Of a stretch of DNA of 64,000 nucleotides, positions 1 through 64,000 are shown piece after piece. This DNA is from Alphaproteobacteria bacterium. GTDB taxonomy: Bacteria > Pseudomonadota > Alphaproteobacteria > Rs-D84. The notes under the pieces were generated by a model, which was not told the origin of the DNA, did not search any database, and saw only the letters and a program-made list of their open reading frames with translations. The stretch spans positions 78,924 to 142,923 of the forward strand of contig JAKSTF010000001.1 in assembly GCA_024402715.1 (NCBI GenBank), given 5' to 3'. How positions within the stretch are numbered: the first letter of the stretch is position 1; every line of letters begins with the position of its first letter. Position numbers and translations under genes: made by a program.

Positions 1-2226
<2,226 letters not shown>

Positions 2227-2308
2227 TTATGGTATAATTATCAAGAAAAAAGGATATATAAATCCCAACATTTTATATTCGAACTGTACAAATCAAGGAC
2301 GCAACAAA

Positions 2309-2878
2309 ATGAAATTTAAACTGTTGTATTTTGGCGATATTTTTGTTAATCCCAAACGACGCACACAACATATCGCAGATATCCGGATGCAATTTCATCC
2401 GCAATTAAAAAAATTGGTCGAACATCAGCCATGGAATAATTTAACAAAATTCATGGAACCTGGGGCGACAAAAAGTCCAATAACCACACGACATGTTGGC
2501 GGAATAGATTGGAATCCGATTATTACCCCAAATCTAAAATTATTAGCAGAATTAGATATTTTAATTATGCACCCCGAAATTATTGGCGTTCCACGTAGTG
2601 ATATAGATAACCGTGTAAAAACATTATTTGATGGTCTGCGTTGTCCACAAAATGAGCATGAAATTGGCGACAACACACCACGTGATATCGGACCGATTTA
2701 TACATTATTAGATGATGATCATTTGATAACAAAAATGTCAGTTAATACCAGCCATATGCTATCAACACACATGTTCAACCCGAACATTGCACGTTCACAG
2801 GATACGCTGTTTATGCTGATTGATGTAAATGTACGCGTTGCCGAGGGAACCTTAGAAAACCTGCCATTTATGGTATAA
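2309..2878 (+). CDS. Hypothetical protein with a RusA-like (Holliday-junction resolvase family) acidic motif
   Basis: Track ORF 2210..2878, trimmed to ATG 2309 (MKFKLLYFGD) behind AAGGA at 2295-2299. Motif RSDIDNRVKTLFDGL ... LLDDDHLI resembles RusA R-x-D-L-D-N-x-x-K-x-x-x-D-A-L ... DD-x-x-V. Followed by a terminator hairpin. Confidence 0.6.
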   Translation: MKFKLLYFGDIFVNPKRRTQHIADIRMQFHPQLKKLVEHQPWNNLTKFMEPGATKSPITTRHVGGIDWNPIITPNLKLLAELDILIMHPEIIGVPRSDIDNRVKTLFDGLRCPQNEHEIGDNTPRDIGPIYTLLDDDHLITKMSVNTSHMLSTHMFNPNIARSQDTLFMLIDVNVRVAEGTLENLPFMV

Positions 2879-2880
2879 AT

Positions 2881-2911
2881 AAAAAACACCGGCTTTTGCT
2901 GGTGTTTTTTT
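2881..2911. terminator. Bidirectional intrinsic terminator between convergent genes
   Basis: AAAAAACACCGGC-TTTT-GCTGGTGTTTTTTT: A-run, GC stem with one G-U pair, then T-run. Confidence 0.8.
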
Positions 2912-4475
2912 AATTTGATGAATGATACGTTTCACCATTATATTGCACATTTATACTCCCAGACAAATCCCCAAGTATCAAATTACCATAACATATTTGA
3001 CCTGTCGGACTTTTCACATGAAGCGCCGGACGTGTTACCAGTGATTTATCACTGTATAATTGCACAGCAACACCTGTCGATGTTTTTAATTTTTGAAAAC
3101 CAGCATCACATACCGGACACGGATCTTCATCTGTACAATTACGACACACTGCAACCCCATCAATTATTCGTTGATCATTGCCTACGCCCGCAGACATTGT
3201 ACCGGTCGGACATTGTTTATCCATCAAAGTCGCCCCCGTAAACATTCCAGAATATACATTTGCATCACCACCAGTAATTTGTGCTAATAATTGTTTTGGG
3301 ATATATCCCGTTAACTTTGCACAATTTGCAAACGTTCCGGCAAACATATTTGAAATCGCATCGCCTTTCACGCCTTCAAACAGATTTTCCGGTAATGGTC
3401 CTGATAAATTCAAACATCCAGAAAATGTATTTTGAAACCCCTGTTGCCCCCCAGGAACCGTGGCAAAAACCTTTCCCAAAGAACCACTGAGCTTAATTAA
3501 TTTTAAATTATTTTGAAAACTTATTGCTGGATTTGCATTCGTTGTTGCCTGTCCATTAATAACAATATTATATTGACCGCTTGTCTGGTATTCACAGGTA
3601 ATAACATGTGTTCCCGAAGTATTATAATTTTGCGTTGTTGCAGATTCTCCATTGCCACAATCAATAACAAAATTTCCGGCTGTATTTATTTCAAAACTAA
3701 ATGTTTTATCAAAATTATCAATATTAACAGTTGCCGTAAATACCGTTTCATCTGGCCTACATATTACCCAACCAGTTACCTCATTTATTCCTTTTTGAAC
3801 TGTTCCTGTTGGACATTGTATCGTTGCAATTACGGTATTATCAAACGTTCCATTAAATGCTGTATTATCATCTGTTCCTGTTATATCTTTGAAAATTTCT
3901 GTTGCATCACCCGATACATTTTTATCACCATTAAACGTATCTTTGAACATATTATTTTCGGCACTGCCTGAAATGCCATCAAATATACCCGATGGTATTG
4001 TGCCTGTCAAATTCGAACATCCCTTAAACGTTTCGATAAATACGGGCTGCGACCCATCTGATAACGTTGGAAATATATGTCCTAGATTTCCGGATATACT
4101 GGATAATTTTCCACCATTACTACAATAAAAGGTCAATACCGCATTATAATTACTGGCCCAATTAGCCCCCTTATTATAATCATATGCCGTAGCCAGACCG
4201 TCTAAAGAAATTGTGTATTGAACAGGATTCTTGTTATTATTTGGATAATTGTGCGATGCTTGGACTTTTTGTCCTTTACCTGGATTTGAGACAATTGTTT
4301 CAACCGTACCATCGCCCCAATCAATCGTAAATGTCCCAGTTGCCCCAAACCATATCCCCATCCAACCCGGATTCGGCGTCGTCTGAATATAAAATGCTGC
4401 AAATGCACTGCGTGCAAAAAATGCACACAAGAAAAATATTGTCAAAAATATGTACGTCCGTACTATTTTCAGCAT
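2910..4475 (-). CDS. Secreted 521-aa protein with two tandem modules (PKD-like beta domain plus LRR-like F-x-x-C-x-N-L-T/S-G-x-I/L-P repeats plus a QCPTGT Cys motif)
   Basis: Sec signal MLKIVRTYIFLTIFFLCAFFARSAFA|A. Module 1 reads TFTIDWGDGTVE..SHNY..QYTISLDG ... FKGCSNLTGTIPSGIFDGISG..NMFKDTF ... QCPTGT. Module 2 reads NFVIDCGNGESA..TCEY..QYNIVINGQ ... FSGCLNLSGPLPENLFEGVKG..NMFAGTFANCAKLTGYIP ... QCPTGT. Confidence 0.8.
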   Translation of the reverse strand: MLKIVRTYIFLTIFFLCAFFARSAFAAFYIQTTPNPGWMGIWFGATGTFTIDWGDGTVETIVSNPGKGQKVQASHNYPNNNKNPVQYTISLDGLATAYDYNKGANWASNYNAVLTFYCSNGGKLSSISGNLGHIFPTLSDGSQPVFIETFKGCSNLTGTIPSGIFDGISGSAENNMFKDTFNGDKNVSGDATEIFKDITGTDDNTAFNGTFDNTVIATIQCPTGTVQKGINEVTGWVICRPDETVFTATVNIDNFDKTFSFEINTAGNFVIDCGNGESATTQNYNTSGTHVITCEYQTSGQYNIVINGQATTNANPAISFQNNLKLIKLSGSLGKVFATVPGGQQGFQNTFSGCLNLSGPLPENLFEGVKGDAISNMFAGTFANCAKLTGYIPKQLLAQITGGDANVYSGMFTGATLMDKQCPTGTMSAGVGNDQRIIDGVAVCRNCTDEDPCPVCDAGFQKLKTSTGVAVQLYSDKSLVTRPALHVKSPTGQICYGNLILGDLSGSINVQYNGETYHSSN

Positions 4476-4670
4476 TTACCATCCATATATAGTTTTCGCA
4501 CAAAACAAAACGTGTTTTATACGAAATTATTGTTCTAATAACACAGTTCCTACATTCAATTAATCGATTTTTGAATGCAAAACCCCATTATTATATTTGG
4601 ATAGTACAAAATTGGTAAAAATAATACAACGATATATTTTTAAAGTAAAAACAAACAGATAAAGCTATAT

Positions 4671-5741
4671 TTATGATAATACAGCCGTCAATTGATCCTG
4701 CATTTGAAACGTCCCCAACACAACCCATGCAATTATTGCTGATACCAACAATATTCCTAAACTGTTCATTATATTGGAAATTGATTCCATTTTTCGAATT
4801 GATTCCGATAAATAATCATCTGCAACACGTGATAAATTATTTGCAAAACCGTTCATATCCGCATATATCGTTAAATCGCCGATTAATTCTGTATTTGGAA
4901 AATCACGTCCTGTTTTTGATAAAGCCGCCCCTAAATTATCACCATTTGCAATATATCGCAAAGTCACACTTAAAATGTTACGTAAATACCGATTTGATGA
5001 ATCTGCCAACATCCGCATTGCATTTGGAATAGTTACACCAGCAGATAACATAGCCGCCAACGACATTAACCATCCAACAGACATATTTATTTTATAAATA
5101 TTCCATGGTGGCAACTTATCAATTTTTGCACGTAACCAACCTGCCCAATTTGGCAAACTGAACCAAATCAAACCAACAACAGTTGCAAAAACAATCACGA
5201 ACAGATACCAATATTTTATGGAAAAATCAGATAACCATATTAATGCTGATGCAGCAGATTGCCACATAACACCGGGCCCCGCAACCTCAACCAATGGTGG
5301 AACCAAATATAGACCAACCATGATAATTATGCCAAATGTTAACGCTAATAAAAACAAAGGATATGCAACCGCACCAATCATTGCACGGCGAATTCTTTGA
5401 ACACCACCAACGACCCGTCCAACATTTTCCAATGCAACAACCAAATCCGATATATTTCCCGATGTAACTAACAAAATTTCTTCTGGTGGCAACCATTCCC
5501 GTGTTGCATCAGAAAAACTCATTCCACGTTCTAAATTAATTTGCCATTGACGCATTGCAATTGCAAACGGTTCCCCATTCTTTGTTCCACCATGCGATTC
5601 AATAGACTCTAAACGAGTTAATGCATCCATTAAATTAAAATCATTACGTAACATAGATGCCAATTTACGCAGTATTGCCATACGTTTATCAATACTATTT
5701 CTAAAGACCAGTTTAGCATACCACAATTCTATTTTACTCAT
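4671..5741 (-). CDS. GspF/PilC-family inner-membrane platform protein (R64 PilR / TcpE / BfpE-like)
   Basis: 356 aa with two repeated T2SS-F-like halves, each followed by hydrophobic helices (AVAYPLFLLALTFGIIIMVGLYLV; NSLGILLVSAIIAWVVLGTF). Abuts the ATPase gene with a 1-nt gap. Confidence 0.8.
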   Translation of the reverse strand: MSKIELWYAKLVFRNSIDKRMAILRKLASMLRNDFNLMDALTRLESIESHGGTKNGEPFAIAMRQWQINLERGMSFSDATREWLPPEEILLVTSGNISDLVVALENVGRVVGGVQRIRRAMIGAVAYPLFLLALTFGIIIMVGLYLVPPLVEVAGPGVMWQSAASALIWLSDFSIKYWYLFVIVFATVVGLIWFSLPNWAGWLRAKIDKLPPWNIYKINMSVGWLMSLAAMLSAGVTIPNAMRMLADSSNRYLRNILSVTLRYIANGDNLGAALSKTGRDFPNTELIGDLTIYADMNGFANNLSRVADDYLSESIRKMESISNIMNSLGILLVSAIIAWVVLGTFQMQDQLTAVLS

Positions 5742-5742
5742 A

Positions 5743-7386
5743 TTAATACACTCCTGGCCTGTCTAATAATCCAACCCAACGCTCCAATTCATCAACACCG
5801 ATAATTCCCTGTAACATTAATTCAGCAGCAGCTTCTTTCAAAGTACGCCCTTCCATTTCTTCTAACCAATATCGTACAGCACCATCTGTATCACCCATCA
5901 ATGCCAAACGCAAAAATTCACTGTTTGTAATAATAATTTCACCGGCTTTAATACGGCCAAATGTTCCAGTTCCATTACAATGTTCGCACCCTATACCCCG
6001 AACATACACCTGGCGTAATCCCAATTGACCATATGCATCCAACACACGTTTATATGCCGGATTTTCTGGATGTTCTATTAACCGTTGTCGACAATGGGGA
6101 CATAATTTTTTAAACAAACGCATTGATACCAAACCACGCATTAACGTTTCGTCTTTTAATTTAAATGCTTCTATACCTAAATCCAATAAACGTGTTAATG
6201 CAGCCATTGCAGAATTAGCATGCAATGTTGTCCAAACATTATGACCCGATAAAGCACCACGTACAGTCAATTCGGCAGCTGCCAATGTTCTGATTTCACC
6301 AACCATTAACGTATCCGGATCACTACGTAATGCCGCTGCCAATGCTTCTGTATATTTGTCTTCGCGTTGTTCTTCATTTGTTGTATTAACAACTGGCATT
6401 TGATGTGCCCCAAAAATCTTTTGTTCAACGGGGTTTTCCACCGTGATCAAATTTATTTCATAATTACGTTCCTTTAACATCATCGACATATTACGAACCA
6501 ATGTCGTTGATTTTCCCGAACTGGTTGGCCCGGCAACAATTATCAACCCAGTTGGAAATGACCGCAAACGCATTAATAATTTTTGTTCATATTCGCCAAA
6601 TTCTTGCTCTGTTTTAATACCTTCGGATGGATTATCGTATAACAAACGCATTACAACATAACGACTACCAAAGGCAACCGGATTAAATTGCATACGAATA
6701 CTTAAAATTCCTAATGGTAAATATAAATCTTTAGTACCACGTAATGGTGTACGCCCATCTTTTTGTGCAGATTGATATTCATTTTGTGCATAGTTTGCGT
6801 TTGACATATCAGCAGATGCAAACGCAGCACGAACAAACGATTCACCCCAACCCGCATTATATTCCAACACCGGTTGCATGCTTCCATCTATGCGAAAATA
6901 AATTGTTGTTTGATCTGCAACCTCTATATGTATATCAGACACTTGTTGGGCAGCCGCCTTGGCAATAATATCAACAAAATTTTTCTGCATTTGATTGTCA
7001 AAATCACGGCTATTACGTCCATGTCCACCCAAACGACTATCATACGTTTTATATATTGCAGATACCAATCCTAAATCAGAATAAAACGGTTTACGCATTG
7101 GTATACCACTGCGTATTAATAAATCAATAAATGCTAATACCCGCCCATCATATCTGTGCGTCCGTGAAACGATTAATTCCCCACCAGAAAAATACGCAAT
7201 AATCCCCTGGGTATCACGTGGCAATTCTTGACTTCCACCGGCCGCCGTTAACAAACGATTTCCATTTGAAAACAAATAATCAACAATGTCTTTGATATCG
7301 GCATTTTCCAACCCTGCAGGGACAGATGGGTGATCCGCGACTGAATCAACATTATTTTTTAATGTATTCTTTTTTGTAGTTTTCAT
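5743..7386 (-). CDS. GspE/PilB-family secretion/pilus-assembly ATPase (R64 PilQ-like)
   Basis: Walker A AGPTSSGKSTT, Asp-box/Walker B region DPDTLMVGEIRT, His box VWTTLHANSA, tetracysteine CPHC..(x)..CEHCNGTG. Confidence 0.9.
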   Translation of the reverse strand: MKTTKKNTLKNNVDSVADHPSVPAGLENADIKDIVDYLFSNGNRLLTAAGGSQELPRDTQGIIAYFSGGELIVSRTHRYDGRVLAFIDLLIRSGIPMRKPFYSDLGLVSAIYKTYDSRLGGHGRNSRDFDNQMQKNFVDIIAKAAAQQVSDIHIEVADQTTIYFRIDGSMQPVLEYNAGWGESFVRAAFASADMSNANYAQNEYQSAQKDGRTPLRGTKDLYLPLGILSIRMQFNPVAFGSRYVVMRLLYDNPSEGIKTEQEFGEYEQKLLMRLRSFPTGLIIVAGPTSSGKSTTLVRNMSMMLKERNYEINLITVENPVEQKIFGAHQMPVVNTTNEEQREDKYTEALAAALRSDPDTLMVGEIRTLAAAELTVRGALSGHNVWTTLHANSAMAALTRLLDLGIEAFKLKDETLMRGLVSMRLFKKLCPHCRQRLIEHPENPAYKRVLDAYGQLGLRQVYVRGIGCEHCNGTGTFGRIKAGEIIITNSEFLRLALMGDTDGAVRYWLEEMEGRTLKEAAAELMLQGIIGVDELERWVGLLDRPGVY

Positions 7387-7406
7387 CTGTCAGCATCCCA
7401 ATTATT

Positions 7407-8159
7407 TTAATCATGTTTTGCCCCAACATTTAATGATTGAATGTCATTATTTTCTGTATTAACAAATACAACACCATCATCTAATGAAATCGATTTTACT
7501 GTATAGCCATCTAAAACCTTACCTACACCAATTTTACGTTTTTGACCAGATATTAGATCTGTAATAGTTGCTTGCAACTGATTACCTGCACCAATTACAT
7601 TAATTAGTTTGTACCTTTCACTGAAAATAACGGATACATTTTCTTCAGCCTGTGCAGCTGTATTATCAACATGATGCTGTACGGTACTACTAGAAGATTT
7701 TAAATCATTTTCACGGGCCGCTAATGCTGCTTTTTCGTGTTCCAATTCTGCAACTTCGGCTTCTAATTTTGCACGTGCTGTCTCTATTTCTAATTGCTGT
7801 TGTTCAGCTTTGTCTGACAAATTATCAATTTCCATATGCAATTTAATTTTTTCAGCAGCTAATCTATCTAAATCCAGATCCAATTGGGCACGTTCTTTTT
7901 CCAACTGCATCAAAACTTTTTCCTGTTCTAAATTTGTAATTTGTTCAAACAAAGAACCATCTACCTTGTATTTTGATACAGCCTGAGCAGAAACGGATTC
8001 CATTTCAGCATCTACAGACGCATCCTCATTTTCATCAACGGCTGTTTCTGTAATTACAATTTCTTCATCCATAACATCTTCTGCATATGCATTTAAGTTA
8101 AAACAAAAAAATGCTACAACAATGGAATAAACAAAAATAAATTTTAAATTATTTTGCAT
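7407..8159 (-). CDS. Exported coiled-coil protein with a PilP/GspC-HR-like C-terminal beta domain (tentative)
   Basis: Signal peptide ..FNLNAYA|ED, acidic stretch, ~90-aa heptad-rich region (LEQEKVLMQLEKERAQLDLDLDRLAAEKIKL..), and C-terminal YKLINVIGAGNQLQATITDLISGQKRKIGVGKVLDGYTVKSISLDDGVVFV. Overlaps the upstream gene by 11 nt. Confidence 0.55.
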   Translation of the reverse strand: MQNNLKFIFVYSIVVAFFCFNLNAYAEDVMDEEIVITETAVDENEDASVDAEMESVSAQAVSKYKVDGSLFEQITNLEQEKVLMQLEKERAQLDLDLDRLAAEKIKLHMEIDNLSDKAEQQQLEIETARAKLEAEVAELEHEKAALAARENDLKSSSSTVQHHVDNTAAQAEENVSVIFSERYKLINVIGAGNQLQATITDLISGQKRKIGVGKVLDGYTVKSISLDDGVVFVNTENNDIQSLNVGAKHD

Positions 8160-9417
8160 AGATTATCACCTCATAGTTCCATGTACGATCTGTGACGTCC
8201 CATACGCTGCGCGTCATATAGACACCACTAAAATCATCAAAAATTTTCATAAATTGCATTGGCGCCAATTTGGATTCCACTGCAATCTCGACAACATTCA
8301 GCACAACCGTCTCGACACCATTTGTCAAAACATCAGATGTTACATCCACATCTACCGGCATTGCAGCAGATTGAAATGCTGTTCGCACAGCACGTGCTAC
8401 ACTGTCCGCATCACGTTCTTCAACAGAAGAATTTGTTGCTACCTGTGGTAACGCGACACGAACATTTACAGAATTTGGTGATTGTTCAACAACAAATGCC
8501 CCAGGAATTAATTCAGTGGCAATATCGTAAAAACTTGTTAATGTTCCAAATTGACGTGAAAAGGCGGCAATCGCATGTGTGGTATCACATTCAACAGAAA
8601 CTTGACGCCAACCATAAATTGATTGCATTAATAACCCAATTGCCCGATAACACATATCCGCCCGCAACGCCACATCTGGCAATTTATCATATGGCAAAAC
8701 GATTGGATCTGGTTCCGGAACGACTTCTTTGACTATTTCAAATTGTTCATCCAATTGTTTATTTTTCTCGTCAATTTGCCGATGATATTCTGCCGCCAAT
8801 TCCGGATCAATTTGCGAAATCTGTGGACGCGGCATTATCATTTGAATAATCGGTTCGTAAAATATCATCCAAAAACTAACACAAAAACCAATCATTAATA
8901 CAAATGACCACAAAAATGCTCTACCACGACTGATGGGCCGCAATTTTCCATGAACATTATTATGAATTAGATCATACAAATTATGTTCTGTTGCCCGCGG
9001 CATTCCCCATCCAGCCGGCGCAAACAAAGCCCCCCAATCAGGAATTTCAGATAACTTAAAATATTCAGCCCGTGCATCTTCTGCATGCGCAAAAATTGTA
9101 TCAGTTAAAATAACCCCATTACGAACAGCAAGCAAATAAAAACCATGCCCTGTATCAAACACCCCCAAAAAAGAATTATATTCTGTTAATGTATTAACAA
9201 TTTCTGCCGCGGCACTTGGCATTCCAACGCGATGCCCCATTCGTCGTGCCCCCAAGCCTAACATAGAATGATATTCTGTAAACAGGTTTAAATTTTTGTT
9301 TATTTTATACGCCAATGAACGTGCAAATGCACGTTGGTTACCCACCATCGCCATGGGTTGCCAAAACAATCCAACAGCGTATTTTTTTCGATTAATTGTA
9401 ATTACTTGTGCTGACAA
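8149..9417 (-). CDS. Bitopic inner-membrane pilus-assembly protein, R64 PilO / BfpC-like (tentative)
   Basis: 422 aa: cytoplasmic N-domain (INRKKYAVGLFWQP..), a single TM (AFLWSFVLMIGFCVSFWMIFY), and a ~220-aa C-terminal domain. It is the first gene of the four-gene string. The family call rests on architecture and synteny only. Confidence 0.5.
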   Translation of the reverse strand: MSAQVITINRKKYAVGLFWQPMAMVGNQRAFARSLAYKINKNLNLFTEYHSMLGLGARRMGHRVGMPSAAAEIVNTLTEYNSFLGVFDTGHGFYLLAVRNGVILTDTIFAHAEDARAEYFKLSEIPDWGALFAPAGWGMPRATEHNLYDLIHNNVHGKLRPISRGRAFLWSFVLMIGFCVSFWMIFYEPIIQMIMPRPQISQIDPELAAEYHRQIDEKNKQLDEQFEIVKEVVPEPDPIVLPYDKLPDVALRADMCYRAIGLLMQSIYGWRQVSVECDTTHAIAAFSRQFGTLTSFYDIATELIPGAFVVEQSPNSVNVRVALPQVATNSSVEERDADSVARAVRTAFQSAAMPVDVDVTSDVLTNGVETVVLNVVEIAVESKLAPMQFMKIFDDFSGVYMTRSVWDVTDRTWNYEVIIYAK

Positions 9418-9510
9418 TGTACCTCTCTGATCCCTGTTATGCTGATTATAACATAAAAATTATAGTTTTGGCAAACATAGAATTCGTTAATACATGATTA
9501 AAACACAATT

Positions 9511-9535
9511 AAAAAACGTCAAAATTGACGTTTTT
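9511..9535. terminator. Intrinsic terminator hairpin separating the lpx/lipoprotein transcription unit from the pilus-like operon
   Basis: AAAAAACGTCA-AAAT-TGACGTTTTT: perfect palindrome flanked by A and T runs, just downstream of the 9544 stop. Confidence 0.7.
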
Positions 9536-9543
9536 AATAAAAC

Positions 9544-9966
9544 TTAATGACACCCATAGGGTCGATTATCACAATGATTTCCGTCATCAATTATTGGAGT
9601 ATACACACCAGCCTCATCTGATGCAATCCGTGCACTGCGTGGATTTGGACAATCATAAACATTTGCTGTTAAAACAAATGCACGTTCTGGTCCAAAAACA
9701 ACCCATTCATTTGGCCGAGTTCGTTGACTGGTTATCCAATATGCATTACCTGGACGTGCCTGATCAACGATACGATTTTCCAAATAACGACGTGCATCAT
9801 CGGCGTCATAGACAGAAACCTCAGATTCCAATTTATACAAATATGTACAACCGATTGGTTCACCTTTTAATTGGGTTAAATATTCACTGCCATTTTGATT
9901 TTGTATCATTCCACCACACGCTGCCAAAACAAACGATAACACACAAAAAATAAATATTTTTTTCAT
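9544..9966 (-). CDS. Small lipoprotein (possibly DUF4156/RcsF-like fold, low certainty)
   Basis: Lipobox VLSFVLAAC|GG; 140 aa; Cys-containing C-terminus. Lies 22 nt downstream of lpxC and is followed by a terminator. Confidence 0.6.
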   Translation of the reverse strand: MKKIFIFCVLSFVLAACGGMIQNQNGSEYLTQLKGEPIGCTYLYKLESEVSVYDADDARRYLENRIVDQARPGNAYWITSQRTRPNEWVVFGPERAFVLTANVYDCPNPRSARIASDEAGVYTPIIDDGNHCDNRPYGCH

Positions 9967-9988
9967 TTTGTAAATTCCCTGTTATAAC

Positions 9989-10945
9989 TTATTGATTTTC
10001 GTCTTTTGCATAAACTATATCATAATTCAATCTATCACTGAACAATTTTTTCAACACCAAGTTATTCAATGCGTGGCTGCCTTTGAATGATTCTAAATGT
10101 CCAACGATAAAACCACCAGATGTGAACATATCTCCCAGCGCATCGATTATTTTATGACGTACAAATTCATCCGGCCAAATTGTTTCGTTTAACGTCCCAT
10201 CACCTTCGTTATTTAATGCAATAACATTATTTTCATTTGCACCGCGCCCCATACCGTGTGCCTTTAGATATTCCCATTCAGAATATTTTCCAAATGTCCG
10301 TGCACGCGAAATATTTTTAACAAAATCTGTAACAGATGCATTTGTTCCATCAAACGAGTACGTATATGTTTGACATCCAATAATTTTTTCTGGATATACC
10401 AATGTTGCAGTTATTTCTAGCTTATCTGTATTGATTGGTTCTAAACGTACAAAACCATCTGTTTTGTGACCAGAAAATTTATTAAAAAGCCACAATTTCA
10501 CACGCACAATGAATGGCAATTGGCGTATAATTTCCGTTGCATATACCGTTACAGGCCTACGCACAATAATTTTATGCATACGTCCATCAAATTTTGCCCC
10601 TGCATTTGCAAATGAATCAAAAAATATAGCAGCACTGCCATCTAAGATTGGAGTTTCCGGACCATCAATATCAATTACTGCACTATCAATTCCTGCGATA
10701 AATAATGCCGCCATTAAATGCTCAATCGTTTGAACATGTGCACCATCTGGATTACCAACGGTTGTATTGCGCATTCGTGTTTCACCAACATTATCAAAAC
10801 GCCCTGATATCAGTTCTGCCTTAGCAATATCTGTACGACGAAAATATATTCCCGTAGTATCAGATGGATTTACAACCATGCGAACAGGTAAACCAGAATG
10901 TATCCCACACCCAGAAAATTCAACTTTATTTTTTAATCCGACCAT
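9989..10945 (-). CDS. lpxC: UDP-3-O-acyl-N-acetylglucosamine deacetylase
   Basis: VEFSGCGIHSGLPVRMVVNPSDTTGIYFRRTD .. VQTIEHLMAALFIAGIDSAVIDIDGPETPILDGSA are typical LpxC blocks. Confidence 0.9.
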   Translation of the reverse strand: MVGLKNKVEFSGCGIHSGLPVRMVVNPSDTTGIYFRRTDIAKAELISGRFDNVGETRMRNTTVGNPDGAHVQTIEHLMAALFIAGIDSAVIDIDGPETPILDGSAAIFFDSFANAGAKFDGRMHKIIVRRPVTVYATEIIRQLPFIVRVKLWLFNKFSGHKTDGFVRLEPINTDKLEITATLVYPEKIIGCQTYTYSFDGTNASVTDFVKNISRARTFGKYSEWEYLKAHGMGRGANENNVIALNNEGDGTLNETIWPDEFVRHKIIDALGDMFTSGGFIVGHLESFKGSHALNNLVLKKLFSDRLNYDIVYAKDENQ

Positions 10946-11849
10946 ATAATTTCTCCCTTAGCCATACAAAAAATCTATCTTCAATATTTACAACTAATTT
11001 TGCATATTTTATTTCTTCACGCACATTTTCTGGTAAACGAACCCAATCTTTTTCCGTCGTTAATAATTTTGCCCCTATTGAATTAGCCTGGGTTCTTAAA
11101 TTCTCTATATCATCATCTGTATATTGATAATGATCTGCAAAACTCTTTGTTTTAACGACATTACGCCCCAACGCATTAAAAAACTTTTTTGGATACCCAA
11201 TACCCGCAAATGCAAAAACACGACGAGACGAACCATATGGTGATACAGTTTGGCGCCGCGCATAAAATACCGGAATATTATCTGGCAAAATAAAATCACT
11301 ACGTGGATTTTGCGAACGAATAACAATAATCGCATCTGCACCAACCGCCGCACTGATCGGTTCACGTAACGGTCCCGCAGGCAACAATAACCCATTACCA
11401 TATCCGATACTATCATCAAAAACCAATATTGAAATATCTTTATGTATCCGAGGATTTTGTAATCCATCATCCATAACGATTGGACCACGCGCACCATTTT
11501 GACGATTTAATAACATTACATTACAAAGGCGACTGCCGGTATGAACCTGTAAACCGTATCTAGATAACATCAGTGCTTCATCCCCGACACCAGATGTTTT
11601 CATGTTACTTTTGTAGCCACGCATAATAATTGGTGCATCCAGGAAACTGGCAATATTACGAACAATTGGTGTTTTTCCAACCCCACCCGCCAATATATTA
11701 CCAATACAAATTATCGGACGTCTGGATTTATAAACACGCAATTCTCGAATATTGTAAACAATACGTGTTATGCCGTAATAAACCCATGACACGGGTACCA
11801 AGATTATCGCCAACGGCGTTTTTTTTAAAAACCACCACGGTGTTTTCAT
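10926..11849 (-). CDS. lpxK: Tetraacyldisaccharide 4'-kinase
   Basis: P-loop IGNILAGGVGKTPIV after an N-terminal membrane anchor; size 307 aa; overlaps lpxC by 20 nt. Confidence 0.85.
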   Translation of the reverse strand: MKTPWWFLKKTPLAIILVPVSWVYYGITRIVYNIRELRVYKSRRPIICIGNILAGGVGKTPIVRNIASFLDAPIIMRGYKSNMKTSGVGDEALMLSRYGLQVHTGSRLCNVMLLNRQNGARGPIVMDDGLQNPRIHKDISILVFDDSIGYGNGLLLPAGPLREPISAAVGADAIIVIRSQNPRSDFILPDNIPVFYARRQTVSPYGSSRRVFAFAGIGYPKKFFNALGRNVVKTKSFADHYQYTDDDIENLRTQANSIGAKLLTTEKDWVRLPENVREEIKYAKLVVNIEDRFFVWLREKLYGRIKK

Positions 11850-12643
11850 TTATTATTTCCTTTGTTTTTTCGTTTAGCGGCCCGTTGTTCACGCAAAAAC
11901 TTTTTATATTCACCGGCCTTTAAATCTTGTTCAACAATAGGTAAATTGTACTTAGCATCACATGAACGTATATGTTCCAACATTACATGTTCCAAATTTG
12001 CACGTACTTTTTCAAACTCTTCAACTGGCGTATTACGATCTATAAATACAGGTGCACCAAAAACATATGTTATTTTGGAAAACGGTAATGCAACCATAAA
12101 TTTATCCCAACGTTTTAAGAAACGGACATTTGATGCAGAAAACGATACAGGAACAATCGGAGCCCCGGTCATTTTTGCAAAATATAACGCACCATCTTGC
12201 ATGCGCATAGATGGTCCCCCAGGACCATCAGGGGAAATACATAACGAATAATTGCCATGTTGTAATACACGCACACCAGCACGCAAAACATTCAATGCTC
12301 CTTTGGTTGTGCTGCCATAAATTGCACCTAAACCAAATAAACGTTGCAATTTCGCAATTGTTCGTCCCCCATTATGTTGACTGGCAACAACACAACCACG
12401 ACGCCCGGCCAGAAACATAACTGGCGACAACATCATCATTCGTCCATGCCAAAATGTGTATATAACTGATTTATTTTGGCACTGTTTGAAATATTCGTAA
12501 TTGATATACTTACGGCGACTGGTAAAAAAAACAATCCAAATGTATATTGCCAATAATACTGCAACAATCCATTGTACGCCAAAAGACAATAAGACTGTTT
12601 GCCAAAACTTTTTCCATCTTTTCTTAAATTGTTTGTATGTCAT
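11846..12643 (-). CDS. DUF374 / lysophospholipid-acyltransferase-like protein
   Basis: Track ORF 11846..12736, trimmed to ATG 12643 (MTYKQFKK) behind AAGGAC. Block SQHNGGRTIAKLQRLFGLGAIYGSTTKGALNVLRAG..CISPDGPGGP is typical of DUF374 proteins found next to kdtA/lpxK in alphaproteobacteria. Confidence 0.7.
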   Translation of the reverse strand: MTYKQFKKRWKKFWQTVLLSFGVQWIVAVLLAIYIWIVFFTSRRKYINYEYFKQCQNKSVIYTFWHGRMMMLSPVMFLAGRRGCVVASQHNGGRTIAKLQRLFGLGAIYGSTTKGALNVLRAGVRVLQHGNYSLCISPDGPGGPSMRMQDGALYFAKMTGAPIVPVSFSASNVRFLKRWDKFMVALPFSKITYVFGAPVFIDRNTPVEEFEKVRANLEHVMLEHIRSCDAKYNLPIVEQDLKAGEYKKFLREQRAAKRKNKGNNK

Positions 12644-12737
12644 AATTACGTCCTTAGTGGGAATAATAACAACAAACAAGATAGATTTCAAGACACCGCA
12701 CAAAAGTTTCTGTTTGAGGTGCAAAAACAGAAACATC

Positions 12738-12766
12738 TTGACTTTGAATACTTAACCATGTATAAT
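12738..12766 (+). promoter_or_regulatory. Near-consensus sigma70-type promoter for tRNA-fMet
   Basis: TTGACT (12738-12743), 17-nt spacer, TATAAT (12761-12766), 12 nt before the tRNA 5' end. Confidence 0.65.
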
Positions 12767-12778
12767 TATCATTGTTGT

Positions 12779-12855
<77 letters not shown>

Positions 12856-12862
12856 AGGTTTC

Positions 12863-12885
12863 GCCCAGACGTCTGGGCTTTTTAA
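12863..12885 (+). terminator. Intrinsic terminator after tRNA-fMet
   Basis: GCCCAGAC/GTCTGGGC palindrome followed by TTTTT. Confidence 0.75.
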
Positions 12886-12905
12886 TTTTTATTGATATTA
12901 TAAAC

Positions 12906-13481
12906 ATGGAAAGATTTTTTGAAGTATTTAAAAAAGATTTGGAAACAGAACGTTTAGAATTACGTATTCTAGAACAGAATGCAGAAAACGCTAAATTGGT
13001 GTGGAATGTATTAAAAACACAAAAAATGTCAGATTTTCAATATGCCCCTATGACGGATGATATTTTACCAAAATCACTTGAAGAGACATGTGATATAATG
13101 AAAAGACAAAATCAATGGTGTGAAACAAACGGCGTAAATTGGTATATTTTTTATAAAAACAACTTGATCGGATATCAACGTATCCATTATTGGGAAAATA
13201 TAAAAACAGTTCAATGTGCAGATGTTTGGATTGTACGCCAATTCCAAGGTAACGGTTTTAATCAAGAAATTCATAAAAAAATTGAAGAATTAGCTTTTGA
13301 TCAACTTGACGCCAATAGAATATGTCGTCAATGTATGAAAGATAATAAAAAATCATTTAATTCTATCATTAAATCTGGTTTTCATCTAGATGGCATTGAC
13401 AGACAATCTGTTATTGGGCCAGATGGTTCATATATGGATCATTGTCATTTTTCAAAATTAAAATCTGAATACATAAAATAA
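12906..13481 (+). CDS. GNAT-family N-acetyltransferase (RimJ/RimL-like)
   Basis: N-terminal LETERLELRIL motif and central ..VWIVRQFQGNGFNQEIHKKIEELAF.. (Q/R-x-x-G-x-G/A acetyl-CoA loop); 191 aa. Confidence 0.7.
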   Translation: MERFFEVFKKDLETERLELRILEQNAENAKLVWNVLKTQKMSDFQYAPMTDDILPKSLEETCDIMKRQNQWCETNGVNWYIFYKNNLIGYQRIHYWENIKTVQCADVWIVRQFQGNGFNQEIHKKIEELAFDQLDANRICRQCMKDNKKSFNSIIKSGFHLDGIDRQSVIGPDGSYMDHCHFSKLKSEYIK

Positions 13482-13566
13482 TCACTTTTTGGTAAGATTC
13501 ATTAAAACTTATTTAGTAATATTTAATGATTATTGCATAATCTAGATCAAGTCATACAAAAAATCG

Positions 13567-13593
13567 TTGACGATTTTTTTTTTTTTCTACAAT
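13567..13593 (+). promoter_or_regulatory. Candidate promoter whose spacer is a T13 homopolymer
   Basis: TTGACG (13567-13572), spacer A-T13-C (15 nt, T13 at 13574-13586), TACAAT (13588-13593). The RBS AAAGGA and ATG 13623 lie downstream. Confidence 0.45.
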
Positions 13594-13622
13594 AACAATA
13601 AGAAACCAAAGGATTTTTCATT

Positions 13623-14480
13623 ATGACTCTGATTGCACACGGTATTTTAGCCCTTAATAAATATATTAAAGAAAACAAACTGACAAATGCCCAAAAAAAA
13701 TTATCTAATGCCCAAAGGGCTGGAATGTCTGAGCAAGATCTGTCCCCCCTCAAAACGAATGTATTAACTGCTCGTCGCGAATTTTTTGATTCGAGAGATC
13801 TGCTTGAAAAATTAAAACGATTTGAGGGAAAAATTGATATATTTATGCCTCAAACAGGTAAACCATATGATGGCAATCCTTTTGCCTTAGGCCGAACAGT
13901 TGGTTATATTGTTCTGGCCATACCTGTGTTAACTGGCCTGCTAGCGTATGAGACAGTAAAGTTGGCCGCTAATAATGTAAAAGAAAAACAAATATACAAT
14001 AAAAAATTAAAAGAAGATGCCAAAATCAAAGCAGACGAAAAAGCAAAGCAGCTTGCCCAAGAAAAATTTGAAGAAACAGAAGAACTTAAAGAAAAACAAG
14101 AAATAACTATTTTAACAAAGGCCGTTTCAGAAGCAGATTTTATTGGGATTCGTAATGTGGATATACCAACCGATAAAACAGCTATTATTGTTGGTCTTGT
14201 TGATGAATACGGCAAAATTGCAGAAATTACTATGAAAGAAGGTAAAATGGTTTTATTTATGGATGACAATCCCCAATCAAAAATATTTTCTGCATTCTTT
14301 ATAGATCCAGAAACAGGTAATTTTGAAGAAATTGCAAGGGTTAAATCTTCGAGAGGAATAGATAAAATACGTTCTTCTATAATAACTCAAATCAGCAAAC
14401 AGGAAAAGAAACAGCAAGAACGTAAAAATGCAGAATTAAGGAACGAGCAAATTATGCACGCAATAAACCAACGACAATAA
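13623..14480 (+). CDS. Hypothetical single-pass membrane protein with a Lys/Glu-rich coiled coil
   Basis: 285 aa; TM VGYIVLAIPVLTGLLAY; charged helix KEKQIYNKKLKEDAKIKADEKAKQLAQEKFEETEELKEKQE. No recognisable family. Followed by a terminator. Confidence 0.6.
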   Translation: MTLIAHGILALNKYIKENKLTNAQKKLSNAQRAGMSEQDLSPLKTNVLTARREFFDSRDLLEKLKRFEGKIDIFMPQTGKPYDGNPFALGRTVGYIVLAIPVLTGLLAYETVKLAANNVKEKQIYNKKLKEDAKIKADEKAKQLAQEKFEETEELKEKQEITILTKAVSEADFIGIRNVDIPTDKTAIIVGLVDEYGKIAEITMKEGKMVLFMDDNPQSKIFSAFFIDPETGNFEEIARVKSSRGIDKIRSSIITQISKQEKKQQERKNAELRNEQIMHAINQRQ

Positions 14481-14484
14481 ATAT

Positions 14485-14510
14485 AAAAACCATCCAATCG
14501 GATGGTTTTT
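14485..14510. terminator. Bidirectional intrinsic terminator
   Basis: AAAAACCATCC-AATC-GGATGGTTTTT. Confidence 0.75.
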
Positions 14511-14598
14511 GTATGGTTATTTTTAAATTGACGATTACATATCACAAGATTAGAAAAATAAGGTTGTCGTGACTTTATTTGACATATTAGAGAACATT

Positions 14599-14823
14599 TT
14601 ATCTTTGTTTCTGCCCCATTGCGATATTAAACGTATTAACATCGCTAATCTTTATTCCATTTTTTATATTTTTTAATTCCAATTTGTCCTTTTCTAACCT
14701 AAGTTGCGCCCTACTGCATTCACTTACCGCAATGCCGGCCACAGCACTTAATATTATGATCCACAAACAACCATCCAACCTGAATGTGATTTTATTTTTA
14801 CCATTTACCTCATAATTTTGCAT
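14599..14823 (-). CDS. Small hypothetical membrane protein (74 aa)
   Basis: Single hydrophobic helix CLWIIILSAVAGIAV; RBS-like AAAGGA upstream of the ATG. No family recognised. Confidence 0.35.
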   Translation of the reverse strand: MQNYEVNGKNKITFRLDGCLWIIILSAVAGIAVSECSRAQLRLEKDKLELKNIKNGIKISDVNTFNIAMGQKQR

Positions 14824-15016
14824 TTTTAATCCTTTGTGGTATAGATTAGTATATCAATATACTTTTTCAAGCATATTCTTGTATTTCACTATTTATAACA
14901 TTTTAATGTTATGATTTTATATTTCTTTTATTCCACATTAAATTATATTATTTTCTGTAAAATATCATTGATAAAAATATTTATTACACTTCTTGAATTC
15001 GGAAAATTTAACTCTG

Positions 15017-15925
15017 TTAAACTAATCCTTTTCGTTCACAATTTATCATATCTACCCGGTATTGTGATTCTTTTTCATCTTTGTTTTTTATTTTTTGCCC
15101 ACCGATATTAAATAAAAATTTATCTCTTAAATTATTATTGGCCAGAAAACCATCCTCAACATGTATTACAGAATGTATTTCTAATTCTGTTAAACATTTA
15201 TTATTGTTCATAAACAGCCTAGCTATACGTTCTAAATTTGGCGCACAAACTTTTTTTACACTATCATTACAATTCATAAATCTGTACCCAACCTGTACTA
15301 ATTCTGGAAAATATAACTCTATTAAACGATTATTATAATACATAAAATCATTCTCGACTTGGATCAAATTTGGTAAAACCAATTCTATCAACTTGATATT
15401 TCTATACAAAAAATCATTACCAACGTATTTCAAATTTGGTAAATATAATTTTACTAAATCTGTATTACTGCTCATAAAATCATTACCAACCCGGATTAAA
15501 TTTGGCATATTTATTTTTATATCATTTTTATTGAAACGCAAAAATTCATTTTTTATTGTTGAAACTGATGGTAAATTTAATTCACGCAAACTGTTGTTAT
15601 GGCGTAAAAATTTATCACCAATATGCGTTACGGTTGGAAAATTTATCGCTGTTATTTTACCATCTTCAATATGAACAATTTCAACACCGTCTGCCAATAT
15701 TCCATTTTTATTTACTGTTACTTTTTTGTTTTTTATTTCTGTATTAAAAGCATCAATAAAACCATCATCCAAACCAGATGGATTTAATAATCGTTTTTCT
15801 TTATTATCCCATATAAAATAATCTAATACTGTTTGATTGTCTCGGTTTATTTCATGTATTTGACCATGTGATTCATAAAAATTTTCACCAAAATAAACAT
15901 TACATATCTCATAATTATATTTCAA
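15017..15925 (-). CDS. Leucine-rich-repeat protein (about 22-23-aa repeats L-x-L-P-N-L-x-x-V-G-N-x-F-L/M-x-x-N), possibly the C-terminal part of a split gene
   Basis: Repeats read NLPSVSTIKNEFLRFN / NMPNLIRVGNDFMSSNTDLVKLY / LPNLKYVGNDFLYRNIKLIELV / LPNLIQVENDFMYYNNRLIELY / FPELVQVGYRFMN.. The only available start is TTG, with no Shine-Dalgarno. Overlaps the upstream ORF by 11 nt in the +1 frame. Confidence 0.6.
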   Translation of the reverse strand: MKYNYEICNVYFGENFYESHGQIHEINRDNQTVLDYFIWDNKEKRLLNPSGLDDGFIDAFNTEIKNKKVTVNKNGILADGVEIVHIEDGKITAINFPTVTHIGDKFLRHNNSLRELNLPSVSTIKNEFLRFNKNDIKINMPNLIRVGNDFMSSNTDLVKLYLPNLKYVGNDFLYRNIKLIELVLPNLIQVENDFMYYNNRLIELYFPELVQVGYRFMNCNDSVKKVCAPNLERIARLFMNNNKCLTELEIHSVIHVEDGFLANNNLRDKFLFNIGGQKIKNKDEKESQYRVDMINCERKGLV

Positions 15926-16565
15926 GAATATTATCTTGAATTAACGTAAACCCAGCAGGCAAATTAATGTCTGTTAGTTGCCAATCAATATTGAACTTTG
16001 CCTTTAATGCTAAAGATAACCCAGATATTATTTCATCTGGATTACTGCCAAACGTATTATCTGGATTTTCAACAGTATGATTATATCTATTTTTTATTGA
16101 TATTCGTCCACCAGCTTTTAACATTTGAATTGATATAACACTGGTACCATACTCATCTTGACGTGCTGGATTTGGTGACGGTTTAATTGAATCAATATTA
16201 TATTTAACCGCATTTACTATATAAAATTTTTCAAATCGGTGCGGATCTGTAAATGTACATAATTCTTCATGCGATCTAAAATATTTTTGTATCGCATTTT
16301 GTTTTTCCAACGTATCTGCATATTCAACAAATTCATACCCTGCCCGATGTAACAATTCAAATGGATCATTTGTATCTGTTGGTTGTGTCGTAAATACACG
16401 CAAAGAAGAAACATATGGCAATATGTCTTGTGCATCTCGTTCCGATTTACCCGCATATTTAATAATATCAACAATATTTGGTAAATCTAAAACCGGTCGC
16501 AAAACACGTGCAAACTTTTCACCATTTTGTTTCTTTATTATTTCATATACTGACTTTTTTACCAT
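15915..16565 (-). CDS. Hypothetical protein (216 aa), possibly the N-terminal part of the LRR gene
   Basis: Clean ORF with a GGGGGAAAACGAGG-type RBS region upstream of ATG 16565. No family recognised. Confidence 0.55.
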   Translation of the reverse strand: MVKKSVYEIIKKQNGEKFARVLRPVLDLPNIVDIIKYAGKSERDAQDILPYVSSLRVFTTQPTDTNDPFELLHRAGYEFVEYADTLEKQNAIQKYFRSHEELCTFTDPHRFEKFYIVNAVKYNIDSIKPSPNPARQDEYGTSVISIQMLKAGGRISIKNRYNHTVENPDNTFGSNPDEIISGLSLALKAKFNIDWQLTDINLPAGFTLIQDNILEI

Positions 16566-16603
16566 AACAAACCTCGTTTTCCCCCAATTCTACCACAAAT
16601 TAT

Positions 16604-16634
16604 AAAAAACACCCCTTTTTTGTGGGGTGTTTTG
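16604..16634 (-). terminator. Intrinsic terminator downstream of the TPR gene
   Basis: On the minus strand, AAAACACCCC-ACAAAAAA-GGGGTGTTTTTT. Confidence 0.75.
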
Positions 16635-16658
16635 GAATTTTATTATGTATAACAAACG

Positions 16659-17735
16659 TTATTCTTGAGTTGAATTAATTCCAATCATCAAATTTTGTAA
16701 ACGTTCCATACTTGTCGCATCATTCAACGCCGCAGCAATCGTATACGCAGATTCTAAATCACGACGCGCATCATCTATATTACCCAAATTCAAATTTAAT
16801 GCAGCTGATTTTTCGTAATACGACATTGCATTACTGGATAATCTTTCCCGTTCTTCAGTGGTAGTAGTCCCGGCAATTTGTTCAGATATTACACGCACTG
16901 CAGAATCGTAATCCAAAACTGCTTCGCTGTACTTATTTAATGCAGTGTATGCCTCAGCACGTTCAGCATATACAGACGGGCTGATAATACCATCTGGTAA
17001 TGCCAATGAATTTGTATAATCTGCAACAGCACCATCCCAATTTTTCAACCACAAATTCAATTGGCCACGTTTTGCATACAAATCGCGCATTTGTAAAATT
17101 TCACTTGGTGAAACAGTTTGGGCTGCCAACGCGGCATTCACATCAGCCAAGGCAGCATCATAATTTTCCATACGAGTATAAATTAATGCCCGATCATAAT
17201 ACGCAACAGCATTTCCTGCTTCTTTTTCAATCGCCATATTAAAATCATTTAAAGCTGCCGCATAATCACCAGATTGCATATATGCTTCGCCTCGTAGGAT
17301 ATACGCATCAACATTTGCCGTCCCTGTTTCAATTGCGGCTGTTAAATCTGAAATTGCATCTGCAATATTTTTTGCCAATAAATTAGTTTTTCCACGTTCG
17401 TAATAGTCAGATGCCTGCAGCAATGTTTCTTCACTAACACCATTTGACATGCTTTGTACCTGGTTCATCATGCCATGACTGCGTCCCAAAATATAAAATG
17501 TTGCGGATATAAAAAACAATATTATAAACCAATAAATATATATTGATAAAGACCACGGATTAAAGCATTGTTTACAATCCGGCGTTGCTTTGGTTCCTTT
17601 TACAGCCAAAACATCCTTGTTAACTTCCCGCATTTCTTTGGTTAATTTCTTTGTCATCGGTGCAACACTGGCGGTTTTAGCAGAATTGCGCCCCTTTTTA
17701 GAGGTATTTTTTTCCATAATAAAACTCCCTTCCAT
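16659..17735 (-). CDS. Membrane-anchored tetratricopeptide-repeat protein
   Basis: Lys-rich N-terminus, TM (LSIYIYWFIILFFISATFYIL), then repeated A-x-x-D-x-x-x-A-I/L..P..A.AY..RG motifs (e.g. DAYILRGEAYMQSGDYAAALNDFNMAIE, AVAYYDRALIYTRMENYDAALADVNAAL). The start may be M7 (17717). Confidence 0.75.
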   Translation of the reverse strand: MEGSFIMEKNTSKKGRNSAKTASVAPMTKKLTKEMREVNKDVLAVKGTKATPDCKQCFNPWSLSIYIYWFIILFFISATFYILGRSHGMMNQVQSMSNGVSEETLLQASDYYERGKTNLLAKNIADAISDLTAAIETGTANVDAYILRGEAYMQSGDYAAALNDFNMAIEKEAGNAVAYYDRALIYTRMENYDAALADVNAALAAQTVSPSEILQMRDLYAKRGQLNLWLKNWDGAVADYTNSLALPDGIISPSVYAERAEAYTALNKYSEAVLDYDSAVRVISEQIAGTTTTEERERLSSNAMSYYEKSAALNLNLGNIDDARRDLESAYTIAAALNDATSMERLQNLMIGINSTQE

Positions 17736-17751
17736 TTATATAATTAAAATA

Positions 17752-18450
17752 TTAGAGAGATTTTAAAAGCGCGTCAACAGTTTTCTGTGAAATTTCAACA
17801 ATTTTTCCAACCGGTAATTTTCCCAATTCAATATTTCCAAAAGAAATCCTATGTAATTTTTGTACTGGGGCACCACAGGCACGCAATACGATACGAATTT
17901 CATTTTTTTTTCCTTCAGTTACCGTAATACGTAAATCACCATTTGCCAATTCATGGATTTTCATCGGTCGATAAGTAATCCCATCAACAGTTATTCCACG
18001 ACGTGCCAAATCTAAATTAATTTTCTGTCCACGCTTTACAGATGCAATATATGTCCGTTGTATTTGTGACGATGGTAATGTTAACTTACGGGCTAATTGA
18101 CCATCATTGGTTAATAACAATAATCCCGTTGTTTTAAAATCTAACCGTCCAACATATTTCAACCCACGATACATCTGTGGCAAAAAATCATAAATTGTTT
18201 TTCGTCCATTTGGATCACATGTTGTTGTCATTGTATTTATTGGTTTGTGAAACATATATAATTTTTGCACACCATCTTTCGATATTGGTATTCCGTCCAA
18301 CGTAACAACCGAACCATCTTCAATAAAAAATATCGGTGTATCAACCACAACCCCGTCAACCGCAATTCGCCCAGATACGATTAAATCTTCAGCCATACGC
18401 CGTGATGCAATACCCGTTTGAGCAATAAATTTTGCTATTCTTGTCGTCAT
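17752..18450 (-). CDS. Pseudouridine synthase, RsuA/RluB/RluE family
   Basis: N-terminal S4 domain (RIAKFIAQTGIASRRMAEDLIVSGRIAVDG) and catalytic GRLDFKTTGLLLLTNDGQLA. Confidence 0.85.
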   Translation of the reverse strand: MTTRIAKFIAQTGIASRRMAEDLIVSGRIAVDGVVVDTPIFFIEDGSVVTLDGIPISKDGVQKLYMFHKPINTMTTTCDPNGRKTIYDFLPQMYRGLKYVGRLDFKTTGLLLLTNDGQLARKLTLPSSQIQRTYIASVKRGQKINLDLARRGITVDGITYRPMKIHELANGDLRITVTEGKKNEIRIVLRACGAPVQKLHRISFGNIELGKLPVGKIVEISQKTVDALLKSL

Positions 18451-19109
18451 TTATTGTATATAACCTTTGCAATTGCAATTACGGCAGCCAATTCCGCCCG
18501 TAACACTGTTTTTCCTAAACCAATACCACACGCCCCAGCAGCATCCAATGCAACAAACTCCGCATCAGAAAAACCGCCTTCTGGCCCAATCAAAACAGAT
18601 TTTGTATTACAAACAGTATTTAATATTTGATGTCCGCGCGTCGCTCGCTCATCTGCAAAAACAATATCTGATAAATTTAAATCCACAAATTTCACGGGGG
18701 GCATAATTTTTGGAACACTGTTACGATTAGATTGTTCTGCAGCCTCAATCGCAATTTTTTGCATACGTTCCCAATTTACATGATTTGCTATTGTGTATTC
18801 CGTAATAACGGGCTGAAAACACGCAACCCCCATCTGGGTTGCCATATTTATCAATTCATCCGTACGTTTAATTGGGGCAAAGAACAATGTTATATCCATA
18901 CTTGGATCTGTGTGTTCTGTTTTGTCACCAACAATAAAATATTTATCATCATCTGACAAATGTGCCTTATATTCATTCCCACAACCAAATACCAAACAAT
19001 CGCGGCGGCGCATAACACGTGTTAAATAATGCATAACATCACGTGCCACCTCTACCACCATTCCGGTATTTATATCATCACCTAAAAATATACGTGGAAT
19101 ATTTTTCAT
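18447..19109 (-). CDS. rsmE: 16S rRNA (uracil1498-N3)-methyltransferase
   Basis: RsmE layout: N-terminal PUA-like RIFL..., C-terminal LIGPEGGFSDAEF...LGKTVLRAELAAV. Confidence 0.8.
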   Translation of the reverse strand: MKNIPRIFLGDDINTGMVVEVARDVMHYLTRVMRRRDCLVFGCGNEYKAHLSDDDKYFIVGDKTEHTDPSMDITLFFAPIKRTDELINMATQMGVACFQPVITEYTIANHVNWERMQKIAIEAAEQSNRNSVPKIMPPVKFVDLNLSDIVFADERATRGHQILNTVCNTKSVLIGPEGGFSDAEFVALDAAGACGIGLGKTVLRAELAAVIAIAKVIYNK

Positions 19110-19164
19110 ATTTTTTTATTTCCTGATTTATCATTATGCTTTTTTCTGATATAATGGTAACATA

Positions 19165-21402
19165 ATGGCAGAAAAGTTCAAGATTTTATCCGTTGGTGGT
19201 TCTGGCAAAGGGCTGAATATTTTCAAATCCAGCGCATACAAAGAACATGAAAAAAAACCGATGGCATCGTTATTTTGGTCAATACGATGGACGATCGGAA
19301 TATGGTTGGTATGTGCTATGGCATTTTGCTTGTCGTTTATATTTGAACATATTTGGCGATACGGTTGGTCACCTGCAACCGCACATTGGACACAAATTTA
19401 TTTACAGCATATGTTTTCAACCATGGGTTTATCTGTTATGGCAGAGATTCCCGATTGGTTTATTCGTACAGTTTTGCGTACAGATATAATGTGTATTATT
19501 CCACTGTTTCCAATAATTGCATTTTATATGATGGCTGATGCCACAATTACCAAAGAATTTAACCCATATGGGAATGATAAATTTTCTGAAAAATCATCTA
19601 ATAAGGCCACCAAAGAAGATATTGAAAAAATGGGATTATTTAAGGGCTTTATGATGGTATTGGGATATTTTAAAGGCAAACCTTTGATGATGCCAGAAAC
19701 ATTATCCGCATTATGTTTAGCCCCTCCGGGGACCGGTAAAACCGCCGGGGTAGTAATTCCAACAATTTTGGATTGTGATGCTTCTTCAATGATAATAAAC
19801 GATCCCAAACCCGAATTAAAACAAATTACATCGGCATACCGTGCAACCATAGGACCGGTGTTTATTATGAATTGGGCGGGTCAGGACGATCCAGAAAATG
19901 GAATCTATTACCCTTCATGGAATCCATTATCACCAGAACATATTCCTTTTAACCAGGAACAACGCGATTTGTATGTTGATTCAATGTGCAAAATTTTGGT
20001 TCAAGAAAGTAAAAATGATCCGCATTGGTCAAATACAGGGCGTGCTGGATTGGCTGGTATGATTCAATTTATGGTATCAAAAATTGAGCACGCACGTGCA
20101 GATGATTATTTTTATGCCAGACTTGATTCCGGAACATTTGATGCCGAAGATGCCGCAGTATTACAGGAATATTACCAACAGATGAGTTTTAGTGGTAATT
20201 CCAATGCATACGCCGCCATGGCCCAATTACAAGATGGCAAATTAAATACTGTAAATTATTTACATATTGGAACATGGGCCCATATTCCACAACGTTGGTT
20301 GGGCAAAGAGGCATCGTTATCATTAATTTTAGATTGGTTAACAGAAACCCAATTGCAGCTGGCGGCAGAATTGGAAGAACGTCGCCGTCAAGGTGATCAA
20401 ACTGTTATGATGGCCGATCCAATGCGTGACGTGTTAGAAAATGCAGTAAACGAAGCCCGGGTATATGACTATTCCCGCCGCGCAATCCAAGAATTAACAC
20501 AATTAGCAAATACCCCAGGTCAAGAACGTGGTTCTATTATTTCAACGATTATGGCGGGTTTGGCAATATTTAGAAATGCCGCTGTTCGTAATCGTACCAG
20601 TCATTCTGATTTTCATTTTGCAGATTTACGTGGTATGCTTGATCCCAGAGACGGCAAGATTAAACCTGTTACTGTTTACCTGTCAATTAATATGGTTGAT
20701 GCCCAGGCGTTAAATCCAATTACGGGTATATTTATTGAACTGATGTCTAATTTCCTGTTGGCAAATGCCCCAGATAAAATTGGAACAACCGGTGAAAAAA
20801 TGGGGCCGTATCCCGTATTATTCGTATTGGATGAAATGCCTAAAATGCAAAAATTGGACGCCGTTATACAGGGCCCCGATTTGGGACGTGGTCAAAAAAT
20901 TTCATATTTGATTATTGGTCAGGATATTCACCAAATTCAAGAACGGTATGGTGCAGATGCAGCCTCAACAATTATATCAACAACCGCAGCAAAAATCGTA
21001 TTACGTCAAAATGATCCAACAACAGCCAAGACATTTAGTGATATGATGGGCTATAAAATGAAAATAACAACTGTAAAGGGCGCAGACGGCAAAGATAAAG
21101 ACGAGACAAAAGAAGAATTGTTATATACCCCAATGGATATTATGAAATTAGCAAAAGGTAAACAGATTGTCATTTTTCAAGGATACTATAATCGCCCGAT
21201 CGAAGCAGATCAAGAATTGCATTTCTTGGGTAAAAATGATGTTCAAAAGAAATTGGCTGCTAAGATTGCAATGGGAGAATCAGCCCCAATGCCAGAATTT
21301 TTGATTCCATCACATTTTTCGGCATTGGGGTATACAGGGACGCCCAAAGTGTACGATCCAACAACAAAAGAAATTAAAATTTTGGATACGGTTACACAAT
21401 AA
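19165..21402 (+). CDS. virD4: Type IV secretion coupling protein (VirD4/TraG family)
   Basis: Two N-terminal TM segments, Walker A CLAPPGTGKTAGVVIPTIL, Walker B VLFVLDEMPKM, and IIGQDIHQIQERYG, as in T4CPs. 745 aa; the start may be M33. Confidence 0.85.
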   Translation: MAEKFKILSVGGSGKGLNIFKSSAYKEHEKKPMASLFWSIRWTIGIWLVCAMAFCLSFIFEHIWRYGWSPATAHWTQIYLQHMFSTMGLSVMAEIPDWFIRTVLRTDIMCIIPLFPIIAFYMMADATITKEFNPYGNDKFSEKSSNKATKEDIEKMGLFKGFMMVLGYFKGKPLMMPETLSALCLAPPGTGKTAGVVIPTILDCDASSMIINDPKPELKQITSAYRATIGPVFIMNWAGQDDPENGIYYPSWNPLSPEHIPFNQEQRDLYVDSMCKILVQESKNDPHWSNTGRAGLAGMIQFMVSKIEHARADDYFYARLDSGTFDAEDAAVLQEYYQQMSFSGNSNAYAAMAQLQDGKLNTVNYLHIGTWAHIPQRWLGKEASLSLILDWLTETQLQLAAELEERRRQGDQTVMMADPMRDVLENAVNEARVYDYSRRAIQELTQLANTPGQERGSIISTIMAGLAIFRNAAVRNRTSHSDFHFADLRGMLDPRDGKIKPVTVYLSINMVDAQALNPITGIFIELMSNFLLANAPDKIGTTGEKMGPYPVLFVLDEMPKMQKLDAVIQGPDLGRGQKISYLIIGQDIHQIQERYGADAASTIISTTAAKIVLRQNDPTTAKTFSDMMGYKMKITTVKGADGKDKDETKEELLYTPMDIMKLAKGKQIVIFQGYYNRPIEADQELHFLGKNDVQKKLAAKIAMGESAPMPEFLIPSHFSALGYTGTPKVYDPTTKEIKILDTVTQ

Positions 21403-21417
21403 AACACCATGGTAATA

Positions 21418-21446
21418 AAAATCCCCCATTCTGGGGGAATTTTTTA
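21418..21446. terminator. Bidirectional terminator between virD4 and infB
   Basis: AAAAATCCCCCA-TTC-TGGGGGAATTTTTT. Confidence 0.75.
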
Positions 21447-23849
21447 TAATTGAGCACGTATTTCTTGCACTTCGTAACATTCAACACGGTCGCCTTCTTT
21501 CAAATCATTGTATTTATCAAAAGACATACCGAATTCAACACCTGCCCCAGATACTTCTTTAACCTCATTCTTTTCACGACGTAATTCGCCAATTTTGCCA
21601 TCATATATGACAACATTATCACGCAATAGACGCACCAATGCATCTTTTTTGACAACACCCTCAGATATACGACATCCGGCAACACGTGTCCCCTTACCTA
21701 CAGTAAACAGTGCAATTACATCGGCATAGCCAATAAAGTTTTCCTTGTGTTCTGGCGCCAGTTTTCCAGACAAAATTTCTTTGATTTCATCTGTAATACG
21801 ATATACAACACTGTGATATCTAATATCAACACCACCAGAACGAGCCATGTCTCGAACAGCTGCATCCGCACGAACGTTGAACGCAATTATAACTGCACCA
21901 GATGCCGTTGCCAAACGAATATCACCTTCGGTTATTTGACCGACACCAGATGACAATATTTCAACCGCAGCTTTGTCAGTTTTAATATCACGCAACATAT
22001 CGTTTATAGCTTCGACACTGCCTTGAACATCGGCACGCAAAATAACCGGTAAAGTTAATTTTTTTGTTTCATCACGCTTTGCGAATAATTCTTCCAATGT
22101 AGAACGTTTGATCGCATTAGCACGATCTTTAGCTTTTTGAGCACGATATGCCGCAACTTCACGTGTCTGTGCATCTGTTTCCATAACACGTAAATCATCA
22201 CCAGCATTTGGAACAGAATCCAATCCCAAAACAACAACAGGTTGCCCAGGTTTAACAAATTTTACCCGTTCACCAGATGAATTGATTAACCCACGTACAC
22301 GGCCAAATGTTTCCCCAACAACAAAAACATCACCTATTTTCAATGTTCCCTGACGCATTAATATTGTGGCAACGGATCCTAAACCTTTTTCCATTTTCGC
22401 CTCTACCACGTATGCAATAGCTGGCATTTCAGGATCAGCTTTTAAATCCATCATTTCTGCCTGTAATAAAATAGCTTCTTCTAATTTATCTAGCCCAATT
22501 TTCTTTGTTGCTGATATCTCAACACATTGAACATCGCCACCAAAATCTTCAACCTGGACTTCTTGTTGTAATAAATCCATTTTTACTTTTTCGGGGTTGG
22601 CCTCTGGCAAATCAATTTTATTAATTGCAACAATAAATGGAACTTTAGCAGCTCTAATGTGATTAATCGCCTCTACGGTTTGTGGCATAATAGAATCATT
22701 TGCCGCAACAACTAATACAACGATATCGGCCATTTGGGCTCCACGTGCTCTCATCGCAGTAAACGTTTCGTGTCCCGGTGTATCCAAAAACGTAATAACT
22801 GCCCCCGATTTTGTTTTAACTTCGTACGCGGATACATGTTGGGTAATACCACCTGCTTCACCTGCGGCAACGTTTGCATTACGGAACGCATCCAATAACG
22901 ATGTTTTTCCATGATCAACATGTCCAACTACCGTAACAACGGGTGCACGTGGCTGCAATTTTTCTGGATTTGGTTCACGGTCTAATTGGTCTGCATACGG
23001 TTTTGCATCAACACGTTTTACTGTTGCGCCAAATTCGGTTGCAATCAATTCTGCCGTATCCGCATCAATTGATTGGTTTTGAGATGCCATCATCCCCATT
23101 TCCATCAATTTCTTAATAACATTACCAACTTTTTCCGCCATAGCGGCCGCCAAATCTTTGACAGTTATCGTATCGCCTAATGTTACAACATGTTCGACCT
23201 TTTGTGGTGCAGAAAATATTGCACGTGCTTTTTCACGAAAACGTTTCAACGAAGCTTCAGACCGACGACGGTTTGCACCGCGAATACCAATTTCATCATC
23301 ATCTTCATCAATAACAATATCATGTAAAGAGATTTTACCAGATTTTTTAAAGTCTTTTTTAGACGCGTTATGACGATTACTAAAACCACGTCCAACATTT
23401 TCATCATCAGTCCCACGATTATTATTGTTCGAACGCGATGTTGAATATTGTTGATTATTTGTATTTTTCTTGGCCGATTGTGTCACAATTGGCGTTTCAA
23501 CAGAATTATTCGTCTCATTTGTCACGTTTTCACGTGCCGCTAATTGTTCTTTAACCTGTTCATATTCACGCGTCTCACGTGCAATTTCTGCCTCGCGTGC
23601 GGCACGTGCCGCTTCTTCTTCGGCTTCTCGCTGTCTACGTTCTTCTTCACGTGCACGTGCCGCCTCTAATACGGCACGTAATTTTTCATCGGTGGCATTA
23701 TGCTGTGGTTGTGGTGTCTTGGGTTCATCCCGTAATTCACGGGTTCCTGGTGCCACAACACGTCGACGACGTTCAACAAAAACCGCGTCACCTTTCTTGC
23801 TTTGTACAGCATCAATTGTTACAGATTTTCCAAGTGTCAATGTTGCCAT
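21444..23849 (-). CDS. infB: Translation initiation factor IF-2
   Basis: G domain [29 protein letters not shown]; charged Glu/Arg/Ala N-terminal region; 801 aa; downstream of nusA. Confidence 0.97.
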
Positions 23850-23866
23850 TTTTTCACCTTTGGTTA

Positions 23867-25405
23867 TTAATTTTCACCCTGGGTTATACCGTATGCTAAT
23901 TCGCGTGCCTTCATAACAATACGTCCCGCCAAACGTGCAGATACAATATCTTCACCCAATATTTCAACCAATTCATCAGATGCTAAATCTGCCAAATCAG
24001 ATAACGATTTAATACCATTTTCACCCAATTTCATAATCATTGGACGTTTAATGAAATCAAATTTTAACAAATCGTCTTGCATTCCTAATTTGTGTCCTTG
24101 GTCAATGTAATCTTGTTCAACTTTTTCCAAATACGCCTTTGCACGTGTCTGCAATTCTGTTGCTAATTCAGAATTAAAGCCTTCGATTGCTTCTAATTCA
24201 CTTGGGTTAACAAATGCGATTTCTTCTATTGTACGAAAACCTTCTGTTATTAACAAATGTGCAATCATTTCATCGACATCCAATCCCTGAACAAATAATT
24301 CTGTTTTTTCTTTGAATTCTTTAGCACGACGTTCTTGCTCAGTCTGTTCATTCATAACATCGATATTCCATCCTGTTAATTGGGACGCTAAACGAACATT
24401 CTGTCCACGACGACCGATTGCCAAGGATTGTTGATCATCGTTTACAACAACATCTGCGCGATGTGCATCCTCATCAACAATAATTTTTGCAACTTTGGCG
24501 GGTTGCATTGCATTAACAATGAACACAGCAGGATCTTCTGAGTACAAGATAACATCTATTTTTTCACCATGACATTCATTGATAACAGGTTGAATACGTG
24601 TTCCTTTGATACCAACTGTCATACCAACCGCATCAATTGACGGATCCTGGGTTTCAACTGCAATTTTTGCATGCGACCCCGGGGCACGTGATACAGATTT
24701 AATTTTAATAATCCCCTCATAGATTTCTGGAACTTCTTGCATAAACAATTTTTCCATAAACATTGGGTGTGTACGTGTTAAAAATATTTGCGGTCCTGAA
24801 TTACTGCGTGCAACATCCATAATCAATGCACGAACCCGGTCTCCAACTGCCAAACGTTCACCTGGGATCAATTCATTACCACGAATATAACCTTCGGCTT
24901 TACCATTTATATCTACAAAAACATTTCCAAATTCGATACGTTTTACAACACCAGATACAATATCGCCAATATTGTCTTTGAATTCCTCATATTGACGCCC
25001 TTTTTCTGCATCACGAACACGTGCCGTCATAATTTGTTTTGCAGTTTGGAATGCCATACGTCCAAATTCTGGTTCTGGTAATGCATCTTCAACAACATCA
25101 CCAACCTGTGGATTCTTGGCATACTTTTTTGCCTGTTCTACCGTTAGCATTGTATTTGCGTCATATTCTTCACCAACAGCTTCCGGAGATTTAATAACAT
25201 CGAACAAACGTTTCACATAAATCGCACCGTTTTTACGATCAATTTGTGCAGTTATATTAAATTCTTCACCATATTTATGCTTCGCAATTTTGGCAATTGC
25301 TGCCTCTAACGATTCAATAACTATTTCACGATCAATTACCTTTTCTTGGGCCAAAGAATCAATTGCTAATAACAAATCCTGGCGTGGCATTGAAACAAAA
25401 GACAT
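23867..25405 (-). CDS. nusA: Transcription termination/antitermination factor NusA
   Basis: S1 domain (GDIVSGVVKRIEFGNVFVDINGKAEGYI), KH domains (AIGRRGQNVRLASQLTGWNIDV), and a C-terminal HhH-type repeat region. Confidence 0.95.
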   Translation of the reverse strand: MSFVSMPRQDLLLAIDSLAQEKVIDREIVIESLEAAIAKIAKHKYGEEFNITAQIDRKNGAIYVKRLFDVIKSPEAVGEEYDANTMLTVEQAKKYAKNPQVGDVVEDALPEPEFGRMAFQTAKQIMTARVRDAEKGRQYEEFKDNIGDIVSGVVKRIEFGNVFVDINGKAEGYIRGNELIPGERLAVGDRVRALIMDVARSNSGPQIFLTRTHPMFMEKLFMQEVPEIYEGIIKIKSVSRAPGSHAKIAVETQDPSIDAVGMTVGIKGTRIQPVINECHGEKIDVILYSEDPAVFIVNAMQPAKVAKIIVDEDAHRADVVVNDDQQSLAIGRRGQNVRLASQLTGWNIDVMNEQTEQERRAKEFKEKTELFVQGLDVDEMIAHLLITEGFRTIEEIAFVNPSELEAIEGFNSELATELQTRAKAYLEKVEQDYIDQGHKLGMQDDLLKFDFIKRPMIMKLGENGIKSLSDLADLASDELVEILGEDIVSARLAGRIVMKARELAYGITQGEN

Positions 25406-25455
25406 TTTTTTCTCCTTGCTTTTTTTATTCTATCGCTTTTGTTTTTGTTATTTAT

Positions 25456-25484
25456 AAGGGCGGGGTTTCTTCAACCCCGCCCTT
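25456..25484. other. GC-rich perfect 11-bp hairpin in the divergent nusA/lptF intergenic region
   Basis: AAGGGCGGGGT-TTCTTCA-ACCCCGCCCTT. No U-run follows directly on either strand, and no gene ends here. Confidence 0.5.
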
Positions 25485-25594
25485 AAAAAACTTTTTAAGA
25501 ACACTGCAAAGTGTATCACCGAATTACCAAAATGCAAGTAAAAACCACTTTATTATTTGACGATTGGACTTTGGGGCTTTATACTACAACTATT

Positions 25595-26653
25595 ATGAAA
25601 ATACTGGATAAATATTTTTCACGCCAATTGGTGACAATTTTTGTCATGCTGTTATTGATTTTAACAGGCTTGGCTTGGATGGTCCAAATCATGTCCATGA
25701 TGAAATTTTTATTAAATTATGGTATTGCGTTAAGCAATTTTTTGGGACTTACCGTTTTAATGATTCCATTTATTATTTCAATCATTATCCCGTTTGTATG
25801 CTTTATATCCGTTATATTCGTTTACAATAAGATGATTTCTGATAACGAAATTACAGTTATGATGGCATCTGGGTTATCGCCCCACCAAATTGCCCGTCCA
25901 GCATTACGATTGGCCGGATTATTAACATTGGTACATTTTTTATTGAATTTATGGATTGTTCCGGCGTCTCAATCATACTTTTATACAACGCAATGGAATT
26001 TGCGTTACGGATTGGCCCATATGAAATTACAGGAATCCGCATTTACACAACTGTCGAACGGTTTGGTTGTTTATGTAGACAAAGTGGCGGGGCATGATTT
26101 ATCACAGGTTATGTTATCAGATACACGTGATAAAAATTCATCGATTGTTATTTTTGCTGAACAGGGAAAATTAGTATCAACGCCGCGTGGCTTATCAATT
26201 GTCATGCAAAATGGTTCATTACAGTCAAATGGCAAAAATATGACCACCGGAACCTTTGACAGTTTTGATATGGATTTAAATATCGCGGATAAAGGTGGTG
26301 ACACAAGTTTCAAGGTGCGCCGTATATCGACATTAAATTTAATTAAATCTGTATTAAACGCAAAAAATGCAAAACAACAACGTTTGATTTTATCTGAATT
26401 GTGTAATAGATTTTTAAATCCGTTAATGAATTTAATTTTAGTCGCTGTATGTACATTGATATTATTACGAACATCACTATTGCGCCGTCGGGCCAGTTTT
26501 GCACCACTTATGGCGGTAACCGCAATGGCAGCGATAATGTCTTTATTTATGTCTGCAACCAATATGGTTAATAGCTTTACAGATTTATTTTTGTTAACTA
26601 TGGCTGTATTTGGAACGTTAGGTTTAATTACATTTGCATTATATAGAAGATGA
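25595..26653 (+). CDS. lptF: LPS export ABC permease, LptF/LptG (YjgP/YjgQ) family
   Basis: Track ORF trimmed to ATG 25595 (MKILDKYFSRQLVTIFVMLLLILTGL, the typical family N-terminus). Multi-TM with a central periplasmic beta-jellyroll region. ATGA overlap with lptD. Confidence 0.8.
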   Translation: MKILDKYFSRQLVTIFVMLLLILTGLAWMVQIMSMMKFLLNYGIALSNFLGLTVLMIPFIISIIIPFVCFISVIFVYNKMISDNEITVMMASGLSPHQIARPALRLAGLLTLVHFLLNLWIVPASQSYFYTTQWNLRYGLAHMKLQESAFTQLSNGLVVYVDKVAGHDLSQVMLSDTRDKNSSIVIFAEQGKLVSTPRGLSIVMQNGSLQSNGKNMTTGTFDSFDMDLNIADKGGDTSFKVRRISTLNLIKSVLNAKNAKQQRLILSELCNRFLNPLMNLILVAVCTLILLRTSLLRRRASFAPLMAVTAMAAIMSLFMSATNMVNSFTDLFLLTMAVFGTLGLITFALYRR

Positions 26654-28668
26654 GAAAGATTATACAATTTTTTACTGCATTAATTTCATCTGGTTCTGCA
26701 TTTGCATTATCTGTGGATACCAATACCCCTAAAACAATAACTGCGGATAAAATTGAATATAATATAAAATCAGAAACAATGAAAACGTCCGGAAAAACAG
26801 AAATTGTTAATCAAGCAGGACAACGTGTAACATTAAGTGATTCTTATATGTCTCGAAATGGTAAAATAGATGGTCAAGAAATAAAAATATGGTTAGGAAA
26901 TCATGTGTATATGGAATCTGAAAACGTATCATATGAATTACCTAAAACAATTGCAACTGATGCTATGTTTACTGCATGTGATGGATGTGATTCGTATGGA
27001 AATGCATGGGAGATATCCGCAAAAAAGATTATCCATAATAACGATACAAAAATGATACGGTTTTATGATTCTGTATTTTGGTTGTATGATATGCCAGTAT
27101 TGTGGTTTCCTGTGTTCGCAATGCCAGACCCAAGTGTAAAACACAAATCTGGAATTTTGATACCTGATTTAAAATCAACCAATAAGATGGGGACACAAAT
27201 AAATTTACCAATATATGTAGCATTTTCTGACACACATGATGCAACATTAACATTATCTTATTTAACAAAAGAAAATCCATTATTACAATTGGAACATCGA
27301 TTGAATTCAGAACATTCCGAATACAGGACACGTGGTGCCTTTACACGTAATCGAGATGGTGAGAATCGTTGGTATATTTTTAATAATGATATCGTTGAAT
27401 TAGGAGAATATGCACGTGCTTCTGTATATCTTGAACGTACATCTGATAAAACGTTTTTGCAAAAATACGGTTTCTATGGCGATCAACCATTTTTAGATTC
27501 TGGGGTAAAATTAGAATTGTTTAGCCAAACTGGATACGTTGTTGCAGATACGCATAAATTCCAAGAATTGCGTTATATTTCCAAATACAGCAAAAATACA
27601 ACTATTCCGAGTGGGGACATTTTACCAAATATACGTGGTGTTTATCAAACAGCACCAATCTATAAAGAAACATACGCTTTATTAAAAACCGATGTTTTAG
27701 GAATATCTGGTGATGGTACTGCATCACAACGTGTAATTGGTGATGTTCGTATGATATCGCCATGGACATTACCATTTGGTAACCGTTTAACTGCAAGCAT
27801 TTCTGCCCGTTATGATTTATATAATTTTGAACATACTGATATGATAGATGGCGAATCTTTTTCTGGGTTAAAAAATCGTTTCTTGCCCAGTGGTTATTTA
27901 GAATGGGGATTACCGTTAATGCGTCCTGCAAACACGTGGACACAGGTTATTGAACCACGTGCACGCGTAACAATTATGCGTCATATTGATGATGCCCAGT
28001 TCGCAATCAATGGTGATTCTGCCGGAGCATTATTATCAGATGCAACATTATTTTCAAATAAACGTTTTTCTGGTTTAGATTTATGGGAAAATGGAACGTA
28101 CGCAGATTATGGTATGCGATATGCCGCATTTAATCAAATAGGACAAATGTACGAATTATTCTTTGGGCAAACTTATGATTTTCAGACCAGGGAAACTATT
28201 GATCCAAACAGTGGTTTTTATAATGGGGCATCTGATTATGTTGGACGTATTTCTTTCAATAATACTAAATGGTTCGACATCAGCAGTCGTTTTCGTTTAT
28301 CCAAAGAAGATTTATCACTAAATCATATAGAAACATCTGCTGTTATTGGTGATTCAAAAAACTATATTGATATAGGACATATCTGGTCTCAGCAATTTAT
28401 TGATGCATATACAGCAGATGACGATATAAACGAATTAACGGCAGGCTTGGGCGTTCAGCTATCTGGCCGTTGGTCTGTTCGGTTTAACTCGATATATAAT
28501 TTAACATATGAACGATTTCAACGTCATTCTGGGGGTGTGTATTATACTCATCCGTGTTATTATATTGCATTAGAATATCATCATGATAATGCAATCAAGG
28601 AAGATTACGTTGGAACAACATCATATCAATTTCGTTTTGGTATGAGCATTGACGGAAAGAAATACTAA
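26650..28668 (+). CDS. lptD: LPS-assembly outer-membrane protein LptD
   Basis: Signal peptide, OstA-like N-domain (ITADKIEYNIKSETMKTSGKTEIV), a large C-terminal beta-barrel rich in alternating aromatic residues. Conserved lptD-surA synteny. Confidence 0.85.
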   Translation: MRKIIQFFTALISSGSAFALSVDTNTPKTITADKIEYNIKSETMKTSGKTEIVNQAGQRVTLSDSYMSRNGKIDGQEIKIWLGNHVYMESENVSYELPKTIATDAMFTACDGCDSYGNAWEISAKKIIHNNDTKMIRFYDSVFWLYDMPVLWFPVFAMPDPSVKHKSGILIPDLKSTNKMGTQINLPIYVAFSDTHDATLTLSYLTKENPLLQLEHRLNSEHSEYRTRGAFTRNRDGENRWYIFNNDIVELGEYARASVYLERTSDKTFLQKYGFYGDQPFLDSGVKLELFSQTGYVVADTHKFQELRYISKYSKNTTIPSGDILPNIRGVYQTAPIYKETYALLKTDVLGISGDGTASQRVIGDVRMISPWTLPFGNRLTASISARYDLYNFEHTDMIDGESFSGLKNRFLPSGYLEWGLPLMRPANTWTQVIEPRARVTIMRHIDDAQFAINGDSAGALLSDATLFSNKRFSGLDLWENGTYADYGMRYAAFNQIGQMYELFFGQTYDFQTRETIDPNSGFYNGASDYVGRISFNNTKWFDISSRFRLSKEDLSLNHIETSAVIGDSKNYIDIGHIWSQQFIDAYTADDDINELTAGLGVQLSGRWSVRFNSIYNLTYERFQRHSGGVYYTHPCYYIALEYHHDNAIKEDYVGTTSYQFRFGMSIDGKKY

Positions 28669-28687
28669 AAGCAAAGGAAACAAACAG

Positions 28688-29512
28688 ATGAAAAAGTATT
28701 ATATCTCTGCAATTATATTTGGTCTGTTTACAATACCACTGCATGCCACCAGTATCATTGCAAATATAAATGGTGAACCAATTTCTGATACAGATATAAC
28801 CGCACGAACAAAATTAATGGCCCGTCAAGGACGTACTTCTGTTGATAATCGACGCGTTGCATTACAAAATATAATTGATGATAACATCAAAGTAGAATAC
28901 GCGTCTAACTTTAATGCTGTTCCTGACGAGAAAACAGTTGATACAGAATTAAAGAAAATGAATCTTGGTGTTTTACCTGCATCTGAAATAACAATGGCAA
29001 AACGTGCCTTACGTGCAGAAATGGCATGGCAAATGGTTGTTGCACGTACAATTATGCCAACAATCAAAATTTCAGATGAACAAATTACATCTGAAACCGC
29101 AGATTTAGCACGTACTCACGGATTACCAATTGAAATGACAATTATACGTTTAATTGATATTCCAAGCGATATCGCGGCCAAATTATCAAAACCATCCAGT
29201 TGTGATAACGCAATGGAAATAGCAGAACGTTTTGGTGGTGCACCACAAAAATTTACTGCGGCACAATATGAACTATCGGCAGACATTCGAGAACGCGTTG
29301 CAACATTAGCTAAATTAACATGGTCGCCTGTTGTTGATCGTAGTGTATTATTAGTATGTAATACAAAAAAAATGCCAGAATATAAAAATTTAGATAAAAC
29401 AATAAAACAAAATGCAATATTTAAACAGGCAATGTTCACTGCAGACCAGCAATTAAAACAATTACGCCGCAAAGCGATTATCATTATAAACGACGACAGA
29501 TATAAATTATGA
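28688..29512 (+). CDS. surA: SurA-like periplasmic chaperone (N-terminal chaperone domain only; no obvious parvulin domain)
   Basis: Trimmed to ATG 28688 behind AAAGGAAA. Signal peptide MKKYYISAIIFGLFTIPLHA, then IIANINGEPISDTDI (the SurA_N start). Its position immediately after lptD supports the call. Confidence 0.6.
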   Translation: MKKYYISAIIFGLFTIPLHATSIIANINGEPISDTDITARTKLMARQGRTSVDNRRVALQNIIDDNIKVEYASNFNAVPDEKTVDTELKKMNLGVLPASEITMAKRALRAEMAWQMVVARTIMPTIKISDEQITSETADLARTHGLPIEMTIIRLIDIPSDIAAKLSKPSSCDNAMEIAERFGGAPQKFTAAQYELSADIRERVATLAKLTWSPVVDRSVLLVCNTKKMPEYKNLDKTIKQNAIFKQAMFTADQQLKQLRRKAIIIINDDRYKL

Positions 29513-30624
29513 AACAAATATTATTTAATATGACGCCCAGCCAATTGGAAGCATTCGTTACAGAGATTGGACAACCAAAATTTCGGGCAAAACAAATTTC
29601 AGAATGGTTAATGCGTGGGGCACCAAATTTTTCAGTAATGAAAAATTTACCAGAATCGTTGCGTCATGATTTAGATGAACGTGCCCAAACATTACCAGTA
29701 AATATTGTAAAAAAATTAGAATCCCGCGATGGTGAAACAACAAAATTTTTATTGGAATTATACGATGGTGAACAAATTGAATGCGTATTGATGCGGACAT
29801 CATACGGCAATAGTGTATGCGTTAGTTCACAGGCTGGATGTGCAATGGGTTGTAAATTTTGTGCATCAACATTATTAGGTTTAAAACGTAATCTAAGTAC
29901 CAATGAAATATTTTCGCAAATATTGGTTGCACAATGGGAATTACGATCAGATAAATTTGATAAGCACCAAATTCACCCAAATGGTGATGCCAATAATGGT
30001 GATGTATCACATATTGTTGTAATGGGAACAGGTGAACCGTTACAAAATACAGAAAATGTTATTGGATTTATTGAACGAGCAAACCATGAAATGGGGATAG
30101 GATGGCGACATATCACAGTATCGACATGTGGTATTGTCCCTGGAATACATGATTTAATAAAATGGGGACGTCCAATTAATCTAGCAATATCACTGCACGC
30201 GCCAACCGATGAATTGCGCAGTCAGATTATGCCAATCAATAATAAATATAAATTATCCGATGTTTTAACCGCTGCTAATGAATTCACAAATGCACATAAT
30301 CGACAACTGATGATTGAATATATATTATTGGGGCATAAAAATGAAAATGGTGAAACAGAATTATATAACGCAACTATAGAATATGCTGAAAAATTGGCAG
30401 ACTTGCTACATGGTAAAAATTGTATGGTAAATCTGATACCATGGAATGCGGTCGATGAACGTGATTTTGCATCCCCATCGGGTAATGCTGTTCACAGATT
30501 CCAAGATATATTAATTCAACGTGGTATTCATACCAGAATACGTCGTGAACGTGGCACTGATATTGGCAGTGCATGTGGACAATTACGATTAAATAATGCA
30601 AAAAAAATAAATGATCAACGTTGA
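29509..30624 (+). CDS. rlmN: 23S rRNA/tRNA adenine-C2 methyltransferase (radical SAM)
   Basis: N-terminal ..GQPKFRAKQISEWL.., radical-SAM CVSSQAGCAMGCKFCAST, and C-terminal GSACGQL. Confidence 0.93.
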   Translation: MKQILFNMTPSQLEAFVTEIGQPKFRAKQISEWLMRGAPNFSVMKNLPESLRHDLDERAQTLPVNIVKKLESRDGETTKFLLELYDGEQIECVLMRTSYGNSVCVSSQAGCAMGCKFCASTLLGLKRNLSTNEIFSQILVAQWELRSDKFDKHQIHPNGDANNGDVSHIVVMGTGEPLQNTENVIGFIERANHEMGIGWRHITVSTCGIVPGIHDLIKWGRPINLAISLHAPTDELRSQIMPINNKYKLSDVLTAANEFTNAHNRQLMIEYILLGHKNENGETELYNATIEYAEKLADLLHGKNCMVNLIPWNAVDERDFASPSGNAVHRFQDILIQRGIHTRIRRERGTDIGSACGQLRLNNAKKINDQR

Positions 30625-30645
30625 ATTTTACTGAATAAAATTATT

Positions 30646-30674
30646 AAAAAATCCCATCATAACGACGGGATTTT
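30646..30674. terminator. Bidirectional terminator between rlmN and the OmpA-family gene
   Basis: AAAAAATCCCATC-ATAAC-GACGGGATTTT (one mismatch). Confidence 0.6.
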
Positions 30675-30692
30675 CATATTCTAAAAACAAAA

Positions 30693-31337
30693 TTATTTGT
30701 TTGGAATAATTTTGATTTCTACACGACGATTTTGCTGACGACCAGCCGCTGTAGAATTAGATGCAATTGGATTTGATGGTCCCATTCCCATAATTTCAAA
30801 ACGAGATGACTTTACACCCTGTCCTTGTAAATATGATGCAACTGCATTCGCACGATTGCGTGATAATGTTTGATTGTAATCTAAACTACCAGTGTTGTCG
30901 GTATAACCTGCAACCATAACTGTCGTGTTACTGTATTTATTCAATACCTTAGCTACAGCATTTAATGTTGTATAAAAACCCGAATTAATATCGGCAGAAT
31001 CCGTCTTAAATGTTATATTTCCCGGCATAATTAAACGAATACTATCATCTGTACGTTCAATACCAACACCCGCACCAGCCAATTCTTGACGCAATTCTGC
31101 TTCTTGAACATCTAAATAATACCCAATGCCACCACCCAATGCGGCACCGGCAGCAGCACCAACCAAGGCACCCTTCTTTTTATTTTTTGATACCAATGCA
31201 CCCGTAGCAGCACCAGCAGCGGTCCCCAACGCAGTACCCCATACCGCTTTGGCAGTCTGAGATTCACCAGTATATGGATTTACCGTACAACCGGCCATTA
31301 ATGCAGCAATTGCAGTAAAAGTAATTATTTTTTTCAT
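30693..31337 (-). CDS. OmpA-family lipoprotein with a glycine-zipper N-region
   Basis: Lipobox ALMAGC|T, Gly-zipper GTALGTAAGAATGALV..GALVGAAAGAALGGGIG, and OmpA_C block VAGYTDNTGSLDYNQTLSRNRANAVASYL...RRVEIKI. Confidence 0.88.
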   Translation of the reverse strand: MKKIITFTAIAALMAGCTVNPYTGESQTAKAVWGTALGTAAGAATGALVSKNKKKGALVGAAAGAALGGGIGYYLDVQEAELRQELAGAGVGIERTDDSIRLIMPGNITFKTDSADINSGFYTTLNAVAKVLNKYSNTTVMVAGYTDNTGSLDYNQTLSRNRANAVASYLQGQGVKSSRFEIMGMGPSNPIASNSTAAGRQQNRRVEIKIIPNK

Positions 31338-31393
31338 ATGCTTTCTCCTTTGTATGAATATATTCTAAAATAAATTTTTCCGTTTTTCAAATT

Positions 31394-31953
31394 TTATAAA
31401 TCTCGAATTGAATGATTTTCATAAATGGCACTCTGTTCTGTTTGACTATTTTTTTGTTCTAAAATATCGGTAGCAGCACGCAATTTGTGTGTATTGTTTT
31501 CCGTTTTTATTAAAAAATATTCTTTGGTTAAATTTACCAATTCTTTTTCTATTTTTTCAAAATTTATTTTGGGGTTATCCTGCCATTACAATGGTTGTGT
31601 AGTTTTAAATATATTTTTATCGTGGGTAATAATATTATAAAAATATTCGCGCATTTTTTCCGACCACTTATCATATTTATCACTATTTTTATACCGAAAA
31701 CCTGTTAAAACAATTGAAATCCCAGCATACCCACCCGTACGTCCACCACTTTCACGAGATGGTGTCATAAATGTATAAACGTATTTATCGTTTCCAATTT
31801 CATCATAGTGAAATTCTTCTTTTTTATGACGTGATTATAAAATGACATAAAAAAACTTTTATCTATTGTGTTTTTAACAACATTGTCTTTTTCGTTAATG
31901 AAAACAGCATGTCCATACGGATTTCCATGAATTACAACATCAAATCTTGGCAT
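31394..31953 (-). pseudogene. Unknown-function gene broken by a -1 frame change at an A6 run and by an in-frame TAA (decay or recoding)
   Basis: Track ORFs 31765..31980 and 31586..31768 join if one A is added at 31820-31825 (..NHVIKKEEFHYDEIGNDKYVYTFMTPSRESGG..). After TAA at 31586-31588 the same frame stays open for 63 more codons, to TAA at 31394-31396. Confidence 0.6.
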
Positions 31954-32016
31954 ATACCCCCCCCTTATTCTATTACACATAATTTATCATACTTTTTCTG
32001 GCTTATCAATTGATAC

Positions 32017-32041
32017 AAAAAAGACCGCCAAACAGCGGTCT
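32017..32041 (-). terminator. Intrinsic terminator after tRNA-Val
   Basis: On the minus strand, AGACCGC-TGTTTG-GCGGTCT followed by TTTTTT. Confidence 0.75.
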
Positions 32042-32049
32042 CCAATCAT

Positions 32050-32126
32050 TGGTGGATGTTGAGGGACTCAAACCCCCGACCCTCTCGGTGTAAACGAGAT
32101 GCTCTAATCAACTGAGCTAAACATCC
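32050..32126 (-). tRNA. tRNA-Val (UAC)
   Basis: Minus strand GGATGTTTAGCTCAGTTGATTAGAGCATCTCGTTTACACCGAGAGGGTCGGGGGTTTGAGTCCCTCAACATCCACCA. All four stems pair, the anticodon loop TTTACAC gives TAC, and the CCA is encoded. Confidence 0.9.
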
Positions 32127-32173
32127 GAAAAGCAAATGCATAATAAATCATTTTTTTTGCTTTGTCCAGTATT

Positions 32174-32473
32174 TTATTCTGATATTTTCATATCATTTGT
32201 TGCATTACCCATAACACGATCAATTAAGGCATCCGCTTTAGTTTTAGCATCTTTATATGCATCCATAAAAATCTCTGCGACAGTATCTGCACCACATGAT
32301 AAAATATCTTCATTGATTTTTACACCTAATAAATCATATTTTCCAGACATATCCATAATGCAACCACCATTTGCAGAGATTCCACGAACGCGTGTTTTAC
32401 TCAATTCTTCTTGTGCTTTGCTAACCTTGTCCTGTAATGCCTGGGCCTGGGCCATTAAATCATCAAAATCCAT
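32174..32473 (-). CDS. ybaB: Nucleoid-associated protein YbaB/EbfC
   Basis: 99 aa; MDFDDLMAQAQALQDKVSKAQEEL..V.G.SANGGC.MDMSGKYDLLGVKI is the family signature. Confidence 0.88.
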   Translation of the reverse strand: MDFDDLMAQAQALQDKVSKAQEELSKTRVRGISANGGCIMDMSGKYDLLGVKINEDILSCGADTVAEIFMDAYKDAKTKADALIDRVMGNATNDMKISE

Positions 32474-32492
32474 TATTAAGTCCTTTTTTGAT

Positions 32493-32519
32493 AATATCCC
32501 GCCATAACGGCGGGATATT
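32493..32519 (-). terminator. Strong hairpin between pnp and ybaB (terminator or processing site; weak U-tract)
   Basis: AATATCCCGCC-ATAAC-GGCGGGATATT: 11-bp perfect stem, 8 nt after the pnp stop. Confidence 0.5.
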
Positions 32520-32526
32520 TATTAAT

Positions 32527-34695
32527 TTATTTTTTAATCTCTGCACCAGTATTTTGATCAATACCAACCATAGACATACGTGTTTTACCACGTTTATCTG
32601 CACCTAAGTACCGAACAAATACTTTGTCGCCTTCTTTGATCTTTGTATCTTCAATTTTGGCAATACGTTCACCGGTGATTTCAGAAATATGAACCATCGA
32701 TTCGAAACCATTCAAGATTTTTACAAATAAACCAAAGTCTTTTATCCCAGAAACCGTCCCAGCATAAATCATACCAACTTCGGGTTCTGCAACAATATCC
32801 TTAATACGTGCAATTGCTGCATCCGCATCTTCTTTTGTTGTCGCCATGATTTTTACTGTTCCATCATCTTCCAAATCAATTGTCGTATTTGTATCACGCG
32901 TTAATGCCTGAATAACGACACCACCCTTACCGATAACATCACGAACCTTATCTGGATTGATTTTCATTGTATACATCTGTGGTGCATATTCTGAAACATG
33001 ATCACGTGGGTTTTTAATTGCTTTTTCAATTTTACCCAATATATGCATACGACCATCTTTAGCTTGTGCCAATGCACGTTCCATAATTTCAAATGTTATA
33101 GATGTAATTTTAATATCCATCTGCAATGCGGTAATACCATCTTTAGTACCTGTAACCTTAAAGTCCATGTCACCTAAATGGTCTTCATCGCCCAAGATAT
33201 CTGTCAAAATCGCATAATCATCACCTTCTTTGATTAAGCCCATTGCGATACCTGCAACAGGACGTGTTAATGGAACACCACCATCCATCATTGCCAATGT
33301 TGCACCACATGTTGTTGCCATTGATGACGAACCGTTAGATTCCAAAATATCGGAAACAACACGAATAACATAATCAAATTTTTCACGGCTTGGAACCATA
33401 GGATGCAATGCACGCCATGCCAAATTACCATGTCCCAATTCACGACGACCTGGTGATTTTAATCCTTTGCATTCACCAACAGAATAACCTGGGAAGTTAT
33501 AATTTAAAATAAAATCACGTTCTTCTGCACCATCTAAACCTTCTAATGGTAGGGCATCTTTGCCACCACCCAATGTTAATGATACCAATGCCTGTGTTTC
33601 GCCACGGGTAAATAATGCGGAACCATGTGCACGCGGTAATACACCTAATTCAATTTCAATCGGACGAACTGTCTTTGTATCACGTCCATCGATACGTGGT
33701 TTACCATTCAATATATTGCCACGCATAATACGTGCTGTTATATTTTCAACAATTTCATCTGCAAACGATTCCAATGTTGATTTTGCAACTGTTGTATCTG
33801 GGAATAATTCTGTGATACGCGCCTTGGCCTGTGAATGAATATCCGCCAATGTATCCAAACGAACTAATTTTTCTTTGATTAATAATGCCTCTTCAATTGC
33901 TGGTGCAAACTGTTCAAAGTCTGATTCCATTGCAATATATTCTGATGTTTTTTCAGGTGTTGCCCAACGTTCTTTGCCTGCTTTGGCCGTTAATTCATTA
34001 ATTGCACGAATAACCGTCTGTTGTGCATCAAAACCAAATTTAACCGCACCCAACGTTGTTTTTTCATCTAATTCACCAATTTCTGATTCAACCATCAAAA
34101 CACCATCTTTGGTTGCAGCAACAACTAAATCCATCTGTGATTCTTCAACCTGTTTTTTAGATGGATTCAAAATATATTTGCCGTCTGCATATCCCACACG
34201 TGCCGCTCCAATTGGTCCTGCAAATGGAACACCAGACAACGCCAATGCTGCAGACGAAGCAATCATAGACAAAACATCTGGTTGGTTCTTTTTATCATAT
34301 GAAAAAACCTGTGCAATTATTTGAACCTTATTCTTAAATGTTTCTGGGAACAATGGTCGAATTGGACGATCAATCAAACGTGCAATCAATGTTTCAGAAA
34401 CACTGGCTTTACCTTCACGTCTATCACGCGAACCTGGAATACGACCAGCAGATGCGAATTTTTCTTGGTAATCAACCGTTAATGGGAAAAAATCTTGCCC
34501 TTCAACTGCAGATTTTTCTGCACATACGGTTGCCAAAACCATTGTACCACCCATTGTTGCTAATACGGCACCATTTGCCTGTTTTGCCATACGCCCTGTT
34601 TCCAAACGTAATACTTCATCACCGTATGGAACCTCTACAACAATCGGATTATTCAGATGTGTTTCACCATCTTTACCAAATAAACCAAATAACAT
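32527..34695 (-). CDS. pnp: Polyribonucleotide nucleotidyltransferase (PNPase)
   Basis: Two RNase PH domains, then a KH (VIGKGGVVIQALT) and an S1 (GMIYAGTVSGIKDFGLFVKI) domain; 722 aa. Confidence 0.97.
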   Translation of the reverse strand: MLFGLFGKDGETHLNNPIVVEVPYGDEVLRLETGRMAKQANGAVLATMGGTMVLATVCAEKSAVEGQDFFPLTVDYQEKFASAGRIPGSRDRREGKASVSETLIARLIDRPIRPLFPETFKNKVQIIAQVFSYDKKNQPDVLSMIASSAALALSGVPFAGPIGAARVGYADGKYILNPSKKQVEESQMDLVVAATKDGVLMVESEIGELDEKTTLGAVKFGFDAQQTVIRAINELTAKAGKERWATPEKTSEYIAMESDFEQFAPAIEEALLIKEKLVRLDTLADIHSQAKARITELFPDTTVAKSTLESFADEIVENITARIMRGNILNGKPRIDGRDTKTVRPIEIELGVLPRAHGSALFTRGETQALVSLTLGGGKDALPLEGLDGAEERDFILNYNFPGYSVGECKGLKSPGRRELGHGNLAWRALHPMVPSREKFDYVIRVVSDILESNGSSSMATTCGATLAMMDGGVPLTRPVAGIAMGLIKEGDDYAILTDILGDEDHLGDMDFKVTGTKDGITALQMDIKITSITFEIMERALAQAKDGRMHILGKIEKAIKNPRDHVSEYAPQMYTMKINPDKVRDVIGKGGVVIQALTRDTNTTIDLEDDGTVKIMATTKEDADAAIARIKDIVAEPEVGMIYAGTVSGIKDFGLFVKILNGFESMVHISEITGERIAKIEDTKIKEGDKVFVRYLGADKRGKTRMSMVGIDQNTGAEIKK

Positions 34696-34856
34696 TTATT
34701 TTTCTCCATATTTAATTGTTAATATAAAACACGAAGAAAAATCATTCGTTATTGCATTCCGATTAAAAATGCAAAAATGAATAATTAATCCCCCGTGCTA
34801 TACGAATTATAAATAATATTTACCTGTTTGCAAATATTTTCAGTAAAAAACAACTA

Positions 34857-36098
34857 TTACTTATGTTTATACGCCAAAACATACGGAACCAATTTTTCTA
34901 TTGGTGCGTTAAATAACCATGTACGTGGGATAACAATACTGTTATGCTGACCCGCAGATAATTTTGGCAATATTTCATGATTTTTTGCATTTATTATTTG
35001 TGATAACTTAACCGTATATTTATCACCATACGGCAATATAAATGTTATTTCATCGCCAGAATAAATTTCATTTCGTAATTCTAATGTTATTTCAGATGAA
35101 TTTATATTTGTAATTACACCGATGGCATGATAATCGGATGTACTGCGTGCTGTTTCATAATTATGTGCCGCCGGTCCTAATGGGCCATCAAAAAATGCAG
35201 TTGTATATCCACGCGTTTCTAATTTTTCTAAATCCGCCATAAATGGCATTGGGTTAAAATTATCGGGATTTACAGCATACGCATCCATTGCACTGCGGTA
35301 TGCATGAACAACACTACCAACATAATATTCGCTGCGGTTGCGCCCCTCGATTTTTAATGAATCTGCGCCCGATGAAATAACGTCTGCTAATTTTGGCATT
35401 AAACATAAATCACGCGAATTCATTATGTATGCACCACGTTCATCTTCATCGATCGGCATTTCAATACCTGTTTCACGTTCACGTAATAAAATATCATACT
35501 TCCAACGACACAATTGAGCACATGCCCCCCGATTTGCTGGACGTCCTGTAATAAAATTCGATAACAAACAACGACCAGAATAACTCATACACATCGCACC
35601 GTGGATAAATATTTCTAATTTTATATCTGGGCATGCACTACGAATGGTTTTAAACTCAGAATGTGAAACTTCGCGTGCTAAAACACACAAAGCAGCACCA
35701 GCATTTTGCCAAAACTTAACAGATGCAGCTGAACAAATATTTGCCTGGGTTGAAACATGTAATGGCATATTTGGGTGATTTTCATGTACCCACATCATAA
35801 CACCAGGGTCTGCTACAATCAATGCATCTGGGGACAAATAATTTATGATTTCACTGACACGTGACATATTTGCATATTCATGATCATGTGCAAATAAATT
35901 AAATGCCAGATAAACTTTTTTTCCAGCAGCATGTGCTAATTCTATACCCTGCTTTACCTCATCAACTGTGATTTTAGCACGTGCCCGCATTGAAAATCCA
36001 GGTAAACCGGCATATATTGCATCCGCACCGTATAATATTGCGGTTTTAAATGCATCTAATGTCCCGGCCGGTGCCAACAATTCAGGTAATTTTATCAT
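34857..36098 (-). CDS. U32-family protein (PrtC / YegQ-TrhP / RlhA-type, Fe-S cysteine motif)
   Basis: PELLAPAGTLDAFKTAILYGADAIY; U32 signature EIFIHGAMCMSYSGRCLLS and NRGACAQLCRW. Confidence 0.85.
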   Translation of the reverse strand: MIKLPELLAPAGTLDAFKTAILYGADAIYAGLPGFSMRARAKITVDEVKQGIELAHAAGKKVYLAFNLFAHDHEYANMSRVSEIINYLSPDALIVADPGVMMWVHENHPNMPLHVSTQANICSAASVKFWQNAGAALCVLAREVSHSEFKTIRSACPDIKLEIFIHGAMCMSYSGRCLLSNFITGRPANRGACAQLCRWKYDILLRERETGIEMPIDEDERGAYIMNSRDLCLMPKLADVISSGADSLKIEGRNRSEYYVGSVVHAYRSAMDAYAVNPDNFNPMPFMADLEKLETRGYTTAFFDGPLGPAAHNYETARSTSDYHAIGVITNINSSEITLELRNEIYSGDEITFILPYGDKYTVKLSQIINAKNHEILPKLSAGQHNSIVIPRTWLFNAPIEKLVPYVLAYKHK

Positions 36099-36119
36099 GT
36101 TTAATATTCTGCCCCAATA

Positions 36120-36467
36120 TTAATGAAATGCAAGGTATTTTTTGCCCATGTGTGATTTTGGCAATGGGGTTATGCGTGCCAACACACGCACCATTTCTGT
36201 AGACATATCTATATTTTCTATATCCAAAATATAATGCGGTCGCCCACCACGATATGGTATATCCGAATCCGGTGATATATCATATAACATAAACACAGAT
36301 AACGTTTCTGGTATTTGTTTTACGTAAACAGTATCATCACATATCAGTAATACAGGTCGTTCATCACAATACAGCATATATTCACCGAACATTTTACGAT
36401 ATGAGATATCACCAGCATCTGAAACCTGATCAGCAACAAATTGAACAAAATCTGCACTGGATGACAT
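36120..36467 (-). CDS. TfoX N-terminal-domain protein
   Basis: FVQFVADQVSDAGDISYRKMFGEYMLYCDERPVLLICDDTVYVK matches the TfoX_N pattern (..rkMFGg..ly.dg..f.li.dd.lYlK). Confidence 0.7.
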   Translation of the reverse strand: MSSSADFVQFVADQVSDAGDISYRKMFGEYMLYCDERPVLLICDDTVYVKQIPETLSVFMLYDISPDSDIPYRGGRPHYILDIENIDMSTEMVRVLARITPLPKSHMGKKYLAFH

Positions 36468-37162
36468 TATTTATTTTCCAATAAATTTAATGTTTCTTTA
36501 TTCATTTCTAAATTTGAACGCGAATTCATTACAACATGAACATCCGCACCAATTAAAAAACCTGTTCCATACCAACCATTTAATAAAAATGCTTTGATTA
36601 TACTGTTGCCTTCGTTTATGTCGTTTACAACAATTATTTTTGCGTTTTTATCAATTGTATCACCGTTTTTTATTTTTCGTATTTCGTATGATAATGCGGA
36701 ATCTAATTGCCCACAATTACATTGGGTCAAACCCATTTGTTTGTATCCAATTACCAATAATTCTGATTCATTTGACGTTTTATTTTTTAAGTTAAAATGC
36801 CCACTATGATTTAAAAACCATACAACATCTGATGTCGTCATTTGATGATTTTGCAAACACCATTTTGCCGTTTGAACAGCAAAATATAATCTTTCATCCA
36901 ATGACGGAAACATATTTAATGCCCCATCTGTGATAAAAACGGATTCTGATTCACGATATAATCGAAAGACATGGAATAATTTATTTTTATTCGGATTATG
37001 ATACTTTATAACTGTACGCAAAAAATCATCAGAATTAATCATATCTTTTACAACAGCATTTGTATTATTTGGCGTATATTTACGAAAATCAATCCAAACA
37101 TTTTCACTATCTGAATGTTCAAACACATTATATTTTTTTGTATCGATTAAATGGTAAATCAT
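36467..37162 (-). CDS. Divergent, N-terminally short phosphate acetyl/butyryl-transferase-like protein (PTA_PTB family)
   Basis: By-eye alignment to clostridial Ptb: VFITDGALNMFPSLDERL (cf. LFLTDVAFNTYPELKEKI), GQLDSALS (cf. GPLALDIALS), AKIIVVNDINEGNSIIKAF (cf. ADIFLMPNIETGNVMYKTL), IGADVHVVMNSRSN (cf. VGTSAPVVLTSRAD). Confidence 0.55.
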   Translation of the reverse strand: MIYHLIDTKKYNVFEHSDSENVWIDFRKYTPNNTNAVVKDMINSDDFLRTVIKYHNPNKNKLFHVFRLYRESESVFITDGALNMFPSLDERLYFAVQTAKWCLQNHQMTTSDVVWFLNHSGHFNLKNKTSNESELLVIGYKQMGLTQCNCGQLDSALSYEIRKIKNGDTIDKNAKIIVVNDINEGNSIIKAFLLNGWYGTGFLIGADVHVVMNSRSNLEMNKETLNLLENK

Positions 37163-37255
37163 TATTTTATCCCCATTATATTTTTTTACAAAATTGGTAT
37201 TTTCAGTATGCTAGATTGATTTACATATTGTCAATTTAAATCAGGATCATTGTAT

Positions 37256-37283
37256 AAAAACACCGGCAATTGCCGGTGTTTAA
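37256..37283 (-). terminator. Intrinsic terminator after RNase J
   Basis: On the minus strand, AAACACCGGCAATTGCCGGTGTTTTT. Confidence 0.8.
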
Positions 37284-37285
37284 TA

Positions 37286-39130
37286 TTATTTTAAAATAAA
37301 ATGTACACTGTATTGTGGTTTTTTGTCTGGGCCCAAAGATGCGCGAACAACCTTGTTCGATGCTGTTTGAACTGCACGTATCAAATTATCACGATCTTTG
37401 CGTTCTGATTTTGATAAACCATCAACTGCGCGTGCGATTTCAATTTGTATTTGACGTTTCATAAAACCTGTATCGTCTGTTTCAAATATACCTGCACTTG
37501 ATACCTCTGGTACACCCTTTAAAAATCCGCGTTTATCAACTGGTAATGTTACAAACACTGCACCATTTGTCGCAATTTTTTTACGGTTTTTATAAACTTG
37601 ATCATTAGCACTGCGTTCTGTTTCACCTTCCATAACAACGAAACCTGTTTCAATTGTTTCACAAATATATGGCTCTGCACCGTCACCCAAAGCAATCATT
37701 TCACCATTGTGAACAACCATCATGTATTTTGCACCACCACGTTCCATTGCCATTTTACCATTTAACATTTCATTAATATAGTCACCATGCATTGGAACGG
37801 ATACCTGTGGATGAACTAAATCATAAAAACGTTCTAATTCTGGACGACCGGCATGACCACTGGCATGTAAATGATCTGTATCAAAAATAGTATGTGTTTT
37901 TATTCCCATGCGTGCCAATTTATTATACAAATATGAAACATCTTGTTCGCGTCCCGGAATAATAATTGAACTGAATAAAACCGTATCTGTTGGCATCAAT
38001 TTCATTTCTTTAACATGTCCGCGACACAAACGTGTTAACATTGCAAATTGTTCCCCCTGGGAACCGGTTAAAAATATCGCTTGTTTTTCGGCCGGTAAAT
38101 CTTTTATTTCACTGTGTAAATAAACATCATCTTTGTTTAAATAACCGAATTCAATACCCATTTCACGAAACTCTGGTAATCCAACATATGGAACTGGGTT
38201 TGGATTACTGCGTTCTTTTATCGCGGCAACACGGCCCGCCGCACGTGCAGCCTGGGCGAACATTTTCATACGTGCAATCGAACGTGAATATCCAGTTACA
38301 ATTACCCGCCCCGGTGCATTTTTCATTAGCTCTGTAAATGTTTCACGAACCTGAACTTCGGTTGTTTGTTTTTCTTGACGCTGTGCAGATGTTGAATCAC
38401 ACATACATGCCAATAATTTTGGATCAGAACCAATTTCAGTTAAACGTGCAAAATCGGTTGGATTTTCAACAGGATTATCATCATTAAATGTCCAATCGCC
38501 TGTATGCAATATTTTACCGGCCGGTGTTTTTATTATTAACATCTGGGCTTCGGGAACACTGTGTGTTACATGAAACGTTTCAACTGTAAATGGTGCTAAA
38601 TCCAATGTTGCACCGTTATGGTCAAAAACGATTAAATCACGTCCTTCGGCCAAATCTATTTCAATTCCATGAAATGTTTCACGAATAATTTCTGCGGGGA
38701 AACGTGTGCAATATATTGGTTTTCTAAATTTTGGCCAAATATATTTTAATGCACCAATATGATCTTCATGACCGTGTGTAATAACAAATCCAACAACATC
38801 TTTTTTACGTTTTTCCAACCATGATGTATCACAGTATTGAACATCACCAGCCCCAATTTCTTCTTCTAAGAAACCCATACCACAATCAACAATTAAATAT
38901 TTCCCATTGTATTTGTATAAATACATGTTTTGGCCGATATGTTCCAAACCACCCAATGCCATAAAATACATTTTATCAGAATTATTTTCTTCATTTTTTT
39001 GTATTTCTGCTGTTTTTTCTTTTTTTACCCTTTTTATATCAGATTTTTTTTGTGCAGATTGTTTTTTATCTGCATGTTTTCTTTCAAGTATTTTTACCAT
39101 ACCATTTCCTTTGTCTTGTTTTATTTTCAC
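37286..39130 (-). CDS. rnj: Ribonuclease J with a Lys-rich N-terminal extension
   Basis: Metallo-beta-lactamase motif VITHGHEDHIGAL, beta-CASP region, and C-terminal domain. About 55 Lys-rich residues precede ..MYFMALGGLEHIGQNMYLY. The start may be ATG 39100 (AAAGGAA RBS). Confidence 0.88.
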   Translation of the reverse strand: MKIKQDKGNGMVKILERKHADKKQSAQKKSDIKRVKKEKTAEIQKNEENNSDKMYFMALGGLEHIGQNMYLYKYNGKYLIVDCGMGFLEEEIGAGDVQYCDTSWLEKRKKDVVGFVITHGHEDHIGALKYIWPKFRKPIYCTRFPAEIIRETFHGIEIDLAEGRDLIVFDHNGATLDLAPFTVETFHVTHSVPEAQMLIIKTPAGKILHTGDWTFNDDNPVENPTDFARLTEIGSDPKLLACMCDSTSAQRQEKQTTEVQVRETFTELMKNAPGRVIVTGYSRSIARMKMFAQAARAAGRVAAIKERSNPNPVPYVGLPEFREMGIEFGYLNKDDVYLHSEIKDLPAEKQAIFLTGSQGEQFAMLTRLCRGHVKEMKLMPTDTVLFSSIIIPGREQDVSYLYNKLARMGIKTHTIFDTDHLHASGHAGRPELERFYDLVHPQVSVPMHGDYINEMLNGKMAMERGGAKYMMVVHNGEMIALGDGAEPYICETIETGFVVMEGETERSANDQVYKNRKKIATNGAVFVTLPVDKRGFLKGVPEVSSAGIFETDDTGFMKRQIQIEIARAVDGLSKSERKDRDNLIRAVQTASNKVVRASLGPDKKPQYSVHFILK

Positions 39131-39347
39131 ATCGCCCCGAAATTCATTGCCAATAAAGATTTTTCTTTATTTGTAGTGAATCTGGTGGCGATGCCCCAAT
39201 TGTCCCACATTTAAAACGAATACATAACACCATACAAATATATCGTGGGAATACATATTTGCGCATAAAAAGATGCATTATGTATGCGCATTTTCATGAA
39301 AAATTGTACCAGTAAATTATATAATTGCAAGAAAATTCAACAATTTA

Positions 39348-40025
39348 TTACGCCACAATCTTAGACATAAATTCATTATGTGCAGTTAATTCATCATCAT
39401 GTGGCAAAAATTGTCTATATGGAAAATCTGCACCAATTTTTGGATGTGATAAAAACGCATCATGCTGTTTTTTGATTATTTCACATATATCCGGTGCTGG
39501 TTCTGTATTTTCCAGTTCTTTATAAACCTTTGCCAAAATTTCTGCGTCAATTAATGCACCATGTGCATCAGCACGTGCAGTCAATGATATACCATACCAT
39601 TTTGCCAACGCATCTAATGAATAACTTTTAGGACCAAAAACACGATTTCGCGCGATTACAATTGAATCAGATTGTTGGGTACGCGGAATTTGTGGCAACC
39701 CCAACATATCTAATTCATGATTCATAAAAGGAAAGTCAAAATCAAAACCATTATGTGCAACGATTACGCTATCACCAATAAAATCTAAAAATTTGGGGGC
39801 AATCACGGACATTTTTGGTTTATCTTCCAAAAATGCATTTGAAATTTTATGAACCATATATGATTCTGGGGGGATAATTTTACCATCTGGGTTAATATAT
39901 TCATGAAATGTGTTATCTGTGATATGTCCATCTATCATTTCAACGGCCCCAATTTCGATACAACGGTCACCCTTTAAATAATCTAATCCCGTTGTTTCGA
40001 TATCAAAACATATAACACGTGCCAT
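39348..40025 (-). CDS. dnaQ: DNA polymerase III epsilon subunit (DEDDh 3'-5' exonuclease)
   Basis: Trimmed to ATG 40025 (MARVICFDIETTGL, Exo I). Exo II VIVAHNGFDFDFPFM, Exo III HGALIDAEILAKVY. Confidence 0.88.
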   Translation of the reverse strand: MARVICFDIETTGLDYLKGDRCIEIGAVEMIDGHITDNTFHEYINPDGKIIPPESYMVHKISNAFLEDKPKMSVIAPKFLDFIGDSVIVAHNGFDFDFPFMNHELDMLGLPQIPRTQQSDSIVIARNRVFGPKSYSLDALAKWYGISLTARADAHGALIDAEILAKVYKELENTEPAPDICEIIKKQHDAFLSHPKIGADFPYRQFLPHDDELTAHNEFMSKIVA

Positions 40026-40091
40026 CTTTACCCCCATAAAATAACTTTTGATAACAATTGCGATATGCATTATAATCATTGGGTGAATTTA

Positions 40092-42188
40092 ATGCTAGAA
40101 AATCTTAATCCAAATCAAAAATTGGCGGTCGAAACAACCGATGGTCCATTATTGGTATTATCTGGGGCAGGAACTGGTAAAACGTGTGTATTAACAACCC
40201 GGATTGCATATATTTTGGCCCGTGGTCTGGCCATGCCATGGCAAATATTGGCATTAACATTTACAAACAAGGCCGCAAATGAAATGAAAACACGGATTGC
40301 TGCATTTACAAATGAAAAATCGGCAGGATTGTGGTGTGGAACATTTCATTCAATCTGTTTACGTATATTGCGTGCAAATGCTGGTGCTGCTGGATTACGG
40401 CCAGATTTCCTAATTTACGGACCGGACGAACAAAAAACCGTTTTAAAGGGTGTTTTGACGGAAATGGGGTTGGATATCAAGGATTATAATCCATCTGATT
40501 GGGTTGAACGAATTTCCACAATAAAAGATCGTGGTTTGGTAAATAATATCGGTGACGGTAATACAATCACAACAAAAATCATAAATGCATATAATGCGGA
40601 AATGTCACGTTTGGGTGCGGTTGATTTTGGTGATTTGATATTTATGGTATTAAAATTATTCGATACATCTCCAGATATTTTGGAACGATATAAAAAACAA
40701 TTTAAATATATCTTAGTTGATGAATTTCAAGATACCAATCGTGCCCAGATGCAATTATTAGAAATGTTAACACGTGATATTGATATACCAAATATATGTT
40801 GTGTCGGTGATGACGATCAATCCATATATTCGTGGCGTGGTGCCGAGATTAAAAACATTTTAGAATTTGAAAAAACTTTTCCTGGTGCAACAGTAATTCG
40901 TTTGGAAATAAATTATCGCAGCACATCAAATATTTTAGGGGCTGCCAATTCGTTAATTCGTCACAACCAAGGACGTTTGGGCAAAGATTTACGTGCCGCA
41001 AATGAACAAAATAATGGGGAACCGGTGTATGTTTTAACCGTCCCATCCGATCGGGACGAGGTCCGTGTTATCGCCGATGCAATTGAACGAAAACCAAATG
41101 ATTTACCATATAATACTCATGCTGTTTTAATTCGCGCGGGTGCATTATCACGATTATTTGAAGAAGAATTTGCATCACGCGGATTACCATATAAATTGGT
41201 TGGTGCAACAAAATTCTATGATCGTACAGAAATACGTGATGCAATTGCATATTTACGGTTATTGGTATATCCATTTGATGATTTATCATTTTTACGCGTT
41301 ATTGCAAAACCACGACGTGGTTTTGGGCCCGCGGCGATTGCACGTCTGCGATCATGTGGTTCAAATTTAATGTCTGGTTTAAAATCAGCACAATTGGCAC
41401 CAAAATTACGGGCGGCTGCAAATGATTTTTTAAATGCATTTGATTTTACGTGGGATTTGGTTTCACCAAAGGATGCCGCACAGACATTATTGGATAAATC
41501 TGGTTATATAAAAATGTGGCGCGAATCCAAAGATCCGGATGCATCTGATCGATTGGATAACATTCGTGAATTAATAACGAACGTGATTTCAAAATACGAT
41601 ACATTGGCTGATTTTTTAGAACATGCTGCATTAATGATGACAGATGATAATGATTCTGATGATGCTGAAAATAATAATGATGCGGTAAGCATTATGACGA
41701 TACACGCCGCAAAAGGGTTGGAATTTGATACAGTATTTTTACCGGCATGGGAAGATGGTATATTTCCAAACGAAAAATCCACAAATGACGGCAGTTTAGA
41801 AGAAGAACGCCGATTGGCATACGTTGCGATAACACGCGGCCGTAAACGCGTAATTATATCCAATGCAATGCAACGATTAATTTTTGGTGAAATCAAATAT
41901 AATTCACCATCACGGTTTATAACCGAAATGGATAATAAATTTTTAGACTTTCAGGGTGCTGCTGTAAATCCATACGCCCGCAGTTATACACCATCATACG
42001 ATACACAAAAAACATATAAACAAGTAAAAACAACCGAAACGGTAAAAAAATCGTTGGTTGGTAAATTGGTTTCACATATTGAAATGGGCCATGGTGTTGT
42101 TTTAGAAGATGGTGGTGATATATTAACAATTGCATTTGGAACGCGTGGGATAAAAAAGGTTGCCAAAGAATTTATAAAATTTGATTAA
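40092..42188 (+). CDS. uvrD: UvrD/Rep/PcrA-family DNA helicase
   Basis: Trimmed to ATG 40092 (MLENLNPNQKLAV). Motif I LSGAGTGKTCVLT, motif II VDEFQDTN, motifs V/VI TIHAAKGLEFD .. EERRLAYVAITRGR. Confidence 0.9.
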   Translation: MLENLNPNQKLAVETTDGPLLVLSGAGTGKTCVLTTRIAYILARGLAMPWQILALTFTNKAANEMKTRIAAFTNEKSAGLWCGTFHSICLRILRANAGAAGLRPDFLIYGPDEQKTVLKGVLTEMGLDIKDYNPSDWVERISTIKDRGLVNNIGDGNTITTKIINAYNAEMSRLGAVDFGDLIFMVLKLFDTSPDILERYKKQFKYILVDEFQDTNRAQMQLLEMLTRDIDIPNICCVGDDDQSIYSWRGAEIKNILEFEKTFPGATVIRLEINYRSTSNILGAANSLIRHNQGRLGKDLRAANEQNNGEPVYVLTVPSDRDEVRVIADAIERKPNDLPYNTHAVLIRAGALSRLFEEEFASRGLPYKLVGATKFYDRTEIRDAIAYLRLLVYPFDDLSFLRVIAKPRRGFGPAAIARLRSCGSNLMSGLKSAQLAPKLRAAANDFLNAFDFTWDLVSPKDAAQTLLDKSGYIKMWRESKDPDASDRLDNIRELITNVISKYDTLADFLEHAALMMTDDNDSDDAENNNDAVSIMTIHAAKGLEFDTVFLPAWEDGIFPNEKSTNDGSLEEERRLAYVAITRGRKRVIISNAMQRLIFGEIKYNSPSRFITEMDNKFLDFQGAAVNPYARSYTPSYDTQKTYKQVKTTETVKKSLVGKLVSHIEMGHGVVLEDGGDILTIAFGTRGIKKVAKEFIKFD

Positions 42189-42189
42189 T

Positions 42190-42222
42190 AAAAAATATCC
42201 CAAAAAATTGGGATATTTTTTT
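42190..42222. terminator. Bidirectional terminator closing the virB3-virB4 operon and uvrD
   Basis: AAAAAATATCCCA-AAAAAT-TGGGATATTTTTT. Confidence 0.8.
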
Positions 42223-42931
42223 ATTTATTATTATAATACTTTCGTTTCTCAACCTCATCATACATTTTAGATACTTCATTATTAAGTGTATCCATACATG
42301 ATTCTATGGATTCTTTATTGTTTTTTAAATTATTACATTGTGTTTCACATTCTTTTACAGTATCACCCGCTTTGCTGGCTGCCATTTTACAATCTGTTAA
42401 CATTTTTTTAAATAATACACTTTTGTTAACATTTTTCGCATTTATATATGTTTGCATTTTATCTATGTTTCTTTTTAAACATTTTGCCGCATCTTCAAGA
42501 CTATATGCCGAACAATTTTCGAATTGTTGCATTATATTATTTGCGTTTTTCGAATCGGATGTTTCGGCACCGTTGGCCTCTAATTTAGCCTGTAAAACCG
42601 ATTTTTCCAATTGTGCCTTTAAACGACGAAGGGTGGCCTCTAAAAAATCGTATTGTTTTTTCATTTGTTGTGTAACAACGGTTGTTTTTAAAGCAACAAC
42701 TTCATTCATTAATTCGCGTTCTGTGAACGTTGTAACATTTCCTGTATTACCGATATTATAAACATGCGTACTGCATATCGCCAATGTTGGATTTATATAT
42801 GAATTATTATCGTCATCACAACCGGTTTTGTTTTCTGCATTTACCGGTGAATAAATACAAAAACACAACAAAATCACCGCAAAAAATTTGCTTACAACAG
42901 ATTTATAAAAATTCATTTTATATTGCGACAT
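42221..42931 (-). CDS. Secreted helical protein, 8 Cys in the mature part; last gene of the virB3-virB4 operon
   Basis: Signal peptide ..CFCIYSPVNA|EN; coiled-coil segment QQMKKQYDFLEATLRRLKAQLEKSVLQAKLEA. Its start overlaps the upstream stop by 1 nt. No family recognised; the size and helicity are VirB5-like, but this is only a guess. Confidence 0.65.
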   Translation of the reverse strand: MSQYKMNFYKSVVSKFFAVILLCFCIYSPVNAENKTGCDDDNNSYINPTLAICSTHVYNIGNTGNVTTFTERELMNEVVALKTTVVTQQMKKQYDFLEATLRRLKAQLEKSVLQAKLEANGAETSDSKNANNIMQQFENCSAYSLEDAAKCLKRNIDKMQTYINAKNVNKSVLFKKMLTDCKMAASKAGDTVKECETQCNNLKNNKESIESCMDTLNNEVSKMYDEVEKRKYYNNK

Positions 42932-44682
42932 TATTTAAAATCTTTTTGTATTTTCCCATTACATCTATCAAATGCATCTTTATCTTTAAAAAATTTACTA
43001 CAATCACATTCTCCATTTGTATAAAATCCACCTGCTCCTTCACAAAACTTTTGTTCATATACATTCTTTCTAATAATGCTATTATTTTTATCACATTTAT
43101 ATATGCTGTAATCTAAACTAGATTCATTAGAATCATAACAAAAACACTGTCCCAAATATTCAGACCATATAGCATCATTCTTTGCCGGTTGAATTTCCAC
43201 TATTTCATAATTATCCTTATCGTCGTACACAAGTTCTTTTTCAACTATTTTTTCCTCACAAAGATTTCTTCTATTCTCCATTATAGAACTATCATTTGCA
43301 ATATAATCATGCGAACTTTTTAAACCAGACTCGCTAATACAAATTTTGTCTGGTAATTTTTTTGATGCCGTATATTTTAATAAATTTCCATAATCATGTG
43401 ATGTTATTGCACAATATTTTACAATATCATCATTTTCCAATTTTTTATTGCGGCCTGAACGGATGCTGTCCTGTTCAATGATACGTTTTAACGTTTCAAT
43501 ATCTATATTTGATGCCTTTCTGCGGTTTTTAAATAATGTGGATGTTTCCAGGGCCTCTGACGCGCAGGCAATACGAACCTCGCCACCACTGCCATTTTCT
43601 GGGTTTAACCAACTTGTTTTTACATCATCTTCGTTATTTAATAATTTAATTAATCTACAATTTCCTTCTTTCACTTCTTCTTCAATTTTTTTACCTGCAA
43701 CGACATTAGAACACACATATTCGCCCCATACATTGCATGTGCCATTTAACATTAAATAAATATTCGTTAAATCAACACCAACCGTTTGTGCCAATGTCAA
43801 TGCATCGTATAATTCATCCAAAACGTTTTCATACGGATCAAAAAATTCCATTGCATTTTGTTTAAATTTTTTCACACGTTTTGGTCCGGTACAATTACTG
43901 CCCGTTGAATCACAGCCCGCATAATCAAATGTTGTTTTCATTACGGCCTTTAACGTTTTTAATTGCGTTTCGGCATTTTCTATTTTTGATAAAATCTGGC
44001 CTGAAATTTGTTCACGAATCAAAACATCTGATGAAACACCATTTTGTGCCGCATTAATCTGTGAATCTGATACATTTATTGGATTTGTTGCCTGGGCAAC
44101 GGCCGCCGCCTGGGCCTGGGCGGCAACACGTTTTTGTTCTTCTAATGCGTTTTGCAATTGTGAAACGGTTGCCTGATTTTGTGCTGCCATTTCTTGCTGC
44201 ATTTGTTGCATCTGCTGTTGCATTTGTTGAATTTGTTGTGCACTTTGTTGGGCCGCCATTTGTGCCGCAGAATTTTGTGCATCTGCCGCCATTTGATTCG
44301 CACGTGCTGTGGAATTTGCAACCAATTGTGCTGCAATATAATTAACTAATTCATCGCCATATTTTTGACATTCTTCTTTGGATGCAACACATCCGGCAAC
44401 AATTGATGATGCCACAGACATATCTGTACACCCACCGGATGAACATTTTGGTGTCGCACAACGCATAATTATCGCATTACAATTTCCAAAATTTGCCTCT
44501 GGTGCGGTGGTGGCAGAACTGCGGCCGCTGACCATTGCATTCCAATTATTACCAATTCCTAAACCATTATTACTGTTAAATGCAGTCAAATTATCACCGG
44601 CCGTCGTTGGCACAGGCGACGCATGTACACCATACGTGGCCAACGCAAATGCAATTGGTAAAATTTTTGGCAATGATATCAT
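42931..44682 (-). CDS. Secreted 583-aa protein with 22 cysteines and a Gln/Ala-rich coiled-coil tract
   Basis: Signal peptide ..ALATYGVHA|SP; AAQMAAQQSAQQIQQMQQQMQQMQQEMAAQNQ; Cys clusters at both ends (..GNCNAIIMRCATPKCSSGGC.. and ..KFCEGAGGFYTNGECDCSKFF..RCNG). No TM segments. Confidence 0.7.
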   Translation of the reverse strand: MISLPKILPIAFALATYGVHASPVPTTAGDNLTAFNSNNGLGIGNNWNAMVSGRSSATTAPEANFGNCNAIIMRCATPKCSSGGCTDMSVASSIVAGCVASKEECQKYGDELVNYIAAQLVANSTARANQMAADAQNSAAQMAAQQSAQQIQQMQQQMQQMQQEMAAQNQATVSQLQNALEEQKRVAAQAQAAAVAQATNPINVSDSQINAAQNGVSSDVLIREQISGQILSKIENAETQLKTLKAVMKTTFDYAGCDSTGSNCTGPKRVKKFKQNAMEFFDPYENVLDELYDALTLAQTVGVDLTNIYLMLNGTCNVWGEYVCSNVVAGKKIEEEVKEGNCRLIKLLNNEDDVKTSWLNPENGSGGEVRIACASEALETSTLFKNRRKASNIDIETLKRIIEQDSIRSGRNKKLENDDIVKYCAITSHDYGNLLKYTASKKLPDKICISESGLKSSHDYIANDSSIMENRRNLCEEKIVEKELVYDDKDNYEIVEIQPAKNDAIWSEYLGQCFCYDSNESSLDYSIYKCDKNNSIIRKNVYEQKFCEGAGGFYTNGECDCSKFFKDKDAFDRCNGKIQKDFK

Positions 44683-44768
44683 ATTCTCTCTTAATCTATA
44701 TAATAAAATATTATCATAATTTTCTGTTACATGAAAGATAAAAAATTATTATCAAAAAAAACGTAAAA

Positions 44769-45389
44769 CTATAAAATACATCTTTTTAATGCGGCCCCTG
44801 TATCATTAATATCAACACGACGATTACGTATTTCTTCGGCAGCCTTTATTTTTTGCATAATCAATATTAAATCTGGATGTGAACGCAAATCTTGGTTCAT
44901 TTTATCAACCGCCGTATCAATATCTGTGGCATCACGAACAAATATTGGTGTTATTGAATCGGATGCAATTTGTATTGATTTTTTTAAATCATTATTAAAT
45001 TCATCCATAATCGACATGTATGCACGTATATGTTCATCTTCGTGTGTTAATATTGCGTTATATGAACATGTATCTGGTATATGTCGTATATCAATTTGAA
45101 CCAAAAAATCACTGTATCCTACAGATGCATCTACACTTTTTAATGAAACACAATAACCATCTTCAATTTGTGTAATATCGGCAATTATTTCATAATTATC
45201 GGTCATTGTTGCAATTACATTTCCATGTAATAAATCCATTTCACGTAATGGTTGAACAACCTGTTTTGTCCATACCGGGGTTATTATATTTACATTTGGA
45301 TGTAATTTATACGCTAAACAATCATCTGATGCATTTGAAACAAATGGTAAAAAAAACATGAATAATATCAATATTTTTGACCAAAACAT
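44769..45389 (-). CDS. Secreted 206-aa protein with an HExxH motif (candidate zincin, DUF922-like?)
   Basis: Signal peptide MFWSKILILFMFFLPFVSNA|SDD; motif AILTHEDEHIRAY. Starts 8 nt after the virB4 stop. Confidence 0.65.
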   Translation of the reverse strand: MFWSKILILFMFFLPFVSNASDDCLAYKLHPNVNIITPVWTKQVVQPLREMDLLHGNVIATMTDNYEIIADITQIEDGYCVSLKSVDASVGYSDFLVQIDIRHIPDTCSYNAILTHEDEHIRAYMSIMDEFNNDLKKSIQIASDSITPIFVRDATDIDTAVDKMNQDLRSHPDLILIMQKIKAAEEIRNRRVDINDTGAALKRCIL

Positions 45390-45397
45390 TTTTATTA

Positions 45398-47824
45398 TTA
45401 CAGGTCACCTGCCCCCTGTTTTTTCAAATATTCTGAAACAAATGCATTACCGTATTGTGAATACAATTCTTCTGCCAATAATACAGATGGACGGCCTGAT
45501 TCAAATAATCGTAACATATTCCCCAAACCACCCAATTCCGTATTCAATATTACAGATTCACCGGTTACAGGACGAGATAACAACACCGCACGTTTCAAAT
45601 TCGGATATGCACGTCCACGTATAAAATCCATTTCCAACGGATTTAAATTCCAATGTGAATAATCATTTGTATCCGCTGCAGGATTCCTGAAAAACATTAC
45701 CGTTTGAATTTGCCCACGTGCAACATCACCTATGCCCAATTTATCTAAAATATTTGCACGTTGGAATGCCACCATATATGCCTGACGATTTTTTCGCCCC
45801 TCTTGTAAACCAGCAATAAAATTATCACGAAACATTTTATTTTCTAACATTGGTGCCGTTTCATCAATCATTATCAGTGATGGGTTACCACCGGATACTG
45901 TAATATTGTTTATTCTGTGTAATATATACGATAACACTGCTGGGGCCAATGTTTCATCCTGTAAAACATCCGTAAAATCAAATGTTGTTAATCGTGATTG
46001 TAAATCCAGTGTATCATTTTCTTCATTAAACATATCCCCATATTGTAATGGATCAATCCATTTTTTTAATTGTGGTCTGACATTGCCAGATGCAGAAAAA
46101 CAACTTTCCCATAAATTTTTTAATAATCTGTCTTTTTCAGATAAATAATCAAAATTAACAGATACTGCACGTGCAATTTCATCAGCAGATTCTGAGTCCG
46201 TTGCACCCGTAATTATTGAAAACCAACGACGCAAAAATGCACGATTTGCCGCCGTATCCGGCATTTTTAATGGATTTAAACGGGTTTGAAATGATATACC
46301 AGATTCATTTTTTTCACGTCCCTGCATGGTGATATATTTACCGCCAACCGCCAATGTAAATATTTCAGCCCCATGATTACGATCAAAGAAAAATGCCTTT
46401 AATTTTGGATGACGTAATGACTGTGAAATTAAAAAACTGAACAATGTTGTTTTACCGCCGCCTGTTGGTCCAATTGTCATTGTATGTCCAACAGCAGCCG
46501 GTTTATCTGATACATGAAATTGAAATTGATATGGCGTACCCTGGGCTGTAGGAAAAACAACCAATGGTCCTGATCCCCAATCAGAATTTGCGACACCACG
46601 TGGTTGTGAATCCATTGGTATACTGGTGGCAGCCGTTTTTGACAACATTTTGAAACTGCGTGGAAATGTATCAAAACCCGGAATTAATGAAAACCATGAA
46701 ACTTTTGCTGCATATGTTTCAACAATCGGTGATACACCATATGATGCAGATATTTTTTTAAATTCATCAACGTACTTATTTAATTCATCAATATTGTCTG
46801 CATACAAAACAAATAAAGGGTAATAATTAACCAAATTTTGATTTCCAACAATATTTTCATCCATTGCGTTTTTTGCAACATCAATTTGTTGTTCTGTTGT
46901 TTCAAAATTATCATCATTTGCAGTCGCACGTCGTTGACGTAAAACATTTTGAATATCTGCTGTTCCCATTATATGAAATGCATTCATACAAATCATTTCT
47001 GTTTGTATTGTTGAAATTGCCGAAAAGAATTCTTCATCCATATAATCTGGGGATATTTTAAATGATATCATTGCAGAAAATGAATTTTTATCACCACTGG
47101 TATATTGAACATAACCATTTTTTAAAAATTTAATATCATCAACAGTTGTAACATCTGCAATACTGTTATCACATACAATGGGCTGTGGTTTTGTAATTGG
47201 TGATAAAATCCGACCAAAAAAACGTGCCATATTATCTGTTGAATTATTTTTCAATAACATCGGTTTATATGCTGCCAAAACAGATTCAATATAATTCCCA
47301 TATTGATTCAGTTTTTCACGTGAATTAGAACCATAAACAGATAAAACAATATAATAATCATTTAAAAATATCTGCAAACCACGTGTTTGCCATTTATCAT
47401 ATATTTTTTGTAATACAGGTTGATCAAATTCATAATCTGTATTTTCATCAGATGCATTACGAACAGTAAAAAAACGAATTATTACATTCGGATCACGAAT
47501 TTGATTAAATAAACTGGCACGTAAATCCAAAAATTTTTCGTGTGCTGTTGGATTTTGCATACTTGTTTGTATACCTGCAACACGATAAACACGCACCAAT
47601 GCACCATTAATCAATTGTAACGAATTATCATTGTATACAGTATTAAATGGTAAATACTGAGAATAACTACCATATCCAAATTTTGGCAAAATACGCCGTG
47701 TTAAAACAGGTAAATATATCATCAACGCAATAAAAACCAATATGACTGCCATAGATAAAACAAGCATCGTCATCGGAAATCCACTACCTGCAAAGTATTC
47801 AAAAAAATTATTCATGTTATGCAA
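45398..47824 (-). CDS. virB4: Type IV secretion ATPase VirB4/TrbE family
   Basis: 808 aa with an N-terminal TM; Walker A TIGPTGGGKTTLFSF; Walker B-like PSLIMIDETAPML. Overlaps virB3 by 8 nt. Confidence 0.9.
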   Translation of the reverse strand: MHNMNNFFEYFAGSGFPMTMLVLSMAVILVFIALMIYLPVLTRRILPKFGYGSYSQYLPFNTVYNDNSLQLINGALVRVYRVAGIQTSMQNPTAHEKFLDLRASLFNQIRDPNVIIRFFTVRNASDENTDYEFDQPVLQKIYDKWQTRGLQIFLNDYYIVLSVYGSNSREKLNQYGNYIESVLAAYKPMLLKNNSTDNMARFFGRILSPITKPQPIVCDNSIADVTTVDDIKFLKNGYVQYTSGDKNSFSAMISFKISPDYMDEEFFSAISTIQTEMICMNAFHIMGTADIQNVLRQRRATANDDNFETTEQQIDVAKNAMDENIVGNQNLVNYYPLFVLYADNIDELNKYVDEFKKISASYGVSPIVETYAAKVSWFSLIPGFDTFPRSFKMLSKTAATSIPMDSQPRGVANSDWGSGPLVVFPTAQGTPYQFQFHVSDKPAAVGHTMTIGPTGGGKTTLFSFLISQSLRHPKLKAFFFDRNHGAEIFTLAVGGKYITMQGREKNESGISFQTRLNPLKMPDTAANRAFLRRWFSIITGATDSESADEIARAVSVNFDYLSEKDRLLKNLWESCFSASGNVRPQLKKWIDPLQYGDMFNEENDTLDLQSRLTTFDFTDVLQDETLAPAVLSYILHRINNITVSGGNPSLIMIDETAPMLENKMFRDNFIAGLQEGRKNRQAYMVAFQRANILDKLGIGDVARGQIQTVMFFRNPAADTNDYSHWNLNPLEMDFIRGRAYPNLKRAVLLSRPVTGESVILNTELGGLGNMLRLFESGRPSVLLAEELYSQYGNAFVSEYLKKQGAGDL

Positions 47825-48107
47825 TTAATCTCCCTGGGATTTTTTGTTTAAACAGTTGGAATTTTGATGCCAAAATCTGTCCCAATTGTGGATCACGTTT
47901 CGCAAATGGCATCAGTATTAAATGAACACATATAACTGATAACAAAAACCAAAGTGGGTTTGGAGCTTCATGCCATAATATTAATTCCGATACCATAACA
48001 ATAATAAATACCAAAAACTGAACCGCAAAATTCAACACCGCCAACGTGTACGGTACAAAAAATATACGTGCTGGATTTGCCAATGCTTTCAGTACTGGTT
48101 GTCGCAT
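47817..48107 (-). CDS. virB3: Type IV secretion protein VirB3/TrbD family
   Basis: 96 aa; LKALANPARIFFVPYTLAVLNF.. plus two hydrophobic helices and ..AKRDPQ.., as in VirB3. Translationally coupled to virB4. Confidence 0.8.
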   Translation of the reverse strand: MRQPVLKALANPARIFFVPYTLAVLNFAVQFLVFIIVMVSELILWHEAPNPLWFLLSVICVHLILMPFAKRDPQLGQILASKFQLFKQKIPGRLIA

Positions 48108-48139
48108 AATTGTAAAATCCCCCCCCTGTTAATGTTTGA

Positions 48140-48168
48140 ATTATACCAATTTCGACATTTTTCAACAA
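48140..48168 (-). promoter_or_regulatory. Candidate promoter of the virB3 operon
   Basis: On the minus strand, TTGTTG (48168-48163), 17 nt, TATAAT (48145-48140). A G8 tract (48126-48119) lies 11 nt before ATG 48107. Confidence 0.4.
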
Positions 48169-48379
48169 GCATAAAAATTTTTTTCAAAATTTGGTTAATT
48201 ATGTAAAAAAAGATGTATTTTTTAACATGTTCATAAAACATATATTTTTTTAACAAATTTAATATAACCACCGTAAATTCTAGAAAAAATTGTTGAAAAA
48301 CTGTTTACAAATAAATGAAAAGTATTTTCAACAAAATAAACAATCCCAACAATAACAACAAAAAAAATATAATAATAAT

Positions 48380-48407
48380 TTGATTTTTTATAAAAAGCGT
48401 TTATAAT
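48380..48407 (+). promoter_or_regulatory. Candidate promoter of rpmJ
   Basis: TTGATT (48380-48385), 16 nt, TATAAT (48402-48407). RBS AAAAGGA lies before ATG 48431. Confidence 0.5.
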
Positions 48408-48430
48408 GCCAAGGCAAAAAGGATCCAAAT

Positions 48431-48565
48431 ATGAAATTTTTAAGTTCTTTAAAGGCTTGGAAAAAACGCGGTAATGTTAAACAAATTCGCCGTGGAAAAC
48501 AGGTTATTTTAATCGACCCTGAAAATCCTAAATTCAAGGCCAAACAGGGGTTCAAAAAGAAATAA
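48431..48565 (+). CDS. rpmJ: 50S ribosomal protein L36 (cysteine-free, rickettsia/YkgO-like type); not in the ORF track because it is under 60 aa
   Basis: Own translation: MKFLSSLKAWKKRGNVKQIRRGKQVILIDPENPKFKAKQGFKKK. It matches the MK..sSLK..K.R......v.RrG...vi.k.NpkfKakQG pattern of alphaproteobacterial L36. Confidence 0.85.
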   Translation: MKFLSSLKAWKKRGNVKQIRRGKQVILIDPENPKFKAKQGFKKK

Positions 48566-48612
48566 TAGATCATATATTATATATTGTTATAATATTGATT
48601 TTGTCTTTTATG

Positions 48613-48637
48613 CCGGCACGTTAGTGTCGGTTTTTTT
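48613..48637 (+). terminator. Intrinsic terminator after rpmJ
   Basis: CCGGCAC-GTTA-GTGTCGG (one G-U pair) followed by TTTTTTT. Confidence 0.7.
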
Positions 48638-48649
48638 AATAATTATGTA

Positions 48650-49339
48650 TTAAAATAGAGAAAAGTCGTTTTTGAAAGCTTCGCGTTTAATGATATCTAT
48701 TTCTTGATTAGATAAACCTGAATTATGTAAAAATTGAATTTGAAAATTAGACAGATTATTTATTGATGCACTATGATCCGCCGATTTTGGTATTGATGAT
48801 ATATGTTGAGTTGGATTAAATTCTATTTTTGCATTTTTTGTCGTTATTGCCGAAAAACCGATATCATTTATTACATTTTCTATATTTGACGATATTATTG
48901 AATTACCAGTTAATTTTGAAATACTGTTGGTATTTGCAATTAATTTTGCTTTTAGTAAAATGGTTGTATTTGAACAATCATGAATACCTGTGCAATCAAA
49001 TGTTAAATTTTTCGAATTTTCTAACATAACATGCCCGCGAAATTCTGAATTTTCACCATGATTATTAATTTTTAGATATATTTTTGCATCTGTATCATTT
49101 TTTATATTCATACTTAAATATATTGGTTGATGTTGGGCTGTGATATTTATATCTAATATATTTTCACCAGATATTTCACCAATGTATATTATATGTACGG
49201 GTTTATCGTAATTACAATCAATATTGGTATTTTTTAGTGTAGATGATTCTGGTAAATATTTGCCATTACGGAAAACAATTGTTTCCGCGGGAAATGTTTT
49301 TATGTTGAATTCGTTCCACATGTGTGACATATTAACCAC
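48650..49339 (-). CDS. Short SufD/SufB-like (UPF0051) beta-helix protein, orphan
   Basis: The C-terminal block AKIEFNPTQHISSIPKSADHSASINNLSNFQIQFLHNSGLSNQEIDIIKREAF parallels the SufD pattern P.LeI..ddV.asHgAt.g.ld.e.lFYL.sRGl...eA..ll..aF. Only 229 aa, with no sufB/C/S nearby. Confidence 0.5.
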   Translation of the reverse strand: MVNMSHMWNEFNIKTFPAETIVFRNGKYLPESSTLKNTNIDCNYDKPVHIIYIGEISGENILDINITAQHQPIYLSMNIKNDTDAKIYLKINNHGENSEFRGHVMLENSKNLTFDCTGIHDCSNTTILLKAKLIANTNSISKLTGNSIISSNIENVINDIGFSAITTKNAKIEFNPTQHISSIPKSADHSASINNLSNFQIQFLHNSGLSNQEIDIIKREAFKNDFSLF

Positions 49340-49357
49340 ATTATAAAGGATTTATAA

Positions 49358-50437
49358 ATGGGATTCAATTGCGGAATTGTTGGTTTACCAAATGTTGGGA
49401 AATCTACGTTGTTTAATGCGTTAACACAAAGTGCGGCGGCTGATGCACAAAATTATCCGTTTTGTACGATTGAACCGAATACAGGACGTGTAGTTGTCCC
49501 TGATGAAACGTTGTTAAATTTGGCTGCTGTTGATAATTCTGCAAAAATTATACCAACCCAATTAGAAATTGTTGATATTGCCGGTTTGGTTAAGGGGGCA
49601 TCATCTGGTGAGGGGTTAGGAAATAAATTCTTGGGAAATATTTTATCAACTGATGCAATTATTCACGTTGTGCGTTGTTTTGAAAATGATGATATAGTTC
49701 ACGTTAATGGAAAAATAGATCCTATATCAGATATTGATACAATTGAAACAGAATTAGCTTTGGCTGATTTGGAAAGTTTAGAAAAACAAATTAAAAATTT
49801 GGAAAAAAAAGCTCACGGATTAGATAAGGTTGCTATAAAATTATTGGCTGATGCTAATAAGATAAAAAGTGATTTAGAAAATGGAATACCGGCACGTAAA
49901 TCTGGTGTTGATGCATCGCCCTTTAATTTGTTGACGGCCAAACCTGTCATTTATGTGTGTAACGTTGAAGAAAAATCTGCCGCAACCGGAAATATTTATT
50001 CGGATATGGTTAAACAAAAATTCGGTAATACTAATGCGGTATTGGTTATTTCTTCAAAAATAGAAATGGAAATTGCGCAAATTGTTGATACAGATGAACG
50101 TAAAATGTTTTTAAATGAATTAGGCTTGAATCAATCAGGTTTGGATCAGGTTATAAAAACTGGATATGAAACATTAGGATTACAAACATTTTATACAGTT
50201 GGTCCAAAAGAAGCACATGCGTGGACTATAACCCGTGGTATGACTGCACCACAGGCTGCTGGTAAGATTCATACTGATTTTGAAAAAGGCTTTATTCGTG
50301 CAGAAATAATTTCACCATCAGATTATATAGAATTTGGTGGAGAGGTGCCGGTAAAAGAAGCCGGTAAAATGCGTTTAGTTGGTAAAGAATACGTTATGCA
50401 GGATGGTGATATTTGCCATTTCTTGTTTAATAAATAA
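49358..50437 (+). CDS. ychF: Ribosome-binding ATPase YchF
   Basis: CGIVGLPNVGKSTLFNALT, FCTIEPN, DIAGLVKGAS, and C-terminal TGS-like ..EGKEYVMQDGDICHFLFN. Confidence 0.95.
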   Translation: MGFNCGIVGLPNVGKSTLFNALTQSAAADAQNYPFCTIEPNTGRVVVPDETLLNLAAVDNSAKIIPTQLEIVDIAGLVKGASSGEGLGNKFLGNILSTDAIIHVVRCFENDDIVHVNGKIDPISDIDTIETELALADLESLEKQIKNLEKKAHGLDKVAIKLLADANKIKSDLENGIPARKSGVDASPFNLLTAKPVIYVCNVEEKSAATGNIYSDMVKQKFGNTNAVLVISSKIEMEIAQIVDTDERKMFLNELGLNQSGLDQVIKTGYETLGLQTFYTVGPKEAHAWTITRGMTAPQAAGKIHTDFEKGFIRAEIISPSDYIEFGGEVPVKEAGKMRLVGKEYVMQDGDICHFLFNK

Positions 50438-50459
50438 AAAAATTAAAATACCGGCTTTT

Positions 50460-50738
50460 TTATATGTTTTTATTAAAATTGCCGGTTTTTTTTGCAGTTA
50501 TAATTGTAAAACTGTGTCTGTTTATCGTTAGTGTGACGTCGTTATTTGAAACATAATAATTTTTGCCGGCAATTGTTATGTTTGATTTTGGATTTTTTAT
50601 AATTTGTTTACAAAAATTTAAAATAAATTCCCGGTTTTTTTGTATATTTTTATCAAAAATACCGACGTTTTTAATGATTCTTTGGTATCCCATTTCAGTT
50701 GTATGGATTAAATTAATGTTTTTAATTAAATTGTTCAT
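50460..50738 (-). CDS. Small protein, possibly DUF3781 family
   Basis: 92 aa; LIHTTEMGYQRIIKN.. and ..AGKNYYV..TLTINRHSFTIITAKK resemble my recollection of DUF3781. Starts 1 nt after the dnaG stop. Confidence 0.45.
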   Translation of the reverse strand: MNNLIKNINLIHTTEMGYQRIIKNVGIFDKNIQKNREFILNFCKQIIKNPKSNITIAGKNYYVSNNDVTLTINRHSFTIITAKKTGNFNKNI

Positions 50739-50739
50739 T

Positions 50740-52374
50740 TTAGATTGATGATAAATCTTCTAATTTTTTTATGGATTTATTTATTTCATTATCAATTTGT
50801 GTTATTTTTTCTATTACAGATGAATCACCGGATAAACCAGCGATAACCATTTCTTTTTTCTGATTGTTTAATTTTTCTAAATATTTTTTTATTTTTAATG
50901 AAACTATGAATTTTTCGGCAGACGATTGGTCAAAACTCAAATCAGATACAGATTCATTGTCATAATTTATATTCAATGTTGATAAAAAATCGCAATATCT
51001 TTCAGCAACTTCTGGAAATTTATTTACTATATAGATTAATGTATTTTGCGCCAATGAATCAATTTCCGGTAATTTTATTTCTGGGGTGTTTTCTGTATTT
51101 TTTTTCCATTTATGCCAATTATTAAATTTTTTAGCATTATATTCGTGATTATATTCACGACGTAGATTATTATCTGTAATTTTGTTTATCAAATCATTTA
51201 AAAATTTTTCCGCTTGTGTTCTACCGCCTGGTGTTGATGTATTATAATTTTTATTTGTTATTTCCCATAAAAAGTCTACCAAGCTGGTTGCATTATCGAT
51301 AATTTTGCGCATTGAATCAGGTCCAGATTTCTTTAAAACTTCGTCTGGATCTTTACCACCGGTCACAAATGCAAATTTAATTTCAGAATTATCGCGTACA
51401 AACGGCATTACAATATTAGCAGCACGGGCGGCGGCTTTTTGGCCGGCACCATCACCGTCAAAACAAAATGTTATATTTCGATTTGATTTACATAATATTG
51501 CAATGTGTTCTTCTGTTAATGCTGTTCCCAATGGGGCAACAGTTTCACCAAAACCGTTACATTGCATTTGTATTGCATCTATTTGACCTTCGACAATAAT
51601 ACTGCGATTTGCACGGTGTATTGCATCACGTGCAAAATTTAATCCAAATATTGTTTGCCGTTTATGAAATATTTCTGTATCGGATGTATTTATATATTTT
51701 GGTTCACTTCCATCTAATGAACGGCCTGAAAATGCAACTATTTGACCATTCGCAGAAAATATAGGGAACATCAATTTGTCACGAAAAAAATCGTACATAC
51801 CATAATCACCACGGCGGCAAAGGCCGGTTGCAATTAATGTATCTTGTTTTGAATTAATAAATTTTGTTGAAATAATATTATTTTTTGGCGCATATCCAAT
51901 ATGGTATTTTTTTATCATTTCATCGTTAAAACCACGACTACGTATGTATTCCAATGCATGTGTGCCATCTGATGAATATAAATATTGGCTGTATATATCC
52001 GCAGCATTTTTCATAATTTGAAAATATGATTCTTCACGGGCAATCTGAGCGGCCGGTTTTGGCTTATATTCTGGCATTTTTAAGCCGGCCATATCTGCCA
52101 ATTCTGTTATTGCGGCACGGAAATCTAAATTTTCAGATTTCATTGTAAAAGAAATAATATCTCCGTGTTCACCACAACCAAAACAGTGATAGAACCCTTT
52201 TTCTTCGTTTACAGAAAAACTTGGGGTTTTTTCATTATGAAATGGGCAACATCCCCAATAATTTTGTCCTTTTTTTGTTAATGGTATACGACGGTTAACA
52301 ACATCAACAATAGATAAGCGTGCGCGCAAATCATCTGTAAAATTTGATGAATATCCATATTTTGATGGTGCCAT
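50740..52374 (-). CDS. dnaG: DNA primase
   Basis: Zinc ribbon CCPFHNEKTPSFSVNEEKGFYHCFGCGEHGD; TOPRIM IIVEGQIDAIQ .. FCFDGDGAGQKAA. Confidence 0.93.
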   Translation of the reverse strand: MAPSKYGYSSNFTDDLRARLSIVDVVNRRIPLTKKGQNYWGCCPFHNEKTPSFSVNEEKGFYHCFGCGEHGDIISFTMKSENLDFRAAITELADMAGLKMPEYKPKPAAQIAREESYFQIMKNAADIYSQYLYSSDGTHALEYIRSRGFNDEMIKKYHIGYAPKNNIISTKFINSKQDTLIATGLCRRGDYGMYDFFRDKLMFPIFSANGQIVAFSGRSLDGSEPKYINTSDTEIFHKRQTIFGLNFARDAIHRANRSIIVEGQIDAIQMQCNGFGETVAPLGTALTEEHIAILCKSNRNITFCFDGDGAGQKAAARAANIVMPFVRDNSEIKFAFVTGGKDPDEVLKKSGPDSMRKIIDNATSLVDFLWEITNKNYNTSTPGGRTQAEKFLNDLINKITDNNLRREYNHEYNAKKFNNWHKWKKNTENTPEIKLPEIDSLAQNTLIYIVNKFPEVAERYCDFLSTLNINYDNESVSDLSFDQSSAEKFIVSLKIKKYLEKLNNQKKEMVIAGLSGDSSVIEKITQIDNEINKSIKKLEDLSSI

Positions 52375-54653
52375 TATTTTTCTGTTTTACGTTTAAATTT
52401 TGTCGAACGGTTTGATGGCTTTTTATTATTTATTAAATCTATCGCCATTTCTAGGTTCGGTTGTTCTTTAACACTGACATTGACTTTGTTTGATGAAATG
52501 TATGCACCATATCTACCCGTTGGATAAAAATAAATCATTTGTTTTGTCACAGGGTTTATACCTATTTCAATAGGATCTGCTTTTTTCGATGTACCAGACA
52601 ATAATTCATTGGCAATATCTATAGTTATTGTTTCGGCTGTATATTGTTTAGCTGGAACGTTTTTTTCACCGTTTGTTACATAAGGGCCAAAACGTCCAAT
52701 ACGAAATGATATACCATTACCCAAATCAACAGATGTTTGTGACGGCTTTGTTGGTGTACCGGATTCATCTGTAATATTTTCATTTTTTACAGTATCAGAT
52801 AAATGGCGTGTGTAATCACAATTTGGATAATTTTCACATCCAACAAATGCACCAAATTTTGATAATTTTATTCCAAGTTTTCCACCACATTTTGGGCATT
52901 TATTGTTTCCATCTGGGAATAAATGTAAATTCATAACATCATTAATTGTATCGATAATTTCTGTTGTTTTTACATCACGTGCCCCAGAAATCATGGTATT
53001 TGTGGGAATCCAAAAATTTTCTAGTGCGGCAAGTCGTTCCTGTTTACCATTTGAAACATCATCTAATGTGTCTTCTGTTTTGGCTGTAAAATTCACATCT
53101 ACCAAATCTGCAAAATATTTTGATAGATATGCAGAAATTACCCAGCCACCTGGCGTTGGATGAAATCTGCGTTGTTTATCTTGTTCAACATATTTCCTGT
53201 CGACAATCGTTGACATAATTGTCGCATATGTTGATGGGCGCCCTATTCCTAATTCTTCTAACTTTTTTACCAATGATGCTTCGGTAAAACGTGCTGGTGG
53301 TTGTGTAAAATGTTGTTCTGGTATAAGTTTTTTTATTTGTATATCGTTACCAACGGATAATGGCGGTAATATAGATGTGTCAGAATCTGTAGAATCGTCT
53401 TTATCTTCAATATATACACGCATAAAGCCGTCAAATGTTCGTGTTGTCCCAACTGCATGAAAAATCCCAGATTTATTTTCTGTTTCAATATCAACTGATA
53501 CGCTGTCAAATTCTGCATTTGACATTTGGCATGCTATGGTTCGTTTCCAGATAAGATTATATAATTTTTCTTCATCACCAGATAAATTATTAACAGATCC
53601 ATCAAAATGTGTCGGACGAATGGCTTCATGCGCTTCCTGAGCATTTTTTGATTTTGTTATATATATATTTGGTGTTTTTGGGATAAATTTATCACCGTAT
53701 TCATCCGAGATATAATTACGAATATCATTTACAGCATCAGCTGATAAATTCGTTGCATCGGTTCGCATATATGTAATTAACCCCTGTTCATACAATTTTT
53801 GTGCTGCAGACATAGTTCTTTTTGATGAAAAAAATAATTTACGTGCAGCTTCTTGCTGTAAAGTACTGGTTGTAAATGGTGCAGCGGCGTGTCTGGATGT
53901 CTTTTTCTTATCTACGGATAATACCTTTCCAATAATTGTCGGATTTCCAATTGTTGATAAAATGTTATTCATTTGATTATTTGTTGATATAGACATCTTA
54001 TCTATTTTGTCGCCATTGAACTTAGACAATATTGCAGAAAAAGTTGTGTCATTTGCGACACATTCGGCATCTAATGACCAATATTCAACTGGTTTAAATG
54101 ATTCAATTTCACGTTCACGATCAACAACCAGTTTTACCGCCACAGATTGTACACGACCGGCAGATTTACCCAAATTGCGGCGCCATAATAATGGCGATAT
54201 ACCAAAACCAATTAAATAATCTAATGCACGTCTAACCATATATGCATCAACCAGATTTAGATCTATTTCACGTGGATGTTCAATCGCATTTTGGACCGCC
54301 TTTTTTGTTATTTCGTGAAATGCAACCCGGTAAACATTTTTATTGGTTAAAACTTTTTTTGATTTCAATATATCCAATATGTGCCAAGCTATGGCTTCTC
54401 CTTCTCTATCAGGGTCTGATGCCAAATAAATATTATCTGCTTTTTTTAATTCATCTATAATTAATTTAATTTGTTTTTCTTTACTGGGCATTATCTGCCA
54501 CCGCATGGCAAAGTTATTTTCTGTATCAACACTGCCATTTTCTGGAACTAAATCACGAACATGACCAACAGATGCGATAACCCGCCATCCATTTCCTAAG
54601 TATTTTTCAATTGTTTTTGCTTTGGACGGTGATTCAACAATCAATAGATTCAT
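52374..54653 (-). CDS. topA: DNA topoisomerase I
   Basis: TOPRIM MNLLIVESPSKAKTIEKYLG .. ASDPDREGEAIAWH; active-site region GLITYMRTD; C-terminal zinc ribbon CPKCGGKL..CENYPNC. Confidence 0.95.
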   Translation of the reverse strand: MNLLIVESPSKAKTIEKYLGNGWRVIASVGHVRDLVPENGSVDTENNFAMRWQIMPSKEKQIKLIIDELKKADNIYLASDPDREGEAIAWHILDILKSKKVLTNKNVYRVAFHEITKKAVQNAIEHPREIDLNLVDAYMVRRALDYLIGFGISPLLWRRNLGKSAGRVQSVAVKLVVDREREIESFKPVEYWSLDAECVANDTTFSAILSKFNGDKIDKMSISTNNQMNNILSTIGNPTIIGKVLSVDKKKTSRHAAAPFTTSTLQQEAARKLFFSSKRTMSAAQKLYEQGLITYMRTDATNLSADAVNDIRNYISDEYGDKFIPKTPNIYITKSKNAQEAHEAIRPTHFDGSVNNLSGDEEKLYNLIWKRTIACQMSNAEFDSVSVDIETENKSGIFHAVGTTRTFDGFMRVYIEDKDDSTDSDTSILPPLSVGNDIQIKKLIPEQHFTQPPARFTEASLVKKLEELGIGRPSTYATIMSTIVDRKYVEQDKQRRFHPTPGGWVISAYLSKYFADLVDVNFTAKTEDTLDDVSNGKQERLAALENFWIPTNTMISGARDVKTTEIIDTINDVMNLHLFPDGNNKCPKCGGKLGIKLSKFGAFVGCENYPNCDYTRHLSDTVKNENITDESGTPTKPSQTSVDLGNGISFRIGRFGPYVTNGEKNVPAKQYTAETITIDIANELLSGTSKKADPIEIGINPVTKQMIYFYPTGRYGAYISSNKVNVSVKEQPNLEMAIDLINNKKPSNRSTKFKRKTEK

Positions 54654-54656
54654 AAT

Positions 54657-55802
54657 TTAGCTTCCTTTTGCGGATAATTGTTGGTCTTTGTGAATATGTG
54701 CATTTTGGCATAATCCGAATCCAAACATCAGGGATAAAAGACTGCTGCCACCAAATGACATTAATGGCAACGGTACCCCAACTGTTGGCATCAGCCCCAA
54801 AACCATGGATATATTTATAAAATAATAAATGAAAAAGTTCAACATAAAACCAATACATACCAATTGTCCAAATCGGTTTCTGCATGTTTTTGCACACCAA
54901 AATAAAACCAGAATAATAATTGTATACAATGTTAACAATGAAAAAGCACCTATAAATCCAAATTCTTCACCTAACATTGTAAATATGAAGTCAGTATGTT
55001 TTTCTGGTAAAAATGATTGTTGGGCCTGTGAACCATTAATATACCCCTTCCCTGTAATACCACCACTGCCAAATGCAATTTTTGCTTGATTTATTTGATA
55101 ACCGGCACCACGGGCATCTTTTTCTGGGTTAATAAATGTTATAATACGTGAACGTTGATAATCGTGCAATCCGCCAAACCATACAACAGGCATTGCTAAT
55201 ACGCCCAATATTGATGCAATAATAAACCATTTTTTTGGTAAACCGGCAATATAAAACATTCCAACCGTAATCATTCCAAGGGACATTGCAGTACCCAAAT
55301 CGGGTTGTATAACAATTAATCCAAATGGTATCAATAACAATACAGATGGGATTAAATAATTTTTTATTTGTGATAATTCAACAGAATTCATCCATGCAAA
55401 ATATCTTGCTAAGACCAATACTAAGGCAATTTTTATAAATTCTGATGGTTGAACGTGTATAATACCAAGATTTAACCAACGTTGAGCCCCCATACCTGTG
55501 TGTCCAACAAAGGTTACTAAAATAATCATTAATAATGCGATTGCATAAATAATATATGCAGATTTTATCCATGTTTTTATATTACTAAATGCTGCGACAC
55601 AAAATACGATAAATCCCAGTATAATTTTGCTAAGTTGAGATAATGCAAATGGACGCCATCCGCCACCGCCGGCAGAAAAAAGGACAATTATTGATAGTGA
55701 TAATACCAAAAACATCGGAATAAATGTCCCCCATGAAAAACGATCCATTTTTTCAGAGAATGTCATTTTATCTGCATTTGATACACGGGTTTGACGTGAC
55801 AT
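54657..55802 (-). CDS. mrdB: Peptidoglycan glycosyltransferase RodA (SEDS family)
   Basis: 10-TM FtsW/RodA/SpoVE layout with ..QPSEFIKIALVLVLA.. and ..PEKHTDFIFTMLGEEFGFIG..GVPLPLMSFGGSS. Adjacent to mrdA. Confidence 0.9.
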   Translation of the reverse strand: MSRQTRVSNADKMTFSEKMDRFSWGTFIPMFLVLSLSIIVLFSAGGGGWRPFALSQLSKIILGFIVFCVAAFSNIKTWIKSAYIIYAIALLMIILVTFVGHTGMGAQRWLNLGIIHVQPSEFIKIALVLVLARYFAWMNSVELSQIKNYLIPSVLLLIPFGLIVIQPDLGTAMSLGMITVGMFYIAGLPKKWFIIASILGVLAMPVVWFGGLHDYQRSRIITFINPEKDARGAGYQINQAKIAFGSGGITGKGYINGSQAQQSFLPEKHTDFIFTMLGEEFGFIGAFSLLTLYTIIILVLFWCAKTCRNRFGQLVCIGFMLNFFIYYFINISMVLGLMPTVGVPLPLMSFGGSSLLSLMFGFGLCQNAHIHKDQQLSAKGS

Positions 55803-55803
55803 T

Positions 55804-57591
55804 TTATTTGCGTCCTTTTAACAGTTCTGTCATTGTTGCGGCTGCAGCATGTGCGGCAGGACTACTGCCACCGGAATGTTCTGTTATTACGCATACCGCA
55901 TATCTTGGTTTATTTGTTGGGGCATATCCAACGAATAAACCATGATTTCGCATATTCCATTTTAGTTGTTCGTTGGTTAGAACACCTGATGCTCGTTCTG
56001 CCTTGGAAATACTGCGAACTTGCGATGTTCCGGTTTTTCCACCCATTTTCATACCATCAACATTTATGGCACTGCCAGCAGCTGTTCCACCAGGACGGGT
56101 AACTTGTTCTAACCCCATTAAAACATAATTTATATTCTTTTTTTGCAGGCCCAATGGTGCAAACGATTGTCTTTCGGAGTGGATTAAACGTGGAATAACA
56201 ACTTTATTTGATGCTGTTCGCGCCATCATAACCGATAATTGAAGACAATTTGCTAAAATGAATCCTTGTCCGATACCAGAAATAATTGTATCACCATGAA
56301 CCCAGCGACTACCAATTTTACGTTCTTTCCAATATCTGTCTGGAATTATTCCTGGCATTTCACGTGAAATTATTTCTTCCATATATTTTTCTGTAAATCC
56401 TAGTTTTACAGCCATTGCTTTGATTGAATCAATACCAATTCTTAAGGCAACCTGATAAAAATAGGTGTCACATGAATGCTTTAATGCAGCTGCTAAATCA
56501 ACCCAACCATGTCCATATGATTCCCAGCAATGATATCTATGATCGCCATAATCCCAATGGCCTGGACAGAATATTTTTTCATTTGGTGATATTGCTCCAG
56601 ATTCTAATGCGGCCAGTGCAACAACAATTTTAAATGTTGATCCAGGGGGATATAACCCTTCCAGGGTTTTATTCATAAATGGATTTGCTGGATCACGACG
56701 CAATTGTGATATGTATTCACCACCGTCATCCGCACCAAATATATTAGGATCAAAACTGGGAATAGATACCATTGCCAATATATCACCTGTTTCTATATCT
56801 AATGCAACACCGCATCCTGCTTTATGTGGAACTAATGCATCATACAATGCACGTTGAACATTGTCTTTTATAGTTGTTTGTAAATTTTGTCCAGGAATCG
56901 TCGCAATATATTGAGATTTATCTTCCCCTGTAACACGTCCAACTGCATTTGTAATCATTACGGTTTGACCTAGTGTCCCCGTTAATTTGTCGTTGAATTT
57001 CTTTTCTAAACCGGTTATTCCTGTTGTGAAAAACGGTGCATTTGGTACAGATTTTTCAGGCGAACCTATATATCCAAATATTTGTGCACCAGCTGGTCCC
57101 AGTTCATATAATCGAACAAAACCGCTGTCTATACGTAAACCTGGTAAATTTTTTGCACGTAATTTTGCTAATTTTGACCATTCCGAATTTTCACTGACTA
57201 ATACAGGTTGAAAACGTGGTTGTTTTTTTATACGTTCGCGTATTTTTTTTACTTTTTTTGCACTAAGATTTAATTCTGATGTAATTTCATCAATTAATTT
57301 GTTTAAATCTTTCGATTCTTCTGGAATTATATATGTTCTGTAAATTTTTGCATCGCGTGAAATTGGTTTCCCAGATGCTGCCAATATTTTGCCACGTTCT
57401 GGCATATTTATCTGAATACGAAATAAATTATTTTCACTTTTTTTTGTGTATTCTTGGTAATTAAATAATTGCATTTGTAACATTCGCAATATTAATGCTG
57501 ATGTTAGTATAGTTCCGCCTGTTAAAAACAATGCAGCACGTCGATCAAATACACGGGCAACTTCTTTATCTATCATCGCAAATCCTTGCAA
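55804..57591 (-). CDS. mrdA: Penicillin-binding protein 2 (elongasome transpeptidase)
   Basis: SxxK PGSTFKIV, SxN-like region, and KTG(T/S) GGKTGTSQV. Located between mreD and rodA. The start may be M6. Confidence 0.92.
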   Translation of the reverse strand: MQGFAMIDKEVARVFDRRAALFLTGGTILTSALILRMLQMQLFNYQEYTKKSENNLFRIQINMPERGKILAASGKPISRDAKIYRTYIIPEESKDLNKLIDEITSELNLSAKKVKKIRERIKKQPRFQPVLVSENSEWSKLAKLRAKNLPGLRIDSGFVRLYELGPAGAQIFGYIGSPEKSVPNAPFFTTGITGLEKKFNDKLTGTLGQTVMITNAVGRVTGEDKSQYIATIPGQNLQTTIKDNVQRALYDALVPHKAGCGVALDIETGDILAMVSIPSFDPNIFGADDGGEYISQLRRDPANPFMNKTLEGLYPPGSTFKIVVALAALESGAISPNEKIFCPGHWDYGDHRYHCWESYGHGWVDLAAALKHSCDTYFYQVALRIGIDSIKAMAVKLGFTEKYMEEIISREMPGIIPDRYWKERKIGSRWVHGDTIISGIGQGFILANCLQLSVMMARTASNKVVIPRLIHSERQSFAPLGLQKKNINYVLMGLEQVTRPGGTAAGSAINVDGMKMGGKTGTSQVRSISKAERASGVLTNEQLKWNMRNHGLFVGYAPTNKPRYAVCVITEHSGGSSPAAHAAAATMTELLKGRK

Positions 57592-58024
57592 TCAGACCTG
57601 TAATTGGTATATATAATATCGATGCCAAACAAAATATCCATAATGCACGAATTACATTTGATAAACTGATGTGGACACACGATAAAATCAGCACCCCTAC
57701 CCCAAAAAATATCATAAAAGCGACAATTGCACGATTTCCGGCACGTGGTAAATCTATAAATCCTTGAAAACCATTTATGGAATATACCAAACAATATAAT
57801 ACTGTCCAATATACCAATGTGTTAAATTTATAATCAATTAAAAAGCAAAACAAAATAGAAATCACTGAAAACCAAGGAACAGGTTTAACAAATGAACAAT
57901 AAAAAATAGGTATTATTGCCAATATTCCCGCAGGATTCCAAAATGGAACAGACAACCGCCATAAAACAAGCGTTGTTAAAAATGGAAATATAGTGCAAAA
58001 AAATCGTTTAACACTGTTTTTCAT
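57566..58024 (-). CDS. mreD: Rod shape-determining protein MreD
   Basis: 152-aa polytopic membrane protein directly between mreC and mrdA, overlapping both. Confidence 0.7.
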   Translation of the reverse strand: MKNSVKRFFCTIFPFLTTLVLWRLSVPFWNPAGILAIIPIFYCSFVKPVPWFSVISILFCFLIDYKFNTLVYWTVLYCLVYSINGFQGFIDLPRAGNRAIVAFMIFFGVGVLILSCVHISLSNVIRALWIFCLASILYIPITGLIARICDDR

Positions 58025-58842
58025 TTGTATTCGTTTTGACTATTGAACTTTAAAATCATTACACGTGATAAACGACTAACATGAACAATATCAACATCTG
58101 TATTGTTAATAATCGTTCCAACGGGAATACCTGCTGGTAAAATACCACTTATGTTGCTTGTTACTAATTTTGTACCAGGTGTTGGTTGATAATCAGGATC
58201 ACTAAAAAAACCAATTGTTGGCTGTTGTCCACCATTACCCGACATAAAACCATAAATTTCGGAACCAACCACTCGAACAGCTATGTTTGATTCAGAATCA
58301 TTAATTGCACGTACTCTAGAAAATGTTTTTCCAGAATCAATTATTATGCCGACCAAGGTTCCATCTAATGATACTGCGATCATGCCTTTTGATAAACCTT
58401 GATTAGATCCTTTATTTATGAAGAAATTGCTGTGATGAAATGCGGTATTATCATGTACAATATCAGCAAGAACTACATCATAAGGTTCGTTTTGTACGAT
58501 ATCAAGTTCACGTGCCATCTTTTGGTTTTCACGTATTGCAATATCGCATGATACCTGGTTCCGTAATGCTGCCTGCAATTGTTTATGTAATTCTTCGTTT
58601 TCGGCACGTAATTCGGACAGTTCGTGTAATTTTTGTACACGTCCGCCAAATGCCCGAACAGGCCAAGTTACAATATCTCCAATTGTTTCTGCAGCGGGCA
58701 GAACAATGTGTGCCAGCGCATTCATTATTGTATAATCTGGTTTAGCAATCATTATATAAATAAACAATATAGGCATAACCGCCGCCATTGCGGCAGATTT
58801 TATAAGTGATTGCACACGGGAAGATATTTTATTATAAATCAT
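58021..58842 (-). CDS. mreC: Rod shape-determining protein MreC
   Basis: N-terminal TM, coiled coil (LHELSELRAENEELHKQLQAAL), and beta-barrel domains with ..GMIAVSLDGTLVGII.. and ..VTSNISGILPAGIPVGTI. Confidence 0.88.
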   Translation of the reverse strand: MIYNKISSRVQSLIKSAAMAAVMPILFIYIMIAKPDYTIMNALAHIVLPAAETIGDIVTWPVRAFGGRVQKLHELSELRAENEELHKQLQAALRNQVSCDIAIRENQKMARELDIVQNEPYDVVLADIVHDNTAFHHSNFFINKGSNQGLSKGMIAVSLDGTLVGIIIDSGKTFSRVRAINDSESNIAVRVVGSEIYGFMSGNGGQQPTIGFFSDPDYQPTPGTKLVTSNISGILPAGIPVGTIINNTDVDIVHVSRLSRVMILKFNSQNEYK

Positions 58843-58986
58843 TTCATGTATAGTTTAATCTATAAAAAGAAAACATTCAATAAAAACTTGATTTTTTGTT
58901 TTATTATGCCAGAATAACAGCGTTACTTTCAGTAAACATCCAAAGTGGCACGGCATTGCCATCAGGGTAAACAAAAAGAGGTGAAA

Positions 58987-59190
58987 ATGCCAAAATTAAA
59001 AACAAAGTCGTACTTGAAAAAGCGCGCATCTATGACTGCAACCGGTAAAATTCGCGTTGCCAGAAATGCCCACAAAAAATTGTTACGTCACAAATCTGCA
59101 CGTGCAAATAATGCGGGTTCAAAACCACAATATTTGAATGATAATATGGTTGGACAGGCTAAAATCTTGGCCCCATATGGTTTGAAATAA
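58987..59190 (+). CDS. rpmI: 50S ribosomal protein L35
   Basis: Trimmed to ATG 58987 behind AAAGAGGTGA: MPKLKTKSYLKKRASMTATGKIRVARNAHKKLL. Confidence 0.93.
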   Translation: MPKLKTKSYLKKRASMTATGKIRVARNAHKKLLRHKSARANNAGSKPQYLNDNMVGQAKILAPYGLK

Positions 59191-59203
59191 AAGGGGTTAA
59201 ATT

Positions 59204-59572
59204 ATGGCAAGAGTAAAACGCGGTACAACCGTAAAACAGAAACATAGTAAAATATTGGCACGTGCCAAGGGATACTTGGGACGTCATAGCACGACATATC
59301 GCGCTGCACGTGAAAAAACGGAAAAAGCGGGGCAGTATGCTTATCGTGATCGTCGCGTTAAAAAACGTGAATTTCGCAGTTTGTGGATTGTCCGCATTAA
59401 TGCTGCAGTTCGTGGTAACGGATTGACATACAGCCAGTTCATGAATGGTTTGAAAAAGGCCGGTGTTGTTCTGGATCGTAAAGTATTAGCCGAAATGGCA
59501 TACGCTGGTGATGCAAATTTTGCGAAATTGGTTGAAACTGCAAAACGATTTATCGGTGCCGATGCGAAATAA
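59204..59572 (+). CDS. rplT: 50S ribosomal protein L20
   Basis: [27 protein letters not shown] .. [21 protein letters not shown]. Confidence 0.96.
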
Positions 59573-59605
59573 ACCCTTGGCGGCGAATGCTTGTTTTGTA
59601 ATAAT

Positions 59606-59630
59606 AAAAGCCGTCAAATGACGGCTTTTT
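59606..59630 (+). terminator. Hairpin after rplT (terminator/attenuator before pheS)
   Basis: AAAAGCCGTC-AAAT-GACGGCTTTTT. Confidence 0.7.
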
Positions 59631-59651
59631 AATTTTTTAAAGGTATAAGTT

Positions 59652-60599
59652 ATGCAGGAACAAATTAGAAATGTAAACACTTTGGAAGAATTACAGACGC
59701 TATATGCATCTGTGTTTGGAAAAAATGGAACAATGACGATCAGATTAAAGGAAATGAAAAATCTGGACAATGAACAACGCGCAGCATTAAATTTGGAAAA
59801 TACCGCATTGCGCGAGGCTTTTAAAAATCGTCAAATAGAAATAGAAAATGCCGTTATGATGGCGGGGTTGGAAAAACAAAAGTTAGATATGACGTTAAAT
59901 CCAGAATCTGAAAATTTTGGAACTTTACATCCGTTAACTTGTTCATTGGCCGATATATCATATATTTTAGAATCTTTTGGTTATGAATTACGTACTGGAC
60001 CGGAAATTGAAGATGATTGGCATAATTTTACCGCATTAAATACCCCATCATATCATCCAGCACGTGATATGCAGGATACATTTTTTCTGCCAAATGATAA
60101 TGTTATGCGTACGCAAACATCCGCAATTCAAATTCGTAGTATGGATGAATCAAAGGGACCGATTAAAATGTTTGGTATCGGGGCGACGTATCGCAAAGAA
60201 ATGGATGCTACACACAGTCCAATGTTCCATCAAATCGAAGGATTAAATATTGGTAAAAATATAACAATGTCGGATTTGATTGCTGACATTCGTGTATTTT
60301 TACAAAAATTCTTTAATTTAGATAATGTTGAATTACGTATTCGGCCGTCGTATTTCCCTTTTACAGAACCAGGTATTGAAATTGATATGAAATGGCATGG
60401 TGATAAATGGTTAGAAATTATGGGTGCTGGTATGGTTCATCCGAATGTTTTAAGGAATTGTAATATTAACCCAGATGAATACCAGGGATATGCCTTCGGT
60501 TTTGGTTGGGATAGATTGGCAATGTTGAAATATGGTTTTGATGACATAAGAAAGTTTTATGACGGTGATATTCGTTGGTTAAAAATGGCAGGCAAATAA
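59652..60599 (+). CDS. pheS: Phenylalanine--tRNA ligase alpha subunit
   Basis: Class II motifs: HPARDMQDTFF, FGIGATYRKE.DATHSPMFHQIEG, FPFTEPGIEID, GFGWDRLAML. Confidence 0.95.
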   Translation: MQEQIRNVNTLEELQTLYASVFGKNGTMTIRLKEMKNLDNEQRAALNLENTALREAFKNRQIEIENAVMMAGLEKQKLDMTLNPESENFGTLHPLTCSLADISYILESFGYELRTGPEIEDDWHNFTALNTPSYHPARDMQDTFFLPNDNVMRTQTSAIQIRSMDESKGPIKMFGIGATYRKEMDATHSPMFHQIEGLNIGKNITMSDLIADIRVFLQKFFNLDNVELRIRPSYFPFTEPGIEIDMKWHGDKWLEIMGAGMVHPNVLRNCNINPDEYQGYAFGFGWDRLAMLKYGFDDIRKFYDGDIRWLKMAGK

Positions 60600-60612
60600 A
60601 GGAGCGTATAAT

Positions 60613-62913
60613 ATGAAATGGACTTATGATTGGTTGACTGATTATTTACAAACTGATATGTCACCAGAACAAATTGCCGATATTTTAACACGTACCGGTT
60701 TAGAGGTTGATTCTGTTACAGAAACGGTTGTACCTGTGGCCGCAAAAATTGTTGATTGCCAGCCGGTAACAGGCAGCGATCATTTACATGTTTTACAGGT
60801 TGACGATGGTGTTTCTGTGCATCAGGTTGTTTGTGGTGCACCAAATGCCCGTATAGGCTTGATTTCTGCTTTGGCAAAACCTGGATGTGTTATTCAAGGA
60901 CATGAAATTCGCAGCGGAAAATTACGTGGCGTTGAATCAAATGGTATGATGTGCAGTGGTTTTGAATTGGGGGTAAATACTGATAACAGTGGTATTATAG
61001 AATTGCCGGATAATACAGAATTAGGTTCTTCTATTCTAGAAAAAATGATTGTTTTTGAGGCTGGAATTACCCCAAATAGACCGGATTATTTATCTGTTCG
61101 CGGAATTGCACATGATTTAAGTGTTTGTGGTGCTGGTAAGTATGTTTTGCAGGAAATAAATATTCAAGATACACCAAAATCAGTACGCCAGGCAATTATT
61201 GAAACAGATAAATGTGCAGTTTATCAATTTTGTGAAATTTCAGACATAACTGTCCGTGCGTCTGCCCCAAAAATAGTGTCACGTTTAACAGCAATTGGTA
61301 TAAATCCAAAAAATGCCCCAATAGATACAACAAATTATATTTGTTATGATATGGGGCAACCAATGCATTGTTTTGATGCAGATGAAGTTTGTGGAAATAT
61401 TAAAATACGTATGGCAACAGATGGTGAAGATTTTACAGATTTATTTGGAAATAACCATAAATTAACTGTGAATGATATTGTTATTGCAGATGACAATGGG
61501 GTTTTGGCTTTGGCTGGTGTTATTGGTGGTGCACGTGGGTGTACAACAGATAACACTAAAAATATTATATTAGAAAGTGCATATTTTGATCCGGTGTCTG
61601 TCAGAAAAACATCAAAACGTTTTGGTATATCAACAGATGCTTCATATCGTTATGAACGTGGAATTGATCCAACAATTTCGCGTATTGCGATGCATCAGGC
61701 GATTAAAATGATAATGAATGTTTGTGGTGGTAAAATCTGTGGATGTGGAATGGCCGGACAAATTCCATTAGAAACACGAAAAATAATATATAAACCAGAA
61801 TTATTATATGCAAAAACTGGTGTTGATATACCAATGGCCCAGCAACGTGAAATTTTAGAAAAATTTGGTTATAATATTTCTGATAATGGTGATGTTTGGG
61901 AAATTGTACCGACATCAGCACGTGTTGATATAGAAATACCTGAAACTATTGTTGCAGAATTAATGCGTATTTATGGGTATGATAAAATTGCAACTTCTGC
62001 TAAACGTCATGCGGATTTTACAGCAAAGCATAATGCACAAGATATTGATTTAAAGCTAAAATTGTCTGCACGTGGTTTAAATGAATGCAAGTCTTTTGGT
62101 TTTGGTGATTCAAAGGTTGAGGCATTGCTGTTTGACAAACCGTCTATTATAGTTGCTAATCCGATTACAGCGGAATTAAATACAGCACGAAATACATTGT
62201 TGGGAAATATGTTAATGTTTGTTGCCGACAACGAAAAACGTGGATATCCAGATTTAAATCTGTTTGAATTAGGAACCGTATTTGACGGAAATAATCCAAA
62301 AGAACAACATACACAGATTTGTATCGTTCGTACAGGTGACACGTCGCCCAAACATTGGCAACGCCGTAATCGTCCAGTTGATGTTTATGATACCAAAGCA
62401 GATATTATTGCTTTGTTAAACAATCAAAAATTTGATGTCCAGACTGATAATGCCCCACGTTGGGCACATCCGTTCAGATATGGACGAATCGTTTGTGATG
62501 GTGTTATTGTTGCAGAATTTGGTGAACTACATCCAGCAGTTACACGTGCAATGAAAATTAAAACAAATGTATGTGTTGCGATTGTTGATGACATTATGAA
62601 CCTGCCGCAAAAAGTGTCACAGAATTTTGAAGATTTATCTGATTTTCAACCGATTAAACGCGATTTTGCTTTTATTGTTGATACAGATACACCTGCGGAT
62701 AAACTGGTATCAGTTGCGGCCAAGACAGATTCCCGTATAAAAAATATTATTGTTTTCGATACATTTGATATGGGAAATGGCAAAAAATCAATTGCATTTA
62801 CAATAACAATTATTCCTCATGAAAATATGACTGATGTTGAATTGTTAAAAATGCAAGATAATATAATTGCTGCAGTTTCATCTGAATGTGGTGCGATTAT
62901 TCGTGATAAATAA
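60613..62913 (+). CDS. pheT: Phenylalanine--tRNA ligase beta subunit
   Basis: MKWTYDWLTDYL start, tRNA-binding domain (KLRGVESNGMMCS), B3/4 and B5 domains, and a C-terminal anticodon-binding-like domain; 766 aa. Confidence 0.95.
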   Translation: MKWTYDWLTDYLQTDMSPEQIADILTRTGLEVDSVTETVVPVAAKIVDCQPVTGSDHLHVLQVDDGVSVHQVVCGAPNARIGLISALAKPGCVIQGHEIRSGKLRGVESNGMMCSGFELGVNTDNSGIIELPDNTELGSSILEKMIVFEAGITPNRPDYLSVRGIAHDLSVCGAGKYVLQEINIQDTPKSVRQAIIETDKCAVYQFCEISDITVRASAPKIVSRLTAIGINPKNAPIDTTNYICYDMGQPMHCFDADEVCGNIKIRMATDGEDFTDLFGNNHKLTVNDIVIADDNGVLALAGVIGGARGCTTDNTKNIILESAYFDPVSVRKTSKRFGISTDASYRYERGIDPTISRIAMHQAIKMIMNVCGGKICGCGMAGQIPLETRKIIYKPELLYAKTGVDIPMAQQREILEKFGYNISDNGDVWEIVPTSARVDIEIPETIVAELMRIYGYDKIATSAKRHADFTAKHNAQDIDLKLKLSARGLNECKSFGFGDSKVEALLFDKPSIIVANPITAELNTARNTLLGNMLMFVADNEKRGYPDLNLFELGTVFDGNNPKEQHTQICIVRTGDTSPKHWQRRNRPVDVYDTKADIIALLNNQKFDVQTDNAPRWAHPFRYGRIVCDGVIVAEFGELHPAVTRAMKIKTNVCVAIVDDIMNLPQKVSQNFEDLSDFQPIKRDFAFIVDTDTPADKLVSVAAKTDSRIKNIIVFDTFDMGNGKKSIAFTITIIPHENMTDVELLKMQDNIIAAVSSECGAIIRDK

Positions 62914-62927
62914 CGATAGATATCGTG

Positions 62928-62961
62928 AAAAAACTGGGACTGTGTAGTCCCAGTTTTTTTT
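62928..62961. terminator. Bidirectional terminator between pheT and der
   Basis: AAAAAACTGGGACT-GTGT-AGTCCCAGTTTTTTTT. Confidence 0.85.
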
Positions 62962-62978
62962 GTGTAAAAACGATTTAT

Positions 62979-64000
62979 TCAATCAAATGGATTTTCATCT
63001 TTTTTATATTCAATAACAATTGGCAAATGATCCCATTTTAATTCGGTTGCCAGGCCACGTCGTAAATACCGTGTATATGATTCTGGTATATCAGATGCAC
63101 CACCAACATTTATCGTTATCCGCATTGGATGACGTCCTGTTTGACGTGCAAATTTTATTTTCATTGGGCGTTTTAACCGTGACATTGGTGGTTGTCGTGT
63201 TGTTACTAAGTTTTCTATGATACGGTTAATTAAACTGGTTGGTGCCTGGGCATTTGATATATCCCATTGTTCGTAAATGCGACGAAACATGTTTTGAACA
63301 CCCGTGCCTGTTTCTGCAGATATGGCCAAAATCATTGGTTTTATAATCTGGTGAAATGAATTTGTGAATTGGTGTTTTAATTTTAATAATTTTTCATCAC
63401 GTTCCGCTGGATTTATTAAATCCCATTTATTTAATGCCAAACATAAAATTTTCCCGGCATTGTAAACACGGGCTGCAATCCCCAGTGCTTGATTTTCAAT
63501 ATTACGTGTGGCATCAACCACCAAAATAACAACATTTGCACGTTCAATTGCATCCAACGATTTTAATGCAGACAGTGTTTCAACATCATCTGTAACACCG
63601 GCTTTGCGTCGCAGACCTGCGGTATCCATTAATAAAATTTCACGTCCATAAAAGTGTGTTGGAATTTTTACTGTATCTCGTGTAACTCCGGGTTCATTAC
63701 GCACGATTTGCCGGTTTTCGCCTAATATGCGATTTACCAGTGTAGATTTACCAACATTTGGTTGTCCCAAGATAGCAATTTTTAATTTATTATCTTCAAT
63801 TTGTTTATTTTGTTCGACTGTTTCATCTGACGATTTTTCTGCTATTTTGTCCAAAAAATCATAAATTGCATTAAATCCCGTCTTATGTTCTGCAGATATT
63901 TTTACAGGTTCACCAAAACCTAATTTATAAAATTCTTGAATATCCGTCATACGTTTTGCAGATTCTGCTTTGTTTGCTAATAATAATACAGGGGCATGTG
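62979..64000 (-). CDS. der: GTPase Der/EngA; N-terminal part lies beyond the window edge
   Basis: The track ORF starts at an internal Met, and the frame stays open to 64000 (..HAPVLLLANKAESAKRMTDIQ..). Second G domain ILGQPNVGKSTLVNRILG, DTAGLRRK, NKWD, and a KH-like C-terminus. Confidence 0.9.
   Translation of the reverse strand, partial: HAPVLLLANKAESAKRMTDIQEFYKLGFGEPVKISAEHKTGFNAIYDFLDKIAEKSSDETVEQNKQIEDNKLKIAILGQPNVGKSTLVNRILGENRQIVRNEPGVTRDTVKIPTHFYGREILLMDTAGLRRKAGVTDDVETLSALKSLDAIERANVVILVVDATRNIENQALGIAARVYNAGKILCLALNKWDLINPAERDEKLLKLKHQFTNSFHQIIKPMILAISAETGTGVQNMFRRIYEQWDISNAQAPTSLINRIIENLVTTRQPPMSRLKRPMKIKFARQTGRHPMRITINVGGASDIPESYTRYLRRGLATELKWDHLPIVIEYKKDENPFD

Follow-up and report, generated by a model that had tools for sequence, protein, structure and literature searches.

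Positions 4671–9417 of the window, the whole 64,000-nucleotide stretch of DNA that was analysed, most probably encode the inner-membrane core of a type IVb pilus (R64/PAPI-1 lineage) that is chromosomally encoded and inherited vertically, in a split arrangement with the pilin gene at a distance (probability about 0.78). The core genes were assigned by domain models, fold matches and gene order, and the pilin was found in genomes of the same genus.

Layout of the four-gene locus

The region consists of four abutting ORFs, all on the minus strand, with coordinates exactly as given in the preliminary description (Table 1). In the window, the pilO2-like and pilP-like ORFs overlap by 11 nt. Upstream lie lpxC, lpxK and a DUF374 gene, and downstream lies gyrB (minus strand, from before position 1 to 2187), so that the flanks of the unit stand as first described. 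The terminator previously placed at its edge is less firm: the hairpin is no more than suggestive of the end of the lipoprotein/lpx transcript and of the 5′ boundary of the pilus unit. A promoter-like site 28 nt upstream of the pilO2-like start has 11 of 12 consensus matches and the best score in the region, and is by this match the probable operon promoter. Both elements are taken as suggestive only, because each is a single consensus match and the total counts in the region equal the shuffle expectation.

Table 1 Features of the pilus locus and its upstream neighbour (window positions)
Feature	Position	Strand	Evidence or remark
pilO2-like bitopic assembly protein, 422 aa (orf422)	8149..9417	-	PF06864, tblastn, profile, fold match
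pilP-like periplasmic protein, 250 aa (orf250)	7407..8159	-	TIGR03021, PGAP name, Foldseek, alignment A1
pilQ/BfpD-class type IVb pilus extension ATPase, 547 aa	5743..7386	-	T2SSE, BfpD 8dze, motifs
pilR-class inner-membrane platform, 356 aa, two T2SSF domains	4671..5741	-	PF00482 x2, profile
Promoter-like site TTGCCA-18-TATAAT + extended TG	9445..9474	-	consensus match only
Terminator-like hairpin, 10-bp stem then T-run	9512..9535	-	consensus match only
lipo140, conserved 140-aa lipoprotein, family unassigned	9544..9966	-	neighbour; pilus-system membership not shown

Elsewhere the window carries virD4, virB4 and virB3, all three as reported before. Among all larger window ORFs, no Pfam match to secretin, Peptidase_A24, pilin or SLT families was obtained, and none to integrase or relaxase families. 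A six-frame scan of the window returned zero class III leaders, and pilin, PilN, TcpQ and PilT profiles from the nearest relatives had no window match. The preliminary description was therefore right that the window holds no pilin, prepilin peptidase, secretin or transglycosylase and, by Pfam among the larger ORFs, no integrase or relaxase.

Several other ORFs were considered as hidden pilus parts and set aside. Lipo140, hyp189 and ‘orf236’ had no match to any type IVb component, Pfam, NCBIfam or PDB entry; the hhalign similarity of lipo140 to TcpQ spans the lipoprotein signal peptide only, and ‘orf236’ is an antisense artefact inside gyrB. The downstream 521-aa secreted protein (2910–4475), considered as a cargo or adhesin, was found only in the window and in loci L001 and L081. 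Its site is a variable hotspot of insertion, occupied in other species by unrelated genes. The TPR protein at 16659–17735, considered as a pilotin, is bitopic and not a lipoprotein.

Assignment of the four proteins

The DNA comes from Candidatus Enterousia, a gut alphaproteobacterium that is uncultured and whose genome measures ~0.9 Mb. The first protein, orf422, has a single transmembrane segment at about residues 166–184 and matches the Pfam family PF06864 (PAP_PilO) with 36.2 bits, above the cut-off of 26.7. This bears out both the bitopic topology first proposed (cytoplasmic N-domain, one transmembrane segment, periplasmic domain) and the link to R64-type PilO. The cytoplasmic domain is actin-like/BfpC-like, and the periplasmic domain is a conserved α/β domain. 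Using tblastn, orf422 hit plasmid genes annotated ‘pilO2: type 4b pilus protein PilO2’ (Bosea, 7e-19), and an Enterousia PilO profile scored 99 bits with PilO2 of Bosea and 53 bits with that of pY89. The top fold match of the AF2 model of orf422 was the cytoplasmic N-domain of BfpC (3vhj).

Orf250 comprises a Sec signal peptide, an acidic linker, a long helix (residues 70–157) that is an invariant coiled coil (conservation in alignment A1) and a C-terminal β-domain (183–243). The HMM check against PilP fell narrowly short, with 32.6 bits for TIGR03021 pilP_fam just below the cut-off of 34.65, whereas the fold matches supported PilP. Top Foldseek matches were PilP (3jc8_Pa, 2ivw, 2lc4 and 2y4y) and GspC-HR (3oss_C and 7oio), with probabilities of 0.99–1.00 and TM up to 0.68 on the target, in agreement with the signal peptide, coiled coil and PilP/GspC HR-like domain recognized earlier. 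PGAP names the orf250 homologue P0424 ‘type IV pilus biogenesis protein PilP’. PDB profile searches with PilP and lipo140 gave coiled-coil noise only.

In the ATPase, all motifs of the GspE-class assignment were confirmed: Walker A at 286, Asp box at 316, Walker B at 356, His box at 381 and the tetracysteine pair CPHC/CEHC at 429/467. It matched Pfam T2SSE with 215 bits. Its highest-scoring NCBIfam model was GspE (217.8 bits, cut-off 630), and the PilB equivalog scored 191 bits (cut-off 675). The closest full-length match was BfpD (8dze), the best PDB match with 266 bits over residues 40–531, compared to about 150 bits for PilF/GspE. The best plasmid matches were PilQ-position ATPases of Bosea, Methylorubrum, IncI-type and pKLC102-type elements. 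The fourth protein matched PF00482 twice, as expected of the GspF-class platform proposed for it. The Enterousia platform profile gave 266 bits for PilR of Bosea and 172 bits for PilR2 of pY89, and the platform scored 67 bits against GspF (cut-off 424).

Conservation of the block across species

Synteny of the lpxK–lpxC–lipoprotein–pilO–pilP–pilQ–pilR block extends over about 80 species, and the core ORFs are intact in 77–79 of 80 (79 for the pilO2-like ORF). Across species, identity is 81–98% for the ATPase, 65–99% for the platform, 46–92% for PilO and 43–91% for PilP, compared to 59–92% for lpxC and 57–93% for lpxK in the same comparison; the ATPase ranks among the most conserved proteins of the region. 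Judged from these sequence comparisons, the fixed synteny and an ATPase more conserved than lpxC and lpxK indicate that the four-gene core is functional, inherited vertically and not mobile. The neighbourhood comparison suggested at the outset thus yielded a conserved O-P-Q-R block among housekeeping genes, placed between the lpx genes and gyrB, and the proposed link to a mobile conjugative element is unsupported.

Lipo140 lies invariably between lpxC and pilO2 in about 76 species, in the place held by TcpQ–PilN in a sister clade. Members of this clade of gut Alphaproteobacteria, which we take to be RF32-like (CAG:495, Ca. Scatocola and ‘Azospirillum sp. UMGS63’; loci L084–L163), have a complete chromosomal TcpQ-PilN(secretin)-PilO-PilP-PilQ-PilR-pilins-PilT cluster, as identified with Pfam TcpQ, Secretin and PilS/Bundlin.

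A distant pilin gene

Using the invariant pilin N-terminus of the sister clade, the Enterousia pilin was located in the genomes of congeners rather than in the window’s own genome. It is a conserved class III prepilin of 154 aa encoded beside uvrC, on the same contig as O-P-Q-R and 130–146 kb from it. The leader reads M-x-x-E-S-G, with predicted cleavage before R-S-M-I-E-M-L..., and both G(-1) and E(+5) are conserved. The pilin had no PilS/Bundlin (PF08805) match, and its N_methyl score of 16.8 bits was under the cut-off. In GCA_964313715.1, the core occupies ~455.6–460.2 kb and the pilin 601,988–602,467 of one contig (CAYBZM010000001.1, 886,885 bp).

Enterousia-type pilins occurred in at least eight assemblies among the matches listed. 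On JAFVFD010000005.1, the pilin (L198) and the O-P-Q-R locus (L064) share the contig, and another Enterousia-type pilin comes from the same assembly as locus L007. Contig sizes of 886,885, 291,217 and 217,242 bp recurred between pilin and PilO matches, and the protein collection contains 832 pilin clusters versus 838 PilO clusters. When contigs of the window’s metagenome run were compared with the Enterousia pilin locus, only short fragments aligned, because DNA likeness between species is under 90%.

A pilin on the same chromosome points to a split type IVb pilus and not to a pilin-less motor. The recommended search for a class III prepilin elsewhere in the genome found one in congeners. This shifts the finding towards an ordinary split system by the criterion of the preliminary description, for which a complete pilin/peptidase/secretin cluster elsewhere would mark such a system. 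Between the two suggestions of that description, a split system is right for the pilin, and a stripped-down one survives in part, with secretin and TcpQ gone from the locus.

Missing components and alternative explanations

TcpQ–PilN is absent from the ancestral position in all of about 80 Enterousia species. Neither PilN nor TcpQ was found in 1.66 Mb of Enterousia sequence, and PilT and PilV were not found in the Enterousia sequence examined. The PilN motif S-x-[ST]-V-T-T-[LI]-N-x3-[AV]-P-[IF]-Q, invariant in Pseudomonas, Bosea and the sister clade, gave at least 119 true PilN matches, with zero from Enterousia among the matches listed and about 11 expected from the scan ratio. Assemblies from the pilin scan recurred in the PilN scan in 24 of ~75 cases for the sister clade and in 0 of 8 for Enterousia (p about 0.05, among the matches listed). 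Together with an unusually small pilin, these observations count in favour of a type IVb motor that has dispensed with PilN, TcpQ and the retraction ATPase, and whose short pilin would form a periplasmic endopilus or piston, or leave by a non-secretin exit such as a contact site or zone, or jointly with the scattered type IV secretion system VirB/VirD4. We consider such a motor unlikely, as the HR domain of PilP is strictly conserved in Enterousia, and the sole role of this domain known to us is docking on the secretin N0 domain. We also know of no diderm whose surface type IV pilus lacks a secretin. Moreover, the pilin and PilN scans read part of the collection, about a tenth of an Enterousia genome was inspected, and the motif covers the PilN family alone; a secretin of the GspD, PilQ or RcpA type may be present. 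The outer-membrane secretin is gone from the locus and may have been lost altogether; as no secretin was found, an essential part of a diderm surface pilus is unaccounted for. The prepilin peptidase motif G-x-G-D-x-K/R had no match in the ORFs of all Enterousia and relative loci examined; within these bounds, the search beyond the window that had been proposed for both parts found neither in Enterousia. Because the pilin has kept G(-1) and E(+5), we infer that a prepilin peptidase exists in Enterousia. In R64 this enzyme is PilU, and PAPI-1 relies on the host PilD.

It is highly improbable that the locus belongs to a type II secretion system with GspE/F/L/C-like parts instead of a pilus, even though the GspE model gives the ATPase its top NCBIfam score, GspL is a structural relative of PilO2/BfpC, as GspC is of PilP (PMC3984277; PilP/GspC also by Foldseek), and some sources label the pilin homologue ‘type II secretion system protein’ or ‘PulG’. 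The GspE score lies far under its cut-off, the full-length best match of the ATPase is BfpD, PilO2 is a type IVb-specific family, and the clusters of relatives hold PilS/Bundlin pilins, TcpQ and a PilN-type secretin. Neither a GspG–K pseudopilin set nor GspM was seen, and no other Gsp part was detected in the window by Pfam. A non-working, decaying remnant of an R64-like conjugative-element thin pilus is scarcely credible: while most canonical genes are missing in cis and T4SS genes occur in the window, decay is at odds with the intact ORFs, the strong conservation of the ATPase relative to lpxC or lpxK, and the fixed synteny among housekeeping genes with no integrase or relaxase by Pfam in the window. 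The coding fraction of 81–94% is likewise typical and was read by the authors of a genome survey as no pseudogene accumulation (PMC12306168).

Proposed mechanism and significance

For the split pilus, a mechanism can be proposed by homology with BfpC/D/E and PilO2/Q2/R2. A hexameric PilQ-like ATPase would have two docking points, the cytoplasmic domain of PilO2 and the PilR platform; these proposed contacts are modelled on BfpC/BfpD/BfpE (PMC3984277). ATP hydrolysis would pull mature pilin from the inner membrane and add it at the base of the fibre, and the HR domain of PilP would bridge the periplasmic domain of PilO2 towards an outer-membrane partner. The substrate would be the distant class III prepilin. 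Set against the sister-clade cluster, the Enterousia locus no longer has TcpQ, the secretin PilN, pilins in cis or PilT. A fibre would be made and would cross the outer membrane by some route. It may anchor the bacterium to a partner cell or to the surface of a host, in keeping with the partner-dependent lifestyle proposed for Rs-D84 (PMC12306168). Enterousia is metabolically dependent and possibly partner-attached. We found no description of pili in Enterousia or Rs-D84 in the literature, and type IV pili are unreported for Rs-D84 in a gene-content survey (PMC12306168).

These results would make a pilus of the R64/PAPI-1 kind a fixed chromosomal trait in two large uncultured gut alphaproteobacterial clades, pared down in the genome-reduced one to four clustered genes and one distant pilin gene. 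Since the ATPase is strongly conserved despite this paring, the pilus is probably central to the Enterousia lifestyle. From complete cluster, through pilins moved away, to secretin gone from the locus, the two clades offer a natural series for the study of dispensable type IV pilus parts. If the secretin is indeed absent, Enterousia would be a rare diderm with a secretin-less type IV filament system, which would serve as a minimal envelope machine in the contact-dependent life of a bacterium with a genome of ~0.9 Mb.

Comparison with known systems

Type IVb pili of the R64/PAPI-1 type have been described chiefly from Gamma- and Betaproteobacteria, where they are accessories of conjugative plasmids and islands. 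The R64/PAPI-1 (pKLC102) set consists of TcpQ(PilL2)-PilN2-PilO2-PilP2-PilQ2-PilR2-PilS2-PilT2-PilV2-PilM2. With it, Enterousia shares the four core families, their order and the 11-nt overlap of pilO and pilP, and the overlap and gene order also occur in P. aeruginosa pY89 and Bosea pBSY19_1; the likeness in order to pilO-pilP-pilQ-pilR noted in the preliminary description therefore holds. Common to both are a PF06864 PilO2, an HR-domain PilP, a BfpD-like tetracysteine ATPase, a two-domain platform and a class III prepilin with G(-1) and E(+5). Unlike R64/PAPI-1, the Enterousia system is chromosomal and vertically inherited, with no plasmid or ICE and no shufflon; its locus is without TcpQ, PilN secretin, PilT, PilV and PilM; and its pilin is unlinked, short and without a recognizable PilS domain. 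Sequence identity to the plasmid homologues is only 21–37%.

The bundle-forming pilus of EPEC provides the best solved-structure match of the ATPase (BfpD) and the best fold match of orf422 (cytoplasmic domain of BfpC), the latter a likeness of fold with no detectable sequence similarity. The remainder of the bfp operon differs from Enterousia and includes the BfpB secretin lipoprotein, BfpU, BfpG and others. The locus does not fit a type IVa pilus, as PilO here belongs to PF06864 and not PF04350 (PMC3984277), and the PilB score is below its cut-off.

The nearest relatives are the sister-clade systems, with identities of 48–55% for the ATPase, 38–45% for the platform and 19–32% for PilO, the higher PilO values coming from partial alignments only. 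Both clades have the same O-P-Q-R order and a near-identical pilin N-terminus, GRSM[VI]EMLGVLAI. Unlike Enterousia, the sister clade has kept TcpQ and PilN upstream, and most of its loci carry one to four tandem PilS/Bundlin pilins and PilT downstream. In one sister subgroup (L084–L118), the pilins are already elsewhere, an intermediate state between the complete cluster and the Enterousia locus.

A conserved four-gene pilus-assembly core

Four abutting minus-strand genes, preliminarily described as a type IVb pilus-like assembly core, were confirmed at 4671–9417, and the assignment of all four was supported by Pfam and NCBIfam searches, plasmid tblastn, profile comparisons and fold matches. 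orf422 exceeded the Pfam gathering score for PAP_PilO, while orf250 fell slightly below the NCBIfam cut-off for pilP_fam. orf422 has a single TM segment near residue 166; the ATPase carries a Walker A motif (286), Asp box (316), Walker B motif (356), His box (381) and two CxxC pairs (429 and 467).

In tblastn searches against plasmids, orf422 matched genes annotated 'pilO2: type 4b pilus protein PilO2' from Bosea (7e-19), Methylorubrum, Cupriavidus, Salmonella and pKLC102-like plasmids of P. aeruginosa, and the ATPase matched, at 31–37% identity, the ATPase gene two genes 3' of pilO2 on the same plasmids; IncI-type and bfpD genes were the next-closest ATPase matches. Profiles built from ~80 Enterousia orthologues were scored on the Bosea and pY89 proteins, giving 99 and 53 bits for PilO2, 339 and 266 bits for the ATPase and 266 and 172 bits for the platform, respectively, with the PilP profile reaching just 9.9 bits on pY89 PilP. 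The closest solved structure to the ATPase was BfpD (266 bits, residues 40–531); PilF, GspE and PilB scored at most ~150 bits, over the C-terminal two-thirds only. The top fold match of the orf422 AlphaFold model (pLDDT 73) was the BfpC cytoplasmic domain (3vhj), in agreement with the published actin-like fold common to PilO2 and BfpC (PMC3984277). The orf250 model (pLDDT 73) comprised a long helix (70–157) and a six-stranded beta domain (183–243), and its eight best fold matches were six PilP structures and two GspC-type proteins, namely LspC (7oio) and the GspC HR domain in complex with GspD (3oss_C).

Features of the window, with amino acid identity of relatives from ~80 species to the window protein
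Feature	Position	Strand	Identity (%)	Remarks
gyrB	window start (runs off) to 2187	minus		downstream of core
236-aa ORF	728–1438	plus		TTG start; rejected as gene
189-aa cytoplasmic protein	2309–2878	plus	71–98	no known family; divergent from gyrB
Insertion hotspot	2879–4670			directly 3' of platform gene
521-aa Cys-rich protein	2910–4475			Sec signal, secreted
Platform (356 aa)	4671–5741	minus	65–99	two T2SSF domains (Pfam)
ATPase (547 aa)	5743–7386	minus	81–98	T2SSE, 215 bits (Pfam)
orf250 (250 aa)	7407–8159	minus	43–91	pilP_fam (TIGR03021), 32.6 bits; cut-off 34.65
orf422 (422 aa)	8149–9417	minus	46–92	PAP_PilO (PF06864), 36.2 bits; gathering score 26.7
Promoter-like site	9445–9474			5' of orf422; region's best; one consensus match only
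Terminator-like hairpin	9512–9535			3' of lipoprotein gene; one consensus match only
140-aa lipoprotein	9544–9966	minus		invariant cysteines
lpxC			59–92	upstream of core
lpxK			57–93	upstream of core
DUF374 gene				upstream of core
BspA-type leucine-rich-repeat protein	15017–15925	minus		near core
Bitopic TPR protein	16659–17735	minus		one TM segment, periplasmic TPRs
virD4	19165–21402	plus		stands alone
virB3/virB4, then 206-, 583- and 236-aa ORFs	42221–48107	minus		the three ORFs without family match
virB4	45398–47824	minus
virB3	47817–48107	minus

Conservation and genomic setting

An ATPase search of a species-representative genome collection returned 383 relatives, the best 80 of which (81–98% identity) all came from Candidatus Enterousia or gut Alphaproteobacteria MAGs. 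Enterousia, a member of the order Rs-D84, has genomes of 0.75–1.0 Mb that encode no TCA cycle, respiration or flagella, and a partner-dependent lifestyle has been proposed (PMC12306168). Throughout ~80 species the order is DUF374, lpxK, lpxC, the 140-aa lipoprotein, orf422, orf250, ATPase and platform, followed by a variable stretch of 0–8 kb, the 189-aa protein and gyrB. This constancy, together with core ORFs that are intact in 77–79 of 80 loci and an ATPase more conserved than the adjacent LPS enzymes LpxC and LpxK, shows that the system is inherited vertically and kept under purifying selection. A mobile element is rejected on the conserved order, and a remnant on the intact ORFs and the ATPase conservation.

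The preliminary description had noted that the window has no pilin, prepilin peptidase, secretin or transglycosylase, and that no integrase or relaxase accompanies the unit. Both statements were borne out: Pfam scans of the other larger window ORFs detected no secretin, Peptidase_A24, pilin, transglycosylase, integrase or relaxase family, a six-frame search of the window found no class III leader, and pilin, PilN, TcpQ and PilT profiles from the nearest relatives matched only the ATPase itself. The flanking hairpin, LPS genes, gyrB and virB3/virB4/virD4 were likewise located as described, with the type IV secretion genes dispersed among housekeeping genes.

The 140-aa lipoprotein, always between lpxC and the pilO2-like gene, had no Pfam, NCBIfam or PDB match; the intervening hairpin and promoter-like site suggest that it is probably transcribed separately from the core. 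The true start of the 189-aa protein probably lies downstream of the listed one (2210). The 236-aa ORF is an antisense artefact within gyrB, its high 'conservation' being due to that of gyrB on the opposite strand. The 521-aa secreted protein is rejected as part of the pilus system, since it occurs only in the window and two other loci (L001 and L081) and lies in an insertion hotspot; in other species, the equivalent gap (loci L001–L080) carries genes for restriction-modification or a sigma factor, HTH proteins, other unrelated genes or nothing. The leucine-rich-repeat and TPR proteins could not be tied to the pilus.

Complete clusters in a sister clade

In a full scan of cluster representatives, the nearest non-Enterousia ATPases (53–54% identity) came from gut Alphaproteobacteria MAGs including CAG:495, Ca. 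Scatocola and 'Azospirillum sp. UMGS63' (loci L084–L163), a sister clade that we take to be RF32-like in GTDB naming. Enterousia is about equidistant from these loci (ATPase 48–55%, platform 38–45% and PilO 19–32% identity). Their chromosomal cluster is complete, with TcpQ, PilN, PilO, a long PilP-like protein, ATPase, platform, one to four tandem pilins and PilT; one such locus, L138, gave Pfam matches to TcpQ (61 bits), Secretin (63 bits) and PilS/Bundlin pilins (67 and 45 bits). The subgroup L084–L118 retains TcpQ through platform, with pilins located elsewhere. TcpQ–PilN occupies the site of the Enterousia 140-aa lipoprotein.

Tandem pilins, up to four, were seen in L126–L128, L138 (13369–15371), L148, L151 and L155; their N-termini are identical and their C-terminal PilS/Bundlin domains divergent, so that the arrays look like a pilin-variation cassette. 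Five MAG records with Enterousia or RF32-like contigs (L011, L088, L176, L182 and L218) bear off-clade labels (Bacteroides fragilis, Lactobacillales, Muribaculaceae, Bacteroidaceae and Lachnospiraceae) and are probably mislabelled or contaminated bins.

An unlinked pilin

The sister-clade pilin N-terminus is almost invariant (...SG/RSMVEMLGVLAIIGVLSVGG, the slash separating G(−1) from the following residue). A degenerate DNA pattern encoding G-R-x-[MLVI]-[VIL]-E-M-L-[GA]-x-L-A-I matched at least 120 stretches of the genome collection, and eight among the 120 listed encode a distinct, mutually similar pilin of 154–158 aa with the N-terminus M-x-x-E-S-G/R-S-M-I-E-M-L-G-V-L-A-I-M-G... and two conserved cysteines. 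The protein is atypical, being short, without a PilS domain and with a sub-threshold N_methyl match. Its gene is always flanked by uvrC and a pseudouridine synthase gene, with dnaJ and dnaN close by and, in the longer locus L284, dnaA as well. The provenance of three of these loci links the pilin to Enterousia. One pilin locus (L198; contig JAFVFD010000005.1, 176–184 kb) shares its contig with a core locus (L064, 298–320 kb), another (L204) shares an assembly with core locus L007, and a third (L242) is from a record labelled Candidatus Enterousia. The protein collection holds 832 pilin clusters, versus 838 for orf422, the best 120 of the 832 showing 76–99% identity, and pilin and core genes occur on equal-sized contigs (886,885, 291,217 and 217,242 bp). 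On the single 886,885-bp contig of GCA_964313715.1, the core (~455.6–460.2 kb) and the pilin (601,988–602,467) are ~146 kb apart. The Enterousia system therefore has a pilin and is split. This upholds, for the pilin, the preliminary suggestion of a system whose other parts lie elsewhere.

Secretin and prepilin peptidase

No Enterousia locus has TcpQ or PilN at the ancestral position, and neither occurs in the 1.66 Mb of largely redundant Enterousia sequence examined. PilN of pY89, Bosea and the sister clade shares the invariant motif S-x-[ST]-V-T-T-[LI]-N-x3-[AV]-P-[IF]-Q, and a scan of the genome collection for it returned at least 120 stretches. Among the matches listed, 119 of 120 were true PilN genes; nearly all with flank available adjoin TcpQ and/or a sister-clade-type PilO, and such genera as Pseudomonas and Trinickia account for the rest. 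None of the matches listed came from an Enterousia assembly. As a control, 24 of ~75 sister-clade assemblies of the pilin scan recurred in the PilN scan, versus none of eight from Enterousia (p ~0.05, matches listed); the clade ratio among the pilin matches listed predicts ~11 Enterousia PilN matches, versus none observed. With the absence at the locus and in the sequence inspected (about one-tenth of any one genome), these scans, which covered the PilN family alone and the matches listed, point to loss of the PilN-type secretin but do not prove it. Strict conservation of the PilP HR domain speaks against secretin loss, because docking on the secretin N0 domain is, to our knowledge, its sole role. 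None of the loci examined yielded a prepilin peptidase; one is presumably present, since pilin G(−1) and E(+5) are conserved.

Proposed function and comparison with known systems

By homology with BfpC/D/E and PilO2/Q2/R2 (PMC3984277), the ATPase hexamer would bind the PilO2 cytoplasmic domain and the platform and provide the power to move processed pilin out of the inner membrane and add it to the growing fibre, while PilP would connect the PilO2 periplasmic domain to an outer-membrane partner. That a minimal genome conserves the pilus so strongly suggests a core role for it. Given the proposed partner dependence, this role would most plausibly be to attach the bacterium to a host surface or a partner cell; the pilus possibly cooperates with a VirB/VirD4 system encoded by the scattered genes.

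In the simplest history, the common ancestor would have carried the complete type IVb cluster, whose parts were then dispersed or lost step by step. The annotated loci of Bosea pBSY19_1 and P. aeruginosa pY89 have the canonical order TcpQ, PilN secretin, PilO2, PilP, ATPase, platform, pilin, PilT and PilV, and share with the window the 11-nt pilO/pilP overlap. The Enterousia system is unusual in the probable loss of its cognate secretin, TcpQ and PilT, and in having only four genes left in the cluster, with a small, unlinked pilin.

Follow-up and report, generated by a model that had tools for sequence, protein, structure and literature searches.

A virB3-virB4-orf206 cassette and a separate Cys-rich gene pair lie side by side in a Candidatus Enterousia genome

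The stretch of DNA analysed here (64,000 nucleotides, hereafter the window) comes from Candidatus Enterousia, an uncultured gut bacterium with a tiny genome, and carries virB3 and virB4 followed by three genes for putative secreted proteins, orf206, orf583 and orf236 (the trio). The first-pass annotation had joined all five genes in a single unit and proposed the trio as an undescribed T4SS module. The region is two modules side by side, not one conserved unit, and we would give a probability of roughly 0.6 to the whole proposal, that of two adjacent transcription units in one Enterousia sublineage. The first would comprise a promoter with virB3, virB4 and orf206, an ancient cassette of Rs-D84, an alphaproteobacterial order of gut bacteria with reduced genomes, and the second the pair orf583-orf236, encoding secreted Cys-rich proteins and driven by a strong extended -10 promoter of its own. 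Here and in the closest relative of this genome the pair would have come to lie between orf206 and the uvrD terminator, a position which makes read-through from the first unit into the pair possible, if incidental. Gene order, conservation, motifs and the absence of VirB5, VirB6, VirB8-11 or TraN homology are directly observed.

The uncultured Rs-D84/Enterousia bacteria are widespread in the gut and have genomes of ~0.75-1 Mb. They possess neither respiration nor standard transporters and are presumed to live at the expense of other cells (PMC12306168); secretion and VirB genes find no mention in that paper. The conserved cassette, its near-invariant promoter and a stand-alone VirD4 together show that part of a T4SS is kept under strong selection, here paired with a protein family that has neither a name nor a solved fold and bears a metalloenzyme signature. 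The product of orf206 offers a concrete candidate, open to testing, for a new accessory enzyme of the T4SS, and two Cys-rich proteins, those of orf583 and orf236, are taken out of the T4SS picture and recast as an envelope pair.

The cassette and its promoter

All five genes run in one direction on the minus strand, with ORF positions in agreement with those first annotated. The leading gene, virB3 (47817..48107), encodes 96 amino acids, two or three stretches of which are hydrophobic (15-49 and 48-70), adjoins virB4 and is found in all related loci; its product belongs to PF05101 (E 8.9e-8, 32.8 bits against a cut-off of 23.9 bits). The virB4 ATPase gene (45398..47824) encodes 808 amino acids when counted from a TTG codon, with an N-terminal TM segment and, as read from the translation, intact Walker A (GPTGGGKT) and Walker B (IMIDE) motifs. 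The protein is a member of the VirB4/TrbE/CagE family PF03135 (E 1.1e-11, 45.5 bits; cut-off 21 bits) and has TrwK of R388 as its nearest PDB relative (E 2e-34), while its match to TIGR00929 (E 5e-108, 362 bits) lies below the subfamily/equivalog cut-off of 643 bits, so that this VirB4 is to be regarded as divergent. The 8-nt overlap of virB3 and virB4 reported earlier exists only if translation begins at the TTG, but not with the ATG three codons on, at which virB4 homologues start and which leaves 1 nt between the virB3 stop and virB4; this ATG, at 47815, is probably the true start. The TAA of virB4 is followed, as annotated, after 8 nt by the start of the third gene, orf206 (44769..45389).

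Upstream of virB3 a putative promoter (48140..48169, minus strand) combines a -35 element TTGTTG (48168-48163) with a 17-nt spacer and the extended -10 element TGGTATAAT (48148-48140). It is unique in the window, where no second promoter of the virB3 type was found and 0 matches are expected by chance, and the element (CTTGTTGAAAAnTGTTGAAATTGTTATAAT) recurs ~30-40 nt 5' of virB3 in 67 of 69 related loci. The earlier remark that no virB2 precedes virB3 stands, this place being taken by a type-B L36 gene, divergently oriented, and the promoter. Conservation 5' of virB3 is explained by this plus-strand L36 gene; an RNA gene, considered on account of the conserved small ORF, was rejected after a negative Rfam search.

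Across relatives, virB3, virB4 and orf206 are contiguous in all 80 related loci, the median gap being 1 nt at the first junction and 3 nt at the second; so short a spacing (~3 nt, or an overlap) implies that translation is coupled. A distant lineage of 27% GC keeps the cassette intact at identities of 57% for VirB4, 49% for VirB3 and 24% for orf206, although its flanks differ (S11 peptidase, CTP synthase). In one locus, L126, orf206 is duplicated in tandem and still lies beside virB4, and in at least 45 loci the gene after the cassette is convergent, often past a strong hairpin with a T run. The only other T4SS gene of the window encodes a stand-alone VirD4/TraG-type coupling protein of 745 amino acids (19165..21402, plus strand), which matches PF02534 at 1e-50, PF12696 at 5e-20 and PF10412 at 2e-17, its best NCBIfam match being the CD1115 family at 2.6e-40, below the cut-off. 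Genes for VirB5-11 were found neither in the window nor within ±10 kb of virB4 in the 80 loci, and VirB6 and VirB8-11 were not found on Logan contigs overlapping both window ends, which are short and add almost nothing past the low-coordinate end.

The orf583-orf236 pair

The 86-nt spacer between orf206 and orf583 (44683..44768, minus strand) was correctly described as free of significant RNA structure (z -0.25). It also holds a T-rich tract and an extended -10 element, TGATAATAT, at 44716-44708, followed by AAGAGAGAATATG, and these features suggest an active promoter for orf583. The same motif, TGnTAnAAT and then AAGAGAGA-ATG, is present in 16/16 upstream regions of orf583 homologues, 14 of which belong to loci with no virB genes nearby, and at many such unlinked loci terminators lie just 5' of it. 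The proposal of a single five-gene unit, which calls for one promoter, no internal promoter or terminator and a kept linkage, fails on this internal promoter and on the distribution of the pair, which follows virB4 in only two of the 80 loci and is absent from the other 78; the first-pass annotation had itself named such a lack of linkage in relatives as a ground for refutation, and that ground applies to the pair. The five genes may nevertheless be co-transcribed here, since no terminator lies between orf206 and orf583 in the window. The region closes, as first annotated, with a bidirectional intrinsic terminator between orf236 and a convergent uvrD-like helicase gene (42190..42221), a perfect 14-bp palindromic stem closed by a 4-nt loop, with A and T runs on either side (~-16 kcal/mol), which provides U runs on both strands (z ~-3.5 on each).

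The first gene of the pair, orf583 (42931..44682), encodes a putative secreted protein; it contains 22 Cys, as first annotated, its coiled coil is Gln-rich (23% Gln in residues 100-230), and its 1085 homologues are all unnamed. An AF2 model of pLDDT 62.5 contains long helices at 103-166, 218-255 and 270-300; a Foldseek search against PDB, a weak fold test with a model of that confidence, gave no match at E<=0.001 (TM<=0.23), nor did Pfam searches with 44 family members or a PDB sequence profile. TraN identity was rejected in the same searches (0/44 family members match TraN in Pfam, with PDB profile and Foldseek negative), and a TFIIA match, present in 38/44 members, was set aside as an artefact of Gln-rich low complexity. 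The second gene, orf236 (42221..42931), shares the 1 nt at position 42931 with orf583 and encodes a helical, likewise putatively secreted protein with 10 Cys, of which two lie in the signal peptide and eight remain in the mature form; it matches nothing in Pfam or PDB, VirB5 included.

The two genes belong together. In each of the informative metagenome loci (27/27) an orf236 homologue comes after that of orf583, and 32/32 metagenome loci of the pair carry no virB gene within 10 kb. A fusion of the two into one ORF (in L094) suggests that their products work together, fusions being found in some lineages, and their usual neighbours encode other Cys-rich secreted proteins, with which we would group them as envelope or surface proteins outside the T4SS. 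The pair is a separate conserved unit, probably highly expressed, whose products most likely belong to the envelope or the cell surface and have nothing to do with the T4SS.

The products of the trio each have, as had been noted, one N-terminal hydrophobic segment; their N-termini read as signal-peptide-like with AxA-type sites, and cleavage as Sec-type signal peptides is predicted. This sole segment contrasts with the five or more TM helices of a VirB6, and the earlier exclusion of VirB6, VirB8 and VirB10 is borne out, no product of the trio having five or more TM helices or a profile match to VirB8/VirB10, which are bitopic, with a cytoplasmic N-terminus, one TM helix and a periplasmic domain of NTF2-like (VirB8) or beta-barrel (VirB10) type. 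Homology to VirB5, VirB6, VirB8-11 or TraN was not found in any of the three, nor was likeness to VirB1 or VirB7 (Pfam, PDB sequence profile, and Foldseek for orf206 and orf583) or a match to the SLT domain of VirB1-type lytic transglycosylases; Pfam and NCBIfam, searched with the trio and with family alignments, gave nothing above threshold, PDB sequence-profile searches of their families returned only coiled-coil or apolipoprotein noise, and public sources hold no informative names for them.

One could still ask whether all five genes form a T4SS module in which the trio serves, in place of VirB5/VirB6/VirB8-11, as a tip, an adhesin or a cell-wall set in the periplasm or at the surface. The genes are co-directional with no hairpin between orf206 and orf583, all three products are secreted and of no known function, and the canonical VirB5-11 are missing from the window and the surroundings of the 80 loci. 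However, the rarity of the pair after virB4, its location away from virB at every metagenome locus, its own conserved promoter and the lack of any TraN, VirB5 or VirB1 likeness make such a module very unlikely, and the comparative data largely refute it. What survives of the undescribed T4SS module is orf206, which is undescribed, secreted and invariably contiguous with virB3-virB4, but not the pair.

The orf206 protein and its possible role

Secreted proteins of ~200-230 amino acids, in which HExxH, an Asp and four Cys are invariant, make up the unnamed family of the orf206 product. Among 77 homologues, C24, G56, C80, C108, H116, E117, H120, D193 and C204 are invariant in 76-77, and 126 of 127 full-length family members carry the HExxH. 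The motif, noted as HExxH in the first-pass annotation and reading HEDEH at residues 116-120, lies inside a predicted helix (108-145), which is the HExxH-on-helix arrangement sought in a zincin, and the invariant D193 is a candidate third metal ligand. Profile searches nevertheless gave no significant match to a zincin family and no Pfam or NCBIfam family above threshold, and the AF2 model (pLDDT 90.2) yielded neither a zincin fold nor any other fold match with Foldseek against PDB and BFVD (no hit at E<=0.001; TM<=0.23). Distant family members match DUF922 weakly (4/40, best E 0.0048) and eCIS_core likewise (3/40, best E 0.0014), no member having been seen to reach either gathering threshold, and a PG_binding_1 domain is fused to one distant member, whose motif is an HExxQ variant, a single case to which we attach little weight.

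These features make it plausible that orf206 encodes a new T4SS-associated periplasmic metallohydrolase, metal binding, catalysis and a T4SS-related role all being inferred. The protein would be exported by Sec to the periplasm, where two disulfides would probably stabilise it, and would most likely act as a metal-dependent (HExxH plus Asp) hydrolase serving the VirB3/VirB4 machine. The function we favour would be local remodelling of the cell wall or envelope, as a functional stand-in for VirB1, and next in order would come the processing of a component or a substrate of the T4SS.

In its position the gene holds the slot occupied elsewhere by virB5 or virB6 and is homologous to neither. That slot immediately after virB4, the length of ~200 amino acids and the N-terminal signal or anchor could in principle be those of an extremely diverged structural VirB5 or VirB8 with an incidental HExxH. 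Yet HExxH, Asp and four Cys are invariant throughout the family, members unlinked to any T4SS included, and VirB5/TrbJ/TraC gave no match in Pfam, NCBIfam or PDB profiles, VirB8/VirB10 no profile or fold match, and Foldseek with the pLDDT-90 model returned neither VirB5/TraC nor VirB8, the fold sought for VirB5 being the three-helix bundle with appendage of pKM101 TraC. Both identities were rejected on these negative searches, and we consider such an origin exceedingly improbable.

A different question is raised by the wider family, whose genes occur singly and apart from any T4SS in free-living Proteobacteria. When orf206 and a distant relative were compared by tblastn with 72,556 plasmids, two chromid matches alone were obtained, with no T4SS context. 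The solitary occurrence in free-living bacteria and near absence from plasmids allow for a general periplasmic role captured by the operon, and the protein could accordingly be a housekeeping enzyme (a protease or peptidoglycan peptidase) hitch-hiking in the operon of a compact genome, with no specific T4SS role; distant members do lack T4SS neighbours (L087 beside corA; a Microvirga chromid), and the family is virtually missing from plasmid T4SS loci. Against this, the cassette stays intact with changed flanks and at VirB4 identities down to 57%, its genes are separated by ~3 nt or overlap, and the tandem duplicate stayed in place, so that we hold a housekeeping role to be unlikely, though worth keeping in mind.

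The protein could also be a Sec-exported substrate of the T4SS, or an effector: a toxin of zincin type or a protease that modifies the host, released from the periplasm through the T4SS by a pertussis-toxin-like route to act on the partner cell of this probably parasitic bacterium. It evolves much faster than VirB4 (identity 24-99% vs 57-99%) with its catalytic signature kept, is duplicated in L126 and has relatives with weak matches to the toxin-type zincin eCIS_core, and Rs-D84 bacteria have been proposed to depend on a partner (PMC12306168). However, genes for an outer-membrane T4SS channel were not found, VirD4, which is present, speaks for cytoplasmic substrates, and the family occurs also in free-living bacteria that have no T4SS; an effector is in our judgement quite improbable.

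Relation to known secretion systems

A bolder extrapolation from the preferred reading, of an enzyme serving VirB3/VirB4, is that Rs-D84/Enterousia might possess a minimal diderm T4SS of VirB3, VirB4, VirD4 and orf206, the last a zincin-like periplasmic subunit invented in this lineage, with no canonical VirB2 or VirB5-B11. We regard this as decidedly doubtful. If true, it would be a new architecture, in which an obligately partner-dependent gut bacterium exchanges material with other cells and orf206 supplies a dedicated envelope-breaching enzyme or a secreted effector.

Like DUF922 (PF06037) and eCIS_core/DUF4157 (PF13699), orf206 carries its HExxH on a long helix after a beta-sheet, but it matches neither itself; its family bears a separate signature of four Cys and Asp, and distant members carry a C-terminal CxxW. 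The cell-wall hydrolases of T4SS include the VirB1 lytic transglycosylases and, in Gram-positive systems, PrgK with a LytM metallopeptidase domain. In common with these, orf206 is a secreted hydrolase-like product of a T4SS operon; it differs in having no SLT, CHAP or M23 domain and in its unrelated HExxH chemistry and fold. The F-type TraN, an outer-membrane mating-pair stabiliser of ~600 amino acids with 22 conserved Cys, resembles orf583 in length, Cys number and signal peptide, whereas orf583 is mostly Gln-rich coiled coil and is free of T4SS linkage in relatives; VirB4 likewise sets this region apart from F-type systems, matching TraC-F at 1.5e-8 versus VirB4_CagE at 5e-108.

The rvh T4SS of Rickettsiales is dispersed in scattered islands, with the order virB3-virB4a-virB6a-e and no virB5. 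Like it, the present region belongs to a reduced-genome alphaproteobacterium, forms a virB3-virB4 island amid housekeeping genes with no adjacent virB2 or virB5, has its virD4 apart (here 25 kb away), and carries 3' of virB4 a gene prone to duplication, as in L126. The differences are that a soluble secreted HExxH protein follows VirB4 in place of the polytopic VirB6 of rvh, that virB6 and virB8-11 do not occur within ±10 kb in the 80 loci, and that VirB4 here scores far below equivalog cut-offs. With the Agrobacterium VirB and R388 Trw systems the region shares homologous VirB3 and VirB4 and the translational coupling of their genes, but its operon is without VirB1, B2, B5, B6, B7, B8, B9, B10 and B11, and where Agrobacterium continues through virB1-virB11, it stops after one novel gene.

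A conserved virB3-virB4-orf206 cassette

The five minus-strand ORFs virB3 (47817..48107), virB4 (45398..47824), orf206 (44769..45389), orf583 (42931..44682) and orf236 (42221..42931) are all present where the first-pass annotation had placed them. Most of the anatomy it described is borne out: the virB4 stop is separated from the orf206 start by 8 nt, the 86-nt spacer between orf206 and orf583 is without significant structure (z -0.25), orf583 and orf236 have one base in common, and a palindromic terminator at 42190-42221 (~-16 kcal/mol, z ~-3.5 on both strands) has U tracts on both sides. The HEDEH motif of orf206, the 22 Cys and Gln-rich region of orf583 and the 8 mature Cys of orf236 were likewise found, together with one N-terminal hydrophobic segment in each of these products. 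The 8-nt overlap of virB3 and virB4 obtains only from a TTG start, whereas the homologues use an ATG three codons later, which in the window sits 1 nt past the virB3 TAA. In profile searches VirB3 scores above the Pfam threshold and VirB4 above that of PF03135; since its match to TIGR00929 (5e-108) falls far under the equivalog cut-offs, this is a divergent VirB4, whose closest solved relative is TrwK of R388 (2e-34).

Searching with VirB4 as query, one genome per species, yielded 80 loci. All belong to MAGs whose label is either Candidatus Enterousia or uncultured gut Alphaproteobacteria/Rickettsiales, and one locus, L001, matches the window at 99% identity. When the five window proteins were compared with these loci by tblastn, virB3-virB4-orf206 was uninterrupted in 80/80, whereas orf583 and orf236 were present in only 2/80, the near-twin L001 and the locus L002. 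The conserved unit is thus one of three genes, not five: the original observation is accurate, and the single five-gene unit was mis-drawn. Within this cassette a median of 1 nt separates virB3 from virB4, and a median of 3 nt separates virB4 from orf206. In at least 45 loci the cassette is followed by a convergent gene, often behind a strong hairpin and T run; in the others what follows is variable (rfb genes, ychF, ABC-F or a lipoprotein). The cassette is retained in the homologous locus L122, with an orf206 identity of 36%, and in L124/L125 (GCA_964514455.1, 27% GC), where the identities are 57% for VirB4, 49% for VirB3 and 24% for orf206 and the flanking genes are entirely different. That the cassette remains unbroken while both flanks change is the strongest evidence available for a functional tie of orf206 to VirB3/VirB4. 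In another locus (L126:1-1058) the accessory gene has been duplicated locally: virB4 is immediately followed by a tandem of two orf206 paralogues, which share 31% and 66% identity with the orf206 product of the window.

A near-invariant promoter, CTTGTTGAAAAnTGTTGAAATTGTTATAAT (-35 TTGTTG, 17 nt, extended -10), precedes virB3 by ~30-40 nt in 67/69 loci, the predicted window copy (48140-48169) being the single occurrence there. Further upstream virB2 is missing, as had been noted, and what is found besides the promoter is a divergent gene for type-B ribosomal protein L36 (rpmJ/ykgO-like, ~48432-48566, plus strand, by our own reading of the translation), with a terminator behind the gene at 48612-48631. 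A conserved 61-aa minus-strand ORF upstream of virB3 across loci was rejected as an antisense shadow of this L36 gene. The virB3-rpmJ intergenic region (48108-48431) carries TGTTGAAAA or its complement three times within ~170 nt (48159, 48291, 48325), and related TTTTCAACA/TTTTAACAA repeats are kept upstream of virB3 across loci; the TGTTGAAAA repeats may be a candidate regulator site common to the divergent virB3 and rpmJ promoters.

The orf206 family

The first-pass annotation had proposed that all three genes downstream of virB4 form a T4SS module, an idea that survives for orf206, given its place in the cassette in 80/80 loci, and fails for orf583 and orf236, which form a separate conserved pair. 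The orf206 product is a new protein, enzyme-like and tightly linked to the T4SS, whose family is unnamed: none of its 594 close homologues is named or has a Pfam domain, and no model for the family was found in NCBIfam. When 1.8 billion representatives were searched with a profile, 432 relatives were recovered at E<=1e-3, many of them secreted proteins of 220-235 aa from diverse Proteobacteria; the distant members are stand-alone genes without T4SS context, and the family is practically missing from 72,556 plasmids. Nine residues (C24, G56, C80, C108, H116, E117, H120, D193 and C204) are invariant in 40 members of 17-45% identity and again in 76-77 of the 77 virB4-linked homologues, and HExxH occurs in 126/127 full-length members. 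The sole exception, the distant 456-aa P0406, has HExxQ and joins an orf206-like domain to a Sel1 repeat and PG_binding_1 (E 1.5e-14).

In a confident AlphaFold2 model (pLDDT 90.2) a signal helix is followed by a sheet of four strands that has a long hairpin (57-98), the long helix 108-145, which carries HExxH, and three helices. Neither Foldseek against PDB and BFVD nor PDB sequence-profile searches gave a match, while among 40 members sub-threshold matches to DUF922 (4/40, best 0.0048) and to the eCIS_core zincin (3/40, best 0.0014) were obtained. We infer that orf206 acts in the periplasm as a metal-dependent hydrolase, stabilised by disulfides, and that in Rs-D84 it was recruited into the virB3-virB4 operon. 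The favoured role is to remodel the cell wall or envelope on behalf of the T4SS, with substrate processing or an effector function as alternatives.

The orf583-orf236 pair

Homologues of orf583 (1085) and orf236 (48) are likewise all unnamed and without domains. In the genome of locus L003 the pair (L081) lies ~90 kb away from virB4, and scanning metagenomes with the orf583 family gave 32 loci. An orf236 homologue came next in 27/27 of those with downstream sequence; virB3, virB4 and orf206 were absent from the flanks of all 32. In the locus L094 (9725-12289) orf583-like and orf236-like sequences form one 854-aa ORF, whose orf236 part is without a signal peptide, and this natural fusion argues that the two proteins act together. 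Another fused ORF (~855 aa) occurs in L115, and single large ORFs in L103, L104, L105/L106 and L114.

All 16 of the orf583-type upstream regions examined contain a T-rich tract, TGnTAnAAT and AAGAGAGA-ATG; the predicted extended -10 in the window is TGATAATAT (44716-44708), and the motif set is also present in L002. Since these motifs are conserved and, in many unlinked loci, a terminator hairpin stands immediately upstream of the orf583 homologue, the pair would constitute its own transcription unit. Its recurrent neighbours encode large Cys-rich secreted proteins (~1040 aa/36 Cys, 711-973 aa/~49 Cys and ~450 aa/15 Cys), in which no Pfam domains were detected; the 36-, 15- and 49-Cys families are seen at L081:2778-5891 and 10866-12218 and at L098:2933-5533, respectively. 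An entire set of Cys-rich envelope proteins seems to be encoded by these bacteria. For orf583 AF2 gave a mediocre model (pLDDT 62.5) in which long helices dominate; Foldseek and PDB profiles returned no matches, TraN included. In our view the pair would make up an envelope or surface structure of two components that is probably abundant and is unrelated to the T4SS.

Host lineage and the remainder of the secretion system

The GTDB order Rs-D84 includes Enterousia, whose genomes (~0.75-1.0 Mb) are without TCA cycle, respiration or standard transporters; for these bacteria an obligate life as symbionts or parasites of other cells has been proposed, in a paper that makes no mention of secretion or VirB genes (PMC12306168). 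The window also holds a minus-strand type IVb-pilus-like cluster (2910-9417), comprising a PilO-like gene (8149-9417, PF06864), a PilP-family gene (7407-8159, TIGR03021, just under cut-off), a GspE/PilB-type ATPase (5743-7386), a GspF/PilC-type platform protein (4671-5741) and a secreted protein of 521 aa that faintly matches PamR, a CPR pilus protein; the cluster adjoins lpxC/lpxK and is found again in many of the 80 loci. A minus-strand gene (36120-36467) for a small protein with the TfoX N-terminal domain of a competence-regulator family shares the genome with this cluster and the T4SS ATPases. The lowest GC of the window (0.279 vs ~0.36) falls at 14001-16000; a BspA-type leucine-rich-repeat protein (PF13306) is encoded at 15017-15925 on the minus strand, and a similar LRR protein adjoins the orf583-orf236 pair in L081.

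A stand-alone VirD4/TraG-type coupling protein is encoded on the plus strand at 19165-21402, 25 kb from virB3-virB4 and with housekeeping genes on either side; in NCBIfam it matches the CD1115 family of Firmicutes best, not proteobacterial VirD4. The window has no further VirB genes beyond virB3 and virB4, and VirB6 and VirB8-11 were found neither within ±10 kb of virB4 in the 80 loci nor on the contigs overlapping the two window ends. The locus is a T4SS operon that carries a novel accessory gene, and the T4SS it serves may be truly minimal or may be scattered, as in the Rickettsiales vir homologue (rvh) system.
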